Notes under the pieces: generated by a model
Told to the model about the DNA's origin: nothing
What the model saw: only the letters and a program-made list of their open reading frames with translations
Databases searched by the model: none
Assembly: GCA_965279525.1 (NCBI GenBank)
Contig: CBDIIB010000005.1
Location: 992,001-1,056,000 of the forward strand
Direction of reading: 5' to 3'
Origin: Tagaea sp.
GTDB lineage: Bacteria > Pseudomonadota > Alphaproteobacteria > CACIAM-22H2
DNA length: 64,000 nt
Program-made: the position numbers and the translations under genes
In this document: one piece after another, positions 1 to 64,000 of the stretch
Position numbering within the stretch: position 1 is the stretch's first letter
Layout of the letters: each line of letters begins with the position of its first letter

Positions 1-2407
1 ACCAATTCGCGACCTCGACGAAACGCGGCCACCAGAACGCGGCGACGGCAGGCCGCGCCATATAGGGTGCGAACAGCTTCCGGCCGATCTCGACCAGCAG
101 CGACTCCGCATCGCGCGGCAGAGCCCCGGGAAATTCGTTTGCGAACGTCTCGAGGGCCGCATGGAACAGGTTTCCGCGCTCGAGCGCATCGACGTCGGCG
201 TCGATCGGCTTCAACGGCTCGAGGCCAAGGCAGTAGCGCGCATAGATCCAATAGGGATCGCGCAGCCATTTCTCGACGCTCGTCACGTAAAGCTTGCTCG
301 GACGCGCTTCGACGGGCGGCGTCGGGTGCGGCGGAACGAGCGTCCTGCCCGCTTCGCCCGCACCGGCGATCTCCCGGTCCCAAGCGACGGCGTCGTGCGC
401 AAGCGTGGCTTGCCAGCGCGCGTCGGCGCCCAGCAGCGCTTCGAGGCGCGACAGCCAGCGCGCCGGCAAAGTCGGCGTGCCGTCGATCTTGCGCGCGCGC
501 GTCAGGATGACCTCGGGGCCGGCAAGCGCCTGCGCGAAATCGTGTGCGGCAAGTCCGATCTGGCGCTCGGGCGGCGAAAGTCCGACGCGTTCGCGCATCG
601 GGCGCGACAGCCACGGATCGTCCCGCACTTCGCCCGGCCACACGCCTTCGACGAGCCCGCCGAGCACGACGCGATCCGCACTGACGAGGCGCGCTTCGAG
701 CGTGCCGAGGATCGCCAGGCGCGGATGGCCGCCATGCGCCGGCCGGAACGGGACGCCGGCGAGCAGCGTTTCGAGGAAATCGGCGAACCGGGCCGGTTCG
801 ATGGCGCCGAACAGTGGTGCCGCCTCGCGCAGGTCGCCGACGAAGCGCGCCAGCATTTCGCCTTCAGCACGTTCCCAAAGCTTCGCGCTTCCGTCCTCGC
901 CGGTCGAAAGGCGTTCGGCTGCGCGCACATGCGCGTCGACGAGTGCTGAAAGGTCGTCGGATACGGACGCGACTGGTTCCAGTGCGGCTTCGAGCGCATC
1001 GACGAGCGCTTCAAGCCCATCGACGCCCTTGAGCGCGATCGTGGCGCGCAGGCCGGCGATTCCCGGTGCTGGCCGCGCACCGCGAAGCACCTTGCGGTCG
1101 AGCCGGCGCACGCCGGCGAGATGTGCTGCCCGTGTCTGCCCGAGCGAGACAAGCGGATGCTTGAGAAGTGCCAGGAGTGCAACGGGCGCAAGCCGCTCGT
1201 TCGCGGCGGCAGCCACAAGCCGCAGCAATGCCGCCGGCGGTGTGCGGCCGAGCGGCCGGCCCGCCGTATCGTCGATATCGATTCCCCAGCGCGCGAGCTT
1301 GGCCGCAACGCGACGTGCAAGATTGCGATCGGCGGTGACCAGCGCTGCCGTCCGGCCCGGCGTTTCCAGTGTCTCGCGCAGCAGCAGTGCGACCGCCCCG
1401 GCCTCGCCGTCGGCATCGCCGGCTTCGAGACGGGACAGCCCGGCGAAGGCCGCATCGTCGAACGGCGCGGTCGTGCGCCAGGATCCGGTCGCCGGTGCGG
1501 GCAGCATCGCACATGCGATCAGGCCCGTGCGCGGCATCGCCTTCGTTTCCGGCCAACCCTGTACATCTTCGCGCAACACTTCCATGCGGCGCAGCAGCTG
1601 GTGCAGGCCGTATTGCGGGTGGGCCGGATCGATGCCGATCGCTTCCCAGGTCGCGGCGTCGGCATCGCGATCGAGGCCGGGCAGAACGACCGCTCCTTCC
1701 GGCAGGCGCGCGATCGTCGACAGCAGGTGGGCGGTCGCCGGCACCGAACCGGTCGAGCCGGCCGCCCAGATCGGCCCCGGCGGGCGGGCGGTCCAGTGGG
1801 CGGCGAGTGCACGCACCAGCCGCACGCGGCGCGCCTGCGGGTCCATCTGGCCGCGCTCGGCAAGTATGCGCGGCCACGCTTCGCGCAGGATGTCGAGGAA
1901 CGCGAGCGTCTGCGCCCAGTGGGATGCGTAGTCCGCCGGAACGAGATCCGCGAAGGCGTCGAAGCCGACTTCCTCGATTTGCAGCGCATCGAGCAGCTCG
2001 GCGAGCGCACCGGCAAGCTTCAGGGCTGCCGCGGGCGACGGGGCGATGTCCTCGCGCGCGGCGACGAGCCGGGCCAGCAGCAGGCTGCGCGCCAGTGGAT
2101 CGATCGCCGGCGGCAGCTCGGCGTCGAGTGCGGCCGCACTTCCCGTGAGGACCAGCTCGTCTTCGTCCACGTCGCCGATGGCCGCCAGACGCGGCAGCAG
2201 CATCGGCTTTCCGTCGCCGGCCACGAGAAACGCCTCGCCCAACGCGCGCACCGCGCGCCGGTTGGGCAGCAGCACCGTCGCGCGCGCGAGTACCAGCGGA
2301 TCGTCGCCGAGGGCGGCGCGGATGCCGGCCGCGAGGGCGGCCAGGAACGGCACGCCCGGCGGGATCGAGAAGATTCGCGCGGGCCCTGCCGGCGTGCCTT
2401 GCGTCAC
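1..2407 (-). CDS. addB: Double-strand break repair protein AddB (3' end runs off the window)
   Basis: Not in the ORF track (no stop in window). Manual translation from GTG at 2407, overlapping the murU stop: MTQGTPAGPARIFSIPPGVPFLAALAAG...; the frame stays consistent to AFWWPRF at the window edge. Canonical tsaE-amgK-murU-addB order. Confidence 0.92.
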   Translation of the reverse strand, partial: MTQGTPAGPARIFSIPPGVPFLAALAAGIRAALGDDPLVLARATVLLPNRRAVRALGEAFLVAGDGKPMLLPRLAAIGDVDEDELVLTGSAAALDAELPPAIDPLARSLLLARLVAAREDIAPSPAAALKLAGALAELLDALQIEEVGFDAFADLVPADYASHWAQTLAFLDILREAWPRILAERGQMDPQARRVRLVRALAAHWTARPPGPIWAAGSTGSVPATAHLLSTIARLPEGAVVLPGLDRDADAATWEAIGIDPAHPQYGLHQLLRRMEVLREDVQGWPETKAMPRTGLIACAMLPAPATGSWRTTAPFDDAAFAGLSRLEAGDADGEAGAVALLLRETLETPGRTAALVTADRNLARRVAAKLARWGIDIDDTAGRPLGRTPPAALLRLVAAAANERLAPVALLALLKHPLVSLGQTRAAHLAGVRRLDRKVLRGARPAPGIAGLRATIALKGVDGLEALVDALEAALEPVASVSDDLSALVDAHVRAAERLSTGEDGSAKLWERAEGEMLARFVGDLREAAPLFGAIEPARFADFLETLLAGVPFRPAHGGHPRLAILGTLEARLVSADRVVLGGLVEGVWPGEVRDDPWLSRPMRERVGLSPPERQIGLAAHDFAQALAGPEVILTRARKIDGTPTLPARWLSRLEALLGADARWQATLAHDAVAWDREIAGAGEAGRTLVPPHPTPPVEARPSKLYVTSVEKWLRDPYWIYARYCLGLEPLKPIDADVDALERGNLFHAALETFANEFPGALPRDAESLLVEIGRKLFAPYMARPAVAAFWWPRFVEVANW

Positions 2408-3126
2408 GACCGCGCGCGCCGCCAGCCCAGATCGAACTCGGTCTGCGCCACGCTCTCGGGCGTGCCGACATGGAACCACAGGCCGTCGTGCGGCATGGCG
2501 CGCAGGCGGCCGTCGGCCTCCGCCGCGTCGTAGAGGAGATTGAGAGAAAAGCGCCCGGGGGCAAGGCCCGCGAAGCGGCGCGGATGCAGTATCTGCACGC
2601 CGGCATAGACGAAGGGGGCAACCTCGTTGCCCTTGCGACGGCGCGCCTTGCCGACCGGATCGACGAAATAGTCGCCCCGGCCCTCGTAGCCTTGCGCCGT
2701 CGCCGCCGACTGCGTCAGCAGCAGCACGTCGCTGTTCGCCTCGTTCCAGATGCGCGCGAGACGCTTGAGAGCGGGCGTGGGTCCGTCGAACCACAGGACG
2801 TCGGCATTGGCACAGTAGAATGGCCGCTCGCCGATCAGCTTCAGCGCGTTGAGCACGCCCCCGCCGGTCTCGAGCAACTCGGCTTCCGGTGACAGCACGA
2901 TCTCGACGTCGGTGCGTGCCTTGAGGTGCGCTTCCAGCGTCGAGCGATGATGGTGGATGTTGACGATCACGCGTTTGACGCCGGCCTCGATCATCCGGTC
3001 GATGACGCGGTCGATCAGCGTACGCCCCGCGACCGGCACCAGGGGCTTGGGCAGCGTGTCGGTCAGCGGGCGCATGCGTTTGCCGAGGCCGGCTGCCAGC
3101 ACCATCGCGGTCTCGATCGGCTTCAT
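2404..3126 (-). CDS. murU: Nucleotidyltransferase (MurNAc-1-P uridylyltransferase MurU-like)
   Basis: MKPIETAMVLAAGLGKRMRPLTDTLPKPL NTP-transferase signature; ATG overlaps the amgK stop. Confidence 0.88.
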   Translation of the reverse strand: MKPIETAMVLAAGLGKRMRPLTDTLPKPLVPVAGRTLIDRVIDRMIEAGVKRVIVNIHHHRSTLEAHLKARTDVEIVLSPEAELLETGGGVLNALKLIGERPFYCANADVLWFDGPTPALKRLARIWNEANSDVLLLTQSAATAQGYEGRGDYFVDPVGKARRRKGNEVAPFVYAGVQILHPRRFAGLAPGRFSLNLLYDAAEADGRLRAMPHDGLWFHVGTPESVAQTEFDLGWRRARS

Positions 3127-4130
3127 GGCACTTCCTCGAAAGCCGGGGCGATCCGCCATGCGGCCGGCACGTTGTCGTCGAACCAGTCGCGCAGCCCGGC
3201 CAGGGCCGGATGGGCAAGATTGCCTTCCAGCAGGCGCCAGACGCGCGGGATGTGTTTGAGATACTGCGGCTTGCCGTCGCGGCGCGCCAGCCGGACGAAG
3301 ATGCCGACGATTTTGGCGTTGCGCTGTGCCGCCATCACGGTCATCGCCGTGGCGAAGGCCTCGCGCGGCAGTTCGGGGAACGCGTCGAGATAGCGGGCAA
3401 TGCAGGCCCCTGCGACCGCCGGATCGACGTCGCGGCGCGCGTCCTCGACGAGGCTTGCCAGATCGTAGGCGCGCGGGCCGATCAGCGCGTCCTGGAAATC
3501 GAGCAGGCCGCAGCCGGCAATCCCCGTGCGGTCGGGCAGGCGCACGAGATTGTCGACATGATAGTCGCGCAGCACGAGGCCGGGCGCACCCACGCGCGCC
3601 AGCGGATAGACGCCGCGCCACGCCGCAAGATAGGCGCGCACGTCGCCGTCCGCCACGGGCGCCCCGCGCCAGGCCGGCAGGAACCAGTCGACGAGCAGGC
3701 TCGCCTCGCGGTCGAGTACCGCGTCGTCATAGGCGGGCACGTCGACCTTGGTCTGGGCCGGATGGCGATGCAGCGCCACCAACGTATCGACGGCAAGCGA
3801 ATAGAGCCCGCCTTCGTCCGCACCGCCGGCAAGGGCGCGCGTGAAGGTCTCGTCGCCGAAATCCTCGAGCAGCAGGAAACCCGCGTGCGTGTCCTTGGCC
3901 AGGATGCGCGGTGCTGAAAGGCCCAGTGCTGCCAGATGGGCGGCGATCGCCGCAAACGGCCGCACGTCTTCGCGCGGCGGTGGCGCGTCCATCAGCACCG
4001 CGCGGCGCTTGCCGTCGCTCAGGCGGAAATAGTGGCGGAAGCTCGCGTCGCCCGCGAGCGGCACCGGGTCGATGCCGGTCCAACCGTACGAATCGAGGAA
4101 AAGCCGGGATGCGGCGCGCGCCTCAAACAT
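3123..4130 (-). CDS. amgK: Aminoglycoside phosphotransferase-family anomeric MurNAc/GlcNAc kinase (AmgK-like)
   Basis: LAGDASFRHYFRL, LRDYHVDNL and LLDFQDA motifs; lies between tsaE and murU. Confidence 0.88.
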   Translation of the reverse strand: MFEARAASRLFLDSYGWTGIDPVPLAGDASFRHYFRLSDGKRRAVLMDAPPPREDVRPFAAIAAHLAALGLSAPRILAKDTHAGFLLLEDFGDETFTRALAGGADEGGLYSLAVDTLVALHRHPAQTKVDVPAYDDAVLDREASLLVDWFLPAWRGAPVADGDVRAYLAAWRGVYPLARVGAPGLVLRDYHVDNLVRLPDRTGIAGCGLLDFQDALIGPRAYDLASLVEDARRDVDPAVAGACIARYLDAFPELPREAFATAMTVMAAQRNAKIVGIFVRLARRDGKPQYLKHIPRVWRLLEGNLAHPALAGLRDWFDDNVPAAWRIAPAFEEVP

Positions 4131-4599
4131 CCGCGCTCTCCAGCCGGGCCGCCCAGCTGCCGTGCCCTTCGAGACGGGCCTCGCGTGCCGATGGCGTGGC
4201 GCCGGACGACAGCTTCACGTCGAGCCGGTCGGCCGGGAGGATGTCGCCCAGACGGACCGGCCATTCGACCAGCACGATCGCGTCGGCAATCGCTTCCTCC
4301 CAGCCGAGTTCCCAGACGTCCTCCGGCGTGCCGAGCCGGTAGAGATCGAAATGCCAGACCGGCCCGCCCGGCAGGTCGTAGGTCTGCACGAGCGTGAAAG
4401 TCGGGCTCGGTACCTCGGTCGGCGTCCCGGCCCGGGCGGTCACGAAAGCGCGCGCGAAGCTGGTCTTGCCCATGCCCAGATCGCCCCACAGCGCCAGCAC
4501 GTCGCTTTTGCGTGCGACGGCAGCCAGCCGCCCGGCAAGGGCGGCGGTCGCGTCCTCGTCGGCAAGCGGGCGGTTGCGAATCGACAGGGGTGTCGCCAT
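4123..4599 (-). CDS. tsaE: tRNA threonylcarbamoyladenosine biosynthesis ATPase TsaE
   Basis: GDLGMGKT P-loop, VPSPTFTLVQTY, HFDLYRL, LVEWP. Confidence 0.95.
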   Translation of the reverse strand: MATPLSIRNRPLADEDATAALAGRLAAVARKSDVLALWGDLGMGKTSFARAFVTARAGTPTEVPSPTFTLVQTYDLPGGPVWHFDLYRLGTPEDVWELGWEEAIADAIVLVEWPVRLGDILPADRLDVKLSSGATPSAREARLEGHGSWAARLESADV

Positions 4600-4696
4600 G
4601 CCCCCGTTCTACAGGGGCCGAAATGCATTGAAAACCCGCCCGAGGCCGCTATCAATTGCCTTTTCCCCAAGCCGGTCCCGGAGCCTGCCCCCGTCC

Positions 4697-5710
4697 ATGT
4701 CCGAAACCCACACAACCGACGTCGCGATCATCGGAGCAGGCCCCGTAGGCCTGTTCGCCGTCTTCGAATGCGGCATGCTCAAGATGCGCTGCCACGTGAT
4801 CGACGCGCTGGAAATGGCCGGCGGGCAGTGTGCCGCCCTCTATCCGGAGAAGCCGATCTACGACATTCCCGGCTATCCCAAGGTGGGCGCGCTCGAGTTG
4901 ATCGAGAACCTGCAAGCCCAGGCCGCCCCGTTCGCACCCGCGTACCATCTCGGTCAACGGGTCGAGAAACTGGTCCGCGACGGCGAATACTGGCAGCTCG
5001 AATCCGCCTCGGGCACGAAGATCCGCGCCAAGGCCGTCATCCTTGCCGCAGGCGTGGGCGCCTTTGGCCCCAACAAGCCGCCGCTCGCCCGCATCGACGA
5101 ATTCGAGAACCGGGGCGTCCATTATTTCGTCCAGCGGCGCGAAGAGTTCCGCGGCAAGCGCGTGGCCATCGCCGGGGGCGGCGATTCCGCCCTCGACTGG
5201 ACGCTGTCGCTTGCCGACGTCGCAGCGCGCGTGATGGTCATCCACCGGCGCGACAAGTTCCGCGGCGCGCCCGACACGGTCGACAAGGTGATGGCGCTCG
5301 CCAAGGCCGGCAAGATCGATCTGGTCACCCCCTACCAGCTCGAAGGGCTGGAGGGCGAGCCGGGCGCTCTCACGCATGTCGTGCTCAAGGATCTCGACGG
5401 CAACATCCGCAAGCTCGAAGCCGATGCACTTCTGGCCTTCTTCGGGCTGGCGATGAATCTGGGGCCGATCGCCACATGGGGCCTCGACCTTGTAAAGGGT
5501 AACATCTCGGTCGAACCGTCGACCTGTGAGACCTCGTCGCCCGGCATCTTCGCCATCGGCGACATCGCGCAGTATCCGGGCAAGCTCAAGCTGATCCTGC
5601 AGGGCTTCGCCGAGGCCGCGATGGCGGCACACGCCTGCCACAAGCTCGTGCATCCGGGCGAAGTGCTGCATTTCGAGTATTCGACGACCAAGGGCGTGCC
5701 CGCCGCCTGA
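4697..5710 (+). CDS. Thioredoxin reductase-like ferredoxin--NADP+ reductase (NAD(P)/FAD oxidoreductase)
   Basis: IIGAGPVG, GGQCAALYPEKPIYDIPG, GGGDSALDW, GDIAQYPGKLKLILQGF; no CxxC motif. Confidence 0.88.
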   Translation: MSETHTTDVAIIGAGPVGLFAVFECGMLKMRCHVIDALEMAGGQCAALYPEKPIYDIPGYPKVGALELIENLQAQAAPFAPAYHLGQRVEKLVRDGEYWQLESASGTKIRAKAVILAAGVGAFGPNKPPLARIDEFENRGVHYFVQRREEFRGKRVAIAGGGDSALDWTLSLADVAARVMVIHRRDKFRGAPDTVDKVMALAKAGKIDLVTPYQLEGLEGEPGALTHVVLKDLDGNIRKLEADALLAFFGLAMNLGPIATWGLDLVKGNISVEPSTCETSSPGIFAIGDIAQYPGKLKLILQGFAEAAMAAHACHKLVHPGEVLHFEYSTTKGVPAA

Positions 5711-5714
5711 AGCG

Positions 5715-7751
5715 TCAGTCGTCCGCCGCGACCGCGCGTTCGCCCGGTACCCACAGCGGCAGCCGGCACGTGACGGTCGTGCCTTCGCCGGGCACGGACA
5801 CGAGATCGATCGTGCCGCCGTGCAGCTCGACGATGCGCTTGACCAGCGACAGGCCGAGCCCCGCCCCCATGCGCCGCGCGTCGGGGGCCGCACCGCGCTC
5901 GAATTCCTTGAACACGCGCGCCTGGTCGGCGATCGGGATGCCAACGCCATTGTCGGCGACCTCGAGCGAGACCATGCGCTCGTCCGCATGCGCCGAAAGC
6001 CGCACCACCCCGCCGGGCGGCGTGAACTTGAGCGCGTTGGAGACGAGATTGCACATCGCCTGCTTCAGGCGCCGCTCGTCGCCACGCAAGCGCGGAACCC
6101 GGGCGCGCACCACGTCGAGCTTCAGTTCGCGCTCGCGCGCGAGATCGCCCATGATCTGGGCGGCGTCGGCCAGCATCTCGACCGGATCGACGGCGGCCAG
6201 TTCCAGCGTCATGCGGCCCGCGTCGATCGAGGCGAGATCGAGGATGTCGTTGATGATCGCCAGCAGACGTTCCGACGCGGTCAGGATGTCGGCACAGTAT
6301 TCGCCCTGGCGCTTGTTGAGATCGCCGAAATACTGCTTCGACAGCAGCTCGGCGAACCCGATGATCGTGTTGAGCGGCGTGCGCAGCTCGTAGGACACGG
6401 TCGAAATGAACTCGGATTTGAGCCGGTCGGCGGCTTCCAGCGCTTCGGCGCGCTCGCGCAGCGCCTGCTCGACACGCACCTTGTCGGTCACGTCCACGTA
6501 GGAAAGCTGCGTGGCGCCGTCGGGCAGCGGAACGAGCGCGTAGTCGAGCACGCGCCCGTCGGTGCGCTCGATGCGCGCATTGGCGGCATCGCGCGAGGTC
6601 AGGTTCTCGACGAGGCGCTCCTTCAGCGACGACCAGTCGATGTCGGCAGGATAGAAGGCGCGCATGCGCTCGACGACGTCGGCGATATGCGGCTCGGCGA
6701 TCAGGGCGGCGTCGGGGATGTCCCAGATGCGCGCGAAAGCCGGATTGTGGAGCTTGAGCCGCCCGTCCGAACCGAACACCGCCACGCCTTCGTAGAGATT
6801 GTCGAGCGTGGCCCGCTGGACCGCGATCAGCGTGTTGTACGAGCGCTCGAGCACGAGACGGTCGGTCACGTCCTCGAACGCGAACAGCAGCCCGCCCAGC
6901 GGGTGTGGCATACAGCGCTCGCGCAGCGTCGTGCCGTCGGGCAGGTACATCAGCTCGTCGAACGATTCGAAAATCGTGTCGAACAGCTTGAGCCGCTGGC
7001 GCTTGAACATGCGGAAGTCGGCGACCTCCGGCAGGCGCCGGCGCTCGCGCAGGTTCTCGAGGATTTCGCCGTATTCCGGCTCACCGGACAGCCACGCCTC
7101 GTCGGCGCGCCACAGGCGCGCATAGGCGCTGTTGAAGTATTTGAGCCGCTTGTCGGCGCCGAAGATGCCGATGGCGACGGGCATCGTCTCGAGGACCGCG
7201 CCCTGTGCGGCGATATGGCGGGCAAGCTCGATGCCCGCATCTTCCCGCTCTGTCTGGTCGACGGCCATGCCGACCGTGCCGCCGTCGGGCAATGGCGCTT
7301 CGACGAACTCGTAGAGGCGCCGGGCACCCGACACGACGATGTGCTCGGCCTCGCTCTGTGCCGTGCGCGCGGCAAGCGCAAGGCGCGCCAGTGCTGCAAG
7401 CCGGCGCGACAGGGCGGGCCCGCCGATGCCGTCGCTGCCGGCCAGCAGTTTCTCGCGCTCGACGTCGGCCGCCAGCGCATAGGCCGAATTGCACCACACG
7501 AGCCGCTGCTCGCCGTCGCGCCGCCACAGCGGGAGGGGAAGCGCGTCGAGGGCCGCCTCGATCCGTCTTGCCGTGTCTTCGGCCGCTTCGCGCTCGGCGC
7601 GCAGAAGATTGGTGCGCACGGAAAGCTCGTTGCGGGAAATCTCGGCCGCACGGGCACGTGCGGTCTCGGCGCGCAGACGCTGCAGCAGGAAAAGGCATCC
7701 CGCCCCGCCCAGCCCCAGCCCCGTCGCCAGTCCCGTCAGAAGTTCGTTCAC
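5715..7751 (-). CDS. divL: PAS-domain pseudo-histidine kinase DivL-like
   Basis: N-terminal TM segment, several PAS folds, H-box VSYELRTPL with Tyr in place of His, HATPase boxes; sits downstream of ahcY. Confidence 0.85.
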   Translation of the reverse strand: MNELLTGLATGLGLGGAGCLFLLQRLRAETARARAAEISRNELSVRTNLLRAEREAAEDTARRIEAALDALPLPLWRRDGEQRLVWCNSAYALAADVEREKLLAGSDGIGGPALSRRLAALARLALAARTAQSEAEHIVVSGARRLYEFVEAPLPDGGTVGMAVDQTEREDAGIELARHIAAQGAVLETMPVAIGIFGADKRLKYFNSAYARLWRADEAWLSGEPEYGEILENLRERRRLPEVADFRMFKRQRLKLFDTIFESFDELMYLPDGTTLRERCMPHPLGGLLFAFEDVTDRLVLERSYNTLIAVQRATLDNLYEGVAVFGSDGRLKLHNPAFARIWDIPDAALIAEPHIADVVERMRAFYPADIDWSSLKERLVENLTSRDAANARIERTDGRVLDYALVPLPDGATQLSYVDVTDKVRVEQALRERAEALEAADRLKSEFISTVSYELRTPLNTIIGFAELLSKQYFGDLNKRQGEYCADILTASERLLAIINDILDLASIDAGRMTLELAAVDPVEMLADAAQIMGDLARERELKLDVVRARVPRLRGDERRLKQAMCNLVSNALKFTPPGGVVRLSAHADERMVSLEVADNGVGIPIADQARVFKEFERGAAPDARRMGAGLGLSLVKRIVELHGGTIDLVSVPGEGTTVTCRLPLWVPGERAVAADD

Positions 7752-7796
7752 GCCGCCATCCTAGACGAAGGCCGCGAGTCGGAGCGAGGGGGACGC

Positions 7797-7835
7797 AAAA
7801 CGGCAACGGCCGGAGCCCTTGCGGGCCCCGGCCGT
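7797..7835 (-). terminator. Intrinsic terminator-like hairpin after ahcY
   Basis: Minus strand ACGGCCGGGGCCC-GCAA-GGGCTCCGGCCGT followed by TGCCGTTTT. Confidence 0.6.
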
Positions 7836-7864
7836 GACTTCCCGCCCCTGAAGGGCGATATCGT

Positions 7865-9262
<1,398 letters not shown>

Positions 9263-9400
9263 GGGAATGGAGGCTCCGGAAGAAAGAGGGCGCCGTTCAA
9301 CGGGCGGATTCGCTGGAAAATTCCGAGGGCGCCTTATACCGGCCCCGGCGCACCCCCTCAATCGGTTTCGGGGATGTCGCCTAAGCCACTGAAAACGCGT

Positions 9401-11215
9401 CTATTCCTTGGCGCGGACGAGGCTTTCGTTGAATTCGTCGACGAGGCTGGCGATGGCCTTCGTGTCCCACTGCTCCATGACCACGCGCGCACGTGCGGTC
9501 GCACTCTGGACGTCGAGGTTGCGCACCCGGTTCTTGACGCGCGGAATCTTGATCGGCGACATCGAGAATTCGCGGATGCCGAGGCCGGCCAGCAGGGCCG
9601 TATAGCGCGGATCGCCGGCGATCTCTCCGCAGATCGACACCGGGATGCGGTTGCGCAGGGCCGCCTCCGCCGTGAACTGGATCAGGCGGAGCACGGCCGG
9701 ATGGAGCGGGTTGTAGAGATGCGCCACCTGCTCGTCGCCACGGTCGATGGCGAGGGCGTACATCGTCAGGTCGTTGGTACCCAGTGCCAGGAAATCGCAC
9801 ACCCGCGCCAGCGCGTCGGCGGCAAGGGCGGCAGCGGGAATCTCGATCATGGCGCCCAGCGGAGGCAGCGGATCGGCGATGGCGATCCCCTTGCGTACGA
9901 GCCGGCGCGCGGCCTTGCCGACGGCATCGCGCACCTGCTTCATCTCGTCGACCGTGGCGACCATGGGCACGAGGATGCGCAGCGGCCCATGCGCGCCCGC
10001 ACGAAGGATCGCGGCAAGTTGCGCATCGAGCAGCTCGGGGCGCGCAAGCGACAGGCGGATCGCGCGCAGGCCGAGGGCGGGGTTGGGTCCGGGCGAAAGG
10101 TCGCCAAGTGCGGAAGCCAGCTTCTCGCCGCCCACATCCAGCGTGCGCACGGTCACGACACGTCCGGCCATGCCCTTCACGATCTCGGCGAGCTGCTGGT
10201 ACTGCTCCTCCTCGTCGGGCACGTCGTTGCGGTTCATAAACAGGAATTCGCTGCGCAGCAGGCCGATCGACGCGGCACCCGCCGCCAGCGCCTGCTCGAC
10301 TTCGCGCGGCAACTCGAGATTGGCCCCGAGCGCGAACTCAATCCCGTCCTTGCTGACGGACGGCAGCTTGGAAAGTCGTGCAAGCTGGCGCTCTTCCTTG
10401 GCGTATTCGAGGCGGCGCTTCTCGTAGCGTTCGAGCGTGGCCGCCGTCGGCCGCGCAATGACCTTGCCTTCGTTGCCGTCGATGATGATCGTGTCGCCGG
10501 TCCGCACCGCACCCACGAGGTCGGCCACGCCGAGCACGGCCGGCAGGCCCAGAGCGCGCGCCATGATCGCGGTGTGGCCTTCCGCACCGCCGATGACAGT
10601 CGCGAAGCCGCCGACGATGGCGGGGTCCATCACGGCCGTATCGGCGGGCGTGATCTCCTCGGCGACGACGATGGCACCTTCCGGCAGGTTCTTGAAGGCG
10701 CCCCACGGCGTCTGCGTGAGGTTGCGCACGAGACGCGCACCCACTTCGCGCACGTCCTGCACGCGCTGGGCGAGGTAGGAATCCTCCATCGCCTCGAAGG
10801 CTTCCGCGATCGCCTCGGCCTCGGCGCGCACGGCGGTTTCGGCCGTGGCGAGATTCTCCACGATGCGCTTTTCCACGCCGCGCACGAGGCGCGACTGGGA
10901 GAGCATCTGCACGTGCGCGTCGAGCAGATAGCCGAGTTCCTCGGCCGCGGCCGGCGGCAGGCCGGCGGTCTTCTGCTTGAGCTTGGAAAGCTGCTTCTTG
11001 CTGGCTTCGACCGCCGCACGGAAGCGGTTGCGTTCGCCCTCGGCCTGGTCGGGTGCGATGGCGCACTCCGCGAAGGCGGGCAGTTCGATGCCGTGGACAT
11101 GGGCAGGGCCGATCGCCACGCCGGGCGCCACGCCCAGACCCTGGAACACGGTCTGGCCGTCGCCGCCGGGACGCCGGCTGCGGGGCTTCGCCGCCTTGGG
11201 ATTGCGCAGCGTCAT
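9401..11215 (-). CDS. ptsI: PEP-protein phosphotransferase (PTS enzyme I, no GAF domain)
   Basis: GHTAIMAR phospho-His motif, IGLLRSEFLFM, NPALGLRAIR, GTNDLTMY, SICGEIAGD; ATG overlaps the HPr stop. Confidence 0.92.
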   Translation of the reverse strand: MTLRNPKAAKPRSRRPGGDGQTVFQGLGVAPGVAIGPAHVHGIELPAFAECAIAPDQAEGERNRFRAAVEASKKQLSKLKQKTAGLPPAAAEELGYLLDAHVQMLSQSRLVRGVEKRIVENLATAETAVRAEAEAIAEAFEAMEDSYLAQRVQDVREVGARLVRNLTQTPWGAFKNLPEGAIVVAEEITPADTAVMDPAIVGGFATVIGGAEGHTAIMARALGLPAVLGVADLVGAVRTGDTIIIDGNEGKVIARPTAATLERYEKRRLEYAKEERQLARLSKLPSVSKDGIEFALGANLELPREVEQALAAGAASIGLLRSEFLFMNRNDVPDEEEQYQQLAEIVKGMAGRVVTVRTLDVGGEKLASALGDLSPGPNPALGLRAIRLSLARPELLDAQLAAILRAGAHGPLRILVPMVATVDEMKQVRDAVGKAARRLVRKGIAIADPLPPLGAMIEIPAAALAADALARVCDFLALGTNDLTMYALAIDRGDEQVAHLYNPLHPAVLRLIQFTAEAALRNRIPVSICGEIAGDPRYTALLAGLGIREFSMSPIKIPRVKNRVRNLDVQSATARARVVMEQWDTKAIASLVDEFNESLVRAKE

Positions 11216-11508
11216 TCCTCGTCGAACCTCGCCGCGATCAGCGCCGCGATCGCGTCGACGGCTTCGCGCGCGTCCGGACCTTCGGCACGCACCTCGACCG
11301 TGCAGCCGGGTGCCGCCGCCAGCATCATCAGCCCCATGATCGAAAGCCCCGAGACGGTCGTGCCGCCCTTGGTGACATGCGTGGATGAGGCGAACTGGCC
11401 GGCGAGCTTGACGAACTTGGCCGCGGCGCGCGCGTGCAGGCCGCGCTTGTTCAGGATCTCGCAGTCCCGCGTGACGACGAGGCCGCCGGGTGCGGCCGCA
11501 TCGTTCAT
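11212..11508 (-). CDS. ptsH: HPr-family phosphocarrier
   Basis: NKRGLHARAAAK (His15 motif) and SIMGLMML (Ser46 motif). Confidence 0.93.
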   Translation of the reverse strand: MNDAAAPGGLVVTRDCEILNKRGLHARAAAKFVKLAGQFASSTHVTKGGTTVSGLSIMGLMMLAAAPGCTVEVRAEGPDAREAVDAIAALIAARFDEE

Positions 11509-11930
11509 CGCGCCCCCGCGGCGGGCTTGATATCGCCGGCCAGGAGCTGCGAGGCGACGTTGATGTATTTGCGGCCGGCTTCGCGCGCCGCCTGGACGGC
11601 GGCGGCGAGCGGCTCGGTGTTGCGCACGCTGGCAAGCTTGATCAGCATCGGCAGGTTGACGCCGGCGATCACCTCGATGCGCGCGCGATCCATGATCGAG
11701 ATGGCGAGGTTGGACGGTGTACCGCCGAACATGTCGGTCAGCACGACCACGCCGGCACCGGTATCGCAGCGCGCGACGGCGGCCAATATCTCGTTGCGGC
11801 GCATCTCCATGTCGTCTTCGGGGCCGATGCAGACGGAAGCGACGTTGCGCTGCGGCCCCACCACGTGCTCGAGCGCCGAGACGAATTCGGCGGCCAGGCG
11901 GCCGTGGGTCACGAGAACGAGTCCGATCAT
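11505..11930 (-). CDS. PTS EIIA component, mannose family
   Basis: MIGLVLVTHGRLA, LTDMFGGTPSN, AGVNLPML. Confidence 0.93.
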   Translation of the reverse strand: MIGLVLVTHGRLAAEFVSALEHVVGPQRNVASVCIGPEDDMEMRRNEILAAVARCDTGAGVVVLTDMFGGTPSNLAISIMDRARIEVIAGVNLPMLIKLASVRNTEPLAAAVQAAREAGRKYINVASQLLAGDIKPAAGAR

Positions 11931-11977
11931 TTGAGACGTGCCTTCTTTCGCGTGTTGCGCGGAGCCGGAAACTAGCT

Positions 11978-12892
11978 TCATGCGAAGCTCCGGTCGAGAT
12001 CGCGGTGGACGAGGTTGACGCGTCGCCCGCCCTGGGTGAGGCGCTCGGCGAGGCGTTCGGCGACGAAGACCGAGCGATGCCGCCCGCCGGTGCAGCCGAC
12101 GGCGACGGTGAGATAGGATTTCCCTTCGGCCTCGAAGCGCGGCAGCAGCGCCACGATCATGTCGCTGAGGCCGTCGAAGAATGCGTGGAAGCCCGGGTCG
12201 CGTTCGACGAAGCGCGCCACTTCGGCATCCTTGCCGGTCAGCGGCTTGAGGTCGGGCCGGTAGTGCGGATTCGACAGGAAGCGGACGTCGAACACGAGAT
12301 CCGCTTCGCGCGGCAGCCCGTTGCGGTAGGCGAAACTTATGATCGACAGCGCCAGGCCCGCCGGCGCGTCGAGCGCGAAATCGTCCTGCACGAGGCGCTT
12401 GAGCTGGTTGGCCGAAAGCGCTGCCGTGTCGATGACCCGGTCGGCGCGCGCGCGCAACGGCTCGAGCAGGCGCCGTTCGGCCTTGATGCCGTCGACCAGC
12501 GGCCGATCAGTCGCCAGCGGATGGCGCCGGCGCGTTTCGGTGTATCGGCGCGCGAGCGTCTCGTCGTCGCAGTCGAGATAGAGCAGGCGTACGTCGAGGC
12601 CCTGTTCGCCCAGGAGCCGGTCGATCGCGGCCACCAGCGCGTCGACGCCGAAATCGCGCGTGCGCGTATCGACACCGATGGCGACCGGGCGGGCGTGGGT
12701 CGAATCTGTCTCGGAAAGGACGAGGCTCGCGAGCAGCGTAAGGGGCAGGTTGTCGACCGCTTCGTAGCCGGCATCCTCGAGAGCCCGCATGGCGGTCGAG
12801 CGGCCGGCACCGGAAAGGCCGGTCACGAGCGCGATGCGCCGGCGCGGCGTCAGGGCGGTCTGCGGTGTCGCGACGGGCAAGGGAACGATCAT
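11978..12892 (-). CDS. rapZ: RNase adapter RapZ (P-loop ATPase)
   Basis: TGLSGAGRS, AVDNLP, ETRRRHPL, FDVRFLSNP, GCTGGRHRSV. Confidence 0.95.
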   Translation of the reverse strand: MIVPLPVATPQTALTPRRRIALVTGLSGAGRSTAMRALEDAGYEAVDNLPLTLLASLVLSETDSTHARPVAIGVDTRTRDFGVDALVAAIDRLLGEQGLDVRLLYLDCDDETLARRYTETRRRHPLATDRPLVDGIKAERRLLEPLRARADRVIDTAALSANQLKRLVQDDFALDAPAGLALSIISFAYRNGLPREADLVFDVRFLSNPHYRPDLKPLTGKDAEVARFVERDPGFHAFFDGLSDMIVALLPRFEAEGKSYLTVAVGCTGGRHRSVFVAERLAERLTQGGRRVNLVHRDLDRSFA

Positions 12893-12915
12893 GATGCGGC
12901 CAAGCCCCGAGCCTG

Positions 12916-13380
12916 TCAGTGCGCGAACAGCTTGCCCTGTCGGGCAAGGCCGGCCGCGATGCGCAGTTTGGCGGCCGCCGACGCGGCCCAGGGGTCGAGG
13001 GCAAGTCGCGGCAGCTTGACGCCGAGCAGGTCGCGGGTCGACGCCTCGGGCAGCCGGTCGATGGCCGTACGATCCGTCAGGTCGACGACCAGCCCCAGCT
13101 TCGCGCTGTCCGCGCAGGCCCCTTCAACGCCGTCGAGATGCACGATTCCGATGCCTCTTACTTCCAACAGACCGGCAATATTGCCGGGAGCGGTTGCCCA
13201 GATCGCGTTGCCGCGCCGTTCGAGATCGACCCTGTCATCGGCCACCAGCCGAGCCCCGCCATCGACGAGCCGCAGCGCGAGGTCCGATTTTCCGCTGCCC
13301 GACGGTCCGCACAATAAAACGCCAATCTCGGCAAGAACGACACAGGTGCCATGAACCTGAAGAGTGAGCGGGTCCGTCAC
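12916..13380 (-). CDS. hprK: HPr kinase/phosphorylase, short alphaproteobacterial C-terminal-only form
   Basis: HGTCV, GPSGSGKSDLALRL, LVADDRV, LLEVRGIGI. Confidence 0.92.
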   Translation of the reverse strand: MTDPLTLQVHGTCVVLAEIGVLLCGPSGSGKSDLALRLVDGGARLVADDRVDLERRGNAIWATAPGNIAGLLEVRGIGIVHLDGVEGACADSAKLGLVVDLTDRTAIDRLPEASTRDLLGVKLPRLALDPWAASAAAKLRIAAGLARQGKLFAH

Positions 13381-13388
13381 GCGGCAAT

Positions 13389-13475
13389 AAACTGCGGCTG
13401 TTCCGAATCGATGTCAATCTTGACTCTTTGCACTGCACAAATTCCAAGCAAGGTATTTTTAGGTATTTAAATACC
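13389..13475 (-). promoter_or_regulatory. Probable internal promoter for hprK-rapZ-PTS genes with upstream AT-rich palindrome
   Basis: Minus-strand TTGACA (13412-13417), 17 bp spacer, CAGTTT; perfect palindrome GGTATTTAAATACC at 13462-13475; AGGTATTT repeated 10 bp apart. Confidence 0.5.
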
Positions 13476-13490
13476 GCGAATTTTACGGCT

Positions 13491-15158
13491 TTACGCAGCC
13501 GGAAGCCGGATCCGGAATCGGGCGCCACGGATTTCCCCATTGGAATCATGGCGATTTTCGGCCTCGATCACGCCGCCGTGGGCTTCGACGATCTGACGGG
13601 AGATCGACAGGCCCAGACCGGAGTGGGTTCCGAATTTTTCGGCCGCCGGGCGCTCGGAATAGAACCTTTCGAAGATCGATTCGAGCTTGTCGGCCGGTAT
13701 GCCGGGGCCGTCGTCGTCGATTGTCACGGTGACAAACTCGCCCGCCCGGCCCACGGCGATCCGGACCTCGGCCCCGGGCGGGCTGAAAGACTGCGCATTC
13801 GCGATCACATTGCGGAAGACCTGGCCGAGCCGGTCGGCGATGCCCATCACGGCGAACGGGCCGGCGCCGGCCCGGGTCAGGACGGGCTTCGCCTGGTCGG
13901 GCTTGGCGACGGCAGAAAGCGCGTCGACCAGCCCGCCGAGCACTTCGGAAAGATCGACGGGCTCGGCATTGGTGCGGCTGAGTTCGGCATCCAGACGCGA
14001 GGCTCCAGCGATGTCGGTGATCAGCCGGTCGAGCCTTGCGACGTCGTCGAGCACGATGGCCATCAGCTTCTCGCGGACGGCAAGGTCGGGAACCCGTGCG
14101 GCCGTCTCGACGGCACTCTTGAGCGACGTCAGCGGGTTCTTGAGCTCGTGCGCGACGTCGGCCGCGAACCGGTCGATGGCGTCAAGGCGGCGCGACAGCG
14201 CGTCGGTCATCTCCCGCAGGGCCGCGGACAGGTCGCCGATTTCATCGCCGCGCGCCGACAGGTCGGGAATGGCGCCGGCGAGTGCCGCCCCCGCCCCCAG
14301 CGTGCCGCCGATCCGCGCGCGTGTCCCGCCGGTGCGCACCCGGTCGGCGGCCCGCGCGAGCCGGCGGATCGGTCGCGCGATCGTGCCGGCAAGATAGAGC
14401 GACAACAGGACGGTCAGCAGAAGCGTGACGCCCGCAACCCGCAGGATGTCGCGCCGCACGGTGCGCAGCGCGACCTCGATGTTGCGCCCGTCGCTCGACA
14501 GCATCAGGGCGCCCAGCACCTGCTTGAAGCGCTGGACCGGAACGGCGACCGACAGCAGGACCTGGCCGCTTGCGGTCCGCCGCACCGCCCGTCCACCGTC
14601 GCCGACGAGGGCCGCGATCGCTTCCTCGTAGTCGAGGGCGACCGGATCGCGCCGCTCGCGATAGAGCGGCAGGTTGAGATTGCCGGCAAGCCCGCCGCCG
14701 AAAAAGTCCGACAGCGCGTCGACCGTGCGGCCGGGCAGCGGCGCCGCGGGCTCGGGCGGCGGCAGGATCTCGACTTCGACCGCGAGGCTGCCCTGCCCCA
14801 ACACACGGGTGTCGGCCAGCAGCATCCCGGTGAAGTCGAACAGGCGGGCGCGCACGCGCGTCGGCTCGACGAGACGGCGCAGGATCTGGCGCGCGACGTC
14901 GGGAGCAAGTCGGTCGTCGCGCTCCTCGTCGTCCGGATCGGCGACCGAGACGGCCGCCTCGCCCAGTGCCGCCGCGATGATCTGGCTTTGGGTGGACAGG
15001 GCCTGCAGCTCGGACTCGATCAGGCCGCGGCGGAAATCGTCGAGATAGAGCACGCCCGCCGCCAGCAGAAGCAGCGGCAGCATGTTCAAGAACAGGATGC
15101 GCCGGGTGAGCGGCGAGAAACTTCGGCGGAAACCGAACCGGACGGCCATGGCTGGCAT
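13491..15158 (-). CDS. chvG: Sensor histidine kinase ChvG/ExoS/BvrS
   Basis: SPLTRRILFLN TM1, stimulus-sensing periplasmic domain, HAMP, DVAHELKNPLTSL, FERFYSERP, HSGLGLSIS; upstream of hprK. Start uncertain (15149 or 15158). Confidence 0.92.
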   Translation of the reverse strand: MPAMAVRFGFRRSFSPLTRRILFLNMLPLLLLAAGVLYLDDFRRGLIESELQALSTQSQIIAAALGEAAVSVADPDDEERDDRLAPDVARQILRRLVEPTRVRARLFDFTGMLLADTRVLGQGSLAVEVEILPPPEPAAPLPGRTVDALSDFFGGGLAGNLNLPLYRERRDPVALDYEEAIAALVGDGGRAVRRTASGQVLLSVAVPVQRFKQVLGALMLSSDGRNIEVALRTVRRDILRVAGVTLLLTVLLSLYLAGTIARPIRRLARAADRVRTGGTRARIGGTLGAGAALAGAIPDLSARGDEIGDLSAALREMTDALSRRLDAIDRFAADVAHELKNPLTSLKSAVETAARVPDLAVREKLMAIVLDDVARLDRLITDIAGASRLDAELSRTNAEPVDLSEVLGGLVDALSAVAKPDQAKPVLTRAGAGPFAVMGIADRLGQVFRNVIANAQSFSPPGAEVRIAVGRAGEFVTVTIDDDGPGIPADKLESIFERFYSERPAAEKFGTHSGLGLSISRQIVEAHGGVIEAENRHDSNGEIRGARFRIRLPAA

Positions 15159-15235
15159 TTTAGCGAAGGCCGTGGCGAGATTGCGGCGCGAATTCCAGGC
15201 TCCGGGAATACTCACCCGGCATAAGATTGTATACC

Positions 15236-15267
15236 TTGACGCTTTTCTGATTGTTCTTTAGACGTTC
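15236..15267 (+). promoter_or_regulatory. Sigma70-type promoter overlapped by an alphaproteobacterial LexA (SOS) box
   Basis: TTGACG (15236-15241), 17 bp spacer, TAGACG (15259-15264); GTTC-tttagac-GTTC at 15253-15267 matches GTTC-N7-GTTC exactly. Confidence 0.72.
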
Positions 15268-15293
15268 TCTCCACCTTCGGATGTGGAGAGAAC
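15264..15293 (+). promoter_or_regulatory. Inverted repeat occluding the Shine-Dalgarno of the 15295 ORF
   Basis: GTTCTCTCCAC-cttcggat-GTGGAGAGAAC, perfect 11-bp stem; the 3' arm contains GGAGAG immediately before ATG 15295. Confidence 0.65.
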
Positions 15294-15294
15294 C

Positions 15295-16848
15295 ATGCTT
15301 CAGTCGCCTGAGAATCTTCTGACCCCTTACGCACCCCGCCGCCGCCCGTCGACCCCGGGCGCCGGCGCCGGTGGCTGGTTCGACCTCGACGACTGGGTCG
15401 GCCCCGGCCATCCGAGCACGCGCCCGGACATCGCCAAGCTCGAAGCGATCCTCGCCAACAGCGGGGATTTTCCGATGGAGCGCTTCCAGGGCCCGACCGG
15501 CTACTGGGGCGGCGCGCTCGATCAGGGGATCCGCAGCTACCAGAAGCGCAACGGCCTGAAGGTCGACGGCGCATTGCGCCCCGGCGGCCCGACGATCAGC
15601 CACATGCGCGATTCGTTCGCCAACCTGTTCGACGGCCACGAGCCGCCGACGGTCGAGGACATCGACGCGCATCAAAACGGCGTCGGCGACGACGATCCCG
15701 GGACCATCGCGTGGCGCAAGCCCGCCGTCGACCTGTCGCAGATCCCCGGGCTGCCGGAGATCGACCAGGAAGCCGACGCGTCGAACGTCCGCCTCGTGCG
15801 CGCGATGCTGCGCACCGGCGACATCGAGGGCTACGCGCCGCTGATGCGCGACGCCATCGACCAGGGCGGCAAGAACGCGCTCGCCGAAGTCCGCGACCTC
15901 ACGCTGAAGCTCGATGACGCCTCGCCGGGCCTCGGCGGCCGGTTCGCCGGCTACATCTACGACGGAATGACGAAGGCCCAGCGCGACAGGCTTCAGATCA
16001 AGATGCAGGGCGGCCAGCCGCTCGGCACGGTCCAGGTGGCTCAGGTCGGCGAGATTGTTGACGCCGGAATACTGGGATTGCTCGGAATCGGCACGTTGGC
16101 CAGCGTCATGAATGCGGCAGAAGGCACGCGCAAAGCATTGAGTCCGGGCGAAGTCCCGGGCTCACCGCCGCCACTCGTCCCGCCCGACGATCCGACGCGT
16201 ACGCGGCCGGGGTACGAGGAGATCCCGACGGCCATCGCCGGGCCGACGCATACCGGCCATCCAGCGGAAACGCCGAAGGCTTCGGATGGTATCGAGACGT
16301 TCCCGGCGAAGCCGGGAGAGCGCCGCAAGCAGATCGTCGACGGAATCGTCGCTGAACTGTTCCCGAATATCCTCGAGGCCCGCTACGACGACAAGCGGGG
16401 AACCAAGTGGACGGTGAAAGGAACCAATATCGCCATCCAAGAGATCAGAGATGCGATCGATGATTCCGACATTCCGGAAGATATCGTTCATACCGGCGGC
16501 GGATCCATCGAAGGTGAAGAAGAAGTACACCAGAAGGAAGAGACGATCTGGCACGATGACGGTACGTTCAATCGGCCGGATACGTCCCACCGCGCCGAGG
16601 GCATCAAAGACGACAAGGCATCCATCCAATTCAACACGACAAGTCGAAAAGCTGACGGATCGCTGACGAAGCGCGAGCGGGCAGCTCTCGCGCGTCTGAA
16701 GGGAAAGCTTGGCGACGACGTCATGGGTGACTTGCCGAAGATGCTTGAAGGGCAAAGCGAAGAAGAGTATCGCGCGCTCGTACGGCCAATGATCCGCGAT
16801 GCGGTAAGCAAATTGCGTGACCGGTTGCGCAAAATCCGGGAAGAATGA
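15295..16848 (+). CDS. Peptidoglycan-binding-domain protein with variable, putative toxin (nuclease-like) C-terminus
   Basis: PGBD-like motif TGYWGGALDQGIRSYQKRNGLKVDGALRPGGPT; then a hydrophobic helix, Pro-rich linker and a C-terminal domain with visibly lower GC3. Confidence 0.75.
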   Translation: MLQSPENLLTPYAPRRRPSTPGAGAGGWFDLDDWVGPGHPSTRPDIAKLEAILANSGDFPMERFQGPTGYWGGALDQGIRSYQKRNGLKVDGALRPGGPTISHMRDSFANLFDGHEPPTVEDIDAHQNGVGDDDPGTIAWRKPAVDLSQIPGLPEIDQEADASNVRLVRAMLRTGDIEGYAPLMRDAIDQGGKNALAEVRDLTLKLDDASPGLGGRFAGYIYDGMTKAQRDRLQIKMQGGQPLGTVQVAQVGEIVDAGILGLLGIGTLASVMNAAEGTRKALSPGEVPGSPPPLVPPDDPTRTRPGYEEIPTAIAGPTHTGHPAETPKASDGIETFPAKPGERRKQIVDGIVAELFPNILEARYDDKRGTKWTVKGTNIAIQEIRDAIDDSDIPEDIVHTGGGSIEGEEEVHQKEETIWHDDGTFNRPDTSHRAEGIKDDKASIQFNTTSRKADGSLTKRERAALARLKGKLGDDVMGDLPKMLEGQSEEEYRALVRPMIRDAVSKLRDRLRKIREE

Positions 16849-16852
16849 AGCG

Positions 16853-17626
16853 ATGGATTTCGATGAAATGCGCCGTGAAGGCCCGACTCCAGCGGTCATT
16901 CCGAATGCCGGCCGGCGACAGGAAGTCTACTGGATGATCGACGACGCGCAGCGATATGCCGTCCTGCTGCGCAAGGCATTCCCGAAAATCATGTTCTATG
17001 AAACCTTCGAGAAAACAGATGATCTAGAAGAGAAGCCTACAATCCGGATTCTCGATCGTCTTGACGATCCAACGATCCGCAATCACGTAGGTGCGTTTGT
17101 CCCATATGATGGCTGGATACCCAATCTGGTTCGTATCAAAGGTCCAACGCAGAAATTGCGATGGACCTGGTCACGCTATCTGTCGCCGCGCCTACGGTTT
17201 CCTGTCTGGTACGGCCCGAATGCACGACCGGCGGAATGGCGCACGGAACCCGATGCGCCACGCGTCGAGACATGGACAGGCACCAGCATCCTGACTTCCT
17301 ACCGTCGCGAACTGCCGGACGAAGGCCGCATTTCGGACAGGTTTGTCGCGCTGGCACGAAAGCTCTGCATCCGGACCGTGCCGGTCCTATGGAAGTCGAG
17401 CCGCGAATTTCTCGAGGGTGACGGCAAGGTGGCGCGCGGCGGACTCTTGGTCGGTGACGGCTGGACGACACCGGCCGCCGCAGCGTGGTGTCTTGCCGCG
17501 CCCGGTCGGGTGCTTGGGTTCAGTGCTTCTGCCTCCGGAGGCGCGCACGGTTGCCTGCCTGTCGAACTCGTCCCCGACTCATGGTGGGGCGACATTCCGA
17601 AGCCCAAATGGGCCCAGCGCCCTTAG
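16853..17626 (+). CDS. Hypothetical protein, candidate cognate immunity protein
   Basis: ATG 4 bp after the upstream stop; lower GC like the upstream C-terminus; Trp/aromatic-rich; no recognised family. Confidence 0.65.
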   Translation: MDFDEMRREGPTPAVIPNAGRRQEVYWMIDDAQRYAVLLRKAFPKIMFYETFEKTDDLEEKPTIRILDRLDDPTIRNHVGAFVPYDGWIPNLVRIKGPTQKLRWTWSRYLSPRLRFPVWYGPNARPAEWRTEPDAPRVETWTGTSILTSYRRELPDEGRISDRFVALARKLCIRTVPVLWKSSREFLEGDGKVARGGLLVGDGWTTPAAAAWCLAAPGRVLGFSASASGGAHGCLPVELVPDSWWGDIPKPKWAQRP

Positions 17627-17647
17627 GCGCCGATGCGGCCCCCGCCC

Positions 17648-18406
17648 CTACTTCTCCTTGTAACGATACCCCAGGCCGTAGAGCGTCTCGATCTGCGTGA
17701 AATCCGCGTCGACGGCCTTGAACTTCTTGCGCAGGCGCTTGACGTGGCTGTCGATCGTGCGGTCGTCGACGTAGATCGACTCGCCGTAGGCAAGGTCCAT
17801 CAGCTGGTCGCGGCTCTTGACGAGGCCCGGACGCTGGGCGAGCGCTTTCAGCAGCATGAACTCGGTGACGGTCAGCGTCACCGGCTGGCCCTTCCACGTG
17901 CACAAATGCCGTTCGGGATCGAGGGCAAGCTCGCCGCGCACCATCGGCGGCTCGGCGGTCGCCGAGGGCGCTTCGCCGGAATCCGCCGCGCGGTTCGCGG
18001 CCTGGCGGCGCAGCAGGGCGCGGATGCGCTCGACCAGCAGGCGCTGCGAGAAGGGCTTGGTGATGTAGTCGTCCGCACCCAGGCGCAGGCCCATCACCTC
18101 GTCCACCTCGTCGTCCTTCGACGTGAGGAAGATCACCGGCAGGCGCGAATGCGCGCGGATGCGCTCGAGCAGCTGCATGCCGTCCATGCGCGGCATCTTG
18201 ATGTCGAGGATCGCGAGGTCCGGCGGCTCGGCCAGCAACACTTTCAGCGCCTCGGTGCCGTCGGTCCAGCTGCGCACCTTGAAGCCTTCGGCTTCAAGGG
18301 CGACCGAAACGGAGGCGAGGATGTTGCGGTCGTCGTCGACGAGGGCGATGGTCGCTTGCGGAGCCGGGCTGGGGGTCATCGTTTCGATCTTGAGCGAGAG
18401 GGCCAT
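17648..18406 (-). CDS. chvI: OmpR-family response regulator ChvI/BvrR
   Basis: [69 protein letters not shown]. Start 18379 or 18406. Confidence 0.95.
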
Positions 18407-18564
18407 GGCGGATCGGGTCCTCGGAATGTCCGGAATTGCGGGCAGTGGGTGAGGCCTACAATCTGGTGCCCGAATGCGGCCCAAATTGGGCGGCGTTTTG
18501 CCCGTTTCCGGACGCGCCGAAGCATCCGATAATCGATGCGCGCACTATAGGGAGAATCGCACGC

Positions 18565-19320
18565 ATGTCGACCGCCGAACCGGCACAAGCCCCAGTCCCC
18601 GATCCGCTACTCCTTGCCCGGCAGGTGGCGCGCGGCTGCGACCGGGCGGCCCTTGCCGCCGTCGCGCGCGCCGATACGCCCGAGTCGGGTGCCCCTTATG
18701 CCAGCCTCGTCCAGGTCGCCTTCGACCACGACGCCAGCCCGATCCTGCTGATTTCCACCCTCGCCGACCACACCAAGAACCTGCTCGCCGACCCGCGCTG
18801 CTCGCTGTTGTTCGACGGCACGGCGGGCCTCGCCGAGCCGTTGACCGGCCCGCGCGTCAGCCTGCAGGGGACCGCCCGGCCGACGTCCGACGCCCGGATC
18901 GCCGAGCGTTATCTCGCGCGCTTTCCGGGTGCGCGCATGTACGCCGGTTTCAAGGACTTCGCCTTCTGGACGGTGGCACCGGGACGGGCACACCTCGTCG
19001 CCGGCTTCGGGCGCATCCGCTGGTTCGACGCGTTCGCGTTCGACGCATCAGGCGCAGGCGATCTCGCCGCCGGCGAGACAGACGTGATCGCACACATGAA
19101 CGCCGACCATGCGGACGCCGTCGCACTCTACGCGACGAAGCTTGCGGGCCGAGCGGCCGGCGACTGGTCGATGACCGGCGTGGATCCGGAAGGCTTCGAC
19201 CTGCGCGAGGCGGTTCGCGGCGAAAGCGCGCGTCTTGCCTTCGACAAGCCCGTGCACGATCCCGAGACGGCGCGGGTCGAGCTCGTGCGGCTGGTCAAGC
19301 GCGCGCGGGCGGCGGGCTGA
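18565..19320 (+). CDS. HugZ/pyridoxamine 5'-phosphate oxidase-like split-barrel protein with DUF2470-type C-terminus
   Basis: PYASLV, LISTLADHTKNL, HLVAGFGRI, IAHMNADH, GVDPEGFDL. Confidence 0.88.
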   Translation: MSTAEPAQAPVPDPLLLARQVARGCDRAALAAVARADTPESGAPYASLVQVAFDHDASPILLISTLADHTKNLLADPRCSLLFDGTAGLAEPLTGPRVSLQGTARPTSDARIAERYLARFPGARMYAGFKDFAFWTVAPGRAHLVAGFGRIRWFDAFAFDASGAGDLAAGETDVIAHMNADHADAVALYATKLAGRAAGDWSMTGVDPEGFDLREAVRGESARLAFDKPVHDPETARVELVRLVKRARAAG

Positions 19321-19323
19321 GAG

Positions 19324-20487
19324 CTATTCTTTAAGGACGAATTCGCGCGGCGCGTTCTCTGCGAAATACGCATGCGCCGGCGCCACGTCCGCAAGGTCTC
19401 GGTGCTGCAGGCCGAAGAAGAACGGCGTCTGGTCGGGACGGTGGATGTTGAGCTTGACGTTGAAAGCATCCAGCGAAACGTCGGTGCGGATCGGATACCG
19501 GAACGCCTTGATGTCGAACGTCCCCGGCCCGATCTCGTCGCCGGTCAGATAGAGCTTCAGGCTCGATACCTTCTCGGTGCCGAGCAGCACGTTGTCGAAA
19601 TCCTGCAGGCGGCGCTGGGATAGCCCCATGAAACGGGGCGCGTCGAGATTGCGGTAGATGTTGCCGAACAGCGGCGGGCCTTCAACCATCGGCCGGTCGA
19701 AGGAGCCGATCAGGATCTGGCCCGGCAACGCGGCATCGACAAGCTGGGTGACGAGATCTCGCACCTCACCGAGCACGTCGTTGTGGATGACCGGGCTTGC
19801 GCCGCCGCGCGGCAACGAGAACTCCCAGCCGGCCCCGACGGTGAAGGCGGCCTTCACGACGGGTGCCGTGCGCGCGTCGCGCGCGCGTGCCAGACCGTTC
19901 TCGGCAAGTGCAAGGGCGATCAGGCAGAAGAGGTCGATGTCCGCGCGGTAGCCCTGGCGCCGGTTCCACAACCGGTAGCCCGCGGCCGTGGCACTGCGAC
20001 CCAGATCGATCTCGGAACCGAGATCGGCGATGCGGCGGGCCGCGATGTTGATCGAGTAGGAGAGTGTCGCGAGCTGGGCGATCTGCTCGGCCGTGGCGAG
20101 GCGGGCGAACCCGTCGATCTCGATGCGGCCCATCGCGTGGAACGGGGAACGGCGGATCGCGTAGCGCTGGACGCTCTGGGCAAGCGCCGCTTTCATCTGC
20201 GGCGTCGTCCACCAGCCGCCGGCCGGGATCGAATCGATGCGCAGGTTCGCGCGCTGCGCCACCTTGATCAGCGCCTTCGCGTCGAGCGGGTCGCCGCGCA
20301 GCAAGGCGGGTTCTGCGTCGGCCAGTTGTGGCAGGTCGGCGATCTGCGCCATCGCCACGACGAGGTCTTCCTTGTCGAGCGTCCAGCCGGCGACGAACCA
20401 GGCGCCCTCGCGCCACAGCTCCACCATGCGCCGGTCGATGGCGTGGAGGGCCGAGCGTGGATCGGAAATCGTCGCGGTTTCTGACAT
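19324..20487 (-). CDS. Hypothetical protein, possible degenerate class III nucleotide cyclase fold
   Basis: Host-like codon usage; motif spacing RIEIDGF...SATAAGY...VLGEV...ALPGQILIG. Confidence 0.6.
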   Translation of the reverse strand: MSETATISDPRSALHAIDRRMVELWREGAWFVAGWTLDKEDLVVAMAQIADLPQLADAEPALLRGDPLDAKALIKVAQRANLRIDSIPAGGWWTTPQMKAALAQSVQRYAIRRSPFHAMGRIEIDGFARLATAEQIAQLATLSYSINIAARRIADLGSEIDLGRSATAAGYRLWNRRQGYRADIDLFCLIALALAENGLARARDARTAPVVKAAFTVGAGWEFSLPRGGASPVIHNDVLGEVRDLVTQLVDAALPGQILIGSFDRPMVEGPPLFGNIYRNLDAPRFMGLSQRRLQDFDNVLLGTEKVSSLKLYLTGDEIGPGTFDIKAFRYPIRTDVSLDAFNVKLNIHRPDQTPFFFGLQHRDLADVAPAHAYFAENAPREFVLKE

Positions 20488-20511
20488 GCGGGGCAGCATG
20501 GCTACGCAACC

Positions 20512-20527
20512 GTTACCAACGCGTTAA
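20512..20527 (-). promoter_or_regulatory. Near-consensus CtrA box
   Basis: Minus strand TTAA-cgcgttg-GTAAC versus consensus TTAA-N7-TTAAC; lies just upstream of the 19324-20487 gene. Confidence 0.55.
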
Positions 20528-20552
20528 GCAATCCCGGTTCGGACAGTCCGGA

Positions 20553-20744
20553 TCAGGCTTGAATGTTAACGTTGTTACCGCGTGTGGCGGTCGTGTTCGA
20601 CGTCTGGTTCGTCGGCACCGGGGCCGCCTGGGCCGGTGGCGGCGGCGGCTGGGCGCGCTGGGCGTCGCGCTCGATCCGCGCGGGCGATCCCCCGGTCGGC
20701 GACACCGGCGAGATGACCTTGGGAAGGGGGTAAAGCTCGGCCAT
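20553..20744 (-). CDS. Small Pro-rich protein ending RGNNVNIQA
   Basis: ATG 4 bp after the upstream stop; fills the gap between genes; C-terminal G-x-x-V-[ND]-I-x-A motif. Confidence 0.55.
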   Translation of the reverse strand: MAELYPLPKVISPVSPTGGSPARIERDAQRAQPPPPPAQAAPVPTNQTSNTTATRGNNVNIQA

Positions 20745-20748
20745 CGGC

Positions 20749-20958
20749 TCAGGCAAAGAACGAATAGGTGCCGGAACCGAACGATGCCGACGACGGTGGC
20801 AGCGGCGCCGGGGCGTTCGCGTTCGGCTCGCGCCGCACGCTCTCGGCGCGCGAATTGATGTCCGCCTGCACGGCGGGTGCGGCGATCGGATGCTTGTAGA
20901 CCTGCGCCGTGTTCGGCGAGAACACGGAAGGCATCACCTGATAGCTCATGGATGGCAT
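20749..20958 (-). CDS. Small Pro-rich hypothetical protein
   Basis: ORF immediately downstream of polA, in tandem with the 20553-20744 ORF. Confidence 0.5.
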   Translation of the reverse strand: MPSMSYQVMPSVFSPNTAQVYKHPIAAPAVQADINSRAESVRREPNANAPAPLPPSSASFGSGTYSFFA

Positions 20959-21009
20959 CTTATATCAAAGGCCGGGTCCGGCCAAGCTGGCGCCGGAATC
21001 CCCGTCGAA

Positions 21010-23856
21010 TCAATGCGCTGCCGACCAGTTCGGGCCGGCACCCCAGTCCACCTGGAGCTTGACCGAGAGCTGCACGGCCGGTTCCGCGGCATTCGCCATG
21101 AGCCCGCTGACGAGGGCTACCGTCCGGTCCTGCTCGGCCGGATCGACCTCGAACAGAAGTTCGTCATGCACCTGCAGCAGCAGCCGCGCGTCGAGCTTTG
21201 CAGCCGCCAGTGCTGCCGGAATGCGAATCATCGCGCGCTTGATGATGTCGGCGGCACCGCCCTGGATGGGTGCGTTGATCGCCGCGCGCTCGGCGAATGA
21301 GCGCATCGCCGGATTCTTCGAGCCGATCTCCGGCAGCCAGATGCGCCGGCCGAATGGCGTGGAGACGTAGCCCTGCTGGTGCGCCTCCTTCTTGGTGCGA
21401 TCCATGTAGGCCCGGATGCCGGGATAGCGCTTGAAATACGCCTCGATATAGGCGCGCGCCTCGCCCTGCGGAATGGAAAGCTGGCGCGCCAAGCCGAAGG
21501 CCGAGATGCCGTAGATGATGCCGAAATTGATCGCCTTGGCGCGCCGGCGCGTTTCCTTGTCCATCTTGTCGAGCGGCACGCCGAACATTTCCGATGCCGT
21601 CGTCGCGTGGATGTCCTGGCCCTTGCGGAAGGCGTCCTTCAGCGATTCGATGTCGGCAACGTGCGCCAGCAGGCGCAGCTCGATCTGCGAGTAGTCGAAC
21701 GACAGAAGCGTCCTGCCGGCCGCCGGCACGAAGGCTTCGCGGATCTTGCGGCCTTCCTCGTTGCGAACCGGGATATTCTGCAGGTTGGGATCGGTCGACG
21801 ACAGCCGGCCGGTCGATGCGGCGGCAAGCGCGAAGCTCGTGTGCACGCGCTTCGTGCGCGGATCGATCGCCTCGACGAGAGCGTCGGTGTAGGTCGATTT
21901 GAGCTTCGCGAGCTGGCGCCAGTCGAGCACCATCTGCGGCAGCTTGTGCCCCGTCGCGGCGAGATCATCGAGGATGTCGGCACCGGTCGCGTAGGCGCCG
22001 GTCTTGGTCTTCGACGGCGTCCGGCCATCGGGCAGCGTCAGACCCAGCTCGTCGAACATGACCTTGCCGAGCTGTGCGGGGCTGCCGACATTGAACGGAT
22101 GGCCGGCTTCCTTGTGGATCGACTTTTCCAGTTCGTCGAGACGCAGCGCGAACTCGTTGGACAGGCGCTGCAGCGCCGCGCGGTCGACCGTGATGCCCTC
22201 GGCCTCCATCGCGACGACGACCGGAACCAGCGGACGCTCGATCGTCTCGTAGACGGTCAGCAGCCCTTGCTCGACCAGCCGCGGCTTCAGCGTGCGGTGC
22301 AGGCGCAGCGTGACTTCGGCGTCCTCGGCCGCATAGTCGCGCGCCTTGTCGAGCGGCACCTCAGCGAACGAGATGCGCGCCTTGCCGGTCCCCGTCACCT
22401 CGTCGTAGGCGATCGTCTTGTGCCCGAGATGCAGCTCGGCGAGCGCATCCATGCCATGGCCGTGCGCGCCTGCCTCGAGGACATAGGAGATCAGCATCGT
22501 GTCGTCGATGCTGGCGACCTCGGTAAGCCCGTGGCGCGAAAAGACCTGGATGTCGTACTTGATGTTGTGGCCGATCTTCAGCGTCGCCGGATCGGCGAGC
22601 AGGGGTGCGAGGCGCTTGAGCACCTCGTCGCGCGGGATCTGGCCCTCGACGAGTTTGCCTGCCGAGCCGAAATCGAGGCCGCCGGCGGCAGCGGCCGAAC
22701 CCGCCGACACGTGGGCGACCGGGATGTAGCAGGCATGGCCCGGCTCGACGCACAGCGACACGCCGACCAATGAAGCATTGAGCGCGTCGAGCGAGGTTGT
22801 CTCGGTATCGATGGCGCAGGCCCCGGCTGCCGTCGCGCGCGCGATCCACGCATCGAGCGACTTCAGGTCCTGCACGAGCTCGTATCGAGCCGGGCTGTCG
22901 GCCTTTTCGGGTGCTGCAGGTGCCGCCGACACCGACGGTGCTGACGAGGGTGCAGGCGGCGGCGCATCCGTTCCGCCGGTCAGCAGTCCCGCCGCCTCGA
23001 GCCGCGACAGAGTCGTGCGGAAGCCTTGCGCCTGCAGGAAGCCGCGCAGCTTTTCGGCATCGGGCCGCTTCAGCGTCAACGCGTCGAGCGGTACCGGTAC
23101 GGCGACGTCGTCCTTGAGGCGCACGAGTTCGCGCGAGACGAGTGCCAGCTCCCTGTTGGCCAGCAGGCTCTCGCGCCGCTTGGGCTGTTTGATCTCGCCG
23201 GCACGCTTCAGAAGCGTGTCCAGATCGCCGTAGGTGTTGATCAGTTCGGCCGCCGTCTTGACGCCGATGCCCGGCACGCCGGGCACGTTGTCGGTCGAAT
23301 CGCCGGCCAGGGCCTGCACGTCGACCACCCGGTCGGGCTTGACGCCGAATTTCTCGAAGACCTCGGCTTCGCCGATGGTCTTCTGCTTGATGGGATCGAG
23401 CATCGCCACGCCGGGCCGCACGAGCTGCATCAGGTCCTTGTCGGAACTGACGATGACGACCTCGTCGCCCGCTTCGACGGCGAGGCGCGCATAGGTGGCG
23501 ATCAGGTCGTCGGCCTCGAAGCCGGCAAGTTCGATCGCCGGCAGGTCGAAGGCGCGCGTGGCATCGCGCACGAGCGCGAACTGCGGCACCAGGTCTTCCG
23601 GCGGATCGGGCCGGTGGGCCTTGTACTGGGGGTAGATCTCGTTGCGGAAGCTGACGCGCGAGGTGTCGAAGATGATCGCGATGCGGTCGCCGGCATGCGT
23701 CTCGATCAGGCGCGAGACCATATTGCAGAAGCCCATCACGGCACCCACCGGCGTGCCGTCTGGCCGCGTGAGCGGCGGCAAAGCGTGGTAGGCGCGGAAG
23801 ATGAACCCCGATCCGTCGACCAGACAGACGCGGGCGCGGGACTTTGTCTTGCTCAA
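21010..23856 (-). CDS. polA: DNA polymerase I
   Basis: LVDGSGFIFRAYHA 5'-3' exonuclease, IDTETT 3'-5' exonuclease, TGRLSSTDPNLQNIP, DYSQIELR, KAINFGIIYG, LQVHDEL. Confidence 0.98.
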   Translation of the reverse strand: MSKTKSRARVCLVDGSGFIFRAYHALPPLTRPDGTPVGAVMGFCNMVSRLIETHAGDRIAIIFDTSRVSFRNEIYPQYKAHRPDPPEDLVPQFALVRDATRAFDLPAIELAGFEADDLIATYARLAVEAGDEVVIVSSDKDLMQLVRPGVAMLDPIKQKTIGEAEVFEKFGVKPDRVVDVQALAGDSTDNVPGVPGIGVKTAAELINTYGDLDTLLKRAGEIKQPKRRESLLANRELALVSRELVRLKDDVAVPVPLDALTLKRPDAEKLRGFLQAQGFRTTLSRLEAAGLLTGGTDAPPPAPSSAPSVSAAPAAPEKADSPARYELVQDLKSLDAWIARATAAGACAIDTETTSLDALNASLVGVSLCVEPGHACYIPVAHVSAGSAAAAGGLDFGSAGKLVEGQIPRDEVLKRLAPLLADPATLKIGHNIKYDIQVFSRHGLTEVASIDDTMLISYVLEAGAHGHGMDALAELHLGHKTIAYDEVTGTGKARISFAEVPLDKARDYAAEDAEVTLRLHRTLKPRLVEQGLLTVYETIERPLVPVVVAMEAEGITVDRAALQRLSNEFALRLDELEKSIHKEAGHPFNVGSPAQLGKVMFDELGLTLPDGRTPSKTKTGAYATGADILDDLAATGHKLPQMVLDWRQLAKLKSTYTDALVEAIDPRTKRVHTSFALAAASTGRLSSTDPNLQNIPVRNEEGRKIREAFVPAAGRTLLSFDYSQIELRLLAHVADIESLKDAFRKGQDIHATTASEMFGVPLDKMDKETRRRAKAINFGIIYGISAFGLARQLSIPQGEARAYIEAYFKRYPGIRAYMDRTKKEAHQQGYVSTPFGRRIWLPEIGSKNPAMRSFAERAAINAPIQGGAADIIKRAMIRIPAALAAAKLDARLLLQVHDELLFEVDPAEQDRTVALVSGLMANAAEPAVQLSVKLQVDWGAGPNWSAAH

Positions 23857-23866
23857 CTGCCGGTGC

Positions 23867-24064
23867 TCAGTGGCCGCCGCGCGGGCTGCCGGGCTTCAGC
23901 ACGTATTTGCGGTCGCAATAGGGGCATTCGACGGAGTCGCCGGCCGCCATGGTCAGGTAGACCCGCGGATGGCCGAGGGCACCACCCGTGCCGTCGCACG
24001 CGACCGTGGTCGATTCGACCGTGACCGTTTCGGGGGGCGAGGTTGTCGTTGCGGGGCTGGCCAT
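23867..24064 (-). CDS. Zinc-finger (zf-CHCC) domain protein
   Basis: VACDGTGGALGHPRVYL...VECPYCDRKY. Confidence 0.9.
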   Translation of the reverse strand: MASPATTTSPPETVTVESTTVACDGTGGALGHPRVYLTMAAGDSVECPYCDRKYVLKPGSPRGGH

Positions 24065-24126
24065 GTTCGCTACTTCCGGAATGTTTGACCCTGTCGAGGC
24101 GCGGATGATACCCAATGCACGCCCCG

Positions 24127-25101
24127 ATGCAATCAGCGAAGCAACCCCCGCCCCCGGTTCCCGTCAATGCCCTCGAAATCGAGGGTCTGACGAAGATCTA
24201 TGCCGCGCGCGGCTCGATGCCGGCCAAGACGGCGCTCGACCGGGTCGATCTCGCCGTGCCGCGCGGCGAGATTTTCGGGCTGCTCGGTCCCAACGGTGCC
24301 GGCAAATCGACGCTGATCAACATTCTCGCCGGCCTCGTCAACAAGACCGGCGGCCGCGCGCGCATCTGGGACATCGACATCGATGTCGATCCGCGCGGCA
24401 GTCGCGGCGCCATCGGCATCGTGCCGCAGGAACTCAACCTCGACGCCTTCTTCACGCCGCGCGAACTGCTCGAACTGCAGGCCGGCCTCTATGGCGTGCC
24501 GAAGGCCGAGCGGCGGACGGCGGAAATCCTTGCGGCCGTCGGCCTTGCCGACAAGGCGGACGCCTATGCGCGCACCTTGTCCGGCGGCATGCGCCGGCGC
24601 CTGCTCGTGGCCAAGGCGCTCGTCCATGCGCCGCCGGTCCTTGTGCTCGACGAGCCGACGGCGGGCGTGGATATCGAGCTTCGCCAGAGCCTGTGGCGCT
24701 ACGTGCGCGAACTCAACGCGGCTGGAACGACCGTGGTGTTGACGACGCACTACCTGCAGGAAGCCGAAGAGCTCTGCGACCGCATCGCGATCATCAATCA
24801 TGGCCGCGTCGTCGCATGCGACACGAAGGCCGCCTTGCTCGCGCGCCTCGACGCCAAGGAAATGCGCGTGACGATCGACTGCGATCTCGGCGCGGTCCCT
24901 TCGGCGCTTGCCCCGTTCGCCGTCACGCTCGCCGGGGCACGCACGCTCGTGATGCAGTACCGGCCGAGCCGCACGCGCGTGGACGACCTGCTCGCCGCGA
25001 TCCGCGGCGAGGGCATCGCGATCGTCGACATCTCGACACGCGAAAGCGACCTCGAGGACCTTTTCCTTCAGCTCGTGCGCAGCGCGCCAGCCGCGGCCTG
25101 A
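24127..25101 (+). CDS. ABC transporter ATP-binding protein (ABC-2 exporter type)
   Basis: GPNGAGKST, LSGGMRRR, LDEPTAGVD, TTHYL. Confidence 0.92.
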   Translation: MQSAKQPPPPVPVNALEIEGLTKIYAARGSMPAKTALDRVDLAVPRGEIFGLLGPNGAGKSTLINILAGLVNKTGGRARIWDIDIDVDPRGSRGAIGIVPQELNLDAFFTPRELLELQAGLYGVPKAERRTAEILAAVGLADKADAYARTLSGGMRRRLLVAKALVHAPPVLVLDEPTAGVDIELRQSLWRYVRELNAAGTTVVLTTHYLQEAEELCDRIAIINHGRVVACDTKAALLARLDAKEMRVTIDCDLGAVPSALAPFAVTLAGARTLVMQYRPSRTRVDDLLAAIRGEGIAIVDISTRESDLEDLFLQLVRSAPAAA

Positions 25102-25108
25102 CGACGCG

Positions 25109-26050
25109 ATGAAGCGCCTGCTCGTCCTGCTCGCGGCACTGGCACTGGGTGCCTGCACGCCGATGCTTGCGCCGCGCGGCCCCGACATCCAGCTCCCGCG
25201 CATGACCGGCGACGCCTTCGAGATGGCCGATGGCACCGGCCTGCCCTATCGCGTCTGGCCGGCGGCGGGCGGGACGCCCAGGGCCGTGGTCGTGGCGCTG
25301 CACGGCTTCAACGACCATTCGCGCGCCTGGACGATGCCGGCGGACAGCTGGTCCGCACGCGACATCGCCACCTATGCCTACGACCAGCGCGGCTTCGGCC
25401 GTGCGCCGAATCCGGGAATCTGGCCTGGGACCGACACGCTGGTCGAGGATCTCGCGGCAGCGCTTGCCCTGCTTGTGGCGCGCCATCCCGAGGCGCCCGT
25501 ATTCGTCGTCGGCGAAAGCATGGGCGGAGCGGTCGCGATGGCGGCACTGGCGCGCGGACGGCTCGACGCGGCGACCGGCTCGGTCCTCGTCGCCCCCGCC
25601 GTCCGCGGGCGTTCGACACTGCTGGCCTTCGAGCGCTGGTGGCTCTGGCTTCTCTACAACACGGTCCCGGGCATTGCGCCGACGGTCTCGGTCCCCGGCA
25701 TCCAGCCGTCCGACAATTACGAGATGCTGCGCGAGTTTTCGGCCGATCCCTTGGTGCGCAAGCGCACGCGCGTCGACACGCTCAAAGGTCTCATCGATCT
25801 CATGGACGAAAGCCTTGCGTCGGCACCGCACCTCGTGCGCCCCGTGCTGATCCTGGTCGGCGCGCAGGATTCGCTCGTTCCGAGCGGGCCGATGGCGACG
25901 ATGCTGGCAAGCCTGCCGCCGGCCCCGCCCGCCGACCGGCAGGTCGTCACCTATCCCGCCGGCTTCCACATGCTGCTGCGCGACCGCCAGCGCGGTCGCG
26001 TGCACGCCGACATCGCTGACTGGATCCTCGCGCGCGCGAAGCCGCGATGA
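25109..26050 (+). CDS. Alpha/beta hydrolase lipoprotein (lysophospholipase-like)
   Basis: Lipobox LGAC, ALHGFNDH, DQRGFG, GESMGG nucleophile elbow, C-terminal His in FHML. Confidence 0.88.
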   Translation: MKRLLVLLAALALGACTPMLAPRGPDIQLPRMTGDAFEMADGTGLPYRVWPAAGGTPRAVVVALHGFNDHSRAWTMPADSWSARDIATYAYDQRGFGRAPNPGIWPGTDTLVEDLAAALALLVARHPEAPVFVVGESMGGAVAMAALARGRLDAATGSVLVAPAVRGRSTLLAFERWWLWLLYNTVPGIAPTVSVPGIQPSDNYEMLREFSADPLVRKRTRVDTLKGLIDLMDESLASAPHLVRPVLILVGAQDSLVPSGPMATMLASLPPAPPADRQVVTYPAGFHMLLRDRQRGRVHADIADWILARAKPR

Positions 26051-26628
26051 TTCCGGCGCGCACCGAAGCGGTCGCGTGGCTGCTGGTCGCGATGCCGGGC
26101 GCGCTGCTTCTGGGCGGCTTGTGGTCGGGTGCCTACGACGCATCGCCGTGGCGCTTCGCGGTGCGCGAATCCGGACTTTGGGCGATGCGCCTGACCGTAG
26201 TGGCACTCGCGGTCTCGCCCTTCGTGGCACTGAGCGGGTGGCGCTGGATCGAGCCGTCGCGCCGGGCACTCGGGCTGGGGGCAGCACTCTACGCCTTCGC
26301 ACATGTCTGGTTCTGGACGCGCCAGTACGCCTTCGACTGGCCTTTCCTGCTCGAAGAGCTCGCGCGGCTTTTTCTGCTGCTTGGCCTTATGGCCACGCTC
26401 CTGATGGTCCCGCTCGCGGCGACATCGAACGACTATGCGCGCCGGCGGCTCGGCATGGCCGTCTGGCGATGCCTGCACCTGCTCGTCTATCCGGCTGCCG
26501 TGGCGGGCTGGTGGCACTATGCGCTTGCCGTGCGCCTCGACCGCACGGAGCTGTACGCGCAAGGTGCGGTTGTCGTGGTGGCACTCGCGCACCGGATCTG
26601 GCGTGCGCTGGTACCGGCACGCCGGTAG
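26047..26628 (+). CDS. MsrQ-like heme-binding ferric reductase transmembrane protein
   Basis: SGLWAMR, RRALGL, YAFAH, LAATSND, WRCLHLLVY, WWHY. Confidence 0.82.
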   Translation: MIPARTEAVAWLLVAMPGALLLGGLWSGAYDASPWRFAVRESGLWAMRLTVVALAVSPFVALSGWRWIEPSRRALGLGAALYAFAHVWFWTRQYAFDWPFLLEELARLFLLLGLMATLLMVPLAATSNDYARRRLGMAVWRCLHLLVYPAAVAGWWHYALAVRLDRTELYAQGAVVVVALAHRIWRALVPARR

Positions 26629-26783
26629 GCACGCTGCACTGCAACACTTAGTGCCCACTTCCTGTTGACTCTACCCGGCACCCAAGGGACAGTCGGGCCG
26701 ATCGAATGGCGCCGCACAACCGAAAACGGTGTGTCGGCACGAACGGCTCAAAACCGCCATCGATCCCATGGGAGGAACGTCAA

Positions 26784-27785
26784 ATGAAACGTCTGAAATC
26801 GGCCCTTTTCGGCCTCGCGGCGGGTGTGGCGATCGTGCTGGGCGGCGGCGGGATCGCCAAGGCGCAGCAGGTCATCACGCTGCACGGCGCCACGCAGTTC
26901 AACGACGACCACGCTTTCAACAAGGCGATGCTCAAGTTCGAAGAGCTCGTGAAGCGGTATTACGGCAAGCCGATCAACTTCGTGCTCCACCGCAACAGCG
27001 AACTCGGTCTCGAGAAGCAGTATTTCGAGTACATGGCGCAGGGCCGTGCCGTCGATTACGCGATCGTCTCGCCGGCGCACATGTCGACCTTCTCGAAGGC
27101 GGCACCTTTCATCGACGCGCCGTTCATCTTCCGCGACATCGCGCACTGGAACAAGGTGCTCGACGCCGACCTGCTGAAGCCGATCGCCGACGAGGTCGCG
27201 CAGAAGGCCGAAGTCATGCTGATCGGCTATGCCGGCGGCGGCACGCGCAACATCTTCGTCAACAAGCCCGTACGCAACATGGCGGAGATGAAGGGCCTGA
27301 AGGTGCGCGTCCAGGGTGCACCGATCTGGAGCCGCACGTTCCAGGCGGCCGGCATGGCGCCGACCGTCATCGCCTACAACGAGGTCTACAACGCCATCCA
27401 GAACGGCGTCATCGCCGCGGGTGAAAACGAAGCGGCCGGCGTCGAGCAGATGAAGTTCTTCGAAGTCGCCCCGCATCTGGCGATCACCGAGCACGCGATC
27501 ACGATCCGGCCGCTCTGCTTCTCGGCCAAGACGTTCAAGTCGCTGCCGGCCGACCTGCAGGCCGCGATCGTCAAGGCGGGCAAGGAAGCCGGCGCGCATG
27601 GCCGGCAGATCGAGTCGTCGGAAGACGCCGCCAAGCTCGACGCGCTGGAGAAAGCCGGCAAGCTGAAGCGCGTGCCCTTCGCCGACCGCGCCGAGATGAA
27701 GAAGCTCGTCGATCCCGTGATCGCCGCCTACGCCAAGGAAGTGGACGCGGACAAGATCTTCGCGCAGATCAACGCGCTTCGCTGA
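26784..27785 (+). CDS. TRAP transporter substrate-binding protein DctP
   Basis: GGAGG RBS, signal peptide, GLKVRVQ, YNEVYNAIQNGVI. Confidence 0.92.
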   Translation: MKRLKSALFGLAAGVAIVLGGGGIAKAQQVITLHGATQFNDDHAFNKAMLKFEELVKRYYGKPINFVLHRNSELGLEKQYFEYMAQGRAVDYAIVSPAHMSTFSKAAPFIDAPFIFRDIAHWNKVLDADLLKPIADEVAQKAEVMLIGYAGGGTRNIFVNKPVRNMAEMKGLKVRVQGAPIWSRTFQAAGMAPTVIAYNEVYNAIQNGVIAAGENEAAGVEQMKFFEVAPHLAITEHAITIRPLCFSAKTFKSLPADLQAAIVKAGKEAGAHGRQIESSEDAAKLDALEKAGKLKRVPFADRAEMKKLVDPVIAAYAKEVDADKIFAQINALR

Positions 27786-27800
27786 TCTGGACATGACGAC

Positions 27801-27835
27801 CGCCGCGGCCGGGAAACCGGCCGCGGCGCTGTTTT
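27801..27835 (+). terminator. Intra-operon hairpin after dctP (terminator or mRNA stabiliser)
   Basis: CGCCGCGGCCGG-GAAA-CCGGCCGCGGCG followed by CTGTTTT. Confidence 0.7.
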
Positions 27836-27851
27836 ACGTGGGGGCTTTTCG

Positions 27852-28367
27852 ATGCTTGGACAACAAGCCGGCGCGCCGGGGCTTTGGCGCCGGATCACGG
27901 ACGCCTACAGCCGGTTCCTTTCGTTCCTGCTCGTCGTTTCCGTCGCGATCCTGATCATTCCCGTCACGCTGCAGATCTTCTCGCGCTTCACCGCGCTGAT
28001 CCCGTCCTATATCTGGACCGAGGAGATGGCGCGCTTCCTGTTCGTCTGGACGATCATGGTCGGCGCGATGATCGGCGTGCGCGAGGCGACGCATTTCGAG
28101 GTCGATCTGTGGCCGCAGATGTCGCGGCGCGCCGAAGCGGCGGTGAAGCTGCTGTCCAAGCTCTGCGTGCTGGTGTTCGCCTTCGTCTTCCTTTGGTCGG
28201 GCATCGAGTTCACGCGCTTCGCGTGGTTCCGCTTCTCGGAGCTCGCAGAGCTGCCGCTGTGGCTCATCCACATCGCCTGGCCGATCACCGGCTTCACTTG
28301 GATCGCCTTCCTCGGCGAGCAGGTCGTCGACGACCTGCGCACGATCGCCGGAGGCAACGCGCCATGA
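27852..28367 (+). CDS. TRAP transporter small permease DctQ
   Basis: Four TM segments, WTEEMARFLFVW, HFEVDL. Confidence 0.92.
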   Translation: MLGQQAGAPGLWRRITDAYSRFLSFLLVVSVAILIIPVTLQIFSRFTALIPSYIWTEEMARFLFVWTIMVGAMIGVREATHFEVDLWPQMSRRAEAAVKLLSKLCVLVFAFVFLWSGIEFTRFAWFRFSELAELPLWLIHIAWPITGFTWIAFLGEQVVDDLRTIAGGNAP

Positions 28368-29683
28368 TGGGCTCCGTCCTCACGCCGTCCGACGCGTCCT
28401 GGATCCTGTTCGGGCTGTTCTTCCTCGGCTTGTTCTTGCGCGTGCCCGTGGCTTTCGCGCTCGGTCTCGCGTGCCTGCCGATCCTGCTGATCGAGCCGCG
28501 CCTGTCGGCCATGACGCTCGTCCAGGAGACGTTCAACGCCTACAACTCGTTCATCCTGCTGGCCGTGCCGTTCTTCCTGCTCACGGCCAACCTGATGAAC
28601 GTGGGCGGCATCACCGACAGGCTCGTGCGCCTGTCGCGTGCCCTGGTCGGGCATTTTCCGGGCGGACTCGCGCAGATCAACGTCGTGCTGTCGATCTTCT
28701 TTGCCGGAATTTCCGGTTCGTCGACAGCGGATGCGGCCAGCCAGTCGAAGATCTTCATCGAGGCCCAGCGCAAGGAGGGCTACGACGACAGCTTCTCGGT
28801 CGCCATCACCGCCGTATCCGCCGTGCTCGCGGTCATCATCCCGCCCTCGATCCTGATGATCGTGTGGGGCGGCGTGCTGACGGTTTCGATCGGTGCCCTG
28901 TTTCTGGCCGGCATCATCCCCGGACTGCTGATCGGTCTCGCCCAGATGGGCACCGTCCACGCTTACGCCAAGATCCGCGGCTATCCCACCTATCCGCGCT
29001 CGACCTGGGGCGAGATGTTTGCCGCGCTGATGGTCTCGCTGCCGGCGCTGACCACGCCGTTCATCATCATCGGCGGCAAGATCTTCGGCTGGTTCACGGC
29101 GACCGAGTCCGCCTGCATCGCCGTTCTATATGCGGGCGCCCTGTCGCTGTTCGTCTATCGCGAGATGGACGCCAAGGGCCTTTACAGCGCGCTGCTCGAC
29201 ACCGGCAAGCTCGCCGGCATCGCGCTGTTCTGCGTGGGCACGGCCAGCGCGTTCGGCTGGCTGCTTGCCTACTACCAGATCCCCAAGGCGATCCTTGCCG
29301 GCGTTTCCACATGGGGCATGGGACCGATCGCCACCGGGTTCTTCATTTCCGGCGTCTTCCTCGTGGTCGGCTGCTTCCTCGACGCGATCCCCGCGATCAT
29401 CATCGTGGGCAGCATCCTTCAGCCGCTGGCCCAGGCCGTGCAGATCGATCCCGTCCATTTCGCGATGATCGGCATCGTCTCGCTCGCCTTCGGCCTCGTG
29501 ACGCCGCCCTACGGCCTGTGCCTGATGATCGCGTGCTCGATCGCCGGGATACGCATGGTCGACGCGATCAAGGACACGATGATCATGCTCATACCGATGC
29601 TGGCCGTGCTGGCGCTGCTGATCCTGTGGCCAGGCCTGGTCCTGTTCCTTCCGTCCCTGATCTCGCCGGAGTTCCTGCGATGA
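28364..29683 (+). CDS. TRAP transporter large permease DctM
   Basis: LLAVPFFLLTANLM, GISGSSTADAA, IIPPSILMI, TATESA, LVTPPYG. Confidence 0.93.
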   Translation: MMGSVLTPSDASWILFGLFFLGLFLRVPVAFALGLACLPILLIEPRLSAMTLVQETFNAYNSFILLAVPFFLLTANLMNVGGITDRLVRLSRALVGHFPGGLAQINVVLSIFFAGISGSSTADAASQSKIFIEAQRKEGYDDSFSVAITAVSAVLAVIIPPSILMIVWGGVLTVSIGALFLAGIIPGLLIGLAQMGTVHAYAKIRGYPTYPRSTWGEMFAALMVSLPALTTPFIIIGGKIFGWFTATESACIAVLYAGALSLFVYREMDAKGLYSALLDTGKLAGIALFCVGTASAFGWLLAYYQIPKAILAGVSTWGMGPIATGFFISGVFLVVGCFLDAIPAIIIVGSILQPLAQAVQIDPVHFAMIGIVSLAFGLVTPPYGLCLMIACSIAGIRMVDAIKDTMIMLIPMLAVLALLILWPGLVLFLPSLISPEFLR

Positions 29684-30447
29684 CGCCCGCCGAACGCTTC
29701 TCCCTTGCCGGCCGGCACGCGCTTGTCATCGGCGGCACCAGCGGCATCGGCAAGGCGATCGCGACGGGCTTCCTGCAGTCCGGTGCGACCGTCGTCGTCG
29801 CCGGCAAGAACGAGACGAAGCTTGCCGCCGCGGTCGAAGACCTGAAGCGGCATGGACCCGCCTCGGGCATCGCCGCCGACGTGCGTGCGGACGGCGCCAT
29901 CCGCGGCCTGATCGGCGCCGTGCTCGCCCGGCTCGGGCATCTCGACATCCTCGTCAACTGCCAGGGCATGACGACGCTGAAACCCGCGATCGAGTTCACG
30001 TCGGCCGACTGGGACGAGGTCGTGGGCACGAACCTACGCTCGGTTTTCGTCGCGTGCCAGGAAGCGGGCCACCACATGCTTGGCCGCGGCAGGGGCGCCA
30101 TCCTCAATATCGGATCGCTGTCGAGCTATCGCGGCTGGCCGCGCAGCGCGCTCTACGGACTTTCCAAGACGGCGGTCGTCAGCCTCACCGAGACGCTGGC
30201 GGCCGAATGGGCGACGAAGGGCGTGCGCGTCAACGCGCTGGCCCCCGGCTTCTTCATGACCGAGCTCAACCGCGACAAGATGGCGCCCGAACGCAAGGCG
30301 CTGGCCCTGTCGCGCACGCCGATGGGCCGTTTCGGCGAAGTCGACGAACTTGTCGGCGCGGCGATCTATCTTTGCTCGGATGCCGCCGGCTACGTGACCG
30401 GCGAGACGATCCGCGTCGATGGCGGGTTTCTCGCCAGCGGACTCTAG
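29680..30447 (+). CDS. SDR oxidoreductase (KduD/gluconate 5-dehydrogenase-like)
   Basis: GGTSGIG, YGLSK, VNALAPG, VDGG. Confidence 0.9.
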   Translation: MTPAERFSLAGRHALVIGGTSGIGKAIATGFLQSGATVVVAGKNETKLAAAVEDLKRHGPASGIAADVRADGAIRGLIGAVLARLGHLDILVNCQGMTTLKPAIEFTSADWDEVVGTNLRSVFVACQEAGHHMLGRGRGAILNIGSLSSYRGWPRSALYGLSKTAVVSLTETLAAEWATKGVRVNALAPGFFMTELNRDKMAPERKALALSRTPMGRFGEVDELVGAAIYLCSDAAGYVTGETIRVDGGFLASGL

Positions 30448-30458
30448 GGAGAGACATC

Positions 30459-31322
30459 ATGCTGACCGTCAAGCCGCTGTCCCCGGTTCTGGGCGCCGAA
30501 ATCGCCGGCGTGGATCTCGGCAGGCCGCTCGACGACGCCACCGTCGCGGCGATCGAGACGGCGCTCGACGACCATCTCGTCGTCGTGCTGCCCGGCCAGA
30601 CGCTGACGCCGGCGGCGTTCACGGATTTCGCGCGGCGCTGGGGCCGGCCCGAGCCGCACGTGATCGACCAGTTCCACCATCCGGCAAGTGCGGACATCCT
30701 GATCCTGTCCAATGTCCGGCACGCCGGGCGGCCGGTCGGGCTGGAAGATGCCGGCTCGTACTTCCACACCGACTATTCCTATCTCGACGTGCCGGCACGC
30801 TGCACGATGCTCTATGCGATCCAGATGCCGGCGAGCGGCGTCAATCTCGGCACGACCTTCGCCAACCAGCGCCAGGCGTGGGAGGATCTCGATCCCGCCC
30901 TCAAGAAGCGCATCGACGGGCTGGTTGGCCGGCACCATTACGGCAACCGCGACAATCTCGACGAGACGACGCGCACCGTGGCCTCTCCCCTCAATCAGGA
31001 CCAGAAGGCCCGGCTCGACTGGGTCCGCCACCCGGTCGTTCGCAGCCATCCGCGCACCGGCCGCAAGACGCTCTACTCGATTTCCGGCAGCTCGTTCGGG
31101 ATCGAGGGCATGGACGATTCCGAGGCCGTGAAGCTGCTCGACACGCTCAAGGTCCACGCCACGCAGCCCAAGTATCTCTACCAGCACCCCTACCGCGTCG
31201 GCGACGTGGTGATCTGGGACAATTGCTGCCTGCTGCACCAGGCCCCGCTGCCTGATCCGACCACGGCGCGCACGCTGTGGCGCATCACGGTCAAGGACAA
31301 GGGGCCGACGCTGGCGGCCTAG
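30459..31322 (+). CDS. TauD/TfdA-family Fe(II)/2-oxoglutarate dioxygenase
   Basis: LGAEIAGVDL, FHTDYSY (HxD), HPVVRSHP, IWDNCCLLH, RTLWR. Confidence 0.92.
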   Translation: MLTVKPLSPVLGAEIAGVDLGRPLDDATVAAIETALDDHLVVVLPGQTLTPAAFTDFARRWGRPEPHVIDQFHHPASADILILSNVRHAGRPVGLEDAGSYFHTDYSYLDVPARCTMLYAIQMPASGVNLGTTFANQRQAWEDLDPALKKRIDGLVGRHHYGNRDNLDETTRTVASPLNQDQKARLDWVRHPVVRSHPRTGRKTLYSISGSSFGIEGMDDSEAVKLLDTLKVHATQPKYLYQHPYRVGDVVIWDNCCLLHQAPLPDPTTARTLWRITVKDKGPTLAA

Positions 31323-31386
31323 GTCCGGCCCGCCGATTCCTCCGATTGCACCACGAGAGGCTTTCGGCTAGTTTCCCGGCCGGTGA

Positions 31387-31463
31387 GCGCCCGTAGCTCA
31401 GTTGGATAGAGTGTCAGCCTCCGAAGCTGAAGGTCGCGCGTTCGAGTCGCGCCGGGCGCGCCA
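31387..31463 (+). tRNA. tRNA-Arg(CCG)
   Basis: GCGCCCG acceptor stem; TAGCTCAGTTGGATAGAG D arm; anticodon arm TCAGC-CTCCGAA-GCTGA; GTTCGAGTC T loop; encoded CCA. Confidence 0.97.
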
Positions 31464-31523
31464 ATTTCCCCCTGATTTGCCTGGTTTGGCCCGGTGGGCC
31501 CCCTGCATTTGACGATTTTGCGG

Positions 31524-31547
31524 TTGTATACATATTATGTATGACAA
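31524..31547. promoter_or_regulatory. AT-rich palindromic operator candidate upstream of the flagellin
   Basis: TTGTATACATATTATGTATGACAA with perfect 7-bp arms ATACATA/TATGTAT. Confidence 0.45.
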
Positions 31548-31578
31548 TTGCGGTGCCGCGTCCGATTCGGGAGCGAGC

Positions 31579-32760
31579 ATGTCGAACTCCGTCAACACGA
31601 ACGCCCAGCTTTACTCGGCCCTCGGCGCGTTGAATACGGCGCGGACGACGGCTGACCGCGCCGAAAAGCGGATCCAGACGGGACTTGAGGTCGCGGACGC
31701 GTCGGACGACGCCGCCATCTTCGCTGTTTCCCAGCAGCACCGCGCCGACGTCCAGAGCTGGGAACAGGTCATGCGCGCCCAGGGCCCGGCGACGGCCGCG
31801 GTCACCGGCGCGTCGGTCGCCCTCAAGTCGATCTCGGACCTCGTCAACCAGCTGAAGGCGACCGTCATCGCCTATGCCGGTGCGACCGGTCCCGGCCAGC
31901 AGGCGATCTACAACAACGAGGCCAACCAGCTCCTGGCACAGATCAACTCCGTCGTGGCGACGTCGACGGTCAACGACACGAACTTGCTATCACAGGGCGA
32001 CATCGGCTCGTCGACGGCGCCGAACACCGGCAGCGTTTCGCTGGGCGCACCGGCGAGTTCGGCAGGCGGCTTCGGGCTCAGCACCACGACGTATCCGCTG
32101 CCTCTGGGGACGCCCGGCACCGTCGTGCTGCGCTACGAGATGTACGGCGCACCCGATGGTGCCGCACTCGTCTATAACGGCGGGACGGTCGCCACGACCG
32201 GCGGTCTCGTTTCCGGCTCGGGCGTGCTCACCTTCGATTATGCCGGCGGCGCGCCCGCCAGCATCGACGTGGAAATGGATGGCGGGTCGGTCGGCACGGC
32301 ATGGTCCTTCACGCTCGAGTTCGTCATGCCCACGCTCGTCGGCGCACCCAGCGCGCAGCCCACCGGCAGCTACAAGGTCATCGCGGACCCGCAGGGCAAC
32401 CAGACCTCGATCCGCACGGTCGACGCGACGACGACGGGCCTCGGTCTCAATCCCTGGTCGATCACGCCGACGGCGACGGCGCTGACGGCCGTCGATTACG
32501 CGCAGGAGCTTCTCGGGGTCCATATGGGTTACTACGCCGAGCGCACGCGCACGCTCGAGTCGGTGGCGCAGAACGCGCGCGTGTCGATGGACGCGATCGT
32601 CACCGGCCTTGGGGCACTCGCCGACGCCGACATCGGCAAGGCACAGGCGATGGCGATCGCCGCACGCGCGCGCATCGATCTTGCCCAGCAGGGTGTGGGC
32701 ATCGCCAACAAGCAGCAGCAGGCGATCCTCGGATTCCTGCAAGGCGCCAGGGGCGGCTAG
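31579..32760 (+). CDS. Divergent flagellin with an inserted beta-rich domain
   Basis: N-terminal SVNTN...RIQTGLEVADASDDAAIFAV; C-terminal GLGALADADI...IANKQQQAILG. Confidence 0.85.
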   Translation: MSNSVNTNAQLYSALGALNTARTTADRAEKRIQTGLEVADASDDAAIFAVSQQHRADVQSWEQVMRAQGPATAAVTGASVALKSISDLVNQLKATVIAYAGATGPGQQAIYNNEANQLLAQINSVVATSTVNDTNLLSQGDIGSSTAPNTGSVSLGAPASSAGGFGLSTTTYPLPLGTPGTVVLRYEMYGAPDGAALVYNGGTVATTGGLVSGSGVLTFDYAGGAPASIDVEMDGGSVGTAWSFTLEFVMPTLVGAPSAQPTGSYKVIADPQGNQTSIRTVDATTTGLGLNPWSITPTATALTAVDYAQELLGVHMGYYAERTRTLESVAQNARVSMDAIVTGLGALADADIGKAQAMAIAARARIDLAQQGVGIANKQQQAILGFLQGARGG

Positions 32761-33779
32761 CGCCGCTTCGCGTCGGCCATCGCCTGCGCTTCCAGCGCCA
32801 GTTCCGTCACCGTGAACGCGTGCGACTGGACCATCGCCGTCTGCGTGCGCTCGCGGATGTCGGCGGCAAAGCGCGTGAAATAAGGCATGCCGGCCCGGCT
32901 TGCGTCGATGCGCTCGCAGCGGCTGCCGTTGACGAGGAACAGGTGGTCGGTGCCGGGCGCGCCGCCGACATCGACATATTTGCGAAGCTCGATCGTGCCT
33001 TCGGTGCCGAGCAGGACGAGGCGGCCGTCACCCCACGTGGGCAACGCGTCGGGCGTATACCAGTCGACCCGGATATAGCCGCGCCCCTGATCGCTTTTCA
33101 GCACGATCTCGCCGAAATCCTCGAAGCCGGGATGGGCGGGGTTGGCGTAGTTGTCGGAGTCGGCCGAAACGATACGGGCGGTCGTCGATCCGGTGAAGAA
33201 CAGGAACTGGTCGATCTGGTGCGAGCCGATATCGCACAGGATGCCGCCATGCGCCGCGCGGTCGTAGAACCACGCCGGGCGCAAATGCGCGTTGTGCCGG
33301 TGCGGCCCCAGCCCCACGGTCTGCACGACGCGCCCGATGGCGCCAGCCGCGACGAGATCGGCCGCCATCGTCACAGCCGGAACCTCGAAACGTTCGGAGA
33401 AGTTGACCGACCAGATGCGGCCGGTCTCGCCCACCGACTTGCGGAGTGCGGCCAGTTGCCCGGTCGAAACGCAGCCGGGCTTGTCGACCATCACGTCCTT
33501 GCCGTGCACCATCGCGGCGATGGCAAGCTCGGCGCGCGTCGACGGCACCGATGCGATCAGCACCAGGTCGATCGTCGCGTCCTCGAGGATCGCACGCCGG
33601 TCGGCCACGCGCGGCACCTTGGGGAAGCGCTCGCGGAATCCGGCGGCCGGGATCGGTTCGCCTTCGGTCCACCACGCCGCGGCCTCGCAGCCGGCATCGA
33701 GCATGCCCTGCAGCATGCCGTAGATGTGGCGATGGTCGATGCCGAGAACGCCGACGCGAAGCTTGCCGCCAGCACTCAT
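32757..33779 (-). CDS. Gfo/Idh/MocA-family oxidoreductase
   Basis: GIDHRHIY, GKDVMVDKPG, GGILCDIGSHQID; likely start MSAGGKL. Confidence 0.9.
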   Translation of the reverse strand: MSAGGKLRVGVLGIDHRHIYGMLQGMLDAGCEAAAWWTEGEPIPAAGFRERFPKVPRVADRRAILEDATIDLVLIASVPSTRAELAIAAMVHGKDVMVDKPGCVSTGQLAALRKSVGETGRIWSVNFSERFEVPAVTMAADLVAAGAIGRVVQTVGLGPHRHNAHLRPAWFYDRAAHGGILCDIGSHQIDQFLFFTGSTTARIVSADSDNYANPAHPGFEDFGEIVLKSDQGRGYIRVDWYTPDALPTWGDGRLVLLGTEGTIELRKYVDVGGAPGTDHLFLVNGSRCERIDASRAGMPYFTRFAADIRERTQTAMVQSHAFTVTELALEAQAMADAKRR

Positions 33780-34849
33780 GCGCCGGAACCCGCGACGCGC
33801 ACGCGCGTACCGGTGCGCGCGGAATCGAGGATCGCGTCGATCAGGCGATGGACCTCGAGTGCCGAGCGTCCGGTGATCGAAGGGGCGCGCCCTGCCGCGA
33901 TCGCGGCGGCGAAATCCTCGATCACGGCGCGATGGGCGCCATGGTCGAAGGCCATCGGATCGGCACCGCCGCCGGTCGCCTGCTTCTGGCCGATTTCCTC
34001 GACCCGGCCGTCGCGCCACGAGACCGACAGGCTGCCGCCGCGGAAGATCGCCGAACCGTGCTCGGCATGGATCGCCAGCGTCTCGGAATCGCCGGGATAG
34101 GCTGCGGTCGTGGCCATGATCGAGCCTTGCGCGCCCATCCGGAATCGCACGCCTGCGGCGGCGAAGTCTTCGGTTTCCATCCGGTGCAGGCTCGTGGTGC
34201 CGGCCAGCGCCTGCACCTCGTCGATCGGCCCCAGCAGCGACAGCATCAGGTCGAGCGCGTGGATCGCCTGGGAGATCAGCACGCCGCCGCCGTCGCGCGC
34301 ATGCGTGCCGCGCCCCGGTTCGTCGTAATAGGCCTGCGGCCGCCACCACGGCACTTCGAGCCGGACCAGGCCGATGCGGCCGAGCCGCCCGCTTTCCAGC
34401 AGCGCCTTCAGCGCCAGCGAGGCCGGCCGCAGTCGATGCTGGAACACGATGCCGAGCGCCACGCCGGCACGCTCGGCGATGGCGACGATCTCCTCGGCCG
34501 CCTTCGTCGTCCGCTCGACGGGCTTCTCCATCAGGATCTGCTTGCCGGCATCCGCGAACAGGCGCACGGCATCGAGGCGCGCGTTGGGCGGAGTGAGCAG
34601 CAGCACGGCATCGAGTGCCGGATCGGCGGCAAGCGCTTCGAGGCTCGTCGCTTCCGGCAGGCCGTGCGTGCGCGCGAACGCCTGGCGGCGTGCCGCATCG
34701 CGCCCGTAGACACCACGCACCTCGACCCGCCCGTCGGCGAGATCCTTGAGGGCGAGCACATGCGGCTTGGATGCCATGCCGAGCCCGACGACGGCAATGC
34801 GCACGGGGCGACCTTCGATCTTGTTCACGCGATGCTTCTCCCCGTTCAT
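33776..34849 (-). CDS. Gfo/Idh/MocA-family oxidoreductase
   Basis: VVGLGM, LMEKPV, DGGGVLISQAIHALD. Confidence 0.9.
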   Translation of the reverse strand: MNGEKHRVNKIEGRPVRIAVVGLGMASKPHVLALKDLADGRVEVRGVYGRDAARRQAFARTHGLPEATSLEALAADPALDAVLLLTPPNARLDAVRLFADAGKQILMEKPVERTTKAAEEIVAIAERAGVALGIVFQHRLRPASLALKALLESGRLGRIGLVRLEVPWWRPQAYYDEPGRGTHARDGGGVLISQAIHALDLMLSLLGPIDEVQALAGTTSLHRMETEDFAAAGVRFRMGAQGSIMATTAAYPGDSETLAIHAEHGSAIFRGGSLSVSWRDGRVEEIGQKQATGGGADPMAFDHGAHRAVIEDFAAAIAAGRAPSITGRSALEVHRLIDAILDSARTGTRVRVAGSGA

Positions 34850-35613
34850 TCGGCGACCACCGGATTGCGCAGGATGCCGACCTCGGGGATCTCGATCTCG
34901 ACCGTGTCGCCGGGCCGGACCGGGCCCACGCCCGACGGCGTGCCGGTCATGATGACGTCGCCCGGCAGCAGCGTGATGGCGCTGCTGATATGCGCCACGA
35001 GCCGGGCGATCGAATAGACGAGGTCGGACGTGTTCGAATGCTGGCGCTCGACGCCGTTGACCCGCGCGATGATCTCGATGTCGGCCGGATCGAGATCGGT
35101 CTCGATCGCCGGGCCGAGCGGATTGAAGCTGTCGAACGCCTTGCCGATGACGAGACAGCCCTGCTTCATCTCGGCCGCCTGGATCACCCGCTCGCTGACG
35201 TCGTTGCCGCAGGTGTAGCCGAGGATGTGTTCGCGCGCGTCCTTCTCCGCGATGCGGCGCCCACCCTTGCCGATCACGACGGCGACTTCGGCCTCGAAAT
35301 GGACGTTCTCGCCTTCGCGCGGATAGACGATGGGATCGTCCGGCCCGATCACCGCCGAGGCCGGTTTCATGAACAGCATCGGGACGGCCGGCAACGGCAG
35401 GTTCATCTCGCGCGCATGGTTCACGTAGTTGAGACCGGCGCCGTAGATGTTTCTCGGCACGACCGGTGACAGGAGCCGGACCTGGCTCACATGCGCGGTC
35501 CTGCCGTTCGGGACAAGGCTTTCGAACGGCGAGCCGGCGAGCTGGCGGATCGTGCCGTCGCGGTCGAGAAGGCCATGGCGGATTTCAGGATCGGCATAGC
35601 GGACGATGCGCAT
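34846..35613 (-). CDS. Fumarylacetoacetate hydrolase-family protein
   Basis: GLNYVNH, LFMKP, HFEAEVAVVIGK, GNDVSER, GDVIMTGTPSGVG. Confidence 0.93.
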   Translation of the reverse strand: MRIVRYADPEIRHGLLDRDGTIRQLAGSPFESLVPNGRTAHVSQVRLLSPVVPRNIYGAGLNYVNHAREMNLPLPAVPMLFMKPASAVIGPDDPIVYPREGENVHFEAEVAVVIGKGGRRIAEKDAREHILGYTCGNDVSERVIQAAEMKQGCLVIGKAFDSFNPLGPAIETDLDPADIEIIARVNGVERQHSNTSDLVYSIARLVAHISSAITLLPGDVIMTGTPSGVGPVRPGDTVEIEIPEVGILRNPVVAE

Positions 35614-35628
35614 GGTGCGGCTTTCCTG

Positions 35629-36912
35629 TCAGGTCTTCGGGACGGGCAATGCACCCCATCCCGCAAAGGCGGCCTTGCCGGCCAGATGTTCTTCAAGCCG
35701 CAGAAGCTCGTTCCATTTCGCGGTGCGCTCGCCGCGCGTGATCGAACCGACCTTTATCTGGCCGGCGTTCCAGCCGACCGCGAGATGCGCGATCGTCGTG
35801 TCTTCCGTCTCGCCCGAGCGGGCCGACACGATGGCGGCGATGCCGCCAGCGTTCGCAGCTTCGAGTGCGGCCAGCGTCTGCGTCACCGTGCCGATCTGGT
35901 TGGGCTTGATCAGCGCGCAGTTGACGAGCCCGCGGCGTGCCGCATCCGCCACGCGGGCAGGATCGGTCACCAGCAGGTCGTCGCCGACCACCTGCACGCG
36001 GCTGCCGACGGCTTTCGTGAACTTGCGGAAGCCCTCCGGATCGTCCTCGGCAAGCGGGTCTTCGATCGACAGGATCGGATAGCGTTCGACCCAGCGGACC
36101 ATCATCTCGCACATCGCGTCGCTGTCGAGTTCCCGATTCTCCAGTCCAAGCTTGTAGCGGCCCTTGCGGCCGAACTCGGAAGCCGCGATGTCGAGTGCAA
36201 TGTGTACCTCGTGGCCGGGCGTGTAGCCGGCTTTCTCGATCGCGGTCACGAGCAGGTCGAGGCCTTCCTCGTTCGTCGCGAAGGCAGGCCAGTGGCCACC
36301 TTCGTCGGCCACGCCTTGCGTGCGGCCGCTGTCGCGCAGCAGCCGACGCGCGGCGTGATAGACCTCGGCCGTGCGGTCGAGCGCTTCGGCAAAGCTGCCG
36401 GCCGACGGGCACACGACGAGGAAATCCTGCACGTCGACGCGCCGGCCGGCATGGGCGCCGCCGCCGAAGATCTGGATCTCGGGCAGCGGGATTCGCATGG
36501 GCCGTCCCCTGGCCAGATGCGCGAAGAGCGGCACGCTGGCGTCAGCAGCGGCGGCGTGAAGCACGGCCATCGACACGGCGATGACCGCATTGCCGCCCAG
36601 ACGCTTCTTCTGCGCGGTGCCGTCGAGTTCGATCAGGATCGCGTCGATGGCCGCCTGATCCGACGCATCGCACCCCTTGAGCGCTGCCGCGATCTCGCCG
36701 TCGACATTGGCGACCGCCTTGCGCACGTCGAGCCCTTCGAACGCCGTCCCGCCGTCGCGCAAGTCAGCCGCCTCGCCCGAGCCCATCGAAGCGCCCGCGG
36801 GTGCGATCGCCCGGCCGACCGCACCGCCCGCAAGCGTCACCTCGGCTTCGACCGTCAGCCGGCCGCGCGAGTCCCACACGCGCCGTCCATGCACCGATGC
36901 GATCTTCGTCAT
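35629..36912 (-). CDS. Enolase paralog (phosphopyruvate hydratase family, divergent active site)
   Basis: DSRG, LDGT..K.RLGGNA, DEGG, LDIAASEF, SIEDP, VGDDL, IKPNQIGT, RSGETED, RGERTAKWN. Confidence 0.9.
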   Translation of the reverse strand: MTKIASVHGRRVWDSRGRLTVEAEVTLAGGAVGRAIAPAGASMGSGEAADLRDGGTAFEGLDVRKAVANVDGEIAAALKGCDASDQAAIDAILIELDGTAQKKRLGGNAVIAVSMAVLHAAAADASVPLFAHLARGRPMRIPLPEIQIFGGGAHAGRRVDVQDFLVVCPSAGSFAEALDRTAEVYHAARRLLRDSGRTQGVADEGGHWPAFATNEEGLDLLVTAIEKAGYTPGHEVHIALDIAASEFGRKGRYKLGLENRELDSDAMCEMMVRWVERYPILSIEDPLAEDDPEGFRKFTKAVGSRVQVVGDDLLVTDPARVADAARRGLVNCALIKPNQIGTVTQTLAALEAANAGGIAAIVSARSGETEDTTIAHLAVGWNAGQIKVGSITRGERTAKWNELLRLEEHLAGKAAFAGWGALPVPKT

Positions 36913-37937
36913 GTGCCGCTCCGTCCTGTCTGTGCGAGCCGCGCGGCCCATGCATCGCGGACCGCACCAAGCGATTCGGGCGGTCGTGCGACGAGCGGGA
37001 TCGCGACGCCGCGCACCAGATCGCGATCATCGTCCCGCACGATGTACTCGACCGGCGACTTGCCGTCGATGCGCGCCAGCAGCAGGGCCGGCAGCAGGTG
37101 TGCCGTGCGCGTCTCTATCTCGCGATCGCCCGGCCCTTGGAAATAGGCGGCCTTGAGCGCGTCGAACGCGGCGAGCAGCGGCCCGGTCGCCGCACGGTTC
37201 CACACGCATTTGAGCAGAAGATGATTGAGACAGAAGGCGAGATCGAACGCCGGATCGCCGTACCAGGCGCATTCGGCATCGAGGAAGACGGGACCCGTCG
37301 GGCCGGCAAGGATGTTCTTCGGGCTGACGTCGCCATGCACGAGTGCCTGATGGCAGGCGAGCGTGCGGCGCGACAGCGCGAACAGGCGTTCGGCCACTGC
37401 CGGATGCCGGGCGGCGGTCGCCTCGAGATAGGGCTCCAGCCGGATCGCGTGGAACGTGTCATCGAGCGCGAAGCGCTTCGCGACGCTGGCGTCGCCGGCA
37501 GTCGCGGCATGGATGCGGGCAAGCGCCTTCCCGACGGAACCCGCGAACGCGATGTCGACTTGTCCGTCGCGCAGTTGGGATTTCCAGACCGGGTACCGGT
37601 CCGGCGGCAGAAAATCCATCGCGAACAGGCCGGATGCCGGATCGTGGAACAGGATCTCCGGCGCGCAGCCGGGCACGATCCGGGCCGCGATGCGCAGCCA
37701 GTCCGCCTCGGCAGCGTTGCGGCTGACCGGTGCGCGCCAGTCGGCGGCGACCCTGAGCTTGGGCAAGGCACGCTTGACCGCGAAGCTGCGCGTACCCGCA
37801 TCGACCCGCCAGATGTCGGACGCGACTCCGCCAGTCAACGGTTCGAAGCGCACTTCGACACCGGCCGGGACGAGCCCGCCCGCGCGCAGCAGGGCTGCGA
37901 TCCCGTCGGTCGGCATGAGTTCGGGTTCAGCGCTCAT
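36909..37937 (-). CDS. APH/MtnK-fold phosphotransferase
   Basis: LTGGVASDIWR, AVKRALPKL, LVHGDVSPKNIL, FLDAECAWYGDPAFD. Confidence 0.88.
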   Translation of the reverse strand: MSAEPELMPTDGIAALLRAGGLVPAGVEVRFEPLTGGVASDIWRVDAGTRSFAVKRALPKLRVAADWRAPVSRNAAEADWLRIAARIVPGCAPEILFHDPASGLFAMDFLPPDRYPVWKSQLRDGQVDIAFAGSVGKALARIHAATAGDASVAKRFALDDTFHAIRLEPYLEATAARHPAVAERLFALSRRTLACHQALVHGDVSPKNILAGPTGPVFLDAECAWYGDPAFDLAFCLNHLLLKCVWNRAATGPLLAAFDALKAAYFQGPGDREIETRTAHLLPALLLARIDGKSPVEYIVRDDDRDLVRGVAIPLVARPPESLGAVRDAWAARLAQTGRSGT

Positions 37938-38875
37938 GCGACGCGGTGGAGCAGGGGTTCGCCGGCGGCAAGCCGCCGGCAGTTCTCGACGATGACGGCC
38001 ACGCTGCGCTTCCAGGTGCCGGCGGTCATCCAGGCGATATGCGGCGTCGCCACGACGTTCGGCAGCACGAAAAGCGGGTTGTCGGCCCGGGCGGGTTCCT
38101 GCGCGAACACGTCGAGTCCGGCAGCGGCCACATGGCCCGTGCGCAGGGCCGCAACAAGGGCGCCTTCGTCGATCAGCGGTCCGCGTGCCGTGTTGACAAT
38201 GATGGCACCGCGCTTCAGCCGCGCGAGCCGACCGGCATCCAGCAGGTTGCGCGTCTCGGGCGTCAAGGGTACATGCAGCGAAACGATGTCGGACCGCGCG
38301 AGCAGGTCGTCGAGCGCCACCAGTTCGACGTCGGCGTCCTTCGCGCGCGGCGAATGCGCGATCACGCTCGCACCCATCGCCCGAAGCACGCCCGCCAGCC
38401 GCCGCGCGACCGCGCCATAGCCGATCAGCCCGACGCAGGCCCCGTCGATCTCGGCCGCGGCGTCCAGATGGGTCTGCGCCGCCGGCCAGCCCTTGCCGGC
38501 GCGCAGGTCGGCATCGATGACGGGGATCCGCCGCAGGCAAGCCAGCATCAGGCCAAGCGCCAGCTCGGCAACCGCAGCGGTGTTGGTGCCGGGCATGTTG
38601 CACACGGCGATGCCGTTGCGCTTCGCGTGTTCGCGGTCGATCGCGTCGACGCCGACGCCGATCTTCTGGACGAGCTTCAGCGACGGTGCCGCAGACATGA
38701 TCGCGGCGGTGACCGGCGACAGCACGTGCAGCAGGACCTGCGCGTCGGCGATCTCGCGTTTCAGGCCGGCTTCGTCGCGCTCGTCGACGATGGCGATCCC
38801 GAGATGTCGCCGGTCCACGCCTTCCAGGATGCGGCGCACCGCGGGCGACGCGTCGTAGGGCAGGACGGCTTTCAT
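37934..38875 (-). CDS. D-isomer-specific 2-hydroxyacid dehydrogenase
   Basis: GVGVDAID, GLIGYGAV, LHVPLTPET, VNTARG, GLDVFAQEP, TPHIA. Confidence 0.92.
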   Translation of the reverse strand: MKAVLPYDASPAVRRILEGVDRRHLGIAIVDERDEAGLKREIADAQVLLHVLSPVTAAIMSAAPSLKLVQKIGVGVDAIDREHAKRNGIAVCNMPGTNTAAVAELALGLMLACLRRIPVIDADLRAGKGWPAAQTHLDAAAEIDGACVGLIGYGAVARRLAGVLRAMGASVIAHSPRAKDADVELVALDDLLARSDIVSLHVPLTPETRNLLDAGRLARLKRGAIIVNTARGPLIDEGALVAALRTGHVAAAGLDVFAQEPARADNPLFVLPNVVATPHIAWMTAGTWKRSVAVIVENCRRLAAGEPLLHRVA

Positions 38876-39795
38876 CTGCCGGCCAGGAATGCCGCGCGCC
38901 ACGCGTCGATCGCGGCATCGCTCGCCGCACCGTCGTGCGCGATCACGCGATAGCGCGCGCGCACCGGCTCGCCCTTGCGCAGCAGACGCTGGCGAAGACG
39001 GAAAGCGCCGACGCTGACCGCACCCCAGTCGGCGACGAACCACGACGCCTCCTCGTGGTCGCGCGGATCGGGGAAGACCGTCAGCCCGGCGACATTGCCG
39101 CCGCCGACGGGGCCGGAAAAGTCGACCCAGCTTGCACCTACGCCGCTCACGGCCTCGCCGCCAGTGCGCCCGCGATCGTCGCGCACCGTGCCGCCGAGCG
39201 AGGCAACCATGCTGTCGGCGACGCGCACGTTGAAGTAGGCGTGTCGCGTCGGGCCGATGGCGATGTCCCAGCTGTCGGTATGCAGGGTGGAGTCGACATC
39301 GATGATGTTGGCGTTGCCCGCGACACGGACCGTCAGACGGCGGTCTTCGCGCGCGACCAGCCGGCCCGATGCCGCACCCCATTCGACGGGGCCGCGCCAC
39401 TCGACGGTCTGCGCCAGCACCGCGTTGCCGAGCGGATCGTGCGACAGCTCGGTGGATTTCAGCAGCAGCGTCCCGGGTGCGCGGCCCTGGAACGTCTCGT
39501 CGACATAGAAGTTGTACGTGTACTCCTCGTAGCGGTCGCCGCCGACGGGAAAGCGCGCGTGCATGTGGTCGGCCGCGATCCACAGCGAATTGTGGTGCGG
39601 ATGGTCCGCGGGGCTTTCCGAGGTCACCGCGAAGCCGGCCGGCGTGAAGACCGGATAGGCATAGGGCCGCATGCGGCCCTGCGTGAGGCCGAGCACTGGC
39701 CTGCCGCGATGGCGCAGGATCTGGCGGTGCGTACGTGCGATGGCGCCGGGCGGAAGGGCGAGCGCATCGTCCGTCAGCGTGAATTCGTCGACCAT
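38872..39795 (-). CDS. DUF6807/'PmoA-like' beta-sandwich protein typical of sugar-catabolic clusters
   Basis: RPYAYPVFTPAG, DHPHHNSLW, WVDFSG motifs. Confidence 0.75.
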   Translation of the reverse strand: MVDEFTLTDDALALPPGAIARTHRQILRHRGRPVLGLTQGRMRPYAYPVFTPAGFAVTSESPADHPHHNSLWIAADHMHARFPVGGDRYEEYTYNFYVDETFQGRAPGTLLLKSTELSHDPLGNAVLAQTVEWRGPVEWGAASGRLVAREDRRLTVRVAGNANIIDVDSTLHTDSWDIAIGPTRHAYFNVRVADSMVASLGGTVRDDRGRTGGEAVSGVGASWVDFSGPVGGGNVAGLTVFPDPRDHEEASWFVADWGAVSVGAFRLRQRLLRKGEPVRARYRVIAHDGAASDAAIDAWRAAFLAGR

Positions 39796-39798
39796 CGT

Positions 39799-41679
39799 TC
39801 AGATCCCGAATATCCGGACCGGCACGAGGCTGAGCGCCGGCACGAACGTGATCACCGCCAGCCAGATCAGCAGGCCGATCATGAACGGCCAGCATGCGCG
39901 ATAGGCCAGATGGATCGGCGTGTTGGTCACTTGGGCCGCCGTGAACACGAGGACCGCGAGCGGCGGCGTCAGCGCGCCGATGCACAGGTTGGCGACCATG
40001 ACGACGCCAAAATGGACGAGATCGACGTTCGCCGCCTTGAGGACCGGCACCAGCAGCGGCACGAGGATGACCATAGAGGCGATCATCTCCATCGCCAGTC
40101 CGACGAACAGCAGGAACAGGTTGATCGCCAGCAGCAGGAGCACCCAGCTCGCCGACAGCGTGCCGAGGATCATCGTCATCTTCTGCGGGACCTGCTCGAT
40201 GATAAGCGCGTAGGCGAACGGTGCCGACGCCGCGATCACGGCAAGGACGGTCGTGGTCTCGATCAGCGATTCGCGCAAGGCATGCAGCAGCGACGACCCG
40301 TTCGCCGTGCGGTAGATCCACAGGCCGCAGACCAGCGCGTAGAGCACGGCGACCGCACCCGCCTCGGTCGCCGAGAACACTCCGTACCGGATGCCGCCGA
40401 CGATCAGGATCGGCAGGACGAGGGCCGGAAGCGACTGCCGGAACGCGCTGCCGCGCGCACTCCAGCTTGCCCGCGCGCCACTGTCGCCGATTTTCCGGCG
40501 CACGCATTCGAAATGCACGACGATCGACAGCGTCAGCGCCATCAAAAGGCCTGGCACGATCGTCGCCGTGAACAGCGCGCCGACCGACACGCTCGCAAGT
40601 GCGCCGAAGATGATGAGACCGAGGCTGGGCGGGATCATGTTCGCCAGGATCGAGCCGGAGCTCGTCAGGGCCACGCCGAACGGCTTGGGATAGCCGCGCC
40701 GCTCCATCTCCGGCACCATCGTCTTGGCGATCGCTGCGGCGTCGGCGGTCGACGAGCCGGAAACGCCGCCCATCAACGTGTTCGTCAGGACGTTGACGTG
40801 GGCGAGTCCGCCCCGGAAATGGCCGACGAGCGAGGAAGCCAGTGCAATCAGTTTCTCGGTGATGCCACCGACATTCATCAATCCGCCGGCGAGCATGAAG
40901 AACGGGATCGACAGCAGCAGATAGTCCATCGAGTTCGTCAGGCCCTGCGGCACCGGCAGAAGCGCGAGCGGGCCCTGCGGCAGGAACGCCACGAACGTGC
41001 CGAAGACGAGCGAATCGAAGATCGGGATGCCGGCCAGCATCAGGCCGATCGCGATGACGACGAGCGGTGCGACGACGCCGAACGACCCGATGAAGGTCGA
41101 TCCGACGGTGCTTTCCATAACGTAGTAGAGCGCGATACCCGTTGCCGTCGCAGCCGCACCCGTCCAGACATTCCGGAATCCGGCAACCGGCTCGAGGGCC
41201 AGGAATAGCAGCGCCAGTCCCGCACCCGTAGGTACGGCAAGATAGAGATACGCGTAGTTCCACTGGAGGGCGGGCGAGATGTAGCTTGCCTGCGACACGA
41301 GGCTGCCGCCGCAGGTGACGAGGAAGATCGCGCAGGATGCCGAGATCACGCGCACGACGAACGCATGCGTCCGCAGCGCGTCCGGCGACAGCGAACGGGG
41401 CAGCATGTCGATGGTGATGTGGCGGGCGCGACGCGTGACGAGTGCCGCACCCAGGAAGACGAACCAGACGAACGCGAAGCGCGCCATCTCTTCGGGCCAG
41501 CTCAGCGCGCTGTTGAGCACGTAGCGGCAGAAGACCTGCAGCAGGGCGATGGAGATCGTGCCGACGAGGGCGGCGACGGCGAGTGTCTCGACCGTGCGGT
41601 CGATCGCCAGCGAGACCCGCCCCATCGTCTGCGCGAGTCCGCCTGCGGGCAAAGTGCCCGCATCCGCTTCCTGATTCAT
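39799..41679 (-). CDS. Fused TRAP permease DctQM
   Basis: N-terminal WPEEMARFAFVW (DctQ) fused to LLSIPFF, GVSGSSTADAA, IPPSLG, LTPP (DctM). Confidence 0.92.
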   Translation of the reverse strand: MNQEADAGTLPAGGLAQTMGRVSLAIDRTVETLAVAALVGTISIALLQVFCRYVLNSALSWPEEMARFAFVWFVFLGAALVTRRARHITIDMLPRSLSPDALRTHAFVVRVISASCAIFLVTCGGSLVSQASYISPALQWNYAYLYLAVPTGAGLALLFLALEPVAGFRNVWTGAAATATGIALYYVMESTVGSTFIGSFGVVAPLVVIAIGLMLAGIPIFDSLVFGTFVAFLPQGPLALLPVPQGLTNSMDYLLLSIPFFMLAGGLMNVGGITEKLIALASSLVGHFRGGLAHVNVLTNTLMGGVSGSSTADAAAIAKTMVPEMERRGYPKPFGVALTSSGSILANMIPPSLGLIIFGALASVSVGALFTATIVPGLLMALTLSIVVHFECVRRKIGDSGARASWSARGSAFRQSLPALVLPILIVGGIRYGVFSATEAGAVAVLYALVCGLWIYRTANGSSLLHALRESLIETTTVLAVIAASAPFAYALIIEQVPQKMTMILGTLSASWVLLLLAINLFLLFVGLAMEMIASMVILVPLLVPVLKAANVDLVHFGVVMVANLCIGALTPPLAVLVFTAAQVTNTPIHLAYRACWPFMIGLLIWLAVITFVPALSLVPVRIFGI

Positions 41680-41757
41680 TTCTTGTCTGCTTTCGAAGGT
41701 ACGTTCGTTCGGACGGTGGCGGGAAGGCAATCGCCTCCCCGCCCCGTTCCGAGGGAC

Positions 41758-42777
41758 TCAGGCGAGCGCGCGGATCTTGTCGATCATCATCTTCGTCGCC
41801 GGGCTCTTGCTGCCGAACTCGGCGAACAGCGACTCCGTCGCTTTCGCCCAGGCGGGGATGTCGGACAGCGTATAGACCGTGATGCCGGACGCCTTCAGTT
41901 CGGCGAGCGTCGCGGCGGTGTTGGCGCGGTTCTGGCGGCGCTGCTCGGCGAACACCGTCTTTGCGGTGTCGCGGACCAGTGCCTGCAGGTCGGCCGGCAG
42001 CGAGTCGAGCCAGCGCGCGTTGACGCGCGTGGCCTTGGGCAGGAACCAGTGGTTCGTCAGCGTCATGTGCTTGGCCTGCTCGCCCCACTTGAAGCCCTTG
42101 ATCGAGAACACGTCGGCTTCGAGCGAGTCGATCAGGCCGGTCGACAGCGCGCTGTACTGTTCGGCATAGGCCAGCGGCGTCGGGTTGGCGCCGAGCGCCT
42201 TCCAGAAATCGACCCAGATCTTCAGTTCGGGAACGCGGATCTTCAGGCCCTTGAGGTCGGCGAGGGCCTTCACCGGGCGCTTGGAAAGCACGTGGCGGAA
42301 GCCGACCTCGCCATAGTCGACGAACTCGACGCCGGTCTTCTGGCGCGCGATGCGCGAGACTTCCTTGCCGATCTCGCCCTGCAGCACCTTGTCGACGTGG
42401 GCCTCGTCCTTGAAGATGAAGCCGGGTGCACCGCCTGTGGCCGCGATCTCAGGAGCGACCGCTTCCTCTGTATCCGGGCCGCCGGTCGTGACCTGGATCG
42501 TGCCCAGGCGGTTCTGCTCGATATTCTGGGTGTAGCTGCCGAGCTGGCTGGCCGGGAAGTGCTGCGCGTCGATGCGCCCGCCGCTCTTCTCGTTGAGGAT
42601 CTTGGTCCACGATTCGAACGCCATCGTCAGCGGCGAGCCGATCGCTTCGGAATGGCCCATCCGGCAGACGAATTTCTGCTGCGCGCGCACGACGGCCGGA
42701 GCCGCGATCGCCGAAAGCCCTGCCGCGGCGGTACCCGCCACGAGCAACGAACGGCGCGAAATTCCCTTGGTCAGCAT
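41758..42777 (-). CDS. TRAP substrate-binding protein DctP with Tat signal
   Basis: SRRSLL twin-arginine signal, GLKIRVP, LGANPTPLAYAEQYSALSTG; GGGGGAG RBS. Confidence 0.92.
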   Translation of the reverse strand: MLTKGISRRSLLVAGTAAAGLSAIAAPAVVRAQQKFVCRMGHSEAIGSPLTMAFESWTKILNEKSGGRIDAQHFPASQLGSYTQNIEQNRLGTIQVTTGGPDTEEAVAPEIAATGGAPGFIFKDEAHVDKVLQGEIGKEVSRIARQKTGVEFVDYGEVGFRHVLSKRPVKALADLKGLKIRVPELKIWVDFWKALGANPTPLAYAEQYSALSTGLIDSLEADVFSIKGFKWGEQAKHMTLTNHWFLPKATRVNARWLDSLPADLQALVRDTAKTVFAEQRRQNRANTAATLAELKASGITVYTLSDIPAWAKATESLFAEFGSKSPATKMMIDKIRALA

Positions 42778-42842
42778 GCTCCCCCCTTGTGAATCCACGC
42801 GGGACGTTCCCGGCGGCTTTCTTGATTGGCGCACGATGAATG

Positions 42843-43053
42843 CGTAATCGATTGCGGTCAATATAAATATGTAGTAACAAAATTATGTTCTAAATCAAAC
42901 GATTAATGAAGACAACCGTTTGCACAAACAGGATGTTGCAAGCAGGCAACCCGCAAAGAATAATACCAAAATGCTGCGGAATCGAGCCTGTTGGCAGCTA
43001 GGCCTGCGAACAAGCTGGCTTGCCGCCTATGGCATTTTGTGCAAACGATTGCG
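42843..43053. promoter_or_regulatory. Multiple LacI-type operators in the divergent promoter region
   Basis: CGTAATCGATTGCG (42843-42856), CAAACGATTA (about 42896), CAACCGTTTGCA (42913-42924), TGCAAACGATTGCG (43040-43053); all have the AAnCGnTT core. Confidence 0.7.
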
Positions 43054-43072
43054 CGAACGGATCGGGGAACGC

Positions 43073-44146
43073 ATGGCACGTCAGATGAAGATGAAGGACC
43101 TCGCGCTCGCACTCGACCTCTCCGTCGCGACCGTGTCCCGTGCCCTCGCCGGTTCGCCGCGCATCAGCCAGAAGACCCGCGCGCGCGTGCGCGCCGCGGC
43201 GGAACGGCATGGCTACGTCGTCGACCTCGCGGCACGCACCATGCGCAGCGGCACCAGTTCGATCGTCGGGCTGCTTCTTCCCGACATCGAAAACGACTTC
43301 TACTCGACTGCTGCCAAGGCGATCGCCGACTGCTGCCAGGAGCGCGGCGCCCAGCTCGTCCTCGCCGTCACCGACGACAACGCCGATCTCGAGCTGCACC
43401 ACCTGCGCAACCTGCGCTCGGCGCGCGCACTCGGCGTGATCATGATCCCGTCGATCTCGCCGGCACCCGAAACGCGGCGGCTGATGCGCACGACGCCGCA
43501 CATCCAGTTCGTCCGCAGCGATCCGAATGTCGAGTCCGACTGGTTCGGCATCGACGACGCGCAGGCGATGCGGCTCGCCGCCGAGCACCTGATCGGGCTC
43601 GGCCACCGGCGGATCGCCTATGTCGGCTCGACGCTGGAGATCTCCACCGGCCGCGCGCGGCTCAACGGCTTCCGGCGGACGCTGGAGGATGCCGGCATCG
43701 CGGTCGACGAAGCGCTCGTCCACGCGGGCAGCTGCGACGCCGAATTCGGTTATGCCGCGATGGACGCCATCCTGTCGTCGGGTGCACGGCCGACGGCCGT
43801 GGTGACGGCTGGTGCACGGATCTGCGTGGGTGCTTATGACTGCATCCGCCAGCGCGGCATCGACGTGCCCGGCGAGATGTCGTTCGTCGGCTTCAGCGAC
43901 GGGCCGATGCTGCGCTGGTGCGGCCAGGGAATCACGACCCTGTCGCTGCCGGTGCGCGAACTGGCGCTCGTCACGACCGACCACCTGTTCCGCAAGGTCG
44001 GCGACGCGCGGCGCAAGAGCGAGGCGCCGTGCAAGGTCATGCTGCTGTCCTCGCTCGTGGCGCGCAGTTCGACGGGCGCACCGCCGGCCGACGCGTCGCG
44101 CCAGCGGTCCCGGCCCGATCCGGCCCTGGTCCTCGCTTCCAAGTAG
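43073..44146 (+). CDS. LacI-family transcriptional regulator
   Basis: MKDLALALDLSVATVSRAL HTH, LGHRRIAYVG, VPGEMSFVGFSD. Confidence 0.95.
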   Translation: MARQMKMKDLALALDLSVATVSRALAGSPRISQKTRARVRAAAERHGYVVDLAARTMRSGTSSIVGLLLPDIENDFYSTAAKAIADCCQERGAQLVLAVTDDNADLELHHLRNLRSARALGVIMIPSISPAPETRRLMRTTPHIQFVRSDPNVESDWFGIDDAQAMRLAAEHLIGLGHRRIAYVGSTLEISTGRARLNGFRRTLEDAGIAVDEALVHAGSCDAEFGYAAMDAILSSGARPTAVVTAGARICVGAYDCIRQRGIDVPGEMSFVGFSDGPMLRWCGQGITTLSLPVRELALVTTDHLFRKVGDARRKSEAPCKVMLLSSLVARSSTGAPPADASRQRSRPDPALVLASK

Positions 44147-44278
44147 GCGGGGCGTCGTCGTCCGCACGCGCGCGGAAGCGATTGCTTCGCGCGGGCAACG
44201 TTCTATTGTGTCGCGTCGATACGCCACAAAACGCCGGCCACGCGCCAACGGACCGGCAACATCCAGACGGAGGAAGCC

Positions 44279-46063
44279 TTGAAGCGCCCACTACGGTCCC
44301 GCCAGTGGTTCAACAATCCCGAGAACCCCGGCATGACCGCTCTCTATCTCGAGCGGTATCTCAATTTCGGAATGACGCTCGACGAGCTCAAGTCGGGCAA
44401 GCCGATCATCGGCATCGCGCAGACGGGTTCGGACCTGTCGCCGTGCAACCGTCACCATCTCGAGCTCGCCAAGCGCGTGCGCGAGGGCATCCTCGCGGCC
44501 GGCGGCGTGTGCTTCGAATTTCCGTGCCATCCGATCCAGGAAACCGGCAAGCGCCCGACCGCGAACCTCGACCGGAACCTCTCGTACCTGTCGCTGGTCG
44601 AAGTGCTGTTCGGTTACCCGATCGACGGCGTCGTGCTGACGACGGGCTGCGACAAGACCACGCCCGCCCTGCTGATGGCGGCGGCCACCGTCAACATCCC
44701 GGCGATCGGCCTCAACGTGGGGCCGATGCTGAACGGCTGGAACGGCAAGGAACGCGTGGGTTCCGGCATGGTCGTCTGGAAGGCGCGCGAGCGCCACGCC
44801 GCGGGCGACATCACCTACGAGCAGTTCATCGACATCGTCAGCTCGTCGGCCCCCTCGAACGGCCACTGCAACACGATGGGCACGGCATCGACGATGAACT
44901 CGCTTTCCGAAGCGCTCGGCATGTGCCTGCCCGGCTCGGCAGCGATCCCGGCTCCCTACCGCGAGCGCGGCCAGATCGCCTACGAGACCGGCCGGCGCAT
45001 CGTCGCGATGGTCGCCGAGGACCTGAAGCCGTCCGACATCATGACGCGCGAAGCCTTCGAGAACGTCATCGTCGCCAATACGGCGATCGGCGGCTCGACC
45101 AACGCGCCCGTGCATGTCAACGCGATCGCCAAGCACATGGGCGTGAAGCTCGACGTCGCGGACTGGGAGAAGCACGGCTTCGACATCCCGCTGCTCGTCA
45201 ACCTTCAGCCGGCGGGCGAGTATCTGGCCGAAGAATATTACCGCGCGGGCGGCCTGCCGGCGGTGATCGCCGAGCTTATGAAGCACGGCAAGATCCATGA
45301 GAAGGCGATGACGGTTTCCGGCAAATCGATCGGCGAGAACTGCAAGGGTGCGAAATCCGGCGACCCGGACGTGATCCGCAGCTGGGACAATCCGCTGCGC
45401 AAGAACGCGGGCTTCCTCAACCTGAAGGGCACGCTCTTCGACAGTGCCATCATGAAGACGAGCGTGATCTCGAAGGAATTCCAGGACCGCTATCTCTCGA
45501 ACCCGAAGGATCCCAACGCCTTCGAAGGCAAGGTCGCTGTGTTCGAGGGGCCGGAGGATTATCACCACCGTCTGGACGATCCGGCCCTCGGCATCGACGA
45601 GCACACGATCCTGATCATCCGCGGTGTCGGCCCCATCGGCTATCCCGGTGCGGCCGAAGTCGTGAACATGCAGCCGCCGGCAGCGCTTATCCGGCGCGGC
45701 GTGCTGTCGTTGCCGTGCATCGGCGACGGGCGGCAGTCGGGCACGTCCGGCACGCCCTCGATCCTCAACGCCTCGCCCGAAGCGGCAGCCGGCGGCGGCC
45801 TCGGGATCCTGCGCACCGGCGACCGCATCCGCATCGATCTCAACAAGCGCACGGCCGACATCCTGCTGCCGCCAGAAGAGATCAAGAAGCGGCATGCCGA
45901 GCTGGCGGCCAAGGGCGGCTTCCCCTACCCGGCCAGCCAGACGCCGTGGCAGGAGATCCAGCGCTCGATGGTCGACCAGCTGAGCGAGGGCATGACACTC
46001 AAGCCGGCGGTCAAGTACCAGAAGATCGCCCAGACCTCCGGCACGCCGCGCGATAACCACTGA
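44279..46063 (+). CDS. IlvD/Edd-family sugar-acid dehydratase (xylonate/arabinonate dehydratase-like)
   Basis: [45 protein letters not shown]; TTG start with GGAGG RBS. Confidence 0.93.
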
Positions 46064-46118
46064 TACTGGCACGCCCCTTGCGTCGTTCTCCCGATCTTCA
46101 CAGACCGGGAGAACGACG

Positions 46119-47165
46119 ATGGCCACGATTTACAAGTTCGAGCGCCGGACGTTCCTGAAATCCGCAGCGGTCGGTGCCGCTTTTTCGGGCCTTGCCGCCC
46201 CCCATGTGTTCGCACAAAGCGCACAGGTGCCGGTGCGCTTCACGCTGAACCTGCCGCGCAACGGCACCAATTCGCCCTTCATCCACGCGATGGAAAAGGG
46301 CTACTACGCGCAGGAAGGCATCCGCATCGTTTCGATGGATCCGGCCGCCGGTGCCGACGCCATGCAGCGCGTGGCGACCGACACCTACGACCTGGGTTTC
46401 GGCGATCTTCCGGCCCTTGCCGAGTGGCACCTCAAGAATCCCGATTCGACGCCGCTGGCGGTCTTCAACGTCTACCGTTCGACCCCGGCCGCGATCGTCT
46501 CGTGGAAGAGCTCGAAAATCGAAAAGCCGGCCGACCTCGTCGGCCGCACGGTCGGCGGCCCGCTCACCGACAACGCGTTCCGCCTGTTCCCGGTGTTCTT
46601 CCGCGCCAACGGGCTCGATCCGGCCGGCGTCAAGTTCAACAACGTGGACCTGCGCCTGCGCGAGGCGGTGTTCATGCGCAAGGAAGTCGACGCGGTCACC
46701 GGCTTCGACTCGACCGTATGGCTCAACCTGCGCGGCCTCGGCGTGAAGTTCGAGGACATCTCGATCATGCTCTATTCGAAGCACGGGCTCGATCTCTACT
46801 CGAACACCGTGATCGTCAGCCGCAAGTTCCTGCGCGAGAACGAGGCGTCGATCCCCGGCTTCCTGCGCGCGACGATGAAGGGCTGGCGCGATGCCGCCGC
46901 CGATCCGGTCGCTGTCACCGAATCGCTGTTCAAGGCCGACGGGCTCATCAACAAGGACATCGAACGCGACCGGCTCAAATGGATCCTCGAGAACCAGGTC
47001 ATGGGGCCGGAGACCGCGAAACTCGGTCTCGGCCAGATCGAGATCCCCCGGCTGCAGAAGTCGATCGAGCTGCTGGCCAAGGGCATGCAGCTGCCTGCCG
47101 TCGTCGCCTCCGACAAGGTCTGGAGCGACAAATACCTGCCGCCACTCGAACAGCGGAAGATCTAG
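46119..47165 (+). CDS. ABC substrate-binding protein (NMT1/THI5/SsuA family) with Tat signal
   Basis: ERRTFLK, AMEKGYYAQEGI, PADLVGRTVG, GLDLYSN. Confidence 0.85.
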   Translation: MATIYKFERRTFLKSAAVGAAFSGLAAPHVFAQSAQVPVRFTLNLPRNGTNSPFIHAMEKGYYAQEGIRIVSMDPAAGADAMQRVATDTYDLGFGDLPALAEWHLKNPDSTPLAVFNVYRSTPAAIVSWKSSKIEKPADLVGRTVGGPLTDNAFRLFPVFFRANGLDPAGVKFNNVDLRLREAVFMRKEVDAVTGFDSTVWLNLRGLGVKFEDISIMLYSKHGLDLYSNTVIVSRKFLRENEASIPGFLRATMKGWRDAAADPVAVTESLFKADGLINKDIERDRLKWILENQVMGPETAKLGLGQIEIPRLQKSIELLAKGMQLPAVVASDKVWSDKYLPPLEQRKI

Positions 47166-47704
47166 ACCGGCACCAGTGCCCGGAAGGGGCCGTCGGGAGC
47201 CAGCGCCCGGATCGCGTCGCCTGCGTGCACCTCGCCGCCTTCGCGCACGACCGCCATGATGCCGGCCTTGCGTATCAATGCACCGTGCGCATCGCGGTCG
47301 AGGACGGCCTGCATCAGCCCGGGGCGGAAATCGTCGAGCTGCCGGCAAGGATTGCGCAGGCCGGTCACTTCGAGGCGCACCGCCGGGCCGATCTCCAGCA
47401 CCGTGCCGATGCCAAGGCCAAGCAGGTCGAGCCCGCGCGTCGTCACGTTCTCGCCGATGTCGCCCGGGGCGATCTCGAAGCCGCGACCCCTGAGCTCGTC
47501 GAACAGTTCGGCGTGGATCAGGTGGACCTGACGCAGGTTGGGGACTGTCGGGTCGCGTGCCACGCGGCTGCGGTGCTTGACCGTGACGCCGCGATGCGCG
47601 TCCCCGGCTACACCCTCCCCGGCGACGAGACGGATCGACGCGCGGATATCTTTGGAAAACAGATGCCCGGCGCGCGCGGCCACGGCGACGACGTGTCCAT
47701 TCAT
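47162..47704 (-). CDS. MOSC-domain protein
   Basis: GVAGDAH, RQVHLI, GDIGENVTTRG, TGLRNPCRQLD, GGEVHAGD. Confidence 0.9.
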   Translation of the reverse strand: MNGHVVAVAARAGHLFSKDIRASIRLVAGEGVAGDAHRGVTVKHRSRVARDPTVPNLRQVHLIHAELFDELRGRGFEIAPGDIGENVTTRGLDLLGLGIGTVLEIGPAVRLEVTGLRNPCRQLDDFRPGLMQAVLDRDAHGALIRKAGIMAVVREGGEVHAGDAIRALAPDGPFRALVPV

Positions 47705-47799
47705 CGGGACATGATAGCCGCAAAGTTGGCGGAATCGGCGATCTCCGATAGACTTGCCGGAACAAGGCCGGAATCGGGCCGATCCAGGGGAGTCACGCC

Positions 47800-49431
47800 G
47801 TGAAAGTCGCCGAGCCGTCGATCTCGCCGTTGAAACTCGTCTTTCTCGCTTTCACGCCGCGATACATCATCTACACGCTGAGCCTGATCGCGACGGTGGT
47901 GTTCGCGCTGGCGAGCCTGCGCGACACGTGGTTCCTGCTGCCCTTCGCGATCGCGGCCGTCCTTGCGGTCATCGGGACGCGGGACATAACCCAGACCCAG
48001 CGCAGCCTGCTGCGCAACTATCCCATCGCCGCCCATATCCGGTTCCTCCTCGAGGAGATCCGGCCGGAGATCCGGCAGTACTTCCTCGAGAGCGACCTCG
48101 ACGGCATGCCGTTCAACCGCAACAAGCGGTCGATCGTCTACCAGCGCGCCAAGTCCGATCTCGACAAGCGCCCGTTCGGCACGATGAGCGATGTCTACGC
48201 GTCCGGCTTCGAGTGGATGAACCATTCGCTGGCACCCAAGCACCATTCGGGCGAGCCGTTCCGCATCCAGATCGGCGGGCCGGACTGCAGCCAGCCCTAT
48301 TCGGCCTCGGTCTTCAACATCTCGGCGATGAGCTTCGGCTCGCTTTCGGCGAATGCGATCCGCGCCCTCAACCGGGGTGCGGCCATGGGCGGATTCGCGC
48401 ACGATACCGGCGAAGGCGGCTTCAGCCAGTATCATCAGGAATTCGGCGGCGACATCGTCTGGGAAATCGGCAGCGGCTATTTCGGCTGCCGCAACCCGGA
48501 CGGCAGCTTTTCGCCGGAACGCTTCGCCGACCAGGCGAAAGCGCCGCAGGTCAAGATGATCGAGATCAAGCTTAGCCAGGGGGCCAAGCCCGGCCATGGC
48601 GGCGTGCTGCCGGGAGCGAAGGTCTCGGCCGAGATCGCCGCGGCGCGCGGCGTACCGCAGGGCGTGGACTGCATCTCGCCGGCGAGCCATCCGGCGTTCT
48701 CCACGCCGCTGGGCCTCGTCGGCTTCATCAAGCAGCTGCGCGAGCTTTCCGGCGGCAAACCCGTCGGCTTCAAGATGTGCATCGGCCATCCGACCGAGTT
48801 CCTCGGCATCTGCAAGGCGATGCTGCAGACGGGCATCTATCCCGACTTCATCGTCGTCGACGGTTCGGAAGGCGGCACGGGCGCCGCCCCGCTCGAGTTC
48901 CTCGACCATATCGGCACGCCGCTGCGCGACGGGCTGGTGTTCGTGCACAACGCACTGGTCGGGCTGGGTATCCGCGAACGCATCAAGATCGGTGCGGGCG
49001 GCAAGATCACGTCGGCCTTCGACATGGCGCGCGTGATGGCGCTGGGTGCCGACTGGTGCAACGCGGCGCGCGGCTTCATGTTCGCCGTCGGCTGCATCCA
49101 GTCGCTGAGCTGCCACACCGATACGTGCCCGACCGGCGTAGCCACGCAGGACAAGTCGCGCCAGCGCGCCCTCGTCGTGCCCGACAAGGCCCAGCGCGTG
49201 GCGCAGTTCCACAAGTCGACCGTGACGGCACTTGCCGAGGTGATCGCGGCGGCGGGACTTTCCCATCCCAGCGAGCTCAGGCCCCACCACATCTCGCGCC
49301 GCCTCGGGCCCGAGCAGTGCGCCACGTTCGCCGAGGTCTACCGATTCGTGAAGCCGGGCGAGATTCTCGACGGCACCGACCATCCGGCCTTCGCGAAGAG
49401 CTGGCCGGCCGCGCGCGCGGAAGCGTTCTGA
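47800..49431 (+). CDS. FMN-binding glutamate synthase-family protein (stand-alone, membrane-anchored)
   Basis: Two N-terminal TM segments, NISAMSFGSLS, EIKLSQGAKPGHGG, DGSEGGTGAAP, GCIQSLSCHTDTCPTGVATQ. Confidence 0.92.
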   Translation: MKVAEPSISPLKLVFLAFTPRYIIYTLSLIATVVFALASLRDTWFLLPFAIAAVLAVIGTRDITQTQRSLLRNYPIAAHIRFLLEEIRPEIRQYFLESDLDGMPFNRNKRSIVYQRAKSDLDKRPFGTMSDVYASGFEWMNHSLAPKHHSGEPFRIQIGGPDCSQPYSASVFNISAMSFGSLSANAIRALNRGAAMGGFAHDTGEGGFSQYHQEFGGDIVWEIGSGYFGCRNPDGSFSPERFADQAKAPQVKMIEIKLSQGAKPGHGGVLPGAKVSAEIAAARGVPQGVDCISPASHPAFSTPLGLVGFIKQLRELSGGKPVGFKMCIGHPTEFLGICKAMLQTGIYPDFIVVDGSEGGTGAAPLEFLDHIGTPLRDGLVFVHNALVGLGIRERIKIGAGGKITSAFDMARVMALGADWCNAARGFMFAVGCIQSLSCHTDTCPTGVATQDKSRQRALVVPDKAQRVAQFHKSTVTALAEVIAAAGLSHPSELRPHHISRRLGPEQCATFAEVYRFVKPGEILDGTDHPAFAKSWPAARAEAF

Positions 49432-49435
49432 AGCG

Positions 49436-50323
49436 CTACTGGTTGAGGACGATCTCGCCGAGCCGCGAAAGATCGTAGCCGCCGAGCCGGTCGGCATGGC
49501 GCCGGCACTCGGGCCCGCGCGCGAAGGCGAGCAGGCGCTGCACGGGCGGTTCGAAGAAATCGCGCCGGCGCATGGCAAGATCGAAGCGCTCGCGGAACAG
49601 CGGCACGAAATCGATGCCGAGCTGGCCGGCCGACGCGGCGACGCCGAAGCCGGCATCGGCGCGCCCTTCGCGCACGGCAGCGGCGATCTCGGTCTCGTTG
49701 AGCGCCGGCACGTCCGGCGCATCGAGCGTGTCGAGACGGATCCCCGCCTCGGCGAGCAGATGCAAGAACAGCACGTGGCTGCCCGCCTGCGGTTGGCGCA
49801 GCACGATCCGCGCCTTGCGCCGCTTGAGGTCGGCAAGCTTGCGCAGGCGCCTGGGGTTTCCCTTGGCAACGAGCAGCCCCTGCTGGCGCCACGCCCAGCC
49901 GATCGCCACGATGTCCTGACCGGGCATCGCGGCGGCAAGCGCCGGCGCGTTGAAGTCGCCGCTGTCGGGATCGACGATGTGGAGGGCCGCGACCATCGCG
50001 CCACCGTCGCGAAGCGCGTCGATCCCGTCGAGCGAGCCGTGCGCCATCGTGGCAAGGCCCGAACGCGACCGGCGCAGCGCCCATTCGAGCAGCGGATCGT
50101 GGCTGCCGGCCAGGATCGGCGGTGCGGGCGCCGCGGTCACGCCCGAATCGCCGAACTCGGTATGCTTGAGGATCCATGCATCGATGAGGGCGCGCGGGAA
50201 CAGCCACTTCCCGCCGATCCGCGCGCACGGGATGCGCCGCGTGCGCACGAGTTCGTAGATCGTGCGCTCCTTGAGCCGCAGATAGGCGGCGACTTCTGCG
50301 GTGGTGAGGATCGCTTCCGGCAT
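49436..50323 (-). CDS. Excisionase-type HTH plus molybdate/tungstate-binding-fold regulator
   Basis: LTTAEVAAYLRLKERTIYELV...IGGKWLF; AGSHDPLL, GSLDGI, RQPQAGS, GRADAGFG; divergent from tupB. Confidence 0.88.
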   Translation of the reverse strand: MPEAILTTAEVAAYLRLKERTIYELVRTRRIPCARIGGKWLFPRALIDAWILKHTEFGDSGVTAAPAPPILAGSHDPLLEWALRRSRSGLATMAHGSLDGIDALRDGGAMVAALHIVDPDSGDFNAPALAAAMPGQDIVAIGWAWRQQGLLVAKGNPRRLRKLADLKRRKARIVLRQPQAGSHVLFLHLLAEAGIRLDTLDAPDVPALNETEIAAAVREGRADAGFGVAASAGQLGIDFVPLFRERFDLAMRRRDFFEPPVQRLLAFARGPECRRHADRLGGYDLSRLGEIVLNQ

Positions 50324-50420
50324 TGCCGGCACCGACTATGCATTTTCCTGCGGAAACCTGCAAATGGACCCGGGCGGGGCGATTGACGGCGCCGGGGGGC
50401 TGCCCGACCATCCCGCCGCC

Positions 50421-51125
50421 ATGCAGACCTTTTCCGACGCTCTCGCGACCGCTGCCGGCATGCTGGCGGCCGGCGACCTGCGGCTGTTCGCCATCGTCCT
50501 GCTGTCGCTCGAAGTGAGCCTCGCCGCCACGCTGATCGCGGCGGCCATTGGCCTGCCGCTGGGCGCGCTGGTGGCGCTGGCGCGCTTTCCCGGCCGGCGC
50601 GCCGCGATCGTGGCGCTCAATGCGATGATGGGCCTGCCGCCGGTCGTCGTGGGCCTTGTCGTCTACCTGCTGCTGTCGCGCGCCGGGCCGCTGGGCGCGC
50701 TCGGCCTGCTGTTCACGCCCGGCGCCATGGTGTTCGCGCAGACGATCCTGATCGTGCCGATCCTCGCGGCCCTCACCCGCCAGGTCGTCGAGGACGCATG
50801 GGCCGAGCATGGCGAACAGCTGCGCTCGCTCGACGCGAGCCTCGCGCAATCGGCCGCCACGCTGCTGTGGGATTCGCGCTTCGCGCTTTTCACGGTCGTG
50901 CTCGCCGGATTCGGACGCGCCAGTGCCGAGGTGGGTGCCGTGATGATCGTCGGCGGCAACATTGATGGTGTGACGCGCACGATGACGACGGCGATCGCAC
51001 TCGAAACCAGCAAGGGCGACCTGCCGCTCGCCCTCGGACTCGGCATCGTCCTGATCGCCACGGTCCTGGCCGTCAACGCGGCGGCCGGCTGGATCCGCGA
51101 AACGGCCGCACGGCGGTACGGCTGA
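50421..51125 (+). CDS. tupB: Tungstate ABC transporter permease
   Basis: MGLPPVVVGL, GFGRASAEVGAVMIVGGNI, TRTMTTAIALETSKG. Confidence 0.92.
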   Translation: MQTFSDALATAAGMLAAGDLRLFAIVLLSLEVSLAATLIAAAIGLPLGALVALARFPGRRAAIVALNAMMGLPPVVVGLVVYLLLSRAGPLGALGLLFTPGAMVFAQTILIVPILAALTRQVVEDAWAEHGEQLRSLDASLAQSAATLLWDSRFALFTVVLAGFGRASAEVGAVMIVGGNIDGVTRTMTTAIALETSKGDLPLALGLGIVLIATVLAVNAAAGWIRETAARRYG

Positions 51126-51826
51126 TGGCGATCCTCCCCCTCACGCTCGACAGGGTGACGCTTGCGATCGGCGGCACGAAAATCGTTTCCGATTTCAGCC
51201 TGCGCCTTGAAGCGGGCATCCGCACCGTGATCGTCGGACCGAACGGGGCGGGCAAGAGCATGCTGCTGCGCCTGTGCCACGGGCTGGTGTCGCCCACGGG
51301 CGGCACGCTTGCATGGGCCGGCGACCCGGCAGGAAAGCAGGCGATGGTCTTCCAGCGCCCGTCGATGCTGCGCCGCTCGGTACTGGCCAACGTCGCCTAC
51401 GGGCTGAAGCTTCGCGGCGTGGGCCGTGCCGAGCGCGAGGCGAAAGCACGCGAGATGCTCGCGCGCGTGGGACTTGCACATCTGTCGGATCGGCCCGCGC
51501 GCGTGTTGTCGGGCGGCGAGCAGCAGCGCGTGGCGCTGGCGCGCGCCTGGACGCTCGCGCCCAAGATCCTGTTCCTCGACGAGCCGACCGCAAGCCTCGA
51601 TCCCGGCGCCTCCCTTGCGGTCGAGGAGATCGTGCTCGCGATGGCGGCCGAAGGCACCAAGATCGTGATGACCACCCACAATCTCGGCCAGGCACGCCGC
51701 ATCGGCGACGAGATCGTGTTCGTCCACAACGGCCGCATCGCCGAACGCGCTGCGGTCGACGCCTTTTTCCGCACGCCGGTCACGCATGAGGCCGCCGCTT
51801 TCCTCAAAGGAGAACTGCCATGGTGA
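51125..51826 (+). CDS. tupC: Tungstate ABC transporter ATPase
   Basis: GPNGAGKS, LSGGEQQR, LDEPTASLDP; lies between tupB and tupA. Confidence 0.9.
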   Translation: MAILPLTLDRVTLAIGGTKIVSDFSLRLEAGIRTVIVGPNGAGKSMLLRLCHGLVSPTGGTLAWAGDPAGKQAMVFQRPSMLRRSVLANVAYGLKLRGVGRAEREAKAREMLARVGLAHLSDRPARVLSGGEQQRVALARAWTLAPKILFLDEPTASLDPGASLAVEEIVLAMAAEGTKIVMTTHNLGQARRIGDEIVFVHNGRIAERAAVDAFFRTPVTHEAAAFLKGELPW

Positions 51827-52650
51827 TGCTTCGTCGGATCCTTCTTGGCGTCCTGCTGCTTGGCGCCGCTCCAGCACACGCGCAGGAGCGCTTCATCACG
51901 GTCGCGTCGACGACGTCGACCGACCAGTCGGGGCTGTTCGGCCACCTGCTGCCGGCCTTCAAGCGCGCCTCGGGCATCGACGTGCGCGTCGTGGCGCTGG
52001 GCACCGGGCAGGCGCTCGACGTGGGCCGTCGCGGCGACGCCGACGTCGTGTTCGTCCACGACAAGGTCGCGGAGGAGAAGTTCGTCGCCGAAGGCTTCGG
52101 CGTCTCGCGTACCCAGGTCATGTACAACGACTTCGTCGTGATCGGCCCGAAGGCGGATCCGGCGAAGGCCGCCGGCCTCAAGGACATCCTCGAGGCGTTC
52201 CGGCGCATCCAGGCCACACAGGCGCCCTTCGTGTCGCGCGGCGACAAGTCGGGCACGCATGCCGCCGAGCTGCGCTACTGGCAGGACGCGAAGGTCGATC
52301 TCGCCGCGACGAAGGGGACCTGGTATCGCGACGTCGGCCAAGGCATGGGCCCGGCACTCAACACCGCGACGGGCATGAACGCCTATATCCTCGCCGACCG
52401 CGCGACGTGGCTCAACTTCAAGAACCGGGGCGAGCTCGATATCCTCGTGCAGGGCGACGAGAAGCTGTTCAACCAGTACGGCGTGATCCTCGTGAATCCT
52501 GCGCGCCATGCCGGCGTGAAAAAGGAAATGGGCCAGGCCTTCATCGACTGGCTCGTCGGCCCCGACGGGCAGCGCACGATCGCGGATTACAAGATCGGCG
52601 GCGAATCGCTGTTCTTCCCGAACGCGATCAGCGTGAAGCCACGGTCGTGA
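51820..52650 (+). CDS. tupA: Tungstate-binding periplasmic protein
   Basis: ASTTSTDQSGL, GTGQAL, VMYNDF, FVSRGDKSGTH, GMGPALN. Confidence 0.92.
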   Translation: MVMLRRILLGVLLLGAAPAHAQERFITVASTTSTDQSGLFGHLLPAFKRASGIDVRVVALGTGQALDVGRRGDADVVFVHDKVAEEKFVAEGFGVSRTQVMYNDFVVIGPKADPAKAAGLKDILEAFRRIQATQAPFVSRGDKSGTHAAELRYWQDAKVDLAATKGTWYRDVGQGMGPALNTATGMNAYILADRATWLNFKNRGELDILVQGDEKLFNQYGVILVNPARHAGVKKEMGQAFIDWLVGPDGQRTIADYKIGGESLFFPNAISVKPRS

Positions 52651-52654
52651 GGCG

Positions 52655-54340
52655 CTAGAAGCGCATCGACACGTCCCAGTAGATGCGCAGCGGCCGCTCG
52701 CCCTCGGTGAGCGAGGGCACGCGGGTCAGCGGCTGGGCGAGCTCCAGCCCCGACGACAGCCAGTTGTCGTGCGCCACCTTGATGCCCACGCCAGCCGACG
52801 CGAGCGTCTGCGTGAACGACGAACCGCTGCCGCGCCGGTTCCACGCCCAGCCATAGTCGTAGAAGACGTAAGGCTGCCAGCCGGCCGTGGCGAGATCGCC
52901 GTAGCGGATGTCGAGCGCCGAGCCGGCACCGTTGACACCCGTGATCTCCGACGGATCGTAGCCGCGCCCGAAGCGCCCGCCGCCAAGCGAGAACTCCTCG
53001 CCCGAATAGAGCCGGTTGCGTGTCGCCTGGCCGGCCAGCGTCCACTGGGCGGTGAAGTCGTCGCTCAGGAGCTGGATGCGCCGGATCTCGCCGGTGAACT
53101 TGGTGAATTGCGGCTGCGCGTCGGAGCGGCTGTGCTGCAGGTCGTTCGGGTTCTCGGTGCCCAGCCCGATGATGCCCCGGACGATGCCCGCCGACAGCAC
53201 CGTGGCACCCTGCATGAAGCCCAGATGCGAGAATGTCAGCCGCGCGTCGGTCGCGAGGTAGCGGTCGCGCGTCAGGGGATCGCCGCGCACGAACGTCGCG
53301 GTGCGCGAGACGTAGGCCGACGTGTCGAACACGAGATTGACGCGCCGCGAGCGGATGACCGGATAGGAAAGGCGCGGCCCCAGGCGCCAGGCGGTCGTGT
53401 GGACCTGCAGCGCCTTCAGCGTGTGGCCGGGCCAGCCCCACGAATAGGTGGTGTCCCAGCCGAACACGAGCCCGTCGTCGCCGATCGGCTGGGTGTAGCG
53501 GAACACGCCCTGGCGCAGTTCGCGGTTGCTGTGCCGGGACGGGACCGTCGAGCCGCCGATCGTCAGCTGCTCGTTCAGGCCGAGCAGGCCGTTGAACGAC
53601 GTTTCGGCATAGACGGTGACCGGCCCCTGGAACTTCGACGCGCGGTTCGACACCGTCACGCTCGACTGCACCGTCTTCTCCTCGATCCGCACGAGGAGGT
53701 TGGACGAACCCGGCTCCTTGCCGGGGGCAAGCGTGCCTGCGGCACTGACGCCCGCAAGATCGCCGGCAAGCAGCAGCCCGCGTTCGATGGCCGCGAGGTT
53801 GGCGGGCCGTCCTTCGAAGGCGCGGCGCAGATAGGCGCGGATGCGCGCGCGCGCGGAATCCGAACCGCCGTCGAACTCGATCTCGGAAAGAAAGCCCTCT
53901 ACGACCTGGATGCGGAACGTGCCGTCGCCCACGCGCTGCGGCGGCACGAAGGCACGCGAAAGCACATAGCCGTCGGCCCGGTAGCGGTTCTCGATCGCCT
54001 CGGCCACCGCCGTGATCGCCGACAGGCCGAGCGTCTGGCCGATCAGCGGCTGGGTGAAGGCGGAAAGCTGGGCCGGGCTGTAGACGGTCGAGCCCTCGAC
54101 CGTGATTCGCGAAATGGGAAAGCGCAATTCGTCGACCGCCCGCCGGTCGGGTGCCCGCGGCTGGGCCGGGATCGACAGTTCGAGCTCGGCTTCGGGAACC
54201 GGCAGGCCGCGGCCGGGAATCCGTGGCTCGGCGGCCGGCGGCAGCACGAGCTGGGCCTGGGCATGGGTCGGCGCGACCGCGAGAAGCAGCAGCAAAAAGG
54301 CACGGATTACCAGTCGGGCGGGTCGTTTCGAGTCGGCCAT
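52655..54340 (-). CDS. ShlB/FhaC/HecB (TpsB/Omp85) outer-membrane beta-barrel
   Basis: Signal peptide, POTRA motif YRADGYVLSRAFVPPQ...IQVVEG, EEFSLGG..FGRGY loop, FYDYG, terminal Phe. Confidence 0.9.
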   Translation of the reverse strand: MADSKRPARLVIRAFLLLLLAVAPTHAQAQLVLPPAAEPRIPGRGLPVPEAELELSIPAQPRAPDRRAVDELRFPISRITVEGSTVYSPAQLSAFTQPLIGQTLGLSAITAVAEAIENRYRADGYVLSRAFVPPQRVGDGTFRIQVVEGFLSEIEFDGGSDSARARIRAYLRRAFEGRPANLAAIERGLLLAGDLAGVSAAGTLAPGKEPGSSNLLVRIEEKTVQSSVTVSNRASKFQGPVTVYAETSFNGLLGLNEQLTIGGSTVPSRHSNRELRQGVFRYTQPIGDDGLVFGWDTTYSWGWPGHTLKALQVHTTAWRLGPRLSYPVIRSRRVNLVFDTSAYVSRTATFVRGDPLTRDRYLATDARLTFSHLGFMQGATVLSAGIVRGIIGLGTENPNDLQHSRSDAQPQFTKFTGEIRRIQLLSDDFTAQWTLAGQATRNRLYSGEEFSLGGGRFGRGYDPSEITGVNGAGSALDIRYGDLATAGWQPYVFYDYGWAWNRRGSGSSFTQTLASAGVGIKVAHDNWLSSGLELAQPLTRVPSLTEGERPLRIYWDVSMRF

Positions 54341-54469
54341 CGTCCTGACAACCGTAGTACACGACCGGACGGACTTTTGACAATTCGAGGTACCCGGCAA
54401 GCGTCGGTATTCGTTAAATCTTGTGGATTGAATGGATCGGCGCTAATTGACTCCTTGCGAGGAAAATCC

Positions 54470-55156
54470 ATGTCCATCCCCCCGTTTTCAGCCAAATCCG
54501 CAATTTCCGGCGCGATTCTGGCCGGCTTGCTCGTCGCCGCCGGCCCTGCCGATGCCCAGCAACGCCAGCCCCCCCCGCCGGCGGCGCCCGCCGCACCCGC
54601 GGCAGCGGCGGAGTTCAAGCTCAACGGATTCCGCTCGGCCAATTTCGGCATGACGGCCGAACAGGTCCGCCAGGCGATCCGCAAGGATTTCAGCCTCGGG
54701 CCCGACAAGATCGAGACGGCCGACAACGCGGTCGAACGCACGCAGATCCTTGCGGTCACGGTGAACGACCTGCTGCCCAACAGCGGCCCGGCGCAGGTCG
54801 CCTACGTGATCGGCTTCCGCACCAAGCAGCTCGTCGCGGTCACCGTGACGTGGGGCGGCTCGGTCAACCCGCAGCTTGCACCCGGACAGGCGGTCGAGTT
54901 CGCGCGCATGCTGCAGGGCTATCTGGCGGGCGTGGGGTACAAGCCCGAGACGATTGTCGCCGGCGCCCAGCAGGCGGACGGATCGATCGTGATGTTCCGC
55001 GGCGACGACTCGCAAGGCCGGCGCACGATCGTCGTGCTGGGCGGCGTGGCCGCACCCGAGGGCCAGAAGCCGGCCGGCCCGCCGGTCCTGCAGATCTCGT
55101 ACATCCGCGATCCGCAGACGCCCGACGTGTTCCAGATCCGGAAGGGCGACTTCTAG
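54470..55156 (+). CDS. Exported hypothetical protein
   Basis: GAGG RBS; signal peptide ending ADA-Q, Pro/Ala linker, globular domain starting GFRSANFGMT; first gene of a tight operon. Confidence 0.8.
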   Translation: MSIPPFSAKSAISGAILAGLLVAAGPADAQQRQPPPPAAPAAPAAAAEFKLNGFRSANFGMTAEQVRQAIRKDFSLGPDKIETADNAVERTQILAVTVNDLLPNSGPAQVAYVIGFRTKQLVAVTVTWGGSVNPQLAPGQAVEFARMLQGYLAGVGYKPETIVAGAQQADGSIVMFRGDDSQGRRTIVVLGGVAAPEGQKPAGPPVLQISYIRDPQTPDVFQIRKGDF

Positions 55157-55161
55157 ACGCG

Positions 55162-55677
55162 ATGTTCAAGCGCACGTTCCCCAAGGGCAAGGTCCTGTTC
55201 AAGGAAGGCGATCCGGGGCTCGAGGCGTTTCTCGTCGAAAAGGGCAAGGTGCTGATCCTGAAGATGGGGACCGAGGCGCCGATCATCGTGGCGAGCCTGG
55301 GTTCCGGCGCGCTGTTCGGCGAGATGGCGATCCTCGACGGCAGCCCGCGCATGGCGACCGCCGTCGCGGGCGAAGACACGGTGTGCGTGGTCATCAACAG
55401 CCAGCAGCTCACGCAGCGCATGATGATGCTCGATCCCGACCTGATGCGGCTCGCCACCTCGCTGATGGAGTACGTGCGCTCGACCGTGCCCTTCGAGATG
55501 CGCGCGAAGGCCGGCCTTTCCAACGAAGAGACCGTGCAGGACCGCCACGCGCGCCTGATGCTGCCGCGCCCGGAAGTGGTCGAAAGCTACGGCATCAAGG
55601 ACCCGATGCTGCGCGCGCTGTTCAACATGCTGTGCGACTACACGCGCCGGCGCCTGCCGCCCGCACCGGCCGGCTAG
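55162..55677 (+). CDS. Cyclic nucleotide-binding domain protein with short helical C-terminus (no obvious HTH)
   Basis: LFKEGDPG, FLVEKGKV, LFGEMAILDGSPRMATAVA phosphate-binding cassette. Confidence 0.9.
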   Translation: MFKRTFPKGKVLFKEGDPGLEAFLVEKGKVLILKMGTEAPIIVASLGSGALFGEMAILDGSPRMATAVAGEDTVCVVINSQQLTQRMMMLDPDLMRLATSLMEYVRSTVPFEMRAKAGLSNEETVQDRHARLMLPRPEVVESYGIKDPMLRALFNMLCDYTRRRLPPAPAG

Positions 55678-55681
55678 CGCG

Positions 55682-58600
55682 ATGCAGCCCTTTCGCGCGC
55701 GCTTGCTTGTTGCCGCATTGCTGGCCGGCACGGCCGCCGTTTCCGGCTGCCAGTCGGCGGGAAGCGGCACGGGCCTGTCGCGCGCGGCGGGCGAGAACCT
55801 GTCGGGCGATGCCTGCCGCGCCGAGCCGCGCCGGGGCCAGTCGCGCACCGATACGCCCGTTCTCGACATCACCTGCACGGGCAGTGCGCGCGTCGCGGGA
55901 TCGGTCGTCCAGCTCGGCGCGCAGCGCGGCGCCCCTGCCGACGGGCCGGCACGTCAGGCGCATTTCGCGCAAGCACTGGAATCAAGCGCCCCGATGCGGG
56001 CACTGGGTACGCGCGCCACGTGCGAAACGCCGCAATGGATCGCCACGCAAGCCGAACCCGAACTGCTGGTGGCGCGCTGCGCGCTGAAGGACGGCGGCTG
56101 GCCCTATCTGGTGGCGGGCCTCGCGGCGGGCGACGCGCTGGCGTTCGGCGAAGGCCAGCCGTCGGCTATTCCGGCCCTCGCCCATGCGATGCGCCAGGGG
56201 CTGCCGGGCACGGCCGCGCGCGACGTCGCCCCGCTTGTACCCGCCGAGCGCCAGGCGCTGACGGCGAAGCTCGAACAGGTTTTCGGCGGCGGCACGGCGC
56301 TCGCCGGCGATTCCGCCGGCGCCTATCAGGATTTCGTCGAGCTCGCGCGCCTCTACAACAGCACCGGCAACCACGCGGGCGCCGAGACGGCCTACCGGCG
56401 TGCACTCGAGCTGCAGACCGCGGCCCTCGGCGCCGAGCATGCCGGCATCGGCACGACGCTGACGCTGCTGGCGATGGAGATCTCGAACCAGGGGCGCGGC
56501 GAGGAAGCGGACGCGTTCTTCCGGCGCGCCGAAGCGCTCGTCATCAAGTCGCCCGATCCGGGCGAGTATCCGCGCTATCTGGGCTATCTGGGCATGCATG
56601 CGGCCAACCAGCGCCAGTTCGACCGGGCGCTGGCGGTGGCGCGCGACACGATCCAGCGCCGGCGCGACCTGATCGAGCGGCTCGGCGGCGGCATTCCCGC
56701 CGGGCTCGACGCGGGCGGCGGCGGGTCGATCTTCGGCGGGGCCGTCTTCCTGCAGGCGGAACTGGCGCACGCGCTGATGTTCGCGTCGGCGATGGCGCTG
56801 CGCACCGGCGACCTTGCCGGTGCGGAAGCCCATGCGCTCGAAGCGCGCCGCATCGTCGACCGCACGCCGGGCCTGCCGGCCTGGTGGCAGCCGCAGGCGA
56901 TCGGGCAACTTGGCGAGGTGCTCGCCGCGCGCGGCGATTTCCGCAATGCCGAACGGCTGCTCGCGTCGGCCGCCGAGTTGCGCTTGCGCGTGTTCGGCAC
57001 GGGCTGGCCGGTGGCGCAGGGGCTGATGGCGCTGGGCCGCGCGCAGTCGGCCGACGGCCGCTATCCGGAATCGATCGGGAACTATCGCGGCGCCTTGCGC
57101 CTCATCGTGGCCGAAACGCCGACGCGCAATCTCAATTTCGACCAGATCCGGCCCTTCCTGGAGGCAGGCGAAGCGCAAGGCCGCCGCGTGCCGGCCGAGG
57201 CCGCCGCCCTGCATGCCGAGATGTTCGCCGCCGTGCAGCTGATGCGCGAGGGCACGATGGGCCGTGCCGTCGCGCGCACCGCCCAGCGCGTGGCAGCCGA
57301 CGATCCGCGCATCGCGGCCCTGGTGCGCGACCATGGCGAGGCCACGCGCCGGCGCGACCGGCTGCAGGTCGACCTCGCCGGCGAACTGGGCCGGCCCAAT
57401 CAGTCGCGCGATGCCGCCCGCGTCGAGCGTCTGCGCGGCGAGCTGGGCCAGCAGAACCAGCGCATCGCCGCCCTCAATGCCGAGATCGAGACGGCCGCTC
57501 CCGGTTTCGAGCGGCTGGTGTCGCCCAAGCCCGTCGATCCGGCCACGCTCGCCAAGGCGCTAGGCCCGCGCGAGGCGTTGGCCGTCTATGCGGTCGGGCC
57601 GGACGGCGCGTTCGCGTTCCTCGTGCGCGCGTCGGGCGTCGTCGCGGTCAAGCTCGACACCGACGAAGTACAGCTCGCCGAGCAGGTCAAGGCGCTGCGC
57701 GGCGCTTTCGAGATCCGCGATCGCAACGTCGCCCCGTTCGACACCGCACTTTCCCACCGGCTCTACCGCACGCTCGTGGGTCCGCTCGAGGCCGAGCTTG
57801 CCGGCATCGAGCAGCTCTATGTCGTGGCCAACGGGGCACTCGCGAGCCTGCCCTTCGGCATCCTTGCCGCGGCACCGCCGGCGGCGGCTCCGGCCGGCGA
57901 CTATTCGCGCGTGGCGTGGCTTGCCCGCCGCGTGGCGATTTCCAACCCGCCGTCGGTGCGCGCGTTCCTCGAGCTGCGCGCACTCGCCCGCCGGCCGTCG
58001 GCGCCCGAGCCGCTGCTCGCGCTGGCCAATCCCGATTTCGCCGGCGGTGCGCCGGGCGGGCTTGGCGCCCTTGCCGGTGCGTGCCGCACCGAAGGGGCGG
58101 TACCTTCGGCGCTGATCCGGGCCCTTGCCCCGTTGCCCGAGACGGCCGACGAAGTGCGCCGCGTGGCCGCCACGCTCAATGCCGGCAGCGATTCGCTGCT
58201 GCTGGGGGCCAACGCCACGGCCGCCAACCTGCGTAGCCGCCAGCTCGACCGCTATCGCGTCGTCTACTTCGCCACGCACGGGCTGCTGCCGGGCGAGCTG
58301 CGCTGCCAGGCCCAGCCCGGCCTTGCGATGTCCGCACCGGCAACCGACGTGAGCGACCCGCTGGTCGACGGCCTGCTGGAAGCCGGCGAGATCGCGAGCC
58401 TGCGCCTGGACGCCGATCTCGTCGTGCTGTCGGCGTGCAATACGGCCGCGTCGGGCGAACGGCTGGGCGGGGAATCGCTGTCGGGCCTTGCCGAGGCGTT
58501 CTTCTTCGCAGGGGCCCGAAACCTGCTGGTGACGCACTGGCAGGTCCCCTCGCAGCAGACCGTGGCGCTGACCACGGGCATGTTCGAGCGGCTGGGCGGT

Positions 58601-58747
58601 GACCTCAAGCGCGGGATCGCGCCGGCCCTGCGCGCGGCACAGATGGCGCTGGCCGACGTGCCGGCCACCTCCCACCCGTTCTTCTGGGGGGCGTTCGTGC
58701 TGCAGGGCGACGGGGCGGCGGTGGCGCCGGCGGGCAACCCGAGCTAA
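55682..58747 (+). CDS. Lipoprotein with TPRs and a C-terminal CHAT (caspase-like, clan CD) protease domain
   Basis: Lipobox AVSG-C, Cys-containing N-terminal domain, TPR-like helices, YFATHGLL (His), LVVLSACNTA (Cys), HPFFWGAF. Confidence 0.92.
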   Translation: MQPFRARLLVAALLAGTAAVSGCQSAGSGTGLSRAAGENLSGDACRAEPRRGQSRTDTPVLDITCTGSARVAGSVVQLGAQRGAPADGPARQAHFAQALESSAPMRALGTRATCETPQWIATQAEPELLVARCALKDGGWPYLVAGLAAGDALAFGEGQPSAIPALAHAMRQGLPGTAARDVAPLVPAERQALTAKLEQVFGGGTALAGDSAGAYQDFVELARLYNSTGNHAGAETAYRRALELQTAALGAEHAGIGTTLTLLAMEISNQGRGEEADAFFRRAEALVIKSPDPGEYPRYLGYLGMHAANQRQFDRALAVARDTIQRRRDLIERLGGGIPAGLDAGGGGSIFGGAVFLQAELAHALMFASAMALRTGDLAGAEAHALEARRIVDRTPGLPAWWQPQAIGQLGEVLAARGDFRNAERLLASAAELRLRVFGTGWPVAQGLMALGRAQSADGRYPESIGNYRGALRLIVAETPTRNLNFDQIRPFLEAGEAQGRRVPAEAAALHAEMFAAVQLMREGTMGRAVARTAQRVAADDPRIAALVRDHGEATRRRDRLQVDLAGELGRPNQSRDAARVERLRGELGQQNQRIAALNAEIETAAPGFERLVSPKPVDPATLAKALGPREALAVYAVGPDGAFAFLVRASGVVAVKLDTDEVQLAEQVKALRGAFEIRDRNVAPFDTALSHRLYRTLVGPLEAELAGIEQLYVVANGALASLPFGILAAAPPAAAPAGDYSRVAWLARRVAISNPPSVRAFLELRALARRPSAPEPLLALANPDFAGGAPGGLGALAGACRTEGAVPSALIRALAPLPETADEVRRVAATLNAGSDSLLLGANATAANLRSRQLDRYRVVYFATHGLLPGELRCQAQPGLAMSAPATDVSDPLVDGLLEAGEIASLRLDADLVVLSACNTAASGERLGGESLSGLAEAFFFAGARNLLVTHWQVPSQQTVALTTGMFERLGGDLKRGIAPALRAAQMALADVPATSHPFFWGAFVLQGDGAAVAPAGNPS

Positions 58748-58748
58748 T

Positions 58749-59471
58749 ATGTACGCCATGCGCAACGCGTGGCCCCTCCTCCTCGGCCTGCTGATCGGTG
58801 TCCCGCCCCTCTTTTCCCCGGGGGCCGGGGCGAACGAGCTTGTCGTGGTCGAGGCCAAGGGCGTGGAACTCGCCCCGGGTGCCAAGGTCGACGGCACGAA
58901 GGTGCTGCAGCTTGCCGCCGGCCAGCGCGTGACGCTGATCGCGGCCGACGGGCGCACGGTCAAGCTGCGCGGCCCCTATGAAGAAGCGCCGGCCCCCGCC
59001 GCCGGCCAGACCGCCAGCATGGGCGACGCGCTCAAGAACCTGATGAACCAGCGCGGCTCCGGCACGGCCCAGCTCGGTGTCGTGCGCGCCGCGGGCGACG
59101 CGGCCGAACTGCCCGAGCCGTGGCTCGTGGACGTGGGCCGTTCGGGTGCGCGCTGCCTCCAGGCCAGCGGCGTGCCGGTGCTGTGGGGACCGAAATTCGC
59201 CGCGAACACCGAGCTTGCCATCGAGCCCGCCGACCGCAGCTGGCGCGCCAAGGGCACGTGGCCGGCCGAGACCGACCGGCTGGCGCTCGCCGGCCGCATC
59301 CCGCTTGCCGACGGCGGCTCGTATGTGTTCGACGTCGGCGGCAATCCCGCCAACGTGACGATCCACCGGATGCCGGCGGGCTTCGCCGATCCGGTGCTGC
59401 AGGCGGCCTGGATGATCGAGAAGGGCTGCGAGGACCAGGCGCGGGCACTGGTACGCGAAGCGCAACGTTGA
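58749..59471 (+). CDS. Exported beta-rich protein (FecR-N/DUF928-like partner of CHAT/CHASE2 loci)
   Basis: Signal peptide, beta-strand N-terminal domain, C-terminal WMIEKGCEDQA helix; 1 bp after the CHAT stop; family assignment is inference. Confidence 0.7.
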   Translation: MYAMRNAWPLLLGLLIGVPPLFSPGAGANELVVVEAKGVELAPGAKVDGTKVLQLAAGQRVTLIAADGRTVKLRGPYEEAPAPAAGQTASMGDALKNLMNQRGSGTAQLGVVRAAGDAAELPEPWLVDVGRSGARCLQASGVPVLWGPKFAANTELAIEPADRSWRAKGTWPAETDRLALAGRIPLADGGSYVFDVGGNPANVTIHRMPAGFADPVLQAAWMIEKGCEDQARALVREAQR

Positions 59472-59493
59472 AGATAAGGGCCGGGGGTTGACG

Positions 59494-61494
59494 ATGGAAG
59501 CAGCGGCCGTCGTCAAGCGCGTCGCCACGACGCTCGTCATCGCGGCCATCGCCGGGTCCGTCACGTTCGGCATCTTCTATTTCTTCCCGTTCCTGGGCAC
59601 GGCCGAACGCTGGACGCGCGATTTCCGCATCGCGAACATGTCGCCGCCCGAGCCGCAGCACCCCGACATCGTCGTGGCGGCGATCACGGAAGAAACACTG
59701 TCGTCGTTTCCCTACCGCTCGCCGGTCGACCGCAAGTTCCTTGCCGACACGGTGCGCGCGATCGCGGCCAAGGGCGCCAAGGCGATCCTGATCGACGTGC
59801 TCTTCGACCAGGAGACCGAGGAAGACAAGGACGACGAGCTTCGCGAGGCACTGGCGGAACTGACGATCCCGTTCTCGATCAGCTACTCGGATTCGCCCAC
59901 CTACGTGACCGACGAGCAGCTCGCCTATCTCGACGATTTCGTGAAGCCGGCCTGGCGCGGCCTTGCCGACATCGAGCCCGACAAGACCGACGGCATCATC
60001 CGCTTCGTGCCGCCGCCGCGCCACGTCAAGGACGGCACCTACGTGCCCAACGTCGCGGCCCGCGTGGCCCAGCTGCTGGGCGCGACGATCCCCGACAAGC
60101 AGAGCATCATCGCCTGGCGCGGCGAGCCCGACAGCGCCACGCAGCCCTTCCGCGAATTCCCGGCGCACGCCGTGCGCGTGCTGCCGGAAGCGTGGTTCAA
60201 GAACAAGATCGTGCTGGTGGGTGCCAACCTGTCGCTGACCGACCGCTATCGCACGCCGTTCTCGATCGGCCGCGACGTGGGCGACAACCGCATGGCCGGG
60301 ATCGTGATCCAGGCGCACATCCTGGCGCAGATGCTGGAGATGCGCGTGGCGCCCGAGGAGCGCGCCTTCGTGCCGCATCTCGTGACGCTGGCGCTGCTCG
60401 CGTTGATCGGTGCGGCACTCGGCAGCACCGGCGTGCCGATCTCGGTGCGGCTGGGCGGCGCCACGCTCGCGGTCGTGCTGCTGTGGGCGGCGGGCTGGTA
60501 CCTGTTCAAGGCCGACCATCCCTTCGTGCCGCTGGTCGAGGCGATGACCGGCGGGCGCAACCTGCTTGTCCCGCTGATCGAGCCGATCGTGGCGCTGGGC
60601 ATGGCGCTGTGGCTGTCCGACGCATGGTCGGGGCGCGAAGAACGCCAGCAGAAGAAGTTCATCCAGGGCGTGTTCAGCAAATACGTGTCGGCCGAGCTGC
60701 TGAACGAGATCGTCAAGGATCCCAAGAAGCTCGATCTTTCGGCGAGCCGCCGGCCGATGTCGCTGATCTTCACCGACGTGCAGGGCTTCACGACGCTGTC
60801 GGAAAAGCTCGAGGCCGCCCATCTCGCCGACGTGCTCAACCGCTATCTCGACGGCGGCTGCCGCGAGATCTGGAAGTACGGCGGCACGATCAACCAGTTC
60901 ACCGGCGACGCGATCTACGCGATGTTCAACGCGCCGCGCGAGCAGCCCGACCACGCGAAGCTGGCGCTGAAAGCCGCGCTCGACATCGACACGTTCTCCG
61001 AAGCGTTCCGCGCGGGCGAGCGCGAGAAGGGCGTGGACATGGGCATGACGCGCATCGGCGTGCACACGGCCGAGGCGAACGTCGGAAATTTCGGTTCGCT
61101 CGACCGTTACGAGTATAAAGCGCTTGGCGATGCGGTGAACACGGCCGCCCGGCTCGAAGGCCTCAACAAGTACTTCGGTACACGCATCCTGATCACGCAG
61201 CAGACGCGCGACGCGAGCCCCGAGATCCCGTGCCGCAAGGTGGGCGGCGTGATCGTCAAGGGCAAGAGCGAGCCCATCCATGTCTTCGAGCCGCTGACCG
61301 GCGCGCGCGCAAACGACGAGAACACGAAGCTCTATCTCGCCGCGTTCGAACTCCTGAAGGCGAAGGACCCGGCGGCACTCGCCGCGTTCGAGGACCTCGC
61401 GCAGCGCTACCCCGACGACGCGCTCGCCGAATACCATCTCGACCGGCTGCGCGAAGGCGAGACCGGCGAGGTCTTCGCGATGGCGGAGAAGTAA
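59494..61494 (+). CDS. CHASE2-domain class III nucleotide cyclase
   Basis: TM, CHASE2 (DIVVAAITEETL, IDVLFD, KNKIVLVG, AGIVIQAH), three TMs, FTDVQGFT, GDA, VNTAARLEGLNK. Confidence 0.93.
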   Translation: MEAAAVVKRVATTLVIAAIAGSVTFGIFYFFPFLGTAERWTRDFRIANMSPPEPQHPDIVVAAITEETLSSFPYRSPVDRKFLADTVRAIAAKGAKAILIDVLFDQETEEDKDDELREALAELTIPFSISYSDSPTYVTDEQLAYLDDFVKPAWRGLADIEPDKTDGIIRFVPPPRHVKDGTYVPNVAARVAQLLGATIPDKQSIIAWRGEPDSATQPFREFPAHAVRVLPEAWFKNKIVLVGANLSLTDRYRTPFSIGRDVGDNRMAGIVIQAHILAQMLEMRVAPEERAFVPHLVTLALLALIGAALGSTGVPISVRLGGATLAVVLLWAAGWYLFKADHPFVPLVEAMTGGRNLLVPLIEPIVALGMALWLSDAWSGREERQQKKFIQGVFSKYVSAELLNEIVKDPKKLDLSASRRPMSLIFTDVQGFTTLSEKLEAAHLADVLNRYLDGGCREIWKYGGTINQFTGDAIYAMFNAPREQPDHAKLALKAALDIDTFSEAFRAGEREKGVDMGMTRIGVHTAEANVGNFGSLDRYEYKALGDAVNTAARLEGLNKYFGTRILITQQTRDASPEIPCRKVGGVIVKGKSEPIHVFEPLTGARANDENTKLYLAAFELLKAKDPAALAAFEDLAQRYPDDALAEYHLDRLREGETGEVFAMAEK

Positions 61495-61530
61495 AAAGAA
61501 CAGGTTACGACAGGTTACGGTAACCTGTTT
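61493..61530 (-). terminator. Hairpin with U-tract on the minus strand, possibly bidirectional
   Basis: AACAGGTTAC (61499-61508) pairs with GTAACCTGTT (61520-61529); minus strand continues CTTTTT. Confidence 0.55.
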
Positions 61531-61613
61531 ATCCCGTCGAAATTCAAAGGTTGTAACCTGCAACGTGCTTTTTCACGCGCTTTGTATGCCGAGCGAACCA
61601 GCAACATATTCAC

Positions 61614-61671
61614 TTGTCAAAGAGCACGTTCCGACGGTTCCGAGCATGCCGGAACCCGCACAGGTTGTCAA
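61614..61671 (-). promoter_or_regulatory. Sigma70 promoter followed by a boxA-like antitermination motif
   Basis: Minus strand TTGACA (61666-61671), 17 bp spacer, CATGCT (61643-61648); TGCTCTTTGACAA at 61614-61626. Confidence 0.6.
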
Positions 61672-61689
61672 GAATTTAGACCCATAAGG

Positions 61690-61779
61690 CCCTCACCCTA
61701 ACCCTCTCCCGCGCGCGGGAGAGGGGACCGCACCGGTCGAGTCCCCTCTCCCCTCCGGGGAGAGGGCTAGGGTGAAGGG
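61690..61779. repeat. BoxC/REP-like composite palindromic intergenic repeat
   Basis: CCCTCACCCTAACCCTCTCCC-gcgcgc-GGGAGAGGGGAC and the inverted copy GTCCCCTCTCCCCTCCGGGGAGAGGGCTAGGGTGAAGGG. Confidence 0.8.
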
Positions 61780-61783
61780 GGTC

Positions 61784-62491
61784 TCACGCCGCCATCGACG
61801 CGCGGTCGATGAGGTTGGCCCAGGAATTCATCGAGGCGAAGTGGGCGTAGGCGACGGCGAGCCAGCCGCGTTTGCGCCAGTCGATGAAGGCGGCGTCGGG
61901 GAGCGTGTCGAACTTCGCGCGATCGAGGATGCGGAAGCCGCCGAGCACGATCTTGCGCCCGTCGGTGAGCGCGAATTCCGCGCGGTGGTCGGCGAGCAGG
62001 CCCGCACTGGCGCACGCGGCGGCGAAGGCCTGGGCGGCATCGGCCTGCACCTGGAACTCGCGCGAGAAGGCAAGCGCCTGCTCGACGAGCGGCGTTGGCT
62101 TCTCGCCGTCGAACAGCGGGATGCCGGCATCGCCGATCGCGTCGGCCGCCTCGTCCACGCACAGCACGAGTTGGTCGGCGAGCTGGGCGAAGGCGAAGGG
62201 ATAGCGGCGCACATAGGCCGGCACGTAGCTGCCCGGCCGCCAGTCGCCCGCCTCGTCGACGAAGAGGTTGCGGCCCTTCTCCACGCCGAGCAACGCGATC
62301 AGCCCGCCCGGTTCGGCGGCCGCGAAGACGAGCGGATAGTGGCGCGCGGCCACTTCGGCTTCGGCCGCCCCCAGCGGCACGGCGTTGGTTTCGCGCGCGA
62401 AGCCGAAGCCGACCGGGGCCGTATAGCGCTTGGTGGCGTGCGCCTCGCGCGAGATCGCCACCGGCCGGCGATAGAGGATCGGCTCGTTCAT
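61784..62491 (-). CDS. SapC-family protein
   Basis: YPLVF, ALLGVEKGRNLFV, YVPAYVRRYPF, GWLAVAYAHFASM; ATG overlaps the upstream stop. Confidence 0.9.
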   Translation of the reverse strand: MNEPILYRRPVAISREAHATKRYTAPVGFGFARETNAVPLGAAEAEVAARHYPLVFAAAEPGGLIALLGVEKGRNLFVDEAGDWRPGSYVPAYVRRYPFAFAQLADQLVLCVDEAADAIGDAGIPLFDGEKPTPLVEQALAFSREFQVQADAAQAFAAACASAGLLADHRAEFALTDGRKIVLGGFRILDRAKFDTLPDAAFIDWRKRGWLAVAYAHFASMNSWANLIDRASMAA

Positions 62492-63321
62492 CTTGCGAGG
62501 AACGCCGCGACCGCGCGGTTGAACGCGTCGGGCACCTCGAAATAGGCGGAGTGGCCCGCTCCTTCGAACGACATGTGCCGCGCGTCGGGGAAGCCCTTGG
62601 CGAGGATCGGTGCCGCGAAAGACGGGAAGACCATGTCGGAACTGCCGGTGAGGAACAGCGTGGGCACCTTCAGGTTCGCCACGTCGGCAAGCTTGCGGGT
62701 GCGCATCTTGACGATGCGCGCGCGCAGATCGTCCTTGGGCAGGCTGGTCGCGAGCGCGTCCATGCCGCGATACAGATGGTGCATGGCCGGGTTCGCCTCG
62801 GCCATCGCGGCACCAAGGGCCGGATGGATCGCGCGCATGCGCAGGTCGGCATTGACCGCGACCGCCCGGTTGCTCCATTCGGCGAATTTCGCGGGATCGG
62901 CCTGGGCCGGATCGAGCGTGCCGCTCGTCGCCGCCAGCACCATGGCCTCGACGCGTGCGGGATGGCGCAGCGCGAATTCAAGCGCGGTCCACCCGCCCAT
63001 CGACTGCGCCACGATGGCGAAGCGCTCGATGCCCAGATGGGCCGTCAATGCTTCGAGGTCGCCGGCGAAATCCGCCGGATCGGGTTTCGTACCCGCCACC
63101 GTCGACGGCGCGAAGCCGCGATGGGAGAAGGTCACGCAGGTGTGACGCAGCCGGAAGAACGGCACCTGCTGCCACCACGACAGATGGTTGCCGCCCAGCC
63201 CGTGCGCGAAGACCAGCGCCGGGCCGTCGCCCGCGACCTCGTAATAGATGCGTGCACCCGGCCGCTCGACGAAGCCGGTGCGTTCGGCGCCGTGCGGCGC
63301 CCAGGGTGTCGTGTCGTTCAT
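62488..63321 (-). CDS. Alpha/beta hydrolase
   Basis: VFAHGLGG, HRGF, AQSMGG, GAGHSAYFE. Confidence 0.9.
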   Translation of the reverse strand: MNDTTPWAPHGAERTGFVERPGARIYYEVAGDGPALVFAHGLGGNHLSWWQQVPFFRLRHTCVTFSHRGFAPSTVAGTKPDPADFAGDLEALTAHLGIERFAIVAQSMGGWTALEFALRHPARVEAMVLAATSGTLDPAQADPAKFAEWSNRAVAVNADLRMRAIHPALGAAMAEANPAMHHLYRGMDALATSLPKDDLRARIVKMRTRKLADVANLKVPTLFLTGSSDMVFPSFAAPILAKGFPDARHMSFEGAGHSAYFEVPDAFNRAVAAFLAR

Positions 63322-63410
63322 GGCTGCCATCATCGCGCGCGGCTTGGCGGGCGGCAACTGCCGGGCTAGCCTTGCCTGCACAATTCCGGAAATTCGAGGA
63401 GTCCCGCCCC

Positions 63411-64000
63411 ATGAAATACGTTCCGCTCGGCCGTTCCGGCCTGATGGTAAGCCGCGTGTGCCTTGGCGGAAATTCGTGGGGGGCACGCGGCCGGCGTGCG
63501 TGGGCGGGCTTCGATGCCGGCGACAGCACGCCATTTTTCAAGCGGGCGCTGGATCGCGGCATCAATTTCTTCGACACGGCCGACGCCTACAACCTCGGTG
63601 CGTCCGAGACGATCATGGGCGAGACGCTGATGACCTATGCGCCGCGCGACGAGATCGTGCTCTCGACCAAGATCGGCCTCAAGATGGGCGACGGGCCCAA
63701 CGCGGTCGGGCTGGGCGCCAAGCACCTGCTGGCCGGCATCGACGCGCAGCTGAAGCGCCTGAAGACCGACCATATCGACGTCTACCAGGTCCACCGGCTC
63801 GATCCGCACACGCCGGTCGAGGAGTTCATGTACACGCTCGACGGCATCGTGCGCGCCGGCAAGGTGCGCTATATCGGCGGCTCGACGATGCCGGCGTGGA
63901 AATTCGCCCAGATGATCGCGCTCGCCGACCGGCACGGCTACGCCCGCCCCATCGCCATGCAGAACCTGCACAACCTGATCCAGCGCGAGGAAGAGCGCGA
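63411..64000 (+). CDS. Aldo/keto reductase (partial, runs off the window)
   Basis: Manual translation MKYVPLGRSGLMVSRVCLG...GINFFDTADAY...STKIG...IDVYQVHR...GKVRYIG; GAGGAG RBS. Confidence 0.92.
   Translation, partial: MKYVPLGRSGLMVSRVCLGGNSWGARGRRAWAGFDAGDSTPFFKRALDRGINFFDTADAYNLGASETIMGETLMTYAPRDEIVLSTKIGLKMGDGPNAVGLGAKHLLAGIDAQLKRLKTDHIDVYQVHRLDPHTPVEEFMYTLDGIVRAGKVRYIGGSTMPAWKFAQMIALADRHGYARPIAMQNLHNLIQREEER

Follow-up and report, generated by a model that had tools for sequence, protein, structure and literature searches.

The question raised by this locus is what is encoded by two genes of a Tagaea sp. genome that lie, on the opposite strand, between two envelope-stress regulatory genes, chvG for a sensor kinase and chvI for a response regulator, and how they are controlled. 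In enterobacteria and pseudomonads, protein bacteriocins that respond to DNA damage are textbook knowledge, and a preliminary description of this DNA had seen in the two genes a LexA-controlled toxin and immunity pair for which it knew of no described system. In open-access full text we likewise came upon no account of an equivalent family in Alphaproteobacteria. The reading that we consider fairly probable is that the cassette encodes a bacteriocin-like polymorphic toxin together with its cognate immunity protein, and that LexA represses both until the DNA is damaged.

The cassette and its chromosomal slot

The features on which the argument is built are collected in Table 1, where positions refer to the window, that is the whole stretch of 64,000 nucleotides that was analysed.

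Table 1. Position, strand and main support of the features in and around the cassette
Feature	Position	Strand	Remarks
chvG-like sensor histidine kinase, one flank	13491-15215	-	best NCBIfam model ChvG, 474 bits, short of its cut-off of 740
-35-like hexamer TTGACG	15237-15242	+	TTGAC (almost) invariant across 15 homologous promoters
LexA-box candidate GTTC-N7-GTTC, GTTCTTTAGACGTTC	15253-15267	+	exact match over the -10 region
-10-like TAGACG	15260-15265	+	17 nt after TTGACG; within the LexA-box spacer
Inverted repeat / hairpin	15264-15293	+	RNA fold -18.2 kcal/mol, z -2.9; 3' arm includes the RBS GGAG
Gene 1	15295-16848	+	ATG to stop, 517 aa ORF with homologs; polymorphic toxin candidate
PG_binding_1 domain, gene 1 residues 43-93	15421-15573	+	Pfam PF01471, E 1.3e-6
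Helical region, conserved N-module, about residues 150-235	15742-15999	+	AlphaFold pLDDT 81-91 over 151-230
Linker, residues 239-368	16009-16398	+	pLDDT <50; Gly/Ala-rich hydrophobic stretch, then Pro-rich
Putative recombination breakpoint, conserved module/variable tip	16290-16380	+	identity drop versus second cassette and GC3 drop
C-terminal domain, residues 367-517, PD-(D/E)xK nuclease-like model fold	16393-16845	+	block pLDDT 74-93
Gene 2	16853-17626	+	ATG to stop, 257 aa; immunity candidate
chvI-like OmpR-type response regulator, other flank	17648-18484	-	family match

The ORF coordinates agree with the earlier account of two closely spaced genes opposite chvI and chvG: 4 nt separate the stop of gene 1 from the start of gene 2, whose translation is probably coupled to that of gene 1, and a GGAGAG lies 7-12 nt 5' of the gene 1 ATG. 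The stop of chvI is 21 nt from that of gene 2, and the ORF list leaves no room for a further ORF between chvG and chvI. These two genes had been called normal neighbours, and across the genus chvI directly adjoins chvG at 14 of 20 chvI loci. In 6 of 20 genus genomes the slot holds the cassette, which is thus not unique to the Tagaea sp. genome. Since the cassette parts chvG from its usual operon partner, the question arises how chvG is transcribed in such strains.

No holin or other phage genes are found near the cassette, the flanks being core genes, and no convincing flanking or terminal repeats were found around it. A search of positions 15100-17750 against Rfam gave no match, and neither the cassette nor the one neighbouring locus inspected contains a lysis, secretion or receptor gene. 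The base composition is not uniform: gene 1 up to position 16290 has a GC of 0.69 and a GC3 of 0.86, close to the GC of the whole window (0.68), whereas the values are 0.57 and 0.67 for the C-terminal part of gene 1 and 0.60 and 0.64 for gene 2, in line with the lower GC previously noticed for these two parts.

The promoter region and the putative LexA operator

A promoter TTGACG-N17-TAGACG overlapped by an exact GTTC-N7-GTTC had been proposed upstream of gene 1, and both elements are found at the positions claimed. The -10 hexamer is weak, and a scan of positions 15000-17800 with an E. coli promoter model called no promoter. An operator GTTC-N7-GTTC is listed for Caulobacter (PMC9578287, Table 1). 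In the Tagaea sp. genome, lexA itself and an imuA-like gene carry the exact motif upstream, while recA carries GAAC-N7-GTAC.

The bare motif is not enriched: there are 2 occurrences in the window for 1.9 expected, and 73 exact boxes in the genome, estimated to be about the chance number. We therefore drew support from the position of the box and from its conservation. Eight of the 73 boxes combine an AT-rich spacer with a low-GC setting, and the genes behind them are lexA, the imuA-like gene (NF033429, E 2e-22, below that model's cut-off), a PA0069-family radical SAM gene, two paralogous small Cys-rich ORFs, one other gene and both cassettes of this genome, the second of which has the identical 15-mer upstream. 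When 15 cassette promoters from several species were aligned, the box was exact in 13 and had one mismatch in 2, so that LexA boxes recur upstream of homologs as the preliminary description had anticipated. In these promoters the GTTC half-sites are conserved while all 7 spacer positions vary; by eye, GTTC is kept even in promoters without the complementary GAAC of the hairpin. Four distant members with nuclease-like tips have no exact box. Of the family members that carry other tips, 20 in all, 10 lack even a box with a single mismatch, and the exact motif precedes just 1.

Part of the inverted repeat that follows may precede the start of the transcript. Over the 15 promoters 93.8% of its cells are paired, and all changes in the 5' arm give G-U pairs. 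As two-sided covariation is missing, an RNA structure is not proven.

A conserved module, exchangeable tips and the downstream gene

The peptidoglycan-binding domain previously assigned to gene 1 is the sole domain matched there by Pfam, and it was matched in 28 of the 34 family members scanned. By eye, no hydrophobic signal-like stretch is present at the N-terminus, which agrees with the reported lack of a signal peptide. The helical region gave merely generic helical-bundle structure matches (Z 5-6), and the AlphaFold pLDDT falls to 65 at residues 231-240. The linker varies in length and sequence among 28 homologs; the "hydrophobic helix" once placed here does not hold as a conserved element, being a variable Gly/Ala-rich stretch which, by eye, is missing from some homologs. 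For gene 1, PHROGs returned just weak endolysin matches over the PG-binding domain (E 0.006) and PADLOC returned none. A search of solved structures with sequence profiles of genes 1 and 2 gave 0 matches at E up to 1, and Foldseek against the PDB with the two models gave nothing at E<=1e-3.

Carriage by phage or GTA particles had also been considered, and gained no support here: the N-module gave 81 pattern stretches in viral contigs, of which 0 were confirmed, and a search of this genome for a phage-type sheath gene was negative. None of 21 genus genomes, of which 16 are at least 90% complete, was found to contain VipB/TssC (PF05943), the sole type VI marker searched.

Of the 20 other genus genomes, 18 contain the family, which gives as many as 8 matches in a genome, whereas 29 further genomes from the family-rank group yielded a single weak match; the family seems to be confined to one group of alphaproteobacteria. 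The preliminary description had suggested a search with residues 1-250, asking for homologs with different C-termini and different downstream genes. Such homologs exist: they are 83-88% identical over residues 1-250 versus 54-63% over the full length, and some C-termini are unrelated. The 40 unique members of at least 400 aa fall into 8 C-terminal types, and 20 of them have nuclease-like tips; the other tips on the conserved N-module include M23 peptidase, BPSL0067-like, lysozyme-like, amidase-like and glycine-rich ones. Among the 34 members scanned, family matches were found for M23 in 1, DUF6973 in 1 and BPSL0067 in 6. The downstream genes change with the tip. A gene 2 homolog directly follows 20 of 20 nuclease-like tips, while tip types 1-3 are followed by distinct ORFs with signal peptides, as are the cell-wall hydrolase tips; the ORF after the lysozyme-like and the amidase-like tips has a signal peptide, and the members with lysozyme-like, amidase-like or M23 tips have none themselves. 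With alternative C-termini, tip-specific downstream genes and recurring LexA boxes, all the sequence-based checks suggested in the preliminary description turned out in favour of the colicin-analogous polymorphic toxin family first proposed, which they support.

Tip swapping is also suggested within this genome. Nucleotide identity to the second cassette is 82-99% upstream of the putative breakpoint and 52-67% from there to the end of gene 2, and GC3 falls from 0.86 to 0.67 at the same place. Between genome G041 and this one, ChvI is 99% identical, the tip 44% and gene 2 56%. In the 7 pairs with a tip identity of at least 50%, gene 2 identity is 53-88%; over the 78 pairs, tip and gene 2 identities gave a Pearson r of 0.72 that rests on these 7, with a Spearman coefficient of 0.04, and N-module and tip identities gave a Pearson r of 0.01. 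Mean conservation is 41% for gene 2 versus 36% for the tip. We also considered that the second cassette could be a pseudogene, as three 1-nt insertions resembled frameshifts. In contigs from four public runs the extra base is missing at 2 of the 3 insertion sites, the third being uncovered, so that the insertions are probably assembly errors and this idea was rejected. Contigs lacking the extra bases could come from the other copy of the cassette.

The modelled tip has the order alpha-beta-beta-beta-alpha-beta-alpha, which includes the alpha-beta-beta-beta-alpha-beta succession of the PD-(D/E)xK core. Its best match with VIA-align was BpuSI (Z 8.2, rmsd 4.0, 122 aligned), a value to be read with the program's own statement that models lacking a true match commonly reach a Z of about 8; the next matches, at Z 6-7, were Bax1, Hjc, Can2, AbaSI and others, mostly PD-(D/E)xK nucleases. 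The predicted tip resembles this nuclease fold, with moderate support. Its invariant residues are R368, G402, E415, D429, N447, E461 and K482. The position of the (D/E)xK triad in strand 3 is occupied by [Q/H/N]-x-N447 instead, D429 precedes strand 2, and E461 and K482 sit elsewhere than the strand 3 motif. Pfam Tox-REase models matched neither the whole gene 1 protein nor, with an E limit of 10, any of 10 C-domains scanned by themselves, and a language model gave weak leads (0.85) to Tox-REase-2 and Tox-REase-7. In the database the tip has 175 representatives at E<=1e-3; it is C-terminal in all 150 that were listed, and the 85 listed carriers of at least 300 aa have PG_binding_1 in 64 cases, Phage_Mu_F in 1 and Pyocin_S in 1. 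The latter two carriers were not among the proteins of two more scans, of 10 proteins each, and the clusters of 10 distant homologs yielded hardly any names or taxa.

Gene 2 had been described as belonging to no known family, and indeed Pfam, NCBIfam, PADLOC and PHROGs gave no match. Its model is well folded (pLDDT 90.4), but with VIA-align the best Z was 6.9 and the mixed list of matches pointed to no clear fold; the ESM Atlas gave no usable match. A length of 257 aa is large for an immunity protein and, like its higher mean conservation relative to the tip, speaks against that role for gene 2. Three runs of a complex model with the C-domain of gene 1 gave an ipSAE of 0.88, 0.88 and 0.90 versus 0.01 for the best control. 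In calibration, 58 out of 80 solved complexes attained this mark, as did 2 out of 110 mismatched pairs, counts that are rough here as our own alignments were used. At least 77% of contacts agree between runs and the partner pLDDT is at least 88. The model supports binding of the gene 2 protein to the C-domain of gene 1.

Proposed working, rival explanations and known systems

Under the toxin and immunity reading, LexA bound to the box that spans the -10 region would keep the promoter shut, and cleavage of LexA driven by RecA would free it, as sequence and conservation suggest. The product of gene 1 would consist of an N-terminal delivery module (a disordered head with a W/F-F-x-L-x3-VG motif, PG_binding_1 and the helical region), a flexible linker and an exchangeable killing domain, here predicted to be PD-(D/E)xK nuclease-like with the non-canonical invariant polar set E415, D429, N447, E461 and K482. 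The gene 2 protein would bind over a conserved loop of this domain, residues 404-417, by which the producer and its kin would be protected. Other members would carry cell-wall hydrolase or glycine-rich membrane-type tips on the same N-module. The signal-peptide ORFs after hydrolase tips imply that the toxins enter the periplasm from outside. Release by lysis of a damaged subpopulation followed by receptor-mediated uptake, by analogy with colicins and S-pyocins, is the route that we favour, though at less than even chances, because no type VI sheath gene was found in the genus.

The same LexA box, the nuclease-like fold and a predicted tightly bound partner, together with the lack of a signal peptide and of export genes, would also suit an intracellular SOS-induced suicide or toxin-antitoxin module, in which a nuclease-like protein acts on the cell's own nucleic acids after heavy DNA damage and gene 2 provides a titratable inhibitor; the SOS-induced endonuclease BapE and the LexA-controlled HigBA of Caulobacter are parallels. 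However a peptidoglycan-binding module has no obvious cytoplasmic use, the N-module also bears cell-wall hydrolases followed by signal-peptide ORFs, which points to action from outside, and tip swapping with multi-copy diversity in one genus is typical of competition weapons. We regard this explanation as unlikely. Another explanation is descent from modular phage endolysins, which combine an N-terminal PG-binding domain with a catalytic domain; what remains or derives from them would serve SOS-induced autolysis, with the downstream signal-peptide ORFs being spanin-like. In its favour, the weak PHROG matches over the PG-binding domain are to endolysins, the family includes M23, lysozyme-like and amidase-like tips, and a signal peptide is missing. 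Nevertheless the flanks are core genes with no holin or phage gene nearby, the N-module was unconfirmed in viral contigs, nuclease-like and glycine-rich tips are not lysins, and the downstream ORFs change with the tip type, as immunity genes would. We hold such an origin to be very unlikely.

A contact-dependent effector of a secretion machine, such as type VI, would share with gene 1 a PG_binding_1 domain placed N-terminal to toxins, an arrangement stated for gammaproteobacterial vgrG loci (PMC10673891); but TssC was found in none of the 21 genus genomes, no phage-type sheath gene was seen here and the cassettes are placed among core genes, which leaves this explanation a slimmer chance still. 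The catalytic motif is non-canonical, and gene 2 is well conserved with a well-folded 257-aa model, features that would fit a non-toxin, namely a damage-induced, cell-wall-associated factor that processes nucleic acids with a partner subunit. Such a factor, to which we give the least credence, would leave unexplained the alternative hydrolase and membrane-type tips, the recombination at the tip boundary and the multi-copy, genus-restricted spread.

Beyond the toxin and immunity pair itself, a wider claim can be put forward tentatively, at somewhat less than even chances: that the cassettes belong to an undescribed class of chromosomal, LexA-controlled, type VI-independent bacteriocins of Alphaproteobacteria, with an endolysin-like PG-binding scaffold as a new uptake module, a new PD-(D/E)xK-like killing domain, an immunity protein of new fold and core-genome slots such as chvG-chvI. 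As part of this claim, transcription of the cassette head-on against chvI-chvG read-through could couple DNA-damage and envelope-stress signalling. If the toxin and immunity reading is right, there would be a new module for delivery, with a receptor and import route that can be mapped, a new nuclease-like toxin family with a new immunity fold, and a clean natural case of tip swapping at fixed chromosomal slots beside flanking genes 99% identical; a family of interbacterial weapons would also be added to the LexA regulon of alphaproteobacteria.

Several known systems share part of this architecture. Modular endolysins of Gram-negative phages such as KZ144 have an N-terminal PG_binding_1, and like gene 1 they place the catalytic domain last and have no signal peptide; unlike them, the cassette sits at a core-genome site without phage genes, and its family has non-lytic tips and cognate downstream genes. 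Fusions of PG_binding_1 to toxins in vgrG loci also have this domain ahead of diverse toxin domains, and are stated in PMC10673891 to be limited to Gammaproteobacteria. The genes studied here differ from those type VI effectors in lying outside secretion loci, in a genus without TssC (0/21).

Polymorphic toxin systems whose tips have a restriction-endonuclease fold (Tox-REase families) were reportedly described by Zhang, Aravind and co-workers in 2012. The cassette resembles them in its conserved N-module, exchangeable toxin tips, putative tip breakpoint and cognate downstream immunity gene candidate, but there is no Pfam Tox-REase match, the N-module is outside the known secretion-linked modules and LexA control is not general among them. 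Pesticin and colicin M are cell-wall-targeting bacteriocins with periplasmic immunity; the hydrolase-tip members can be likened to them by features alone, as they have no signal peptide and the ORF after the lysozyme-like and amidase-like tips has one, whereas the member in the window has a nuclease-like tip and a cytoplasmic-type partner.

The nearest comparison is with the nuclease colicins E2, E7 and E9 and the S-type pyocins of Gammaproteobacteria. Gene 1 has no sequence relation, by Pfam, to their translocation or receptor domains, Pyocin_S having been matched in 1 of 85 distant tip carriers and not in the gene 1 protein; moreover the tip is PD-(D/E)xK-like and not HNH, the cassette is chromosomal, in core-gene slots and without a lysis gene, and the operator is the alphaproteobacterial direct repeat. 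LexA control of colicins is stated in PMC9578287, and the cassette would share with these bacteriocins a promoter inducible by DNA damage, its LexA operator being read from the sequence. The likeness extends to an N-terminal delivery part followed by a C-terminal nuclease-type killing domain, to an immunity gene directly downstream, whose product is predicted by the model to bind that domain, and to a range of targets that across family members would comprise nucleic acid, cell wall and membrane.

Layout of the cassette and its promoter

The preliminary description had proposed an SOS-inducible, colicin-like toxin-immunity cassette splitting chvI from chvG, and the layout on which it was built (a promoter with a LexA box, two genes, flanks on the opposite strand and a drop in GC) is accurate by coordinates, flank matches and GC/GC3, as reported in the table below, where the window corresponds to G000:C5:992001-1056000 (contig C5 of the source genome, G000). 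As far as 16290, gene 1 has a GC of 0.69 and a GC3 of 0.86, against 0.57 and 0.67 in its remainder and 0.60 and 0.64 in gene 2. What had been described as a hydrophobic helix of gene 1 is actually a variable Gly/Ala-rich stretch without conserved helix. Only 21 nt separate the stops of gene 2 and chvI and no hairpin was seen in this gap; no terminal repeats bracketing the cassette were found, and an E. coli-type scan called no promoter in the cassette region. Downstream of chvG, minus-strand ORFs at 11978-13380 resemble, by eye, HPr-kinase-like and RapZ-like P-loop proteins, whose genes are customary chvG neighbours in alphaproteobacteria.

Features of the cassette, its flanks and related loci (window positions unless a genome or contig is named)
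Feature	Position	Strand	Remarks
-35-like TTGACG	15237-15242	+	17 nt before TAGACG
-10-like TAGACG	15260-15265	+	17-nt spacing from TTGACG
LexA-box candidate GTTCTTTAGACGTTC	15253-15267	+	exact GTTC-N7-GTTC
Inverted repeat	arms 15264-15274 and 15283-15293	+	between box and ATG; 3' arm contains ribosome-binding site
Gene 1 (toxin candidate)	ATG 15295, stop 16848	+	517 aa; GGAGAG 7-12 nt upstream of ATG
Gene 2 (immunity candidate)	ATG 16853, stop 17626	+	257 aa; begins 4 nt past gene 1 stop
ChvG-like sensor kinase	13491-15215	-	top NCBIfam model ChvG, 474 bits, under the model's strict cut-off
OmpR-type response regulator, chvI	17648-18484	-	
Second G000 cassette	C5:282.5-284.9 kb		
Tipless N-module frames	G040:C21:396202-396759; G047:C1:106630-107196; G044:C11:43097-43675; G030:C156:5842-6417; G046:C1:2160570-2161196		

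The inverted repeat, considered as RNA, has an energy of -18.2 kcal/mol (z -2.9), and no Rfam match was found for its region. Across 15 promoters its pairing is kept in 93.8% of cells; substitutions in the 5' arm all give G-U pairs, and the invariant 3' arm leaves no two-sided covariation. With a transcript start 6-9 nt past the -10, the 5' arm would be transcribed only in part, and its role may therefore be translational masking or that of a protein-binding site. Directly upstream of the -35, a block at 15221-15236, ATAAGATTGTATAC, is nearly invariant in the 15 cassette promoters and could be a UP-like element or a second operator. GATTGT is repeated directly ahead of the first GTTC half-site.

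Frequency and conservation of the candidate LexA box

Table 1 of PMC9578287 gives GTTC-N7-GTTC as the SOS box of Caulobacter. The bare repeat occurs twice in the window (1.9 expected); the other occurrence, at 53862-53876, has a GC-rich spacer, falls within a long open frame according to a crude ORF call and is most likely a chance match. Genome-wide, exact boxes (both half-sites without mismatch) number 73 with both orientations counted, about the chance number estimated from base composition, and an AT-rich spacer is combined with a low-GC setting in eight. These lie upstream of lexA (TIGR00498, above its cut-off), an imuA-like gene (NF033429, E 2e-22, under its cut-off), a radical SAM gene of the PA0069 family and a pair of small, paralogous Cys-rich ORFs, of which one or both precede a Lon-like ATPase gene; the remaining three are one further site and both G000 cassettes, which have an identical 15-mer box in common. 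The Cys-rich ORFs, outside the window (L014:110-373, 88 aa, at G000:C5:687.8 kb; L015:159-458, 100 aa, at 1165.4 kb), each follow a TTGAC promoter that contains an exact GAAC-N7-GAAC box. Behind the former comes a 457-aa protein whose sequence includes a Lon-like AAA region, and the pair may belong to the SOS regulon as another part of it, as yet without a name.

The evidence that weighs most for a putative functional operator is the footprint in promoters of diverged genes. Fifteen cassette promoters, taken from several species, were aligned: 13 keep both half-sites exactly and 2 depart by one mismatch. Each half-site has an invariant GTT and a C retained in 90% or more, and all seven spacer positions vary. 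Conservation extends to the -35 TTGAC and to an ATAAGA-TGTAT block upstream, and the proteins behind these promoters share just 56-83% identity in their best-conserved part. The expectation that homologs would carry upstream LexA boxes was thus borne out for the aligned promoters, but not for four distant nuclease-tip members, upstream of which the exact box is absent. Among 20 members with other tips we counted one exact box, four variants of the type found at recA, five other one-mismatch boxes and ten without any; taken alone, one-mismatch boxes are weak evidence. The recA gene of G000 (L010) has GAAC-N7-GTAC, not an exact repeat; since this variant is also upstream of the four other-tip members, at -41 to -46 (L043, L058, L060, L076), the data suggest that it is a second accepted operator form. 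Judging from the promoter sequences, we consider it likely that the cassette is under LexA control.

Variable tips, partner genes and chromosomal slots

A search with residues 1-250 retrieved, as predicted, homologs with different C-termini: the closest database homologs are 83-88% identical there and 54-63% over the full length. Against the window gene 1, homologs show 56-83% identity in residues 1-255 and 25-61% in the C-terminal 262, and gene 2 homologs 30-61%. The second G000 cassette follows the window at 82-99% nucleotide identity from the promoter to about 16290, and at 52-67% over the remainder through gene 2. Mean identity, taken over 78 pairs drawn from 13 complete loci, is 59% for the N-module (the conserved N-terminal part of gene 1), 36% for the tip (its variable C-terminal domain) and 41% for gene 2. 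Divergence of N-module and tip is uncorrelated (Pearson 0.01); for tip and gene 2, Pearson is 0.72 and Spearman 0.04, the signal being carried by seven pairs whose tips are 50% identical or more and whose gene 2 identity is 53-88%. The toxin gene of the second cassette has its frame broken by three 1-nt insertions (L016:6588, ~6697 and 6863-6865), as in a pseudogene; at two of the sites, contigs from four public runs are without the extra base, the third being uncovered, and the insertions are probably assembly errors.

Gene 1 matched in 18 of 20 other genus genomes, with up to 8 matches per genome, and once, weakly, in 29 further genomes that belong to the same group at family rank. Its N-terminal ~250 residues are common to proteins of 260-660 aa. 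Of 44 unique ORFs, four fell short of 400 aa and were removed; clustering the final 190 residues of the other 40 gave eight types: type 0, nuclease-like as in the window (20 members); type 1, BPSL0067-like (5; NF033857 matches in 6 of 34 scanned); type 2, lysozyme-like by eye (5); types 3 and 7, without tip assignment (3 and 1); types 4 and 5, glycine-rich or coiled by eye (2 each); and type 6, M23 peptidase (2; PF01551, E 5.5e-12). DUF6973 is present in a Roseospirillum homolog. Downstream genes differ too, in agreement with the proposal: type 0 is followed in every case by a gene 2 homolog that lacks a signal peptide, and the same-strand ORF next after types 1-3 has, in 12 of 13 cases, an N-terminus that a rough hydrophobicity count and visual inspection mark as a typical signal peptide. 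Several genomes also have tipless open frames of ~262 aa matching the N-module alone, some adjoining a full-length member; these may represent adaptors, decoys or truncated copies.

The gene 1 model (28-row alignment) has a mean pLDDT of 61.5, with helices in residues 151-230 (blocks of 81-91), disorder in 239-368, and a helix-strand-strand-strand-helix-strand-helix order in 371-517 (blocks of 74-93). Foldseek returned nothing significant for it, the weak top rows including R2 endonuclease, MunI, MGME1 and XisH. For residues 367-517, a VIA-align search of 48,161 chains, in which Z under 8 is common according to the tool, gave BpuSI as best match (Z 8.2, rmsd 4.0, 122 aligned), then Bax1 (7.0), the FASTKD4 RAP module (7.0), Hjc (6.9), and further Can2, AbaSI, D212, I-Bth0305I and more restriction-type nucleases. 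The consistent enrichment of such nucleases gives moderate support, not proof, for a PD-(D/E)xK-like fold. R368, G402, E415, D429, N447, E461 and K482 are invariant in 28 homologs; D429 stands ahead of strand 2, as in the PD motif, whereas strand 3 reads [Q/H/N]-x-N instead of the canonical (D/E)-x-K. Pfam Tox-REase profiles did not match gene 1, and a language-model search led to Tox-REase-2 and Tox-REase-7 at the 0.85 level only. A 19-tip profile found, in 1.84 billion proteins, 175 representatives at E<=1e-3 (96 at 1e-10); the domain is C-terminal in all 150 matches listed, and 85 scanned carriers of at least 300 aa include 64 with PG_binding_1, one with Phage_Mu_F and one with Pyocin_S.

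Gene 2 was modelled at pLDDT 90.4, with no convincing fold match among structure searches, no profile match to solved structures and no family match. Modelled with gene 1 residues 335-517, it scored 0.88, 0.88 and 0.90 in three runs (best control 0.01), with contact agreement of at least 77% and partner pLDDT of at least 88; in the calibration set, 58 of 80 solved complexes attained that level, as did 2 of 110 mismatched pairs, counts that are only rough here because custom alignments were used for the model. The model supports, and does not show, binding of gene 2 to the tip; its predicted interface joins tip residues 404-417, including invariant E415, to the most conserved gene 2 motifs (17-22 and 147-150).

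Among 20 chvI loci of the genus, chvG is directly adjacent to or overlaps chvI in 14, and a cassette lies between them in six (G000, G031, G040, G041, G044, G046). G030 and G047, whose ChvI is 97% identical, have no cassette in this slot and carry cassettes elsewhere; in G041, ChvI is 99% identical to that of the window, the tip only 44% and gene 2 only 56%. A second slot, past the end of another conserved gene, is common to the second G000 cassette and those of G047 and G030. From this slot occupancy, the relatives without a cassette and the diverged tips beside near-identical ChvI, the cassettes act as islands that are allelic, can be exchanged and occupy fixed positions of the core genome. 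They are no recent private insertion, their slots being common to several genus genomes. Neither a chvG promoter-like site (15150-15240) nor a terminator after chvI or gene 2 (17626-17648) was found, and chvG expression may depend on read-through antisense across the entire cassette.

Proposed release and likeness to known systems

PG_binding_1 is fused ahead of toxins in type VI loci of Gammaproteobacteria described in PMC10673891, which would offer a type VI route; VipB/TssC is absent from every one of the 21 genus genomes, of which 16 are 90% complete or better, and for the gene 1 family this route seems closed. The G000 genome yielded no phage-type sheath gene and viral contigs no N-module relative; accessory genes were seen neither in the cassette nor in one other locus read through. 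These results, with the missing TssC, favour colicin-like release from damaged, lysing cells followed by receptor-mediated entry, with uptake as the putative task of the conserved N-terminal motif and of the PG-binding domain; release of the gene 1 protein by lysis is nevertheless a tentative proposal.

The colicin-analogous interpretation survives every computational check proposed for it, on tips, downstream genes and upstream boxes, and overall the cassette is more probably than otherwise a toxin-immunity pair. No prior description of the family was found in the full text of open-access papers and preprints; new here are the N-module, the tip family, the candidate immunity fold, the likely alphaproteobacterial LexA control and the core-genome slots. 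The cassette matches what defines polymorphic toxin systems. Toxins without signal peptides, paired with a periplasmic partner for wall-degrading tips and a cytoplasmic one for nuclease-like tips, are the pattern seen in weapons of the colicin and type VI kinds, and the gene 1 family has the same pattern of tip and predicted partner localisation. Without belonging to them by homology, the cassette would work like the nuclease colicins and S-pyocins.

Follow-up and report, generated by a model that had tools for sequence, protein, structure and literature searches.

[quoted passage not shown] The module may show how CHASE2 membrane sensors are switched on.

As the original prediction had described, a five-gene operon (g1 to g5) is divergent from a TpsB gene. 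All six genes are intact, and the gaps within the operon amount, in order, to 5, 4, 1 and 16 (or 22) bp. The locus and its two unrelated flanking genes are arranged as follows:

51820-52650, plus strand: ABC binding protein, unrelated convergent flanking gene
52655-54340, minus strand: TpsB-type outer-membrane transporter, 561 aa from ATG, with signal peptide, POTRA and 16-strand-type ShlB barrel
54341-54469, no strand: divergent intergenic region, 129 bp
54470-55156, plus strand: g1, exported protein of unknown family, 228 aa, signal peptide, without Pfam match
55162-55677, plus strand: g2, cytoplasmic cyclic-nucleotide-binding protein, 171 aa, Pfam cNMP_binding
55682-58747, plus strand: g3, putative lipoprotein TPR-CHAT caspase-fold protease, 1021 aa, TPR and CHAT, lipobox
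58749-59471, plus strand: g4, exported protein, 240 aa, signal peptide, without Pfam match
59488 (TTG) or 59494 (ATG) to 61494, plus strand: g5, CHASE2-sensor class III nucleotidyl cyclase, 668 aa, CHASE2 and Guanylate_cyc
61784-62878, minus strand: SapC-family ORF, unrelated convergent flanking gene

The 129-bp intergenic region presumably holds both promoters; a promoter scan of it returned nothing above chance. It contains a block, TTCGTTAAATCTTGTGGAT...GGATCGGCGCTAA, that the window shares with the three loci closest to it (L032-L034), and a variant of which is found in L035-L037. The G+C content of the window is ordinary, and mobile genes were not seen beside the locus.

Conservation of the neighbourhood across genomes, to which the original prediction had looked for support, is extensive. 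The six genes occur in identical order in all 19 loci that were retrieved from further genus genomes, at 59-96% protein identity, so the arrangement is not due to chance, and the position of the locus is unchanged across all genus genomes examined. The g3 orthologue was matched in 20/20 other genus genomes, lying on a cut contig in one of them (G016). Outside the genus, synteny was assessed in 61 loci anchored on g4 alone, 36 of which carry CHAT, g4 and CHASE2 cyclase genes in a row. Where there is room to judge, CHAT lies directly upstream of g4 in 31 of 48 loci and a CHASE2 cyclase directly downstream in 41 of 54; the remaining 17 and 13 loci lack the respective adjacent gene, with a Peptidase_C14 protein standing in for CHAT in five. 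Of the 36 triads, 16 have a TpsB gene as immediate neighbour on the same strand and two have one elsewhere in the locus; in seven, at least 1.8 kb on either side is free of TpsB. This synteny spans Alphaproteobacteria- and Betaproteobacteria-labelled as well as Magnetococcales records, which argues that the genes are functionally linked, and the order persists across orders down to 26-45% protein identity.

The protease gene, g3, matches the Pfam CHAT domain with 198.2 bits (2.7e-58; cut-off 24 bits), together with TPR_12, and its N-terminus is a signal with a lipobox ending in AAVSGC. His866 and Cys919 of the CHAT domain are invariant in 45/45 full-length sequences, the window's among them. 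By domain and dyad, g3 is therefore a putative caspase-fold protease of clan CD, and the predicted lipoprotein TPR-CHAT protein with an intact His/Cys dyad is borne out, lipobox (VSGC) included. A sequence comparison of g3 with solved structures gave no close relative; the matches were confined to the TPRs, with kinesin light chain. The protease had also been placed outside the cytoplasm, in agreement with the N-termini of its homologues, as read by eye: those of the genus have a lipobox, those elsewhere a lipobox or a plain signal peptide, and every one that was read carries an export signal. The CHAT-domain proteases HetF, Csx29 of Craspase and separase are cytoplasmic or nuclear. g3 resembles them in having a TPR region followed by CHAT with the His/Cys dyad, but differs by its lipoprotein export signal.

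The exported protein encoded next, g4, is the most constant partner of protease and cyclase, anchoring 77 loci. None of the 100 homologues returned by a search has a Pfam domain on record, and 0/45 family members match a Pfam family beyond chance. The original description of g4 as an exported beta protein holds for export, given the signal peptide, and not for an all-beta fold, as the AF2 model (pLDDT 85.3) combines two beta domains with three helices. Fold searches list generic beta-sandwiches only. Cys136 and Cys227 are invariant, as are G110 and R113, which lie in a low-confidence linker. Affinity to FecR was not detected: with E values up to 1 admitted, Pfam FecR matched 0/45 members, and hhalign gives a probability of 0.2% against the FecR-bearing N-terminus of a protein encoded on pSymB. 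The other exported protein, g1, has a signal peptide and a Pro/Ala linker; the best fold match of its AF2 model (pLDDT 80.4) reaches only Z 7.8 (DUF4309 YjgB, 4ygt), and neither Pfam nor NCBIfam gave a match. Its 60 homologues, mostly with at least 59% identity, have no Pfam domain on record, and the C-terminal residue of the family is an invariant Phe. g1 is largely limited to this lineage and is also found upstream of CHAT in L047.

The cyclase, g5, matches CHASE2 with 114 bits (9.2e-33) and Guanylate_cyc with 54 bits (2.9e-14) in Pfam. Hydrophobic segments are located at about residues 11-37, 292-340 and 358-377, giving a topology of one TM segment, a periplasmic CHASE2 domain, three TM segments and a cytoplasmic class III cyclase domain. 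The metal-binding Asp pair (Asp430, Asp474) and the transition-state Asn551 and Arg555 are invariant in 62/62 sequences, that of the window included. Thus, the predicted CHASE2 cyclase stands as to domains and catalytic residues, but it should not be taken for an adenylate cyclase. Positions 470 and 544, which we take to correspond to the adenine-specifying Lys plus Thr/Asp/Ser pair of class III cyclases, are Gln and Lys in 17/17 genus cyclases, in which the specifying pair is therefore absent and the activity and product of g5 uncertain. Among non-genus cyclases these positions are Lys/Thr in 37/45 and Lys/Ser in 3/45, and the cyclases of S. meliloti and Azospirillum, like two paralogues, also have Lys with Thr or Ser.

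The co-encoded cyclic-nucleotide receptor that had been predicted is present here as g2, with a cNMP_binding match of 71.8 bits (4.7e-20; Pfam cut-off 27.5 bits) over residues 4-87 and a phosphate-binding cassette (Gly-Glu ... Arg-x-Ala), read by eye as FGEMAILDGSPRMATAVA. Neither Pfam nor NCBIfam detected a DNA-binding domain in it; the CRP-type models of NCBIfam cover the cNMP domain alone and score well under their cut-offs, PRK11753 reaching 23 bits where 266 are required. As a protein, g2 is genus-specific, its full-length relatives being the genus cluster and two proteins at 36-39% identity. In distant relatives a cNMP-binding MscS-type channel takes its place, following the cyclase in L022 and matched in seven further loci, three of them cut or in pieces.

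On the outer-membrane side, TpsB matches ShlB with 93.1 bits (2.9e-26; Pfam cut-off 22.7 bits) and POTRA_2 with 80.8 bits (6.4e-23; cut-off 24 bits), and the solved structure closest in sequence is CdiB (6wim, E 4.5e-22, residues 63-560). It carries G458-R459-G460-Y461, the (V/I)RGY motif conserved in the L6 loop of TpsB / ShlB-FhaC-HecB transporters of the Omp85 superfamily, with R459 retained in 34/36 and Y461 in 33/36 homologues. TpsB is the sole ShlB-family match in this genome and in each of the 21/21 genus genomes. This genome has a single TPS-domain gene, tpsA (122.7 bits), located 320 kb from the TpsB gene; the N-terminus of its product resembles the adhesin EtpA (E 7.7e-72), and Pfam finds DUF5649 repeats only, without a toxin domain. 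In five sister-clade loci (G001, G002, G009, G015, G018) TpsA directly follows the orthologous TpsB, and homologues of its N-terminus occur in 13 non-genus loci and in L001. A TPS-domain protein is present in 19/21 genus genomes; none was found in G006 (94% complete) and G008 (96%), both of which keep the operon. These sequence features make TpsB a genuine transporter rather than a mere receptor or an orphan sensor barrel, and we infer that it exports the distant TpsA. Accordingly, of the "TpsB-linked cue" originally proposed, the barrel is retained and its role as an orphan sensor discarded; with the RGY motif, the sole TpsB and the TpsA partner, the cue is most likely the two-partner-secreted exoprotein.

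From these elements we infer which proteins touch, what the protease cuts, which way regulation runs and which kind of nucleotide is involved, along the following lines. TpsB in the outer membrane would export the EtpA-like TpsA, and the TPR-CHAT lipoprotein would be periplasmic, probably located at the outer membrane next to the POTRA domains of TpsB. g4 and, in this lineage, g1 would act as soluble periplasmic partners, and the CHASE2 domain of g5 would face the same compartment as the protease; all periplasmic parts carry export signals. Through its TPR region, the protease would sense whether the TpsA/TpsB machine is secreting, stalled or engaged at the surface and then cut g4, for which the invariant G-V-V-R113 in the flexible linker is a candidate site. 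The changed g4 may in turn alter the CHASE2 domain, and hence cytoplasmic cyclic-nucleotide synthesis, the nucleotide being read by g2 here and probably by the MscS-type channel in distant relatives. Protease-gated signalling via g4 is plausible. In its favour were also counted the company that g4 keeps with caspase-fold proteases other than CHAT, a second CHAT, Peptidase_C14 and CHASE2 module in this genome, the cNMP receptor that follows the cyclase and the S. meliloti precedent. Several observations were counted against this relay: the triad is not universal, 7/36 triads have no nearby TpsB, two genus genomes appear to lack a TPS domain, the genus cyclase is without the canonical substrate-specifying Lys/Thr, and adjacency to TpsB could reflect co-regulation of an adhesin, TpsB having its own cargo.

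The association with TpsA could also mean that CHAT serves TpsA as a protease of maturation, release or quality control, trimming or clearing a periplasmic part of it, with g4 as adaptor or inhibitor and a cyclase that merely reports or tunes secretion. Processing by dedicated proteases of the envelope is known for TPS and type I adhesins, FhaB and LapA among them, which is a precedent in its favour, and in many lineages the module has a TpsA gene as its immediate neighbour. Moreover, in L022 a 2542-aa protein with the DUF5649 repeats of this genome's TpsA directly precedes CHAT, and in four Magnetococcales loci g4 accompanies giant, surface-type DUF4347 proteins ending in a Peptidase_C14 domain of their own; cadherin-like or Ig-like domains occur in three of these, and genes for HlyD and OEP transport proteins lie there as well. 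We nevertheless consider this explanation unlikely: it reduces the constant pairing of g4 with the CHASE2 cyclase (41/54) to mere reporting, leaves the cNMP receptor that follows the cyclase without a clear purpose, and does not account for the operon being kept in G006 and G008, where a TPS domain was not found; in addition, we know of no cleavage site in TpsA.

It is improbable that TpsB exports CHAT, g4 or g1 to the surface or medium, with the protease acting extracellularly and the cyclase as a separate sensor, since Pfam detected no TPS domain in CHAT, g1 or g4, the genus proteases are lipoproteins, and the one TpsB of each genus genome (21/21) is needed by a TPS-domain protein in 19/21. 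What lends this view some appeal is that TpsB is adjacent in 16/36 non-genus triads versus TpsA homologues in 13 non-genus loci, and that many non-genus CHAT proteins have plain signal peptides instead of lipoboxes.

A conflict system, acting in contact-dependent competition or anti-phage suicide with TpsA as toxin or receptor, the protease as executioner and the cyclic nucleotide as alarm, would fit the proximity of TpsB to CdiB among solved structures, as well as the recurrence of caspase-fold proteases and cyclic-nucleotide signals in bacterial immunity, a context in which available excerpts of one study discuss caspase-CHASE2 fusions (PMC8195603). It is rendered very improbable by a TpsA with an EtpA-like N-terminus and no Pfam toxin domain, by a protease outside the cytoplasm, and by the fixed position of the locus in the genus genomes examined, the ordinary G+C of the window and the lack of adjacent mobile genes. 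That the six genes are mere neighbours without shared function is scarcely credible in view of gaps of 1-22 bp and an order kept across orders at 26-45% identity.

Returning to protease-gated signalling beside a two-partner secretion system, the original prediction that such a pathway lacks an experimental description was upheld, as the literature searched yielded no published TpsB/CHAT/g4/CHASE2 module. TpsB resembles FhaB/FhaC, EtpA/EtpB and CdiA/CdiB in its POTRA_2 domain, ShlB barrel and L6 RGY motif, and TpsA in its EtpA-like TPS domain; the separation of the two genes by 320 kb differs, and no TPS system with an exported CHAT protease or CHASE2 cyclase was found described in the same literature. 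Another parallel is the LapA/LapG/LapD system of Pseudomonas, where a cysteine protease of the periplasm and a giant adhesin on the surface are tied into one envelope circuit with a cyclic-nucleotide-linked protein of the inner membrane, and LapD receives c-di-GMP from inside to control the protease, an inside-out flow. The module may work in a similar manner, with unrelated protein families; g5, unlike LapD, makes the nucleotide, so the flow of the signal is most likely outside-in.

The parallel drawn with Sinorhizobium holds for function and fails for gene identity. According to excerpts of the published accounts, the S. meliloti CHASE2 cyclases CyaK, CyaD1 and CyaD2 require an outer-membrane protein, NsrA, encoded by a neighbouring gene, to sense a proteinaceous outside signal, which is passed to the cNMP receptor Clr in autoregulation of infection (PMC7529298, PMC13001267, PMC5498481). 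The CHASE2 cyclase of pSymB (CyaK-like) is 32% identical to g5, and the gene adjoining it encodes a 1219-aa FecR+TPR protein, presumably NsrA and not a TpsB; instead of an NsrA-type partner, which combines FecR, TPR and a barrel, the locus here has TpsB. The window's TpsB and CHAT proteins, used as queries on pSymB, gave no match, and we know of no protease in the NsrA-CyaK-Clr pathway. Clr is a transcription factor, in contrast to g2 (171 aa), without a detected DNA-binding domain. Three exported Clr-target proteins, one with TPRs and one with a FecR domain, are dispensable for signal perception in the portions of the source available (PMC5498481), which indicates that accessory periplasmic proteins near CHASE2 cyclases can act downstream and was likewise counted against the relay.

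A small exported partner encoded beside a CHASE2 sensor is also found in the BiofilmReg operon of Burkholderia, which, in the excerpted description, differs in combining a FecR/LysM protein with a CHASE2 histidine kinase, with kinase output and without protease or TpsB (PMC5192318). Finally, the pairing of caspase fold and CHASE2 is recurrent in evolution, in cyanobacteria and others, as partial texts of two studies indicate (PMC3501461, PMC8195603); for a Trichodesmium fusion, the authors of the former predict that the caspase domain lies in the cytoplasm, behind a CHASE2 domain that faces outward (PMC3501461), whereas in the present locus protease and CHASE2 belong to different proteins, the protease being exported into the compartment that CHASE2 itself occupies. 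In L055, g4 lies beside a WD40-Peptidase_C14 protein, and a second module in this genome comprises a lipoprotein CHAT, an exported Peptidase_C14 protein and a CHASE2 cyclase.

Six intact genes occupy window positions 52655-61494, in the arrangement that the original prediction had described:

52655-54340, minus strand, TpsB, an outer-membrane transporter with an N-terminal signal peptide (Pfam ShlB 93 bits, POTRA_2 81 bits)
54470-55156, plus strand, g1, exported protein, no family
55162-55677, plus strand, g2, cNMP_binding domain
55682-58747, plus strand, g3, TPR and CHAT domains, lipobox VSGC at the end of the N-terminus
58749-59471, plus strand, g4, exported protein, no family
59488 or 59494 to 61494, plus strand, g5, CHASE2 and class III cyclase domains

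The intervals along the g1-g5 operon measure 5, 4, 1 and 16 (or 22) bp, within the predicted 1-22 bp, and 129 bp separate g1 from the divergent TpsB gene. The unit is well bounded, since convergent genes (an ABC binding-protein gene and a SapC-family ORF) meet it at both ends. Its G+C content is 0.65-0.73, versus 0.64-0.71 in the flanks. No Rfam match was found in window 52000-62500, and a scan of the unit for consensus promoters and terminators did no better than on shuffled sequence. An intergenic block, TTCGTTAAATCTTGTGGAT...GGATCGGCGCTAA (window 54400-54460), is found in the window and in the three loci closest to it (L032-L034); a variant of it occurs in L035-L037, and it is absent from more distant loci of the genus. 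Pieces of the TpsB, CHAT, g4 and cyclase genes are covered at 90-97% likeness by RNA-library contigs (two runs of one study), at most a weak hint of module transcription, given that these contigs come from relatives and may reflect DNA carry-over; X7 and X12 are probably DNA.

This gene set is conserved within the genus. An orthologue of the CHAT gene g3 is present in 20/20 other genus genomes, full-length in all except G016, whose locus lies on a cut contig, and in the 19 loci fetched from the others the six genes keep the same order and orientation without exception (19/19; 59-96% identity). Beyond the genus, the survey was anchored on g4 alone, avoiding bias towards CHAT or the cyclase, and returned 77 loci in one-genome-per-species contigs, 16 from the genus and 61 from outside it. 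The labels of the latter include Stellaceae, Rhizomicrobium, Elsteraceae, Telmatospirillum, Phenylobacterium and Sphingomonadales (Erythrobacter, Porphyrobacter, Novosphingobium, Sphingobium), as well as Burkholderiaceae, 'Bordetella', Oxalobacteraceae MAGs, Magnetococcales and one Thiotrichales MAG. Counted with profiles made from the survey matches, the gene immediately upstream of g4 is CHAT in 31 of the 48 non-genus loci with 3 kb of room, the one immediately downstream is a CHASE2 cyclase in 41 of the 54 with 2 kb of room, and the complete CHAT-g4-cyclase triad is found in 36 of the 61. TpsB is directly adjacent and on the same strand in 16 of these 36 triads, stands elsewhere in the locus in 2, and was not found in 7 with at least 1.8 kb present on both sides; the flank is too short for a judgement in the other 11. 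Conservation of the neighbourhood, named in the original prediction as a check on the proposed system, thus holds inside the genus and extends beyond it, and on this gene order a functional linkage of the module genes is strongly supported. Of 401 genomes sampled across the class, 39 (in 33 of 308 genera) match the g4 profile, which suggests a widespread but patchy module; named carriers are at least two, Niveispirillum cyanobacteriorum TH16 (plasmid locus L001) and Erythrobacter sanguineus DSM 11032 (L103). One g4 homologue, at G215:C4:782902-783542 (minus strand), seems to consist of two fragments, one match containing a TGA, and may be a broken copy. In Azospirillum sp. B510 (pAB510c; L002, 9049-13638) a protease-free variant consists of three genes in one direction, encoding a 233-aa hypothetical protein, a cyclase matching the g5 CHASE2-cyclase profile and an ShlB-family TpsB.

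Caspase-fold CHAT proteases are known as executioners or regulators in the cytoplasm. The product of g3 had been predicted to be an exported lipoprotein with an intact His/Cys dyad, and this is sustained by its lipobox, by the export signals of its homologues and by the invariance of His866 and Cys919 in 45/45 full-length sequences, the window's included. Judged by eye, the N-termini carry a lipobox throughout the genus and in L047, L050, L054, L064, the distant relative locus L022 and L001, and an ordinary signal peptide in, e.g., L052, L058, L060, L063, L069, L071, L088 and L097; none of those inspected is devoid of an export signal. The metal-binding Asp430 and Asp474 of g5 and its transition-state residues Asn551 and Arg555 are likewise invariant (62/62, the window's included). 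From the position of its hydrophobic segments, one ahead of the CHASE2 domain and three behind it, CHASE2 is predicted to be periplasmic and the cyclase domain cytoplasmic. An exported CHAT protease with a fixed set of partners would represent a new job for the caspase fold.

At the outer membrane, the alignment of TpsB with CdiB (6wim, E 4.5e-22) is full-length, and TpsB keeps the R-G-Y motif of L6 (R in 34/36 and Y in 33/36 homologues). The original prediction was correct in placing a TpsB barrel in the module, but its reading as a bare barrel does not stand: the window's own genome, G000, has exactly one ShlB-family gene, the TpsB of the module, and exactly one gene with a TPS domain (122.7 bits in the genome search). 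Each of the 21 genus genomes (21/21) holds a single ShlB match, always beside the CHAT operon. The TPS-domain gene, 320 kb downstream of the module, encodes TpsA, the presumed two-partner-secreted exoprotein:

G000:C5:1372290-1384061 (L023:6290-18061), plus strand, TpsA, 3923 aa, EtpA-like TPS domain and DUF5649 repeats

Although hmmscan of the entire 3923-aa protein lists DUF5649 only and not TPS, its assignment as a TPS-domain protein is trusted on the score of the genome search and on the match of its first 400 residues to the adhesin EtpA (E 7.7e-72). The same residues also match a chain named 'Adhesin' (2odl) and a heme/hemopexin-binding protein. A hybrid histidine kinase lies upstream of TpsA in G000, and no TpsB adjoins it there. 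A TPS domain is matched in 19 of the 21 genus genomes and was not found in G006 (94% complete) or G008 (96%).

In five sister-clade genomes (G001, G002, G009, G015 and G018) the TpsA gene starts about 400 bp after TpsB. Homologues of the TpsA N-terminus are also found in 13 of the 61 non-genus loci and on the Niveispirillum plasmid, either right after TpsB (L083, L093, L103, L106) or as the large gene upstream of CHAT (L054, L060, L061, L069, L073, L078, L107). In L022 the ORF directly before CHAT encodes a 2542-aa DUF5649-repeat protein, which is taken for a TpsA-type protein, with no TPS domain detected in it. This proximity of TpsA to the module, both in the sister clade and outside the genus, argues that the ancestral unit held TpsA together with TpsB, CHAT, g4 and the CHASE2 cyclase; TpsA has moved away in the clade to which the window belongs. 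The TpsB of the module is accordingly predicted to be a real transporter with a cargo.

A second module of G000, about 18 kb from the relocated TpsA, combines two caspase-fold proteins with a cyclase:

G000:C5:1387116-1394935 (L024:4116-12935), minus strand, CHAT, Peptidase_C14 and CHASE2 cyclase on one strand
ORF of 378 aa, no family
ORF of 1064 aa, TPR-CHAT protein with a lipobox
ORF of 472 aa, Peptidase_C14 protein with a signal peptide, His/Cys pair intact
ORF of 865 aa, CHASE2 cyclase

A search of L024 with the g4 profile found no homologue in this module. Six further genomes of the genus (G003, G005, G007, G010, G011 and G019) likewise have a TpsA at a distance of 15-18 kb from their CHAT paralogue. 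A third CHASE2 cyclase of G000 is encoded in L029 (G000:C5:1712001-1726000) at 5458-8697 (plus strand; open frame of 1080 aa), convergent with an ORF for a protein with a cNMP-binding domain at 8710-10203 (minus strand).

The protein that joins protease and cyclase in gene order, g4, has at least 100 homologues. Apart from one obvious misnomer they are unnamed or 'hypothetical', and no Pfam domain is recorded for any of them; Pfam families are matched beyond chance in 0/45 members. Its Cys136 and Cys227 are invariant, as expected of a disulfide-bearing periplasmic protein. From N- to C-terminus, the AlphaFold model (pLDDT 85.3) runs through a small beta domain, one helix, a flexible linker and a beta-sandwich before ending in two helices. 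Two residues of the linker, a low-confidence part of the model, never vary (G110 and R113, 45/45) and form part of a motif that mostly reads G-V-V-R, a candidate cleavage site by inference only. Foldseek against the PDB returned weak beta-sandwich rows, the best being the MalQ N-domain (E 9.7e-4, TMq 0.27), while VIA aligned residues 27-89 to a 'Cell surface anchoring domain' (5ix9; Z 6.5, 63 aligned, rmsd 2.4) and listed FN3-like rows with Z of 4-5. Compared by hhalign with the N-terminal, FecR-bearing part of a protein from the Sinorhizobium meliloti replicon pSymB, g4 scored a probability of 0.2%. In four Magnetococcales MAG loci (L070, L076, L085 and L089), g4 adjoins proteins of 1082-2375 aa with DUF4347 at the N-terminus and Peptidase_C14 at the C-terminus, three of them with cadherin-like or Ig-like domains, and in L055 it adjoins a WD40-Peptidase_C14 protein. 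An OEP gene is also present in L070, and HlyD- or OEP-type genes flank g4 in L077, L080 and L092. Its position beside CHAT and beside both kinds of Peptidase_C14 protein suggests that g4 partners caspase-fold proteases generally and, in the majority of loci, CHASE2 cyclases as well.

The other exported protein, g1, has 60 homologues, mostly in the genus cluster, plus one upstream of CHAT in L047, and in the protein atlas it falls in unnamed clusters only. It is modelled as an alpha/beta tandem (pLDDT 80.4); Foldseek gave no row at E 0.001 or better, and the best VIA row, to the DUF4309 protein 4ygt (Z 7.8), is not decisive. No family was assigned to g4 or g1, since all of their fold matches lie in a range that the tool itself rates as common. 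The C-terminus of g1 (window 55130-55156) follows a conserved pattern, ...PD[VI][FY]xx..G[DEQS]F, with the last Phe invariant in 23/23 aligned sequences; speculatively, this tail might dock into a TPR or PDZ-type pocket.

On the output side, g2 is a protein of 171 aa with a phosphate-binding cassette that is intact by eye and no DNA-binding domain detected. Apart from two sequences at 36-39% identity, all full-length relatives of g2 belong to the genus cluster, and the protein atlas places it in generic small cNMP-binding clusters only. In L022 the gene that directly follows the cyclase (L022:13533-15032) codes for an MscS-type channel carrying a cNMP-binding domain at its C-terminus. Matches to this channel are likewise found after the cyclase in L056, L068, L069 and L107, in three pieces in L088, and cut by the contig end in L059 and L065. 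Positions 470 and 544 of g5 are those that we take to specify the base in class III cyclases. They are Lys/Thr in 37 and Lys/Ser in 3 of 45 non-genus cyclases, and Lys with Thr or Ser in those of S. meliloti and Azospirillum and in the two paralogous cyclases of G000. All genus cyclases (17/17) have instead Gln470 and Lys544 (g5 codons at window 60895-60897 and 61117-61119), and Asn replaces the Asp that precedes Lys in the six comparison cyclases. With Gln/Lys in place of Lys/Thr, the product of g5 may be other than cAMP. The substitution and the appearance of g2 coincide, and a genus-specific Gln/Lys cyclase with its own receptor represents a natural experiment in nucleotide specificity.

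The reading that we consider most likely, at roughly an even chance, is a periplasmic relay in which the two-partner secretion machine would signal to the exported CHAT protease, this protease would act via g4 on the CHASE2 cyclase, and the cyclic nucleotide would be read by the cNMP receptor. Its main rival assigns the CHAT protease a role in TpsA maturation. A more detailed version of the periplasmic relay, which we regard as improbable when all of its parts are taken jointly, would have an engaged or stalled secreted filament cause the TPR-CHAT lipoprotein to cut g4 at G-V-V-R113, with the resulting product acting as the CHASE2 ligand and the rewired Gln/Lys cyclase making a non-cAMP nucleotide read by the co-arisen g2. 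Were this joint version true, an exported caspase-fold protease would act as a periplasmic signal converter, and the long-sought ligand of CHASE2 would be named. To our knowledge, the NsrA pathway of S. meliloti is the only genetic handle on CHASE2 sensing; the present module, with its four to six genes, is compact and open to testing, and could tie adhesion at the surface, or secretion, to signalling by cyclic nucleotides.

What CHASE2 domains sense is stated as not known in the available text of a study of a Burkholderia operon that pairs a FecR protein with a CHASE2 kinase (PMC5192318), and no CHASE2 ligand was found in the literature searched. Fusions of caspase and CHASE2 domains have been described, with the caspase domain predicted to be cytoplasmic in the Trichodesmium case (accessible portions of PMC3501461 and PMC8195603). 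A search that covered few subscription journals found no publication joining CHASE2 with a CHAT domain or with two-partner secretion and, among the papers listed, no description of a CHASE2/CHAT/FecR module; within that literature, the claim that no such pathway had been described is upheld.

The closest parallel is found in S. meliloti, where the response of the CHASE2 cyclases CyaK, CyaD1 and CyaD2 to a plant or ribosomal-protein signal depends on the outer-membrane protein NsrA, with Clr as the reader of the cAMP (as given in the parts available of PMC7529298 and PMC13001267). The CHASE2 cyclase of pSymB is 32% identical to g5, and the gene directly before it encodes a 1219-aa FecR+TPR protein, taken to be NsrA. 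This protein is not a TpsB, the type of barrel found in the window module; queries with the window's proteins found neither TpsB nor CHAT homologues on pSymB. A guess that SMb20495 is a CHAT protein was dropped, the window's CHAT query finding no homologue on that replicon. Three exported Clr targets, one FecR and one TPR among them, are dispensable for signal perception (PMC5498481, in the text available). On these grounds, the Sinorhizobium parallel drawn in the original prediction survives as a likeness of logic, not of membership. Just upstream of the presumed nsrA gene on pSymB, and divergent from it, lies a 202-aa ORF (L031:2610-3218, minus strand) that matches the Pycsar effector family PycTM (E 1.2e-11).

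Follow-up and report, generated by a model that had tools for sequence, protein, structure and literature searches.

The product of class III nucleotidyl cyclases is usually annotated from two residues, Lys/Asp or Lys/Thr standing for cAMP and Glu together with a small residue for cGMP. The mycobacterial Gln-Asn cyclase of the cyclase-ATPase-LuxR type is presumably Rv0386. The passage citing a Gln-Asn enzyme of this kind, where it is named Rv2488c, ascribes to it adenylate activity plus guanylate activity. A described relative with proven guanylate cyclase activity is Synechocystis Cya2, a member of the CHASE2 family with a homodimeric class III domain; the available part of a review gives its pocket as Glu488/Gly562 with a supporting Lys, the charged Glu being the main determinant of GTP selection. 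Cya2 is thus proof that the CHASE2 family can switch to GTP via the same two sites. In Sinorhizobium meliloti, NsrA, CyaK/CyaD1/CyaD2 and Clr are described, in the excerpts available, as a pathway in which CHASE2 receptor cyclases act together with a partner in the outer membrane and a receptor for cNMP (PMC7529298, PMC13001267), and Clr responds to cAMP and cGMP both (PMC10127613). According to the accessible text of a preprint, PfPucC, a cyclase of the anti-phage system Pucsar, converts GTP to cGMP in vitro; its residues E118/K195 are said there to take the positions of K497/D566 in an engineered rhodopsin cyclase, and its guanine contacts come from an AlphaFold 3 model and not from a crystal (bioRxiv 10.64898/2026.08.12.744502). 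Among the Pycsar cyclases, excerpts of the literature place the pyrimidine specificity of EaPycC in R142 and Q144, just ahead of the metal Asp D146, and describe bulky Tyr/Arg pocket residues in BcPycC.

Here we describe a CHASE2 cyclase which carries Gln at the first and Lys at the second of these sites (site 1 and site 2), encoded in a window of 64,000 nt from a Tagaea sp. genome. Gln/Lys is a previously uncharacterised pocket variant within the known class III/CHASE2 kind of cyclase, and the open-access literature searched contained no description of the pair. The gene and its neighbours are arranged as follows.

52655..54400, minus strand: ShlB/FhaC-type two-partner-secretion outer-membrane transporter, divergent (Pfam ShlB 3.2e-26, POTRA_2 7e-23)
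54470..55156, plus strand: 228-aa protein with a signal-peptide-like N-terminus and no Pfam family, conserved in the operon
55162..55677, plus strand: stand-alone cNMP-binding protein of 171 aa with the phosphate-binding cassette GEMAILDGSPRMATAVA (Pfam cNMP_binding 4.7e-20), conserved in the operon
55682..58747, plus strand: TPR-CHAT (caspase-fold) protein with a lipoprotein-like N-terminus (Pfam CHAT 2.7e-58, TPR_12)
58758..59471, plus strand: 237-aa secreted protein with no Pfam family, always directly upstream of the cyclase
59494..61494, plus strand: CHASE2 - transmembrane - class III cyclase gene (open reading frame, 666 aa)
59572..60408, plus strand: CHASE2 periplasmic sensor domain (Pfam PF05226, residues 29-307 of the 668-aa reading)
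60754..61275, plus strand: class III nucleotidyl cyclase catalytic domain (Pfam PF00211, residues 423-596)

The cyclase reading frame could also begin at a TTG in frame at 59488 (59488..61494 translated); the residue numbers used below are those of the 666-aa form, whose first codon is ATG 59494. Over these 666 aa the protein is identical to the database protein P0002. The Pfam E-values are 9.2e-33 for CHASE2 and 2.9e-14 for Guanylate_cyc, and with a PF00211 score of 53.5 bits against a curated cut-off of 21.9 the protein is a class III nucleotidyl cyclase by profile. P. aeruginosa CyaB (3r5g) is the closest solved structure to the catalytic domain (E 1.8e-29, HMMER alignment), and a search of NCBIfam placed neither the cyclase nor the CHAT protein nor the small protein in a named family. 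The enzyme would be a homodimeric, membrane-bound class III cyclase which is gated by its periplasmic CHASE2 domain, catalysis presumably taking place in the dimer.

Site assignments are based on the HMMER alignment to the solved class III cyclases 3r5g (CyaB), 1wc1 (CyaC) and 2w01 (Cya2), and yield the following residues.

60775-60777, plus strand: Asp428 (GAC), first metal-binding Asp, F-T-D (raw sequence, alignment, translation)
60865..60867, plus strand: Glu458, co-varying with Lys542; Ile or Val in Lys/Thr relatives
60892..60903, plus strand: Asn467-Gln468-Phe469-Thr470, with site 1 = Gln468 (canonical Lys), CAG 60895-60897
60907-60909, plus strand: Asp472 (GAC), second metal-binding Asp, G-D (raw sequence, alignment)
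60916..60918, plus strand: Tyr475, Phe in the sister Lys/Thr clade
61069..61071, plus strand: Ala526, in place of a near-invariant Gly
61111..61119, plus strand: Glu540-Tyr541-Lys542, with site 2 = Lys542 (canonical Thr or Asp), AAA 61117-61119
61138..61152, plus strand: Asn549 ... Arg553, transition-state pair, N-T-A-A-R (N549 61138-61140, R553 61150-61152)

The phosphate-binding residues are Arg538 and Lys589, the latter within V-K589-G-K, so that the catalytic set D428, D472, N549, R553, R538 and K589 is complete and, throughout the Gln-type alignment, invariant. A sequence-only reading of this DNA had called both metal Asp residues and the Asn-Arg pair intact and the enzyme active. The translation and the raw sequence bear out the former, and for the latter, the catalytic residues are under purifying selection and the Gln/Lys cyclase looks active. 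It is unlikely that we deal with a catalytically weak or silent protein, serving as a regulatory or scaffolding receptor or active only as a heterodimer with another cyclase. The lost site-1 Lys together with the lost near-invariant Gly526 could cripple substrate binding, and two further CHASE2 cyclases are encoded in the same genome which could in principle act as partners, but none of the members examined has lost either metal Asp or Asn549, Arg553, Arg538 or Lys589, which one would not expect of a pseudo-enzyme, and a dedicated cNMP-binding gene is retained in the operon.

The same reading had pointed out NQFTGD in place of DKFIGD and EYKALGD in place of DYTVIGD, with positions, codons and residue assignments that all prove correct, and the alignment confirms what this means for the pocket: Gln468 falls on the substrate Lys of CyaB and of Spirulina CyaC (both DKFVGD), and Lys542 on the substrate Thr of CyaB (DYTIIG) and CyaC (DFTAIG). 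The class IIIb signature (Lys at site 1, Thr at site 2) is replaced by Gln468 and Lys542, and Gln468/Glu540/Lys542 does not match the Cya2-type signature, which in 2w01 reads E-x-x-x-D and K-Y-G. The statement in the sequence-only reading that Gln plus Lys fits neither purine rule is overstated, because a site-1 Gln is widespread in zinc-ribbon/AAA_16/TPR cyclases and is found in the mycobacterial adenylate cyclase, and a site-2 Lys has its precedent in PfPucC. The Pucsar pair agrees in the Lys of site 2 and has Glu where Gln468 stands, a correspondence taken from the preprint's own statement in its accessible text and not from an alignment. Two zinc-ribbon/AAA_16/TPR Glu/Lys cyclases (L158, L165) have arrived independently at the same combination of N-(E/Q)-x-T-G-D with E-(Y/F)-K-A-x-G-D.

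Every one of the 21 genomes of the genus (Tagaea-like Rhodospirillales) carries the Gln/Lys pair. Across the loci, 25 of 25, the codons vary and the amino acids are constant, Gln being encoded by CAG (24) or CAA (1) and Lys by AAG (17) or AAA (8). The pair is more than chance, since it is fixed in all genomes of the genus with synonymous codon variation. Among the best 120 database proteins by similarity 25 are of the Gln/Lys and 90 of the Lys/Thr type; divergent metagenomic members with 56-63% identity also have Gln/Lys (P0024, P0025, P0031), and the best 150 of a 50%-identity representative library include no Gln/Lys representative.

The site pair does not change alone. Compared with 179 Lys/Thr sequences, seven positions of the pocket region differ, five residues co-varying with the pair (Glu458, Asn467, Thr470, Tyr475 and Ala526). 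Position 458 is Glu in 25 of 25 Gln/Lys sequences, the commonest residues among the Lys/Thr proteins being Ile (84), Val (63) and Ala (15), and position 526, here Ala, is Gly in 178 of the 179 Lys/Thr relatives and in 18 of 18 Glu/Asp-type relatives. Because seven positions separate together, including the lost near-invariant Gly526, the pocket has been remodelled and not hit by a lone substitution, and the alignment supports a derived, conserved multi-residue remodelling rather than drift.

In a tree of 36 domains the Gln/Lys clade (6 rows, support 99/93) lies inside a wider Gln-type clade (9 rows, 99/94), its sister being formed by Gln/Thr plus Gln/Ile proteins (100/97), where this tree, like the one of 155 rows, was built with the trait columns included, about 7 of 198. 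The Gln-type clade is itself nested among canonical Lys/Thr CHASE2 cyclases; in the FastTree of 155 rows the Gln-type proteins stand inside a starred clade holding 14 Lys/Thr rows, and the Cya2-like Glu/Asp-type proteins form a separate clade. By this descent and by closest similarity, the best solved matches being CyaB and CyaC, the cyclase goes back to class IIIb enzymes. The Gln/Thr and Gln/Ile intermediates have Lys at neither site, which means that Lys542 was added to a Lys-less pocket and not swapped in one step. The trees show in this way the order of the pocket changes: a Lys/Thr pocket (class IIIb, cAMP-type) was ancestral and was rebuilt in two steps, the first comprising Asn467, Gln468, Thr470 and Tyr475 and the second Glu458, Ala526 and Lys542.

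What the rebuilt pocket makes can be proposed only tentatively. We give a chance close to even, though below it, to the proposal taken as a whole, namely that this is an active CHASE2-gated cyclase with a two-step pocket, which most likely converts GTP to cGMP, either alone or with cAMP besides, and whose product is read by the cNMP-binding protein. Lys542 would donate a hydrogen bond to guanine O6 and the amide oxygen of Gln468 would accept one from N1-H or N2-H, and a protonated Lys at site 2 would be unable to accept the adenine N6-H2 bond normally taken by Thr or Asp. Guanylate use or a relaxed specificity is favoured because PfPucC, with Glu/Lys, makes cGMP, because Cya2 belongs to the CHASE2 family, and because a Lys/Thr CHAT-CHASE2 module exists in the same genome. 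Against it counts that site 1 is Gln and not the charged Glu of Cya2, and that a Gln amide can read adenine too.

Several observations would suit an enzyme that is still an adenylate cyclase, in which the adenine-N1-binding Lys moved to Lys542 and Gln468 became the N6-H2 acceptor, a neutral or fine-tuning swap with cAMP as product; this we regard as possible but rather doubtful. The pocket keeps its charge, a positive residue being paired with a negative one both in the Lys/Thr enzymes (Lys468 and Glu540) and in the Gln/Lys enzyme (Lys542 and Glu540, the acidic residue kept two positions ahead), as expected of a compensating relocation, and this speaks against GTP. So does the mycobacterial Gln-Asn enzyme, which the citing passage presents as an adenylate cyclase having guanylate activity besides, so that ATP can be used with Gln at site 1. 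All of the nearest relatives are class IIIb proteins of the Lys/Thr type, with the adenylate cyclase CyaB as best solved match, and among large STAND-type cyclases the Gln/Thr pocket occurs very often. However, the Lys-less intermediates argue against a one-step swap, and so do the accompanying changes Gly526 to Ala and Ile/Val458 to Glu. A neutral swap would not be expected to be fixed with five other positions down to 56% identity, and the known enzyme with a site-2 Lys, PfPucC, makes cGMP according to the preprint text available.

The genetic neighbourhood was considered with regard to the product as well. In all 13 genome loci whose flanks are long enough the ShlB-type transporter adjoins the operon, and the transporter, the TPR-CHAT protein, the small secreted protein and the CHASE2 cyclase follow in the same gene order; relatives of the 237-aa secreted protein also adjoin Lys/Thr CHASE2 cyclases. 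The operon may be seen as a conserved envelope-sensing unit consisting of a secreted protein, the cNMP-binding protein, a TPR-CHAT protease-like protein, the small secreted protein and, last, the cyclase. The 171-aa protein, in which cNMP_binding is the sole Pfam domain, is the likely receptor of the cyclase product. Its cassette G-E-M-A-I-L-D-G-x-x-R-M-A is of the same type beside Gln/Lys, Lys/Thr (L075) and Glu/Val (L105) cyclases, and because the unusual R-M-A is common to all three, receptor and pocket type do not go together. The cassette gives no hint of base preference, which counts against the GTP reading, and its presence beside a Lys/Thr cyclase suits cAMP. A fixed-offset guess of the base-contact helix residue yielded nothing alignable, and the best solved relatives of the protein are PKG and PKA domains alike. 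With the same cassette across pocket types and such relatives, reading the cyclase product from the cNMP-binding protein was dropped.

The genome encodes seven cyclases with the canonical Lys, 15 cNMP-binding domain matches and a second, paralogous CHAT-CHASE2 module with a Lys/Thr pocket. Insulation of the pathway from cAMP, as had been put forward, is a sensible rationale given these seven Lys-type cyclases and the paralogue: a distinct product would avoid cross-talk in a genome so rich in Lys-type cyclases and cNMP-binding domains, and if read by the operon's own cNMP-binding protein it would form a channel apart from the many cAMP cyclases of the cell.

A link to Pycsar, which the sequence-only reading had drawn, has to be given up. 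The protein scores 83 bits with the PycC profile PDLC00734, below three Lys/Thr relatives (98-103 bits) and among four other pocket variants (71-92 bits), so the match is generic; according to Pfam the 171-aa cNMP-binding protein carries no TIR or TM effector domain, and the operon has no defence-island context. The cyclase is not a Pycsar member. These findings also bear on a cyclic pyrimidine (cUMP or cCMP) or another non-standard cNMP as the product, made in a pocket partly filled by larger residues, which we think very unlikely. Side chains near the pocket are indeed larger (Thr to Lys 542, Gly to Ala 526, Phe to Tyr 475), the Pycsar cyclases set their specificity in the same hairpin, as described for EaPycC R142 and Q144 in the excerpt available, and the acceptor/donor pattern of uracil equals the O6/N1-H pattern of guanine. 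On the other hand, besides the lower PycC score and the receptor with no second domain, the bulky Tyr/Arg described for BcPycC in the text available have no counterpart at the aligned sites, and the change from Ile470 to Thr leaves the pocket smaller-sided instead of filling it.

To our knowledge few bacterial systems that signal through cGMP have been described so far. Should the Gln/Lys pair select GTP, it would be a simple sequence signature to find such signalling, and the two modules of this genome would show how one cell separates two near-identical CHAT-CHASE2 sensing modules. That Gln/Lys is a third, independently evolved bacterial route to cGMP is quite conceivable, but short of probable. 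If ATP use was kept, the protein would be a clean natural case of a functional lysine that has changed its place inside an active site, and either outcome, GTP or ATP, would refine annotation rules. That the cyclase is a housekeeping synthase of cUMP, cCMP or cIMP, read by the cNMP-binding protein with the R-M-A cassette, is highly improbable; if true, bacteria would for the first time be seen to use such a messenger outside defence, in envelope signalling. As further site-1/site-2 pairs, Arg/Arg, Lys/Arg, Gln/Ile, Gln/Thr and Glu/Lys were met alongside Gln/Lys. Together with the Gln/Lys clade they mean that the pockets of CHASE2 and STAND cyclases are of many more types than the two-residue rule allows for.

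Comparing the cyclase with known systems, the class IIIb enzymes CyaB (3r5g) and CyaC (1wc1) share its fold and its residues for metal, transition state and phosphate. The Lys/Thr CHASE2 cyclases of Niveispirillum, Oleisolibacter, Stellaceae and Sphingomonas (48-57% identity) share in addition the CHASE2-TM-cyclase architecture and often the CHAT and small-protein neighbours, and differ from the Gln/Lys cyclase in Lys to Gln at site 1, Thr to Lys at site 2, Asp to Asn at 467, Ile/Val to Thr at 470, Phe to Tyr at 475, Gly to Ala at 526 and Ile/Val to Glu at 458. The NsrA-CyaK/CyaD1/CyaD2-Clr system of S. meliloti is likened to it by architecture and partners, although the partner set is another one and the excerpts available describe no CHAT protein. 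The mycobacterial Gln-Asn and the zinc-ribbon/AAA_16/TPR Gln/Thr cyclases have the site-1 Gln within an identical N-Q-F-T-G-D, but are soluble STAND-type proteins with Asn or Thr at site 2 and catalytic domains of 33-40% identity. PfPucC, as far as the preprint text available describes it, has in common a class III-like dimer with Lys at site 2 and a non-Lys, oxygen-bearing residue at site 1; this residue is Glu in PfPucC, a soluble protein with a defence role alongside CNBD-TIR or 3TM effectors, and Gln in the present cyclase with its CHASE2 membrane sensor and envelope operon. Finally, Synechocystis Cya2 (2w01) has the same CHASE2-TM-cyclase architecture and matches the catalytic domain with E 1.3e-20, and where Cya2 has Glu at site 1, Lys two positions before site 2 and Gly at site 2 (K-Y-G), the cyclase described here has Gln, Glu and Lys (E-Y-K).

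The pocket variant is carried by a single open reading frame, the final gene of a plus-strand run:

52655..54400, divergent, upstream of the run: ShlB/FhaC-type transporter gene
54470..55156, plus strand: secreted protein, 228 aa
55162..55677, plus strand: cNMP-binding domain alone, 171 aa
55682..58747, plus strand: TPR-CHAT protein
58758..59471, plus strand: secreted protein, 237 aa, gene just before the cyclase
59488/59494..61494, plus strand: CHASE2 and class III cyclase protein

A 666-aa protein identical to the cyclase, starting at ATG 59494, was found in the protein database (P0002) and provides the residue numbering. By Pfam the CHASE2 domain covers residues 29-307 (E 9.2e-33) and the class III cyclase domain residues 423-596 (E 2.9e-14). 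Translation and raw sequence both give the first metal motif F-T-D428, the motifs G-G-T-I-N467-Q468-F-T470-G-D472 and R538-Y-E540-Y-K542-A-L-G-D around the two base-pocket positions (sites 1 and 2), as well as N549-T-A-A-R553 and V-K589-G-K. In HMMER alignments to solved cyclases Gln468 takes the place of the substrate Lys in both P. aeruginosa CyaB (3r5g, E 1.8e-29, 'DKFVGD') and Spirulina CyaC (1wc1), and Lys542 that of their substrate Thr ('DYTIIG' and 'DFTAIG', respectively). The sequence-only reading had placed the altered specificity residues at Gln (CAG, 60895-60897) and Lys (AAA, 61117-61119) within an intact catalytic set, and it was right in both respects. Downstream, on the opposite strand, lie SapC-family and alpha/beta hydrolase genes (61784-62878, minus, and 62488-63534, minus), which overlap as listed, so that the SapC gene probably begins at a more internal position.

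Among the 120 closest database proteins (P0002-P0121) the pair at sites 1/2 is Lys/Thr in 90, Gln/Lys in 25, Gln/Ile in two, and Gln/Thr, Glu/Ala and Lys/Gly in one each. We searched 50 genomes of the order, comprising the own genome, 20 others of the genus and 29 of other genera. The gene is present in the own genome and in 20/20 others of the genus (72-100% identity), all 20 with Gln/Lys, while three of the 29 other-genus genomes gave weak matches only (35-41% identity; Lys/Thr, Lys/Ser and Arg/Ser). Class-wide relatives, 20 in number and drawn from a 401-genome sample of the class, have Lys/Thr in 17 cases, the remaining three showing Lys at site 1 (site 2 unread), Asp/Ser and Gly/Met. The pair is constant in the genus, and both amino acids are kept in 25/25 loci despite varying codons (Gln468: CAG 24, CAA 1; Lys542: AAG 17, AAA 8). 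The six-gene order is likewise identical in 13/13 related genome loci whose flanks are long enough, a 14th being too short. That this is a weak or silent enzyme seems quite unlikely to us.

A FastTree tree was built from 155 non-redundant domains (245 of 266 candidates passed the motif and length filters, 21 were dropped), and a more careful IQ-TREE tree from 36; both are unrooted and retain the columns of the trait itself (about 7 out of 198). The Gln/Lys proteins form a single clade in both (IQ-TREE support 99/93). A clade of Gln/Thr and Gln/Ile proteins is its sister (100/97), and the two together make up a single Gln-type clade (99/94), FastTree agreeing on both points; in the 155-domain tree this clade is nested in a starred group that also holds 14 Lys/Thr rows. 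Seven positions discriminate the 25 Gln/Lys from 179 Lys/Thr sequences:

Residues in the Gln/Lys clade and in Lys/Thr relatives
458: Glu; Ile or Val
467: Asn; Asp
468: Gln; Lys
470: Thr; Ile or Val
475: Tyr; Phe
526: Ala; Gly (178/179)
542: Lys; Thr

Of these seven, the Gln/Thr and Gln/Ile relatives have only Asn467, Gln468, Thr470 and Tyr475, and therefore the pocket likely passed from Lys/Thr through Gln/Thr to Gln/Lys. Lys542, Glu458 and Ala526 would be later gains, in a pocket already without its Lys. At the level of sequence, Gln/Lys is confirmed as a conserved, derived, multi-residue pocket variant.

The own genome encodes nine class III cyclase domains. Seven have Lys at site 1, the one described here has Gln and one has Gly (contig C5:123334-124875, 'VVNGFIGD', Thr at site 2); the genome also has fifteen cNMP-binding domain matches. 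Three of the cyclases have CHASE2. A second CHAT protein (1391427-1394678, minus, contig C5) adjoins a Lys/Thr CHASE2 cyclase (1387119-1389917, minus), which gives the cell two CHAT-CHASE2 modules in parallel that differ in their pockets. The third CHASE2 cyclase (contig C5:1717458-1721300) has Lys at site 1 and Ser at site 2 ('DYSAIGD'), with a cNMP-binding gene directly downstream on the opposite strand. In Lys/Thr relatives elsewhere the cyclase gene often keeps its CHAT and small-protein neighbours, and sometimes a cNMP-binding gene as well. In the stand-alone cNMP-binding proteins (55162-55677 and homologues at loci L075 and L105) the residue after the conserved phosphate-binding Arg is Met (R-M-A); in well-studied domains it is Ala, Ser or Thr. 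As this cassette recurs beside a Lys/Thr and beside a Glu/Val cyclase, the putative receptor is uninformative on the product.

The earlier remark that Pycsar cyclases alter the same pocket is fair, since the published pyrimidine determinants R142 and Q144 of EaPycC precede D146 in the same hairpin. Pycsar membership fails: the PADLOC PycC profile scores 83 bits here, 98-103 bits against three Lys/Thr relatives and 71-92 bits against four other pocket variants, and Pfam found no effector domain in the adjoining cNMP-binding protein. A pyrimidine or other nucleotide as substrate is very unlikely.

To our knowledge biochemistry has been reported for one Gln-type enzyme only, the mycobacterial Gln-Asn cyclase; in the original study it was reportedly Rv0386. 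It works as an adenylate cyclase, with a guanylate activity that needs the Gln-Asn pair, which lends some plausibility, short of making it probable, to an enzyme that is still essentially an adenylate cyclase with its Lys relocated. After the swap the pocket keeps one positive and one negative charge, with Glu540 retained, as expected of a relocated Lys, and the Gln amide could hydrogen-bond with either purine. A preprint attributes the adenylate activity and the pair-dependent guanylate activity to Rv2488c.

We tentatively favour, at somewhat less than even confidence, a cyclase that accepts GTP and makes cGMP or a mixed product. When metagenomes were scanned with the Gln-type alignment, many zinc-ribbon/AAA_16/TPR cyclases (architecture by Pfam) proved to carry exactly the motif T-[IV]-N-Q-F-T-G-D. 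Site 2 in 51 motif-bearing ORFs is Thr in 12, Lys in four (all of the clade studied here), a regex artefact in one and unread by the pattern in 34; D-Y-T stands in 14/14 examples among the matches listed, read and unread ORFs mixed. Two paralogues, at metagenome loci L158 and L165, combine N-E-L-T-G-D with E-F-K-A-V-G-D, a Glu/Lys pair. The two lie beside Gln/Thr-type cyclases. So at least two unrelated cyclase lineages have arrived at Lys in site 2 together with Glu or Gln in site 1, with an Asn ahead of site 1, a Thr behind it and a Glu two positions ahead of site 2. Both loci (L158:4337-11162, L165:3419-8975) hold tandem 1,130-aa zinc-ribbon/cyclase/AAA_16/TPR paralogues, one Gln/Thr and the next Glu/Lys, which may make different nucleotides or form a heterodimer.

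No paper on the Gln/Lys pair was found in the open-access literature searched. Arg/Arg and Lys/Arg variants also occur among CHASE2 cyclases, so the Gln/Lys clade is one among several unexplored pocket types and no unique oddity. An uncharacterised CHASE2 clade has Arg at site 2 ('DRIVGD ... DYRALGD'; database proteins P0156, P0168, P0212, P0217 and P0238 with Arg/Arg, P0184 and P0267 with Lys/Arg).

Two published cases also speak for GTP or relaxed specificity. According to the Pucsar preprint (bioRxiv 10.64898/2026.08.12.744502), PfPucC and EcPucC turn GTP into cGMP with Mn2+, and the Watson-Crick-edge residues E118 and K195 of PfPucC, from an AlphaFold 3 model, correspond to K497 and D566 of an engineered rhodopsin adenylate cyclase, which puts a Lys at site 2. 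Its Figure 3 legend names Gly118 and Lys195 as guanine contacts, the text Glu118/E118. CHASE2 cyclases can be guanylate cyclases, as a review states for Cya2. This enzyme (2w01) has Glu ('IDEFMGD') and Gly ('KYGVVG') in the columns of Gln468 and Lys542. Cya2-like Glu/Asp-type proteins form a clade separate from the Gln-type clade in our trees.
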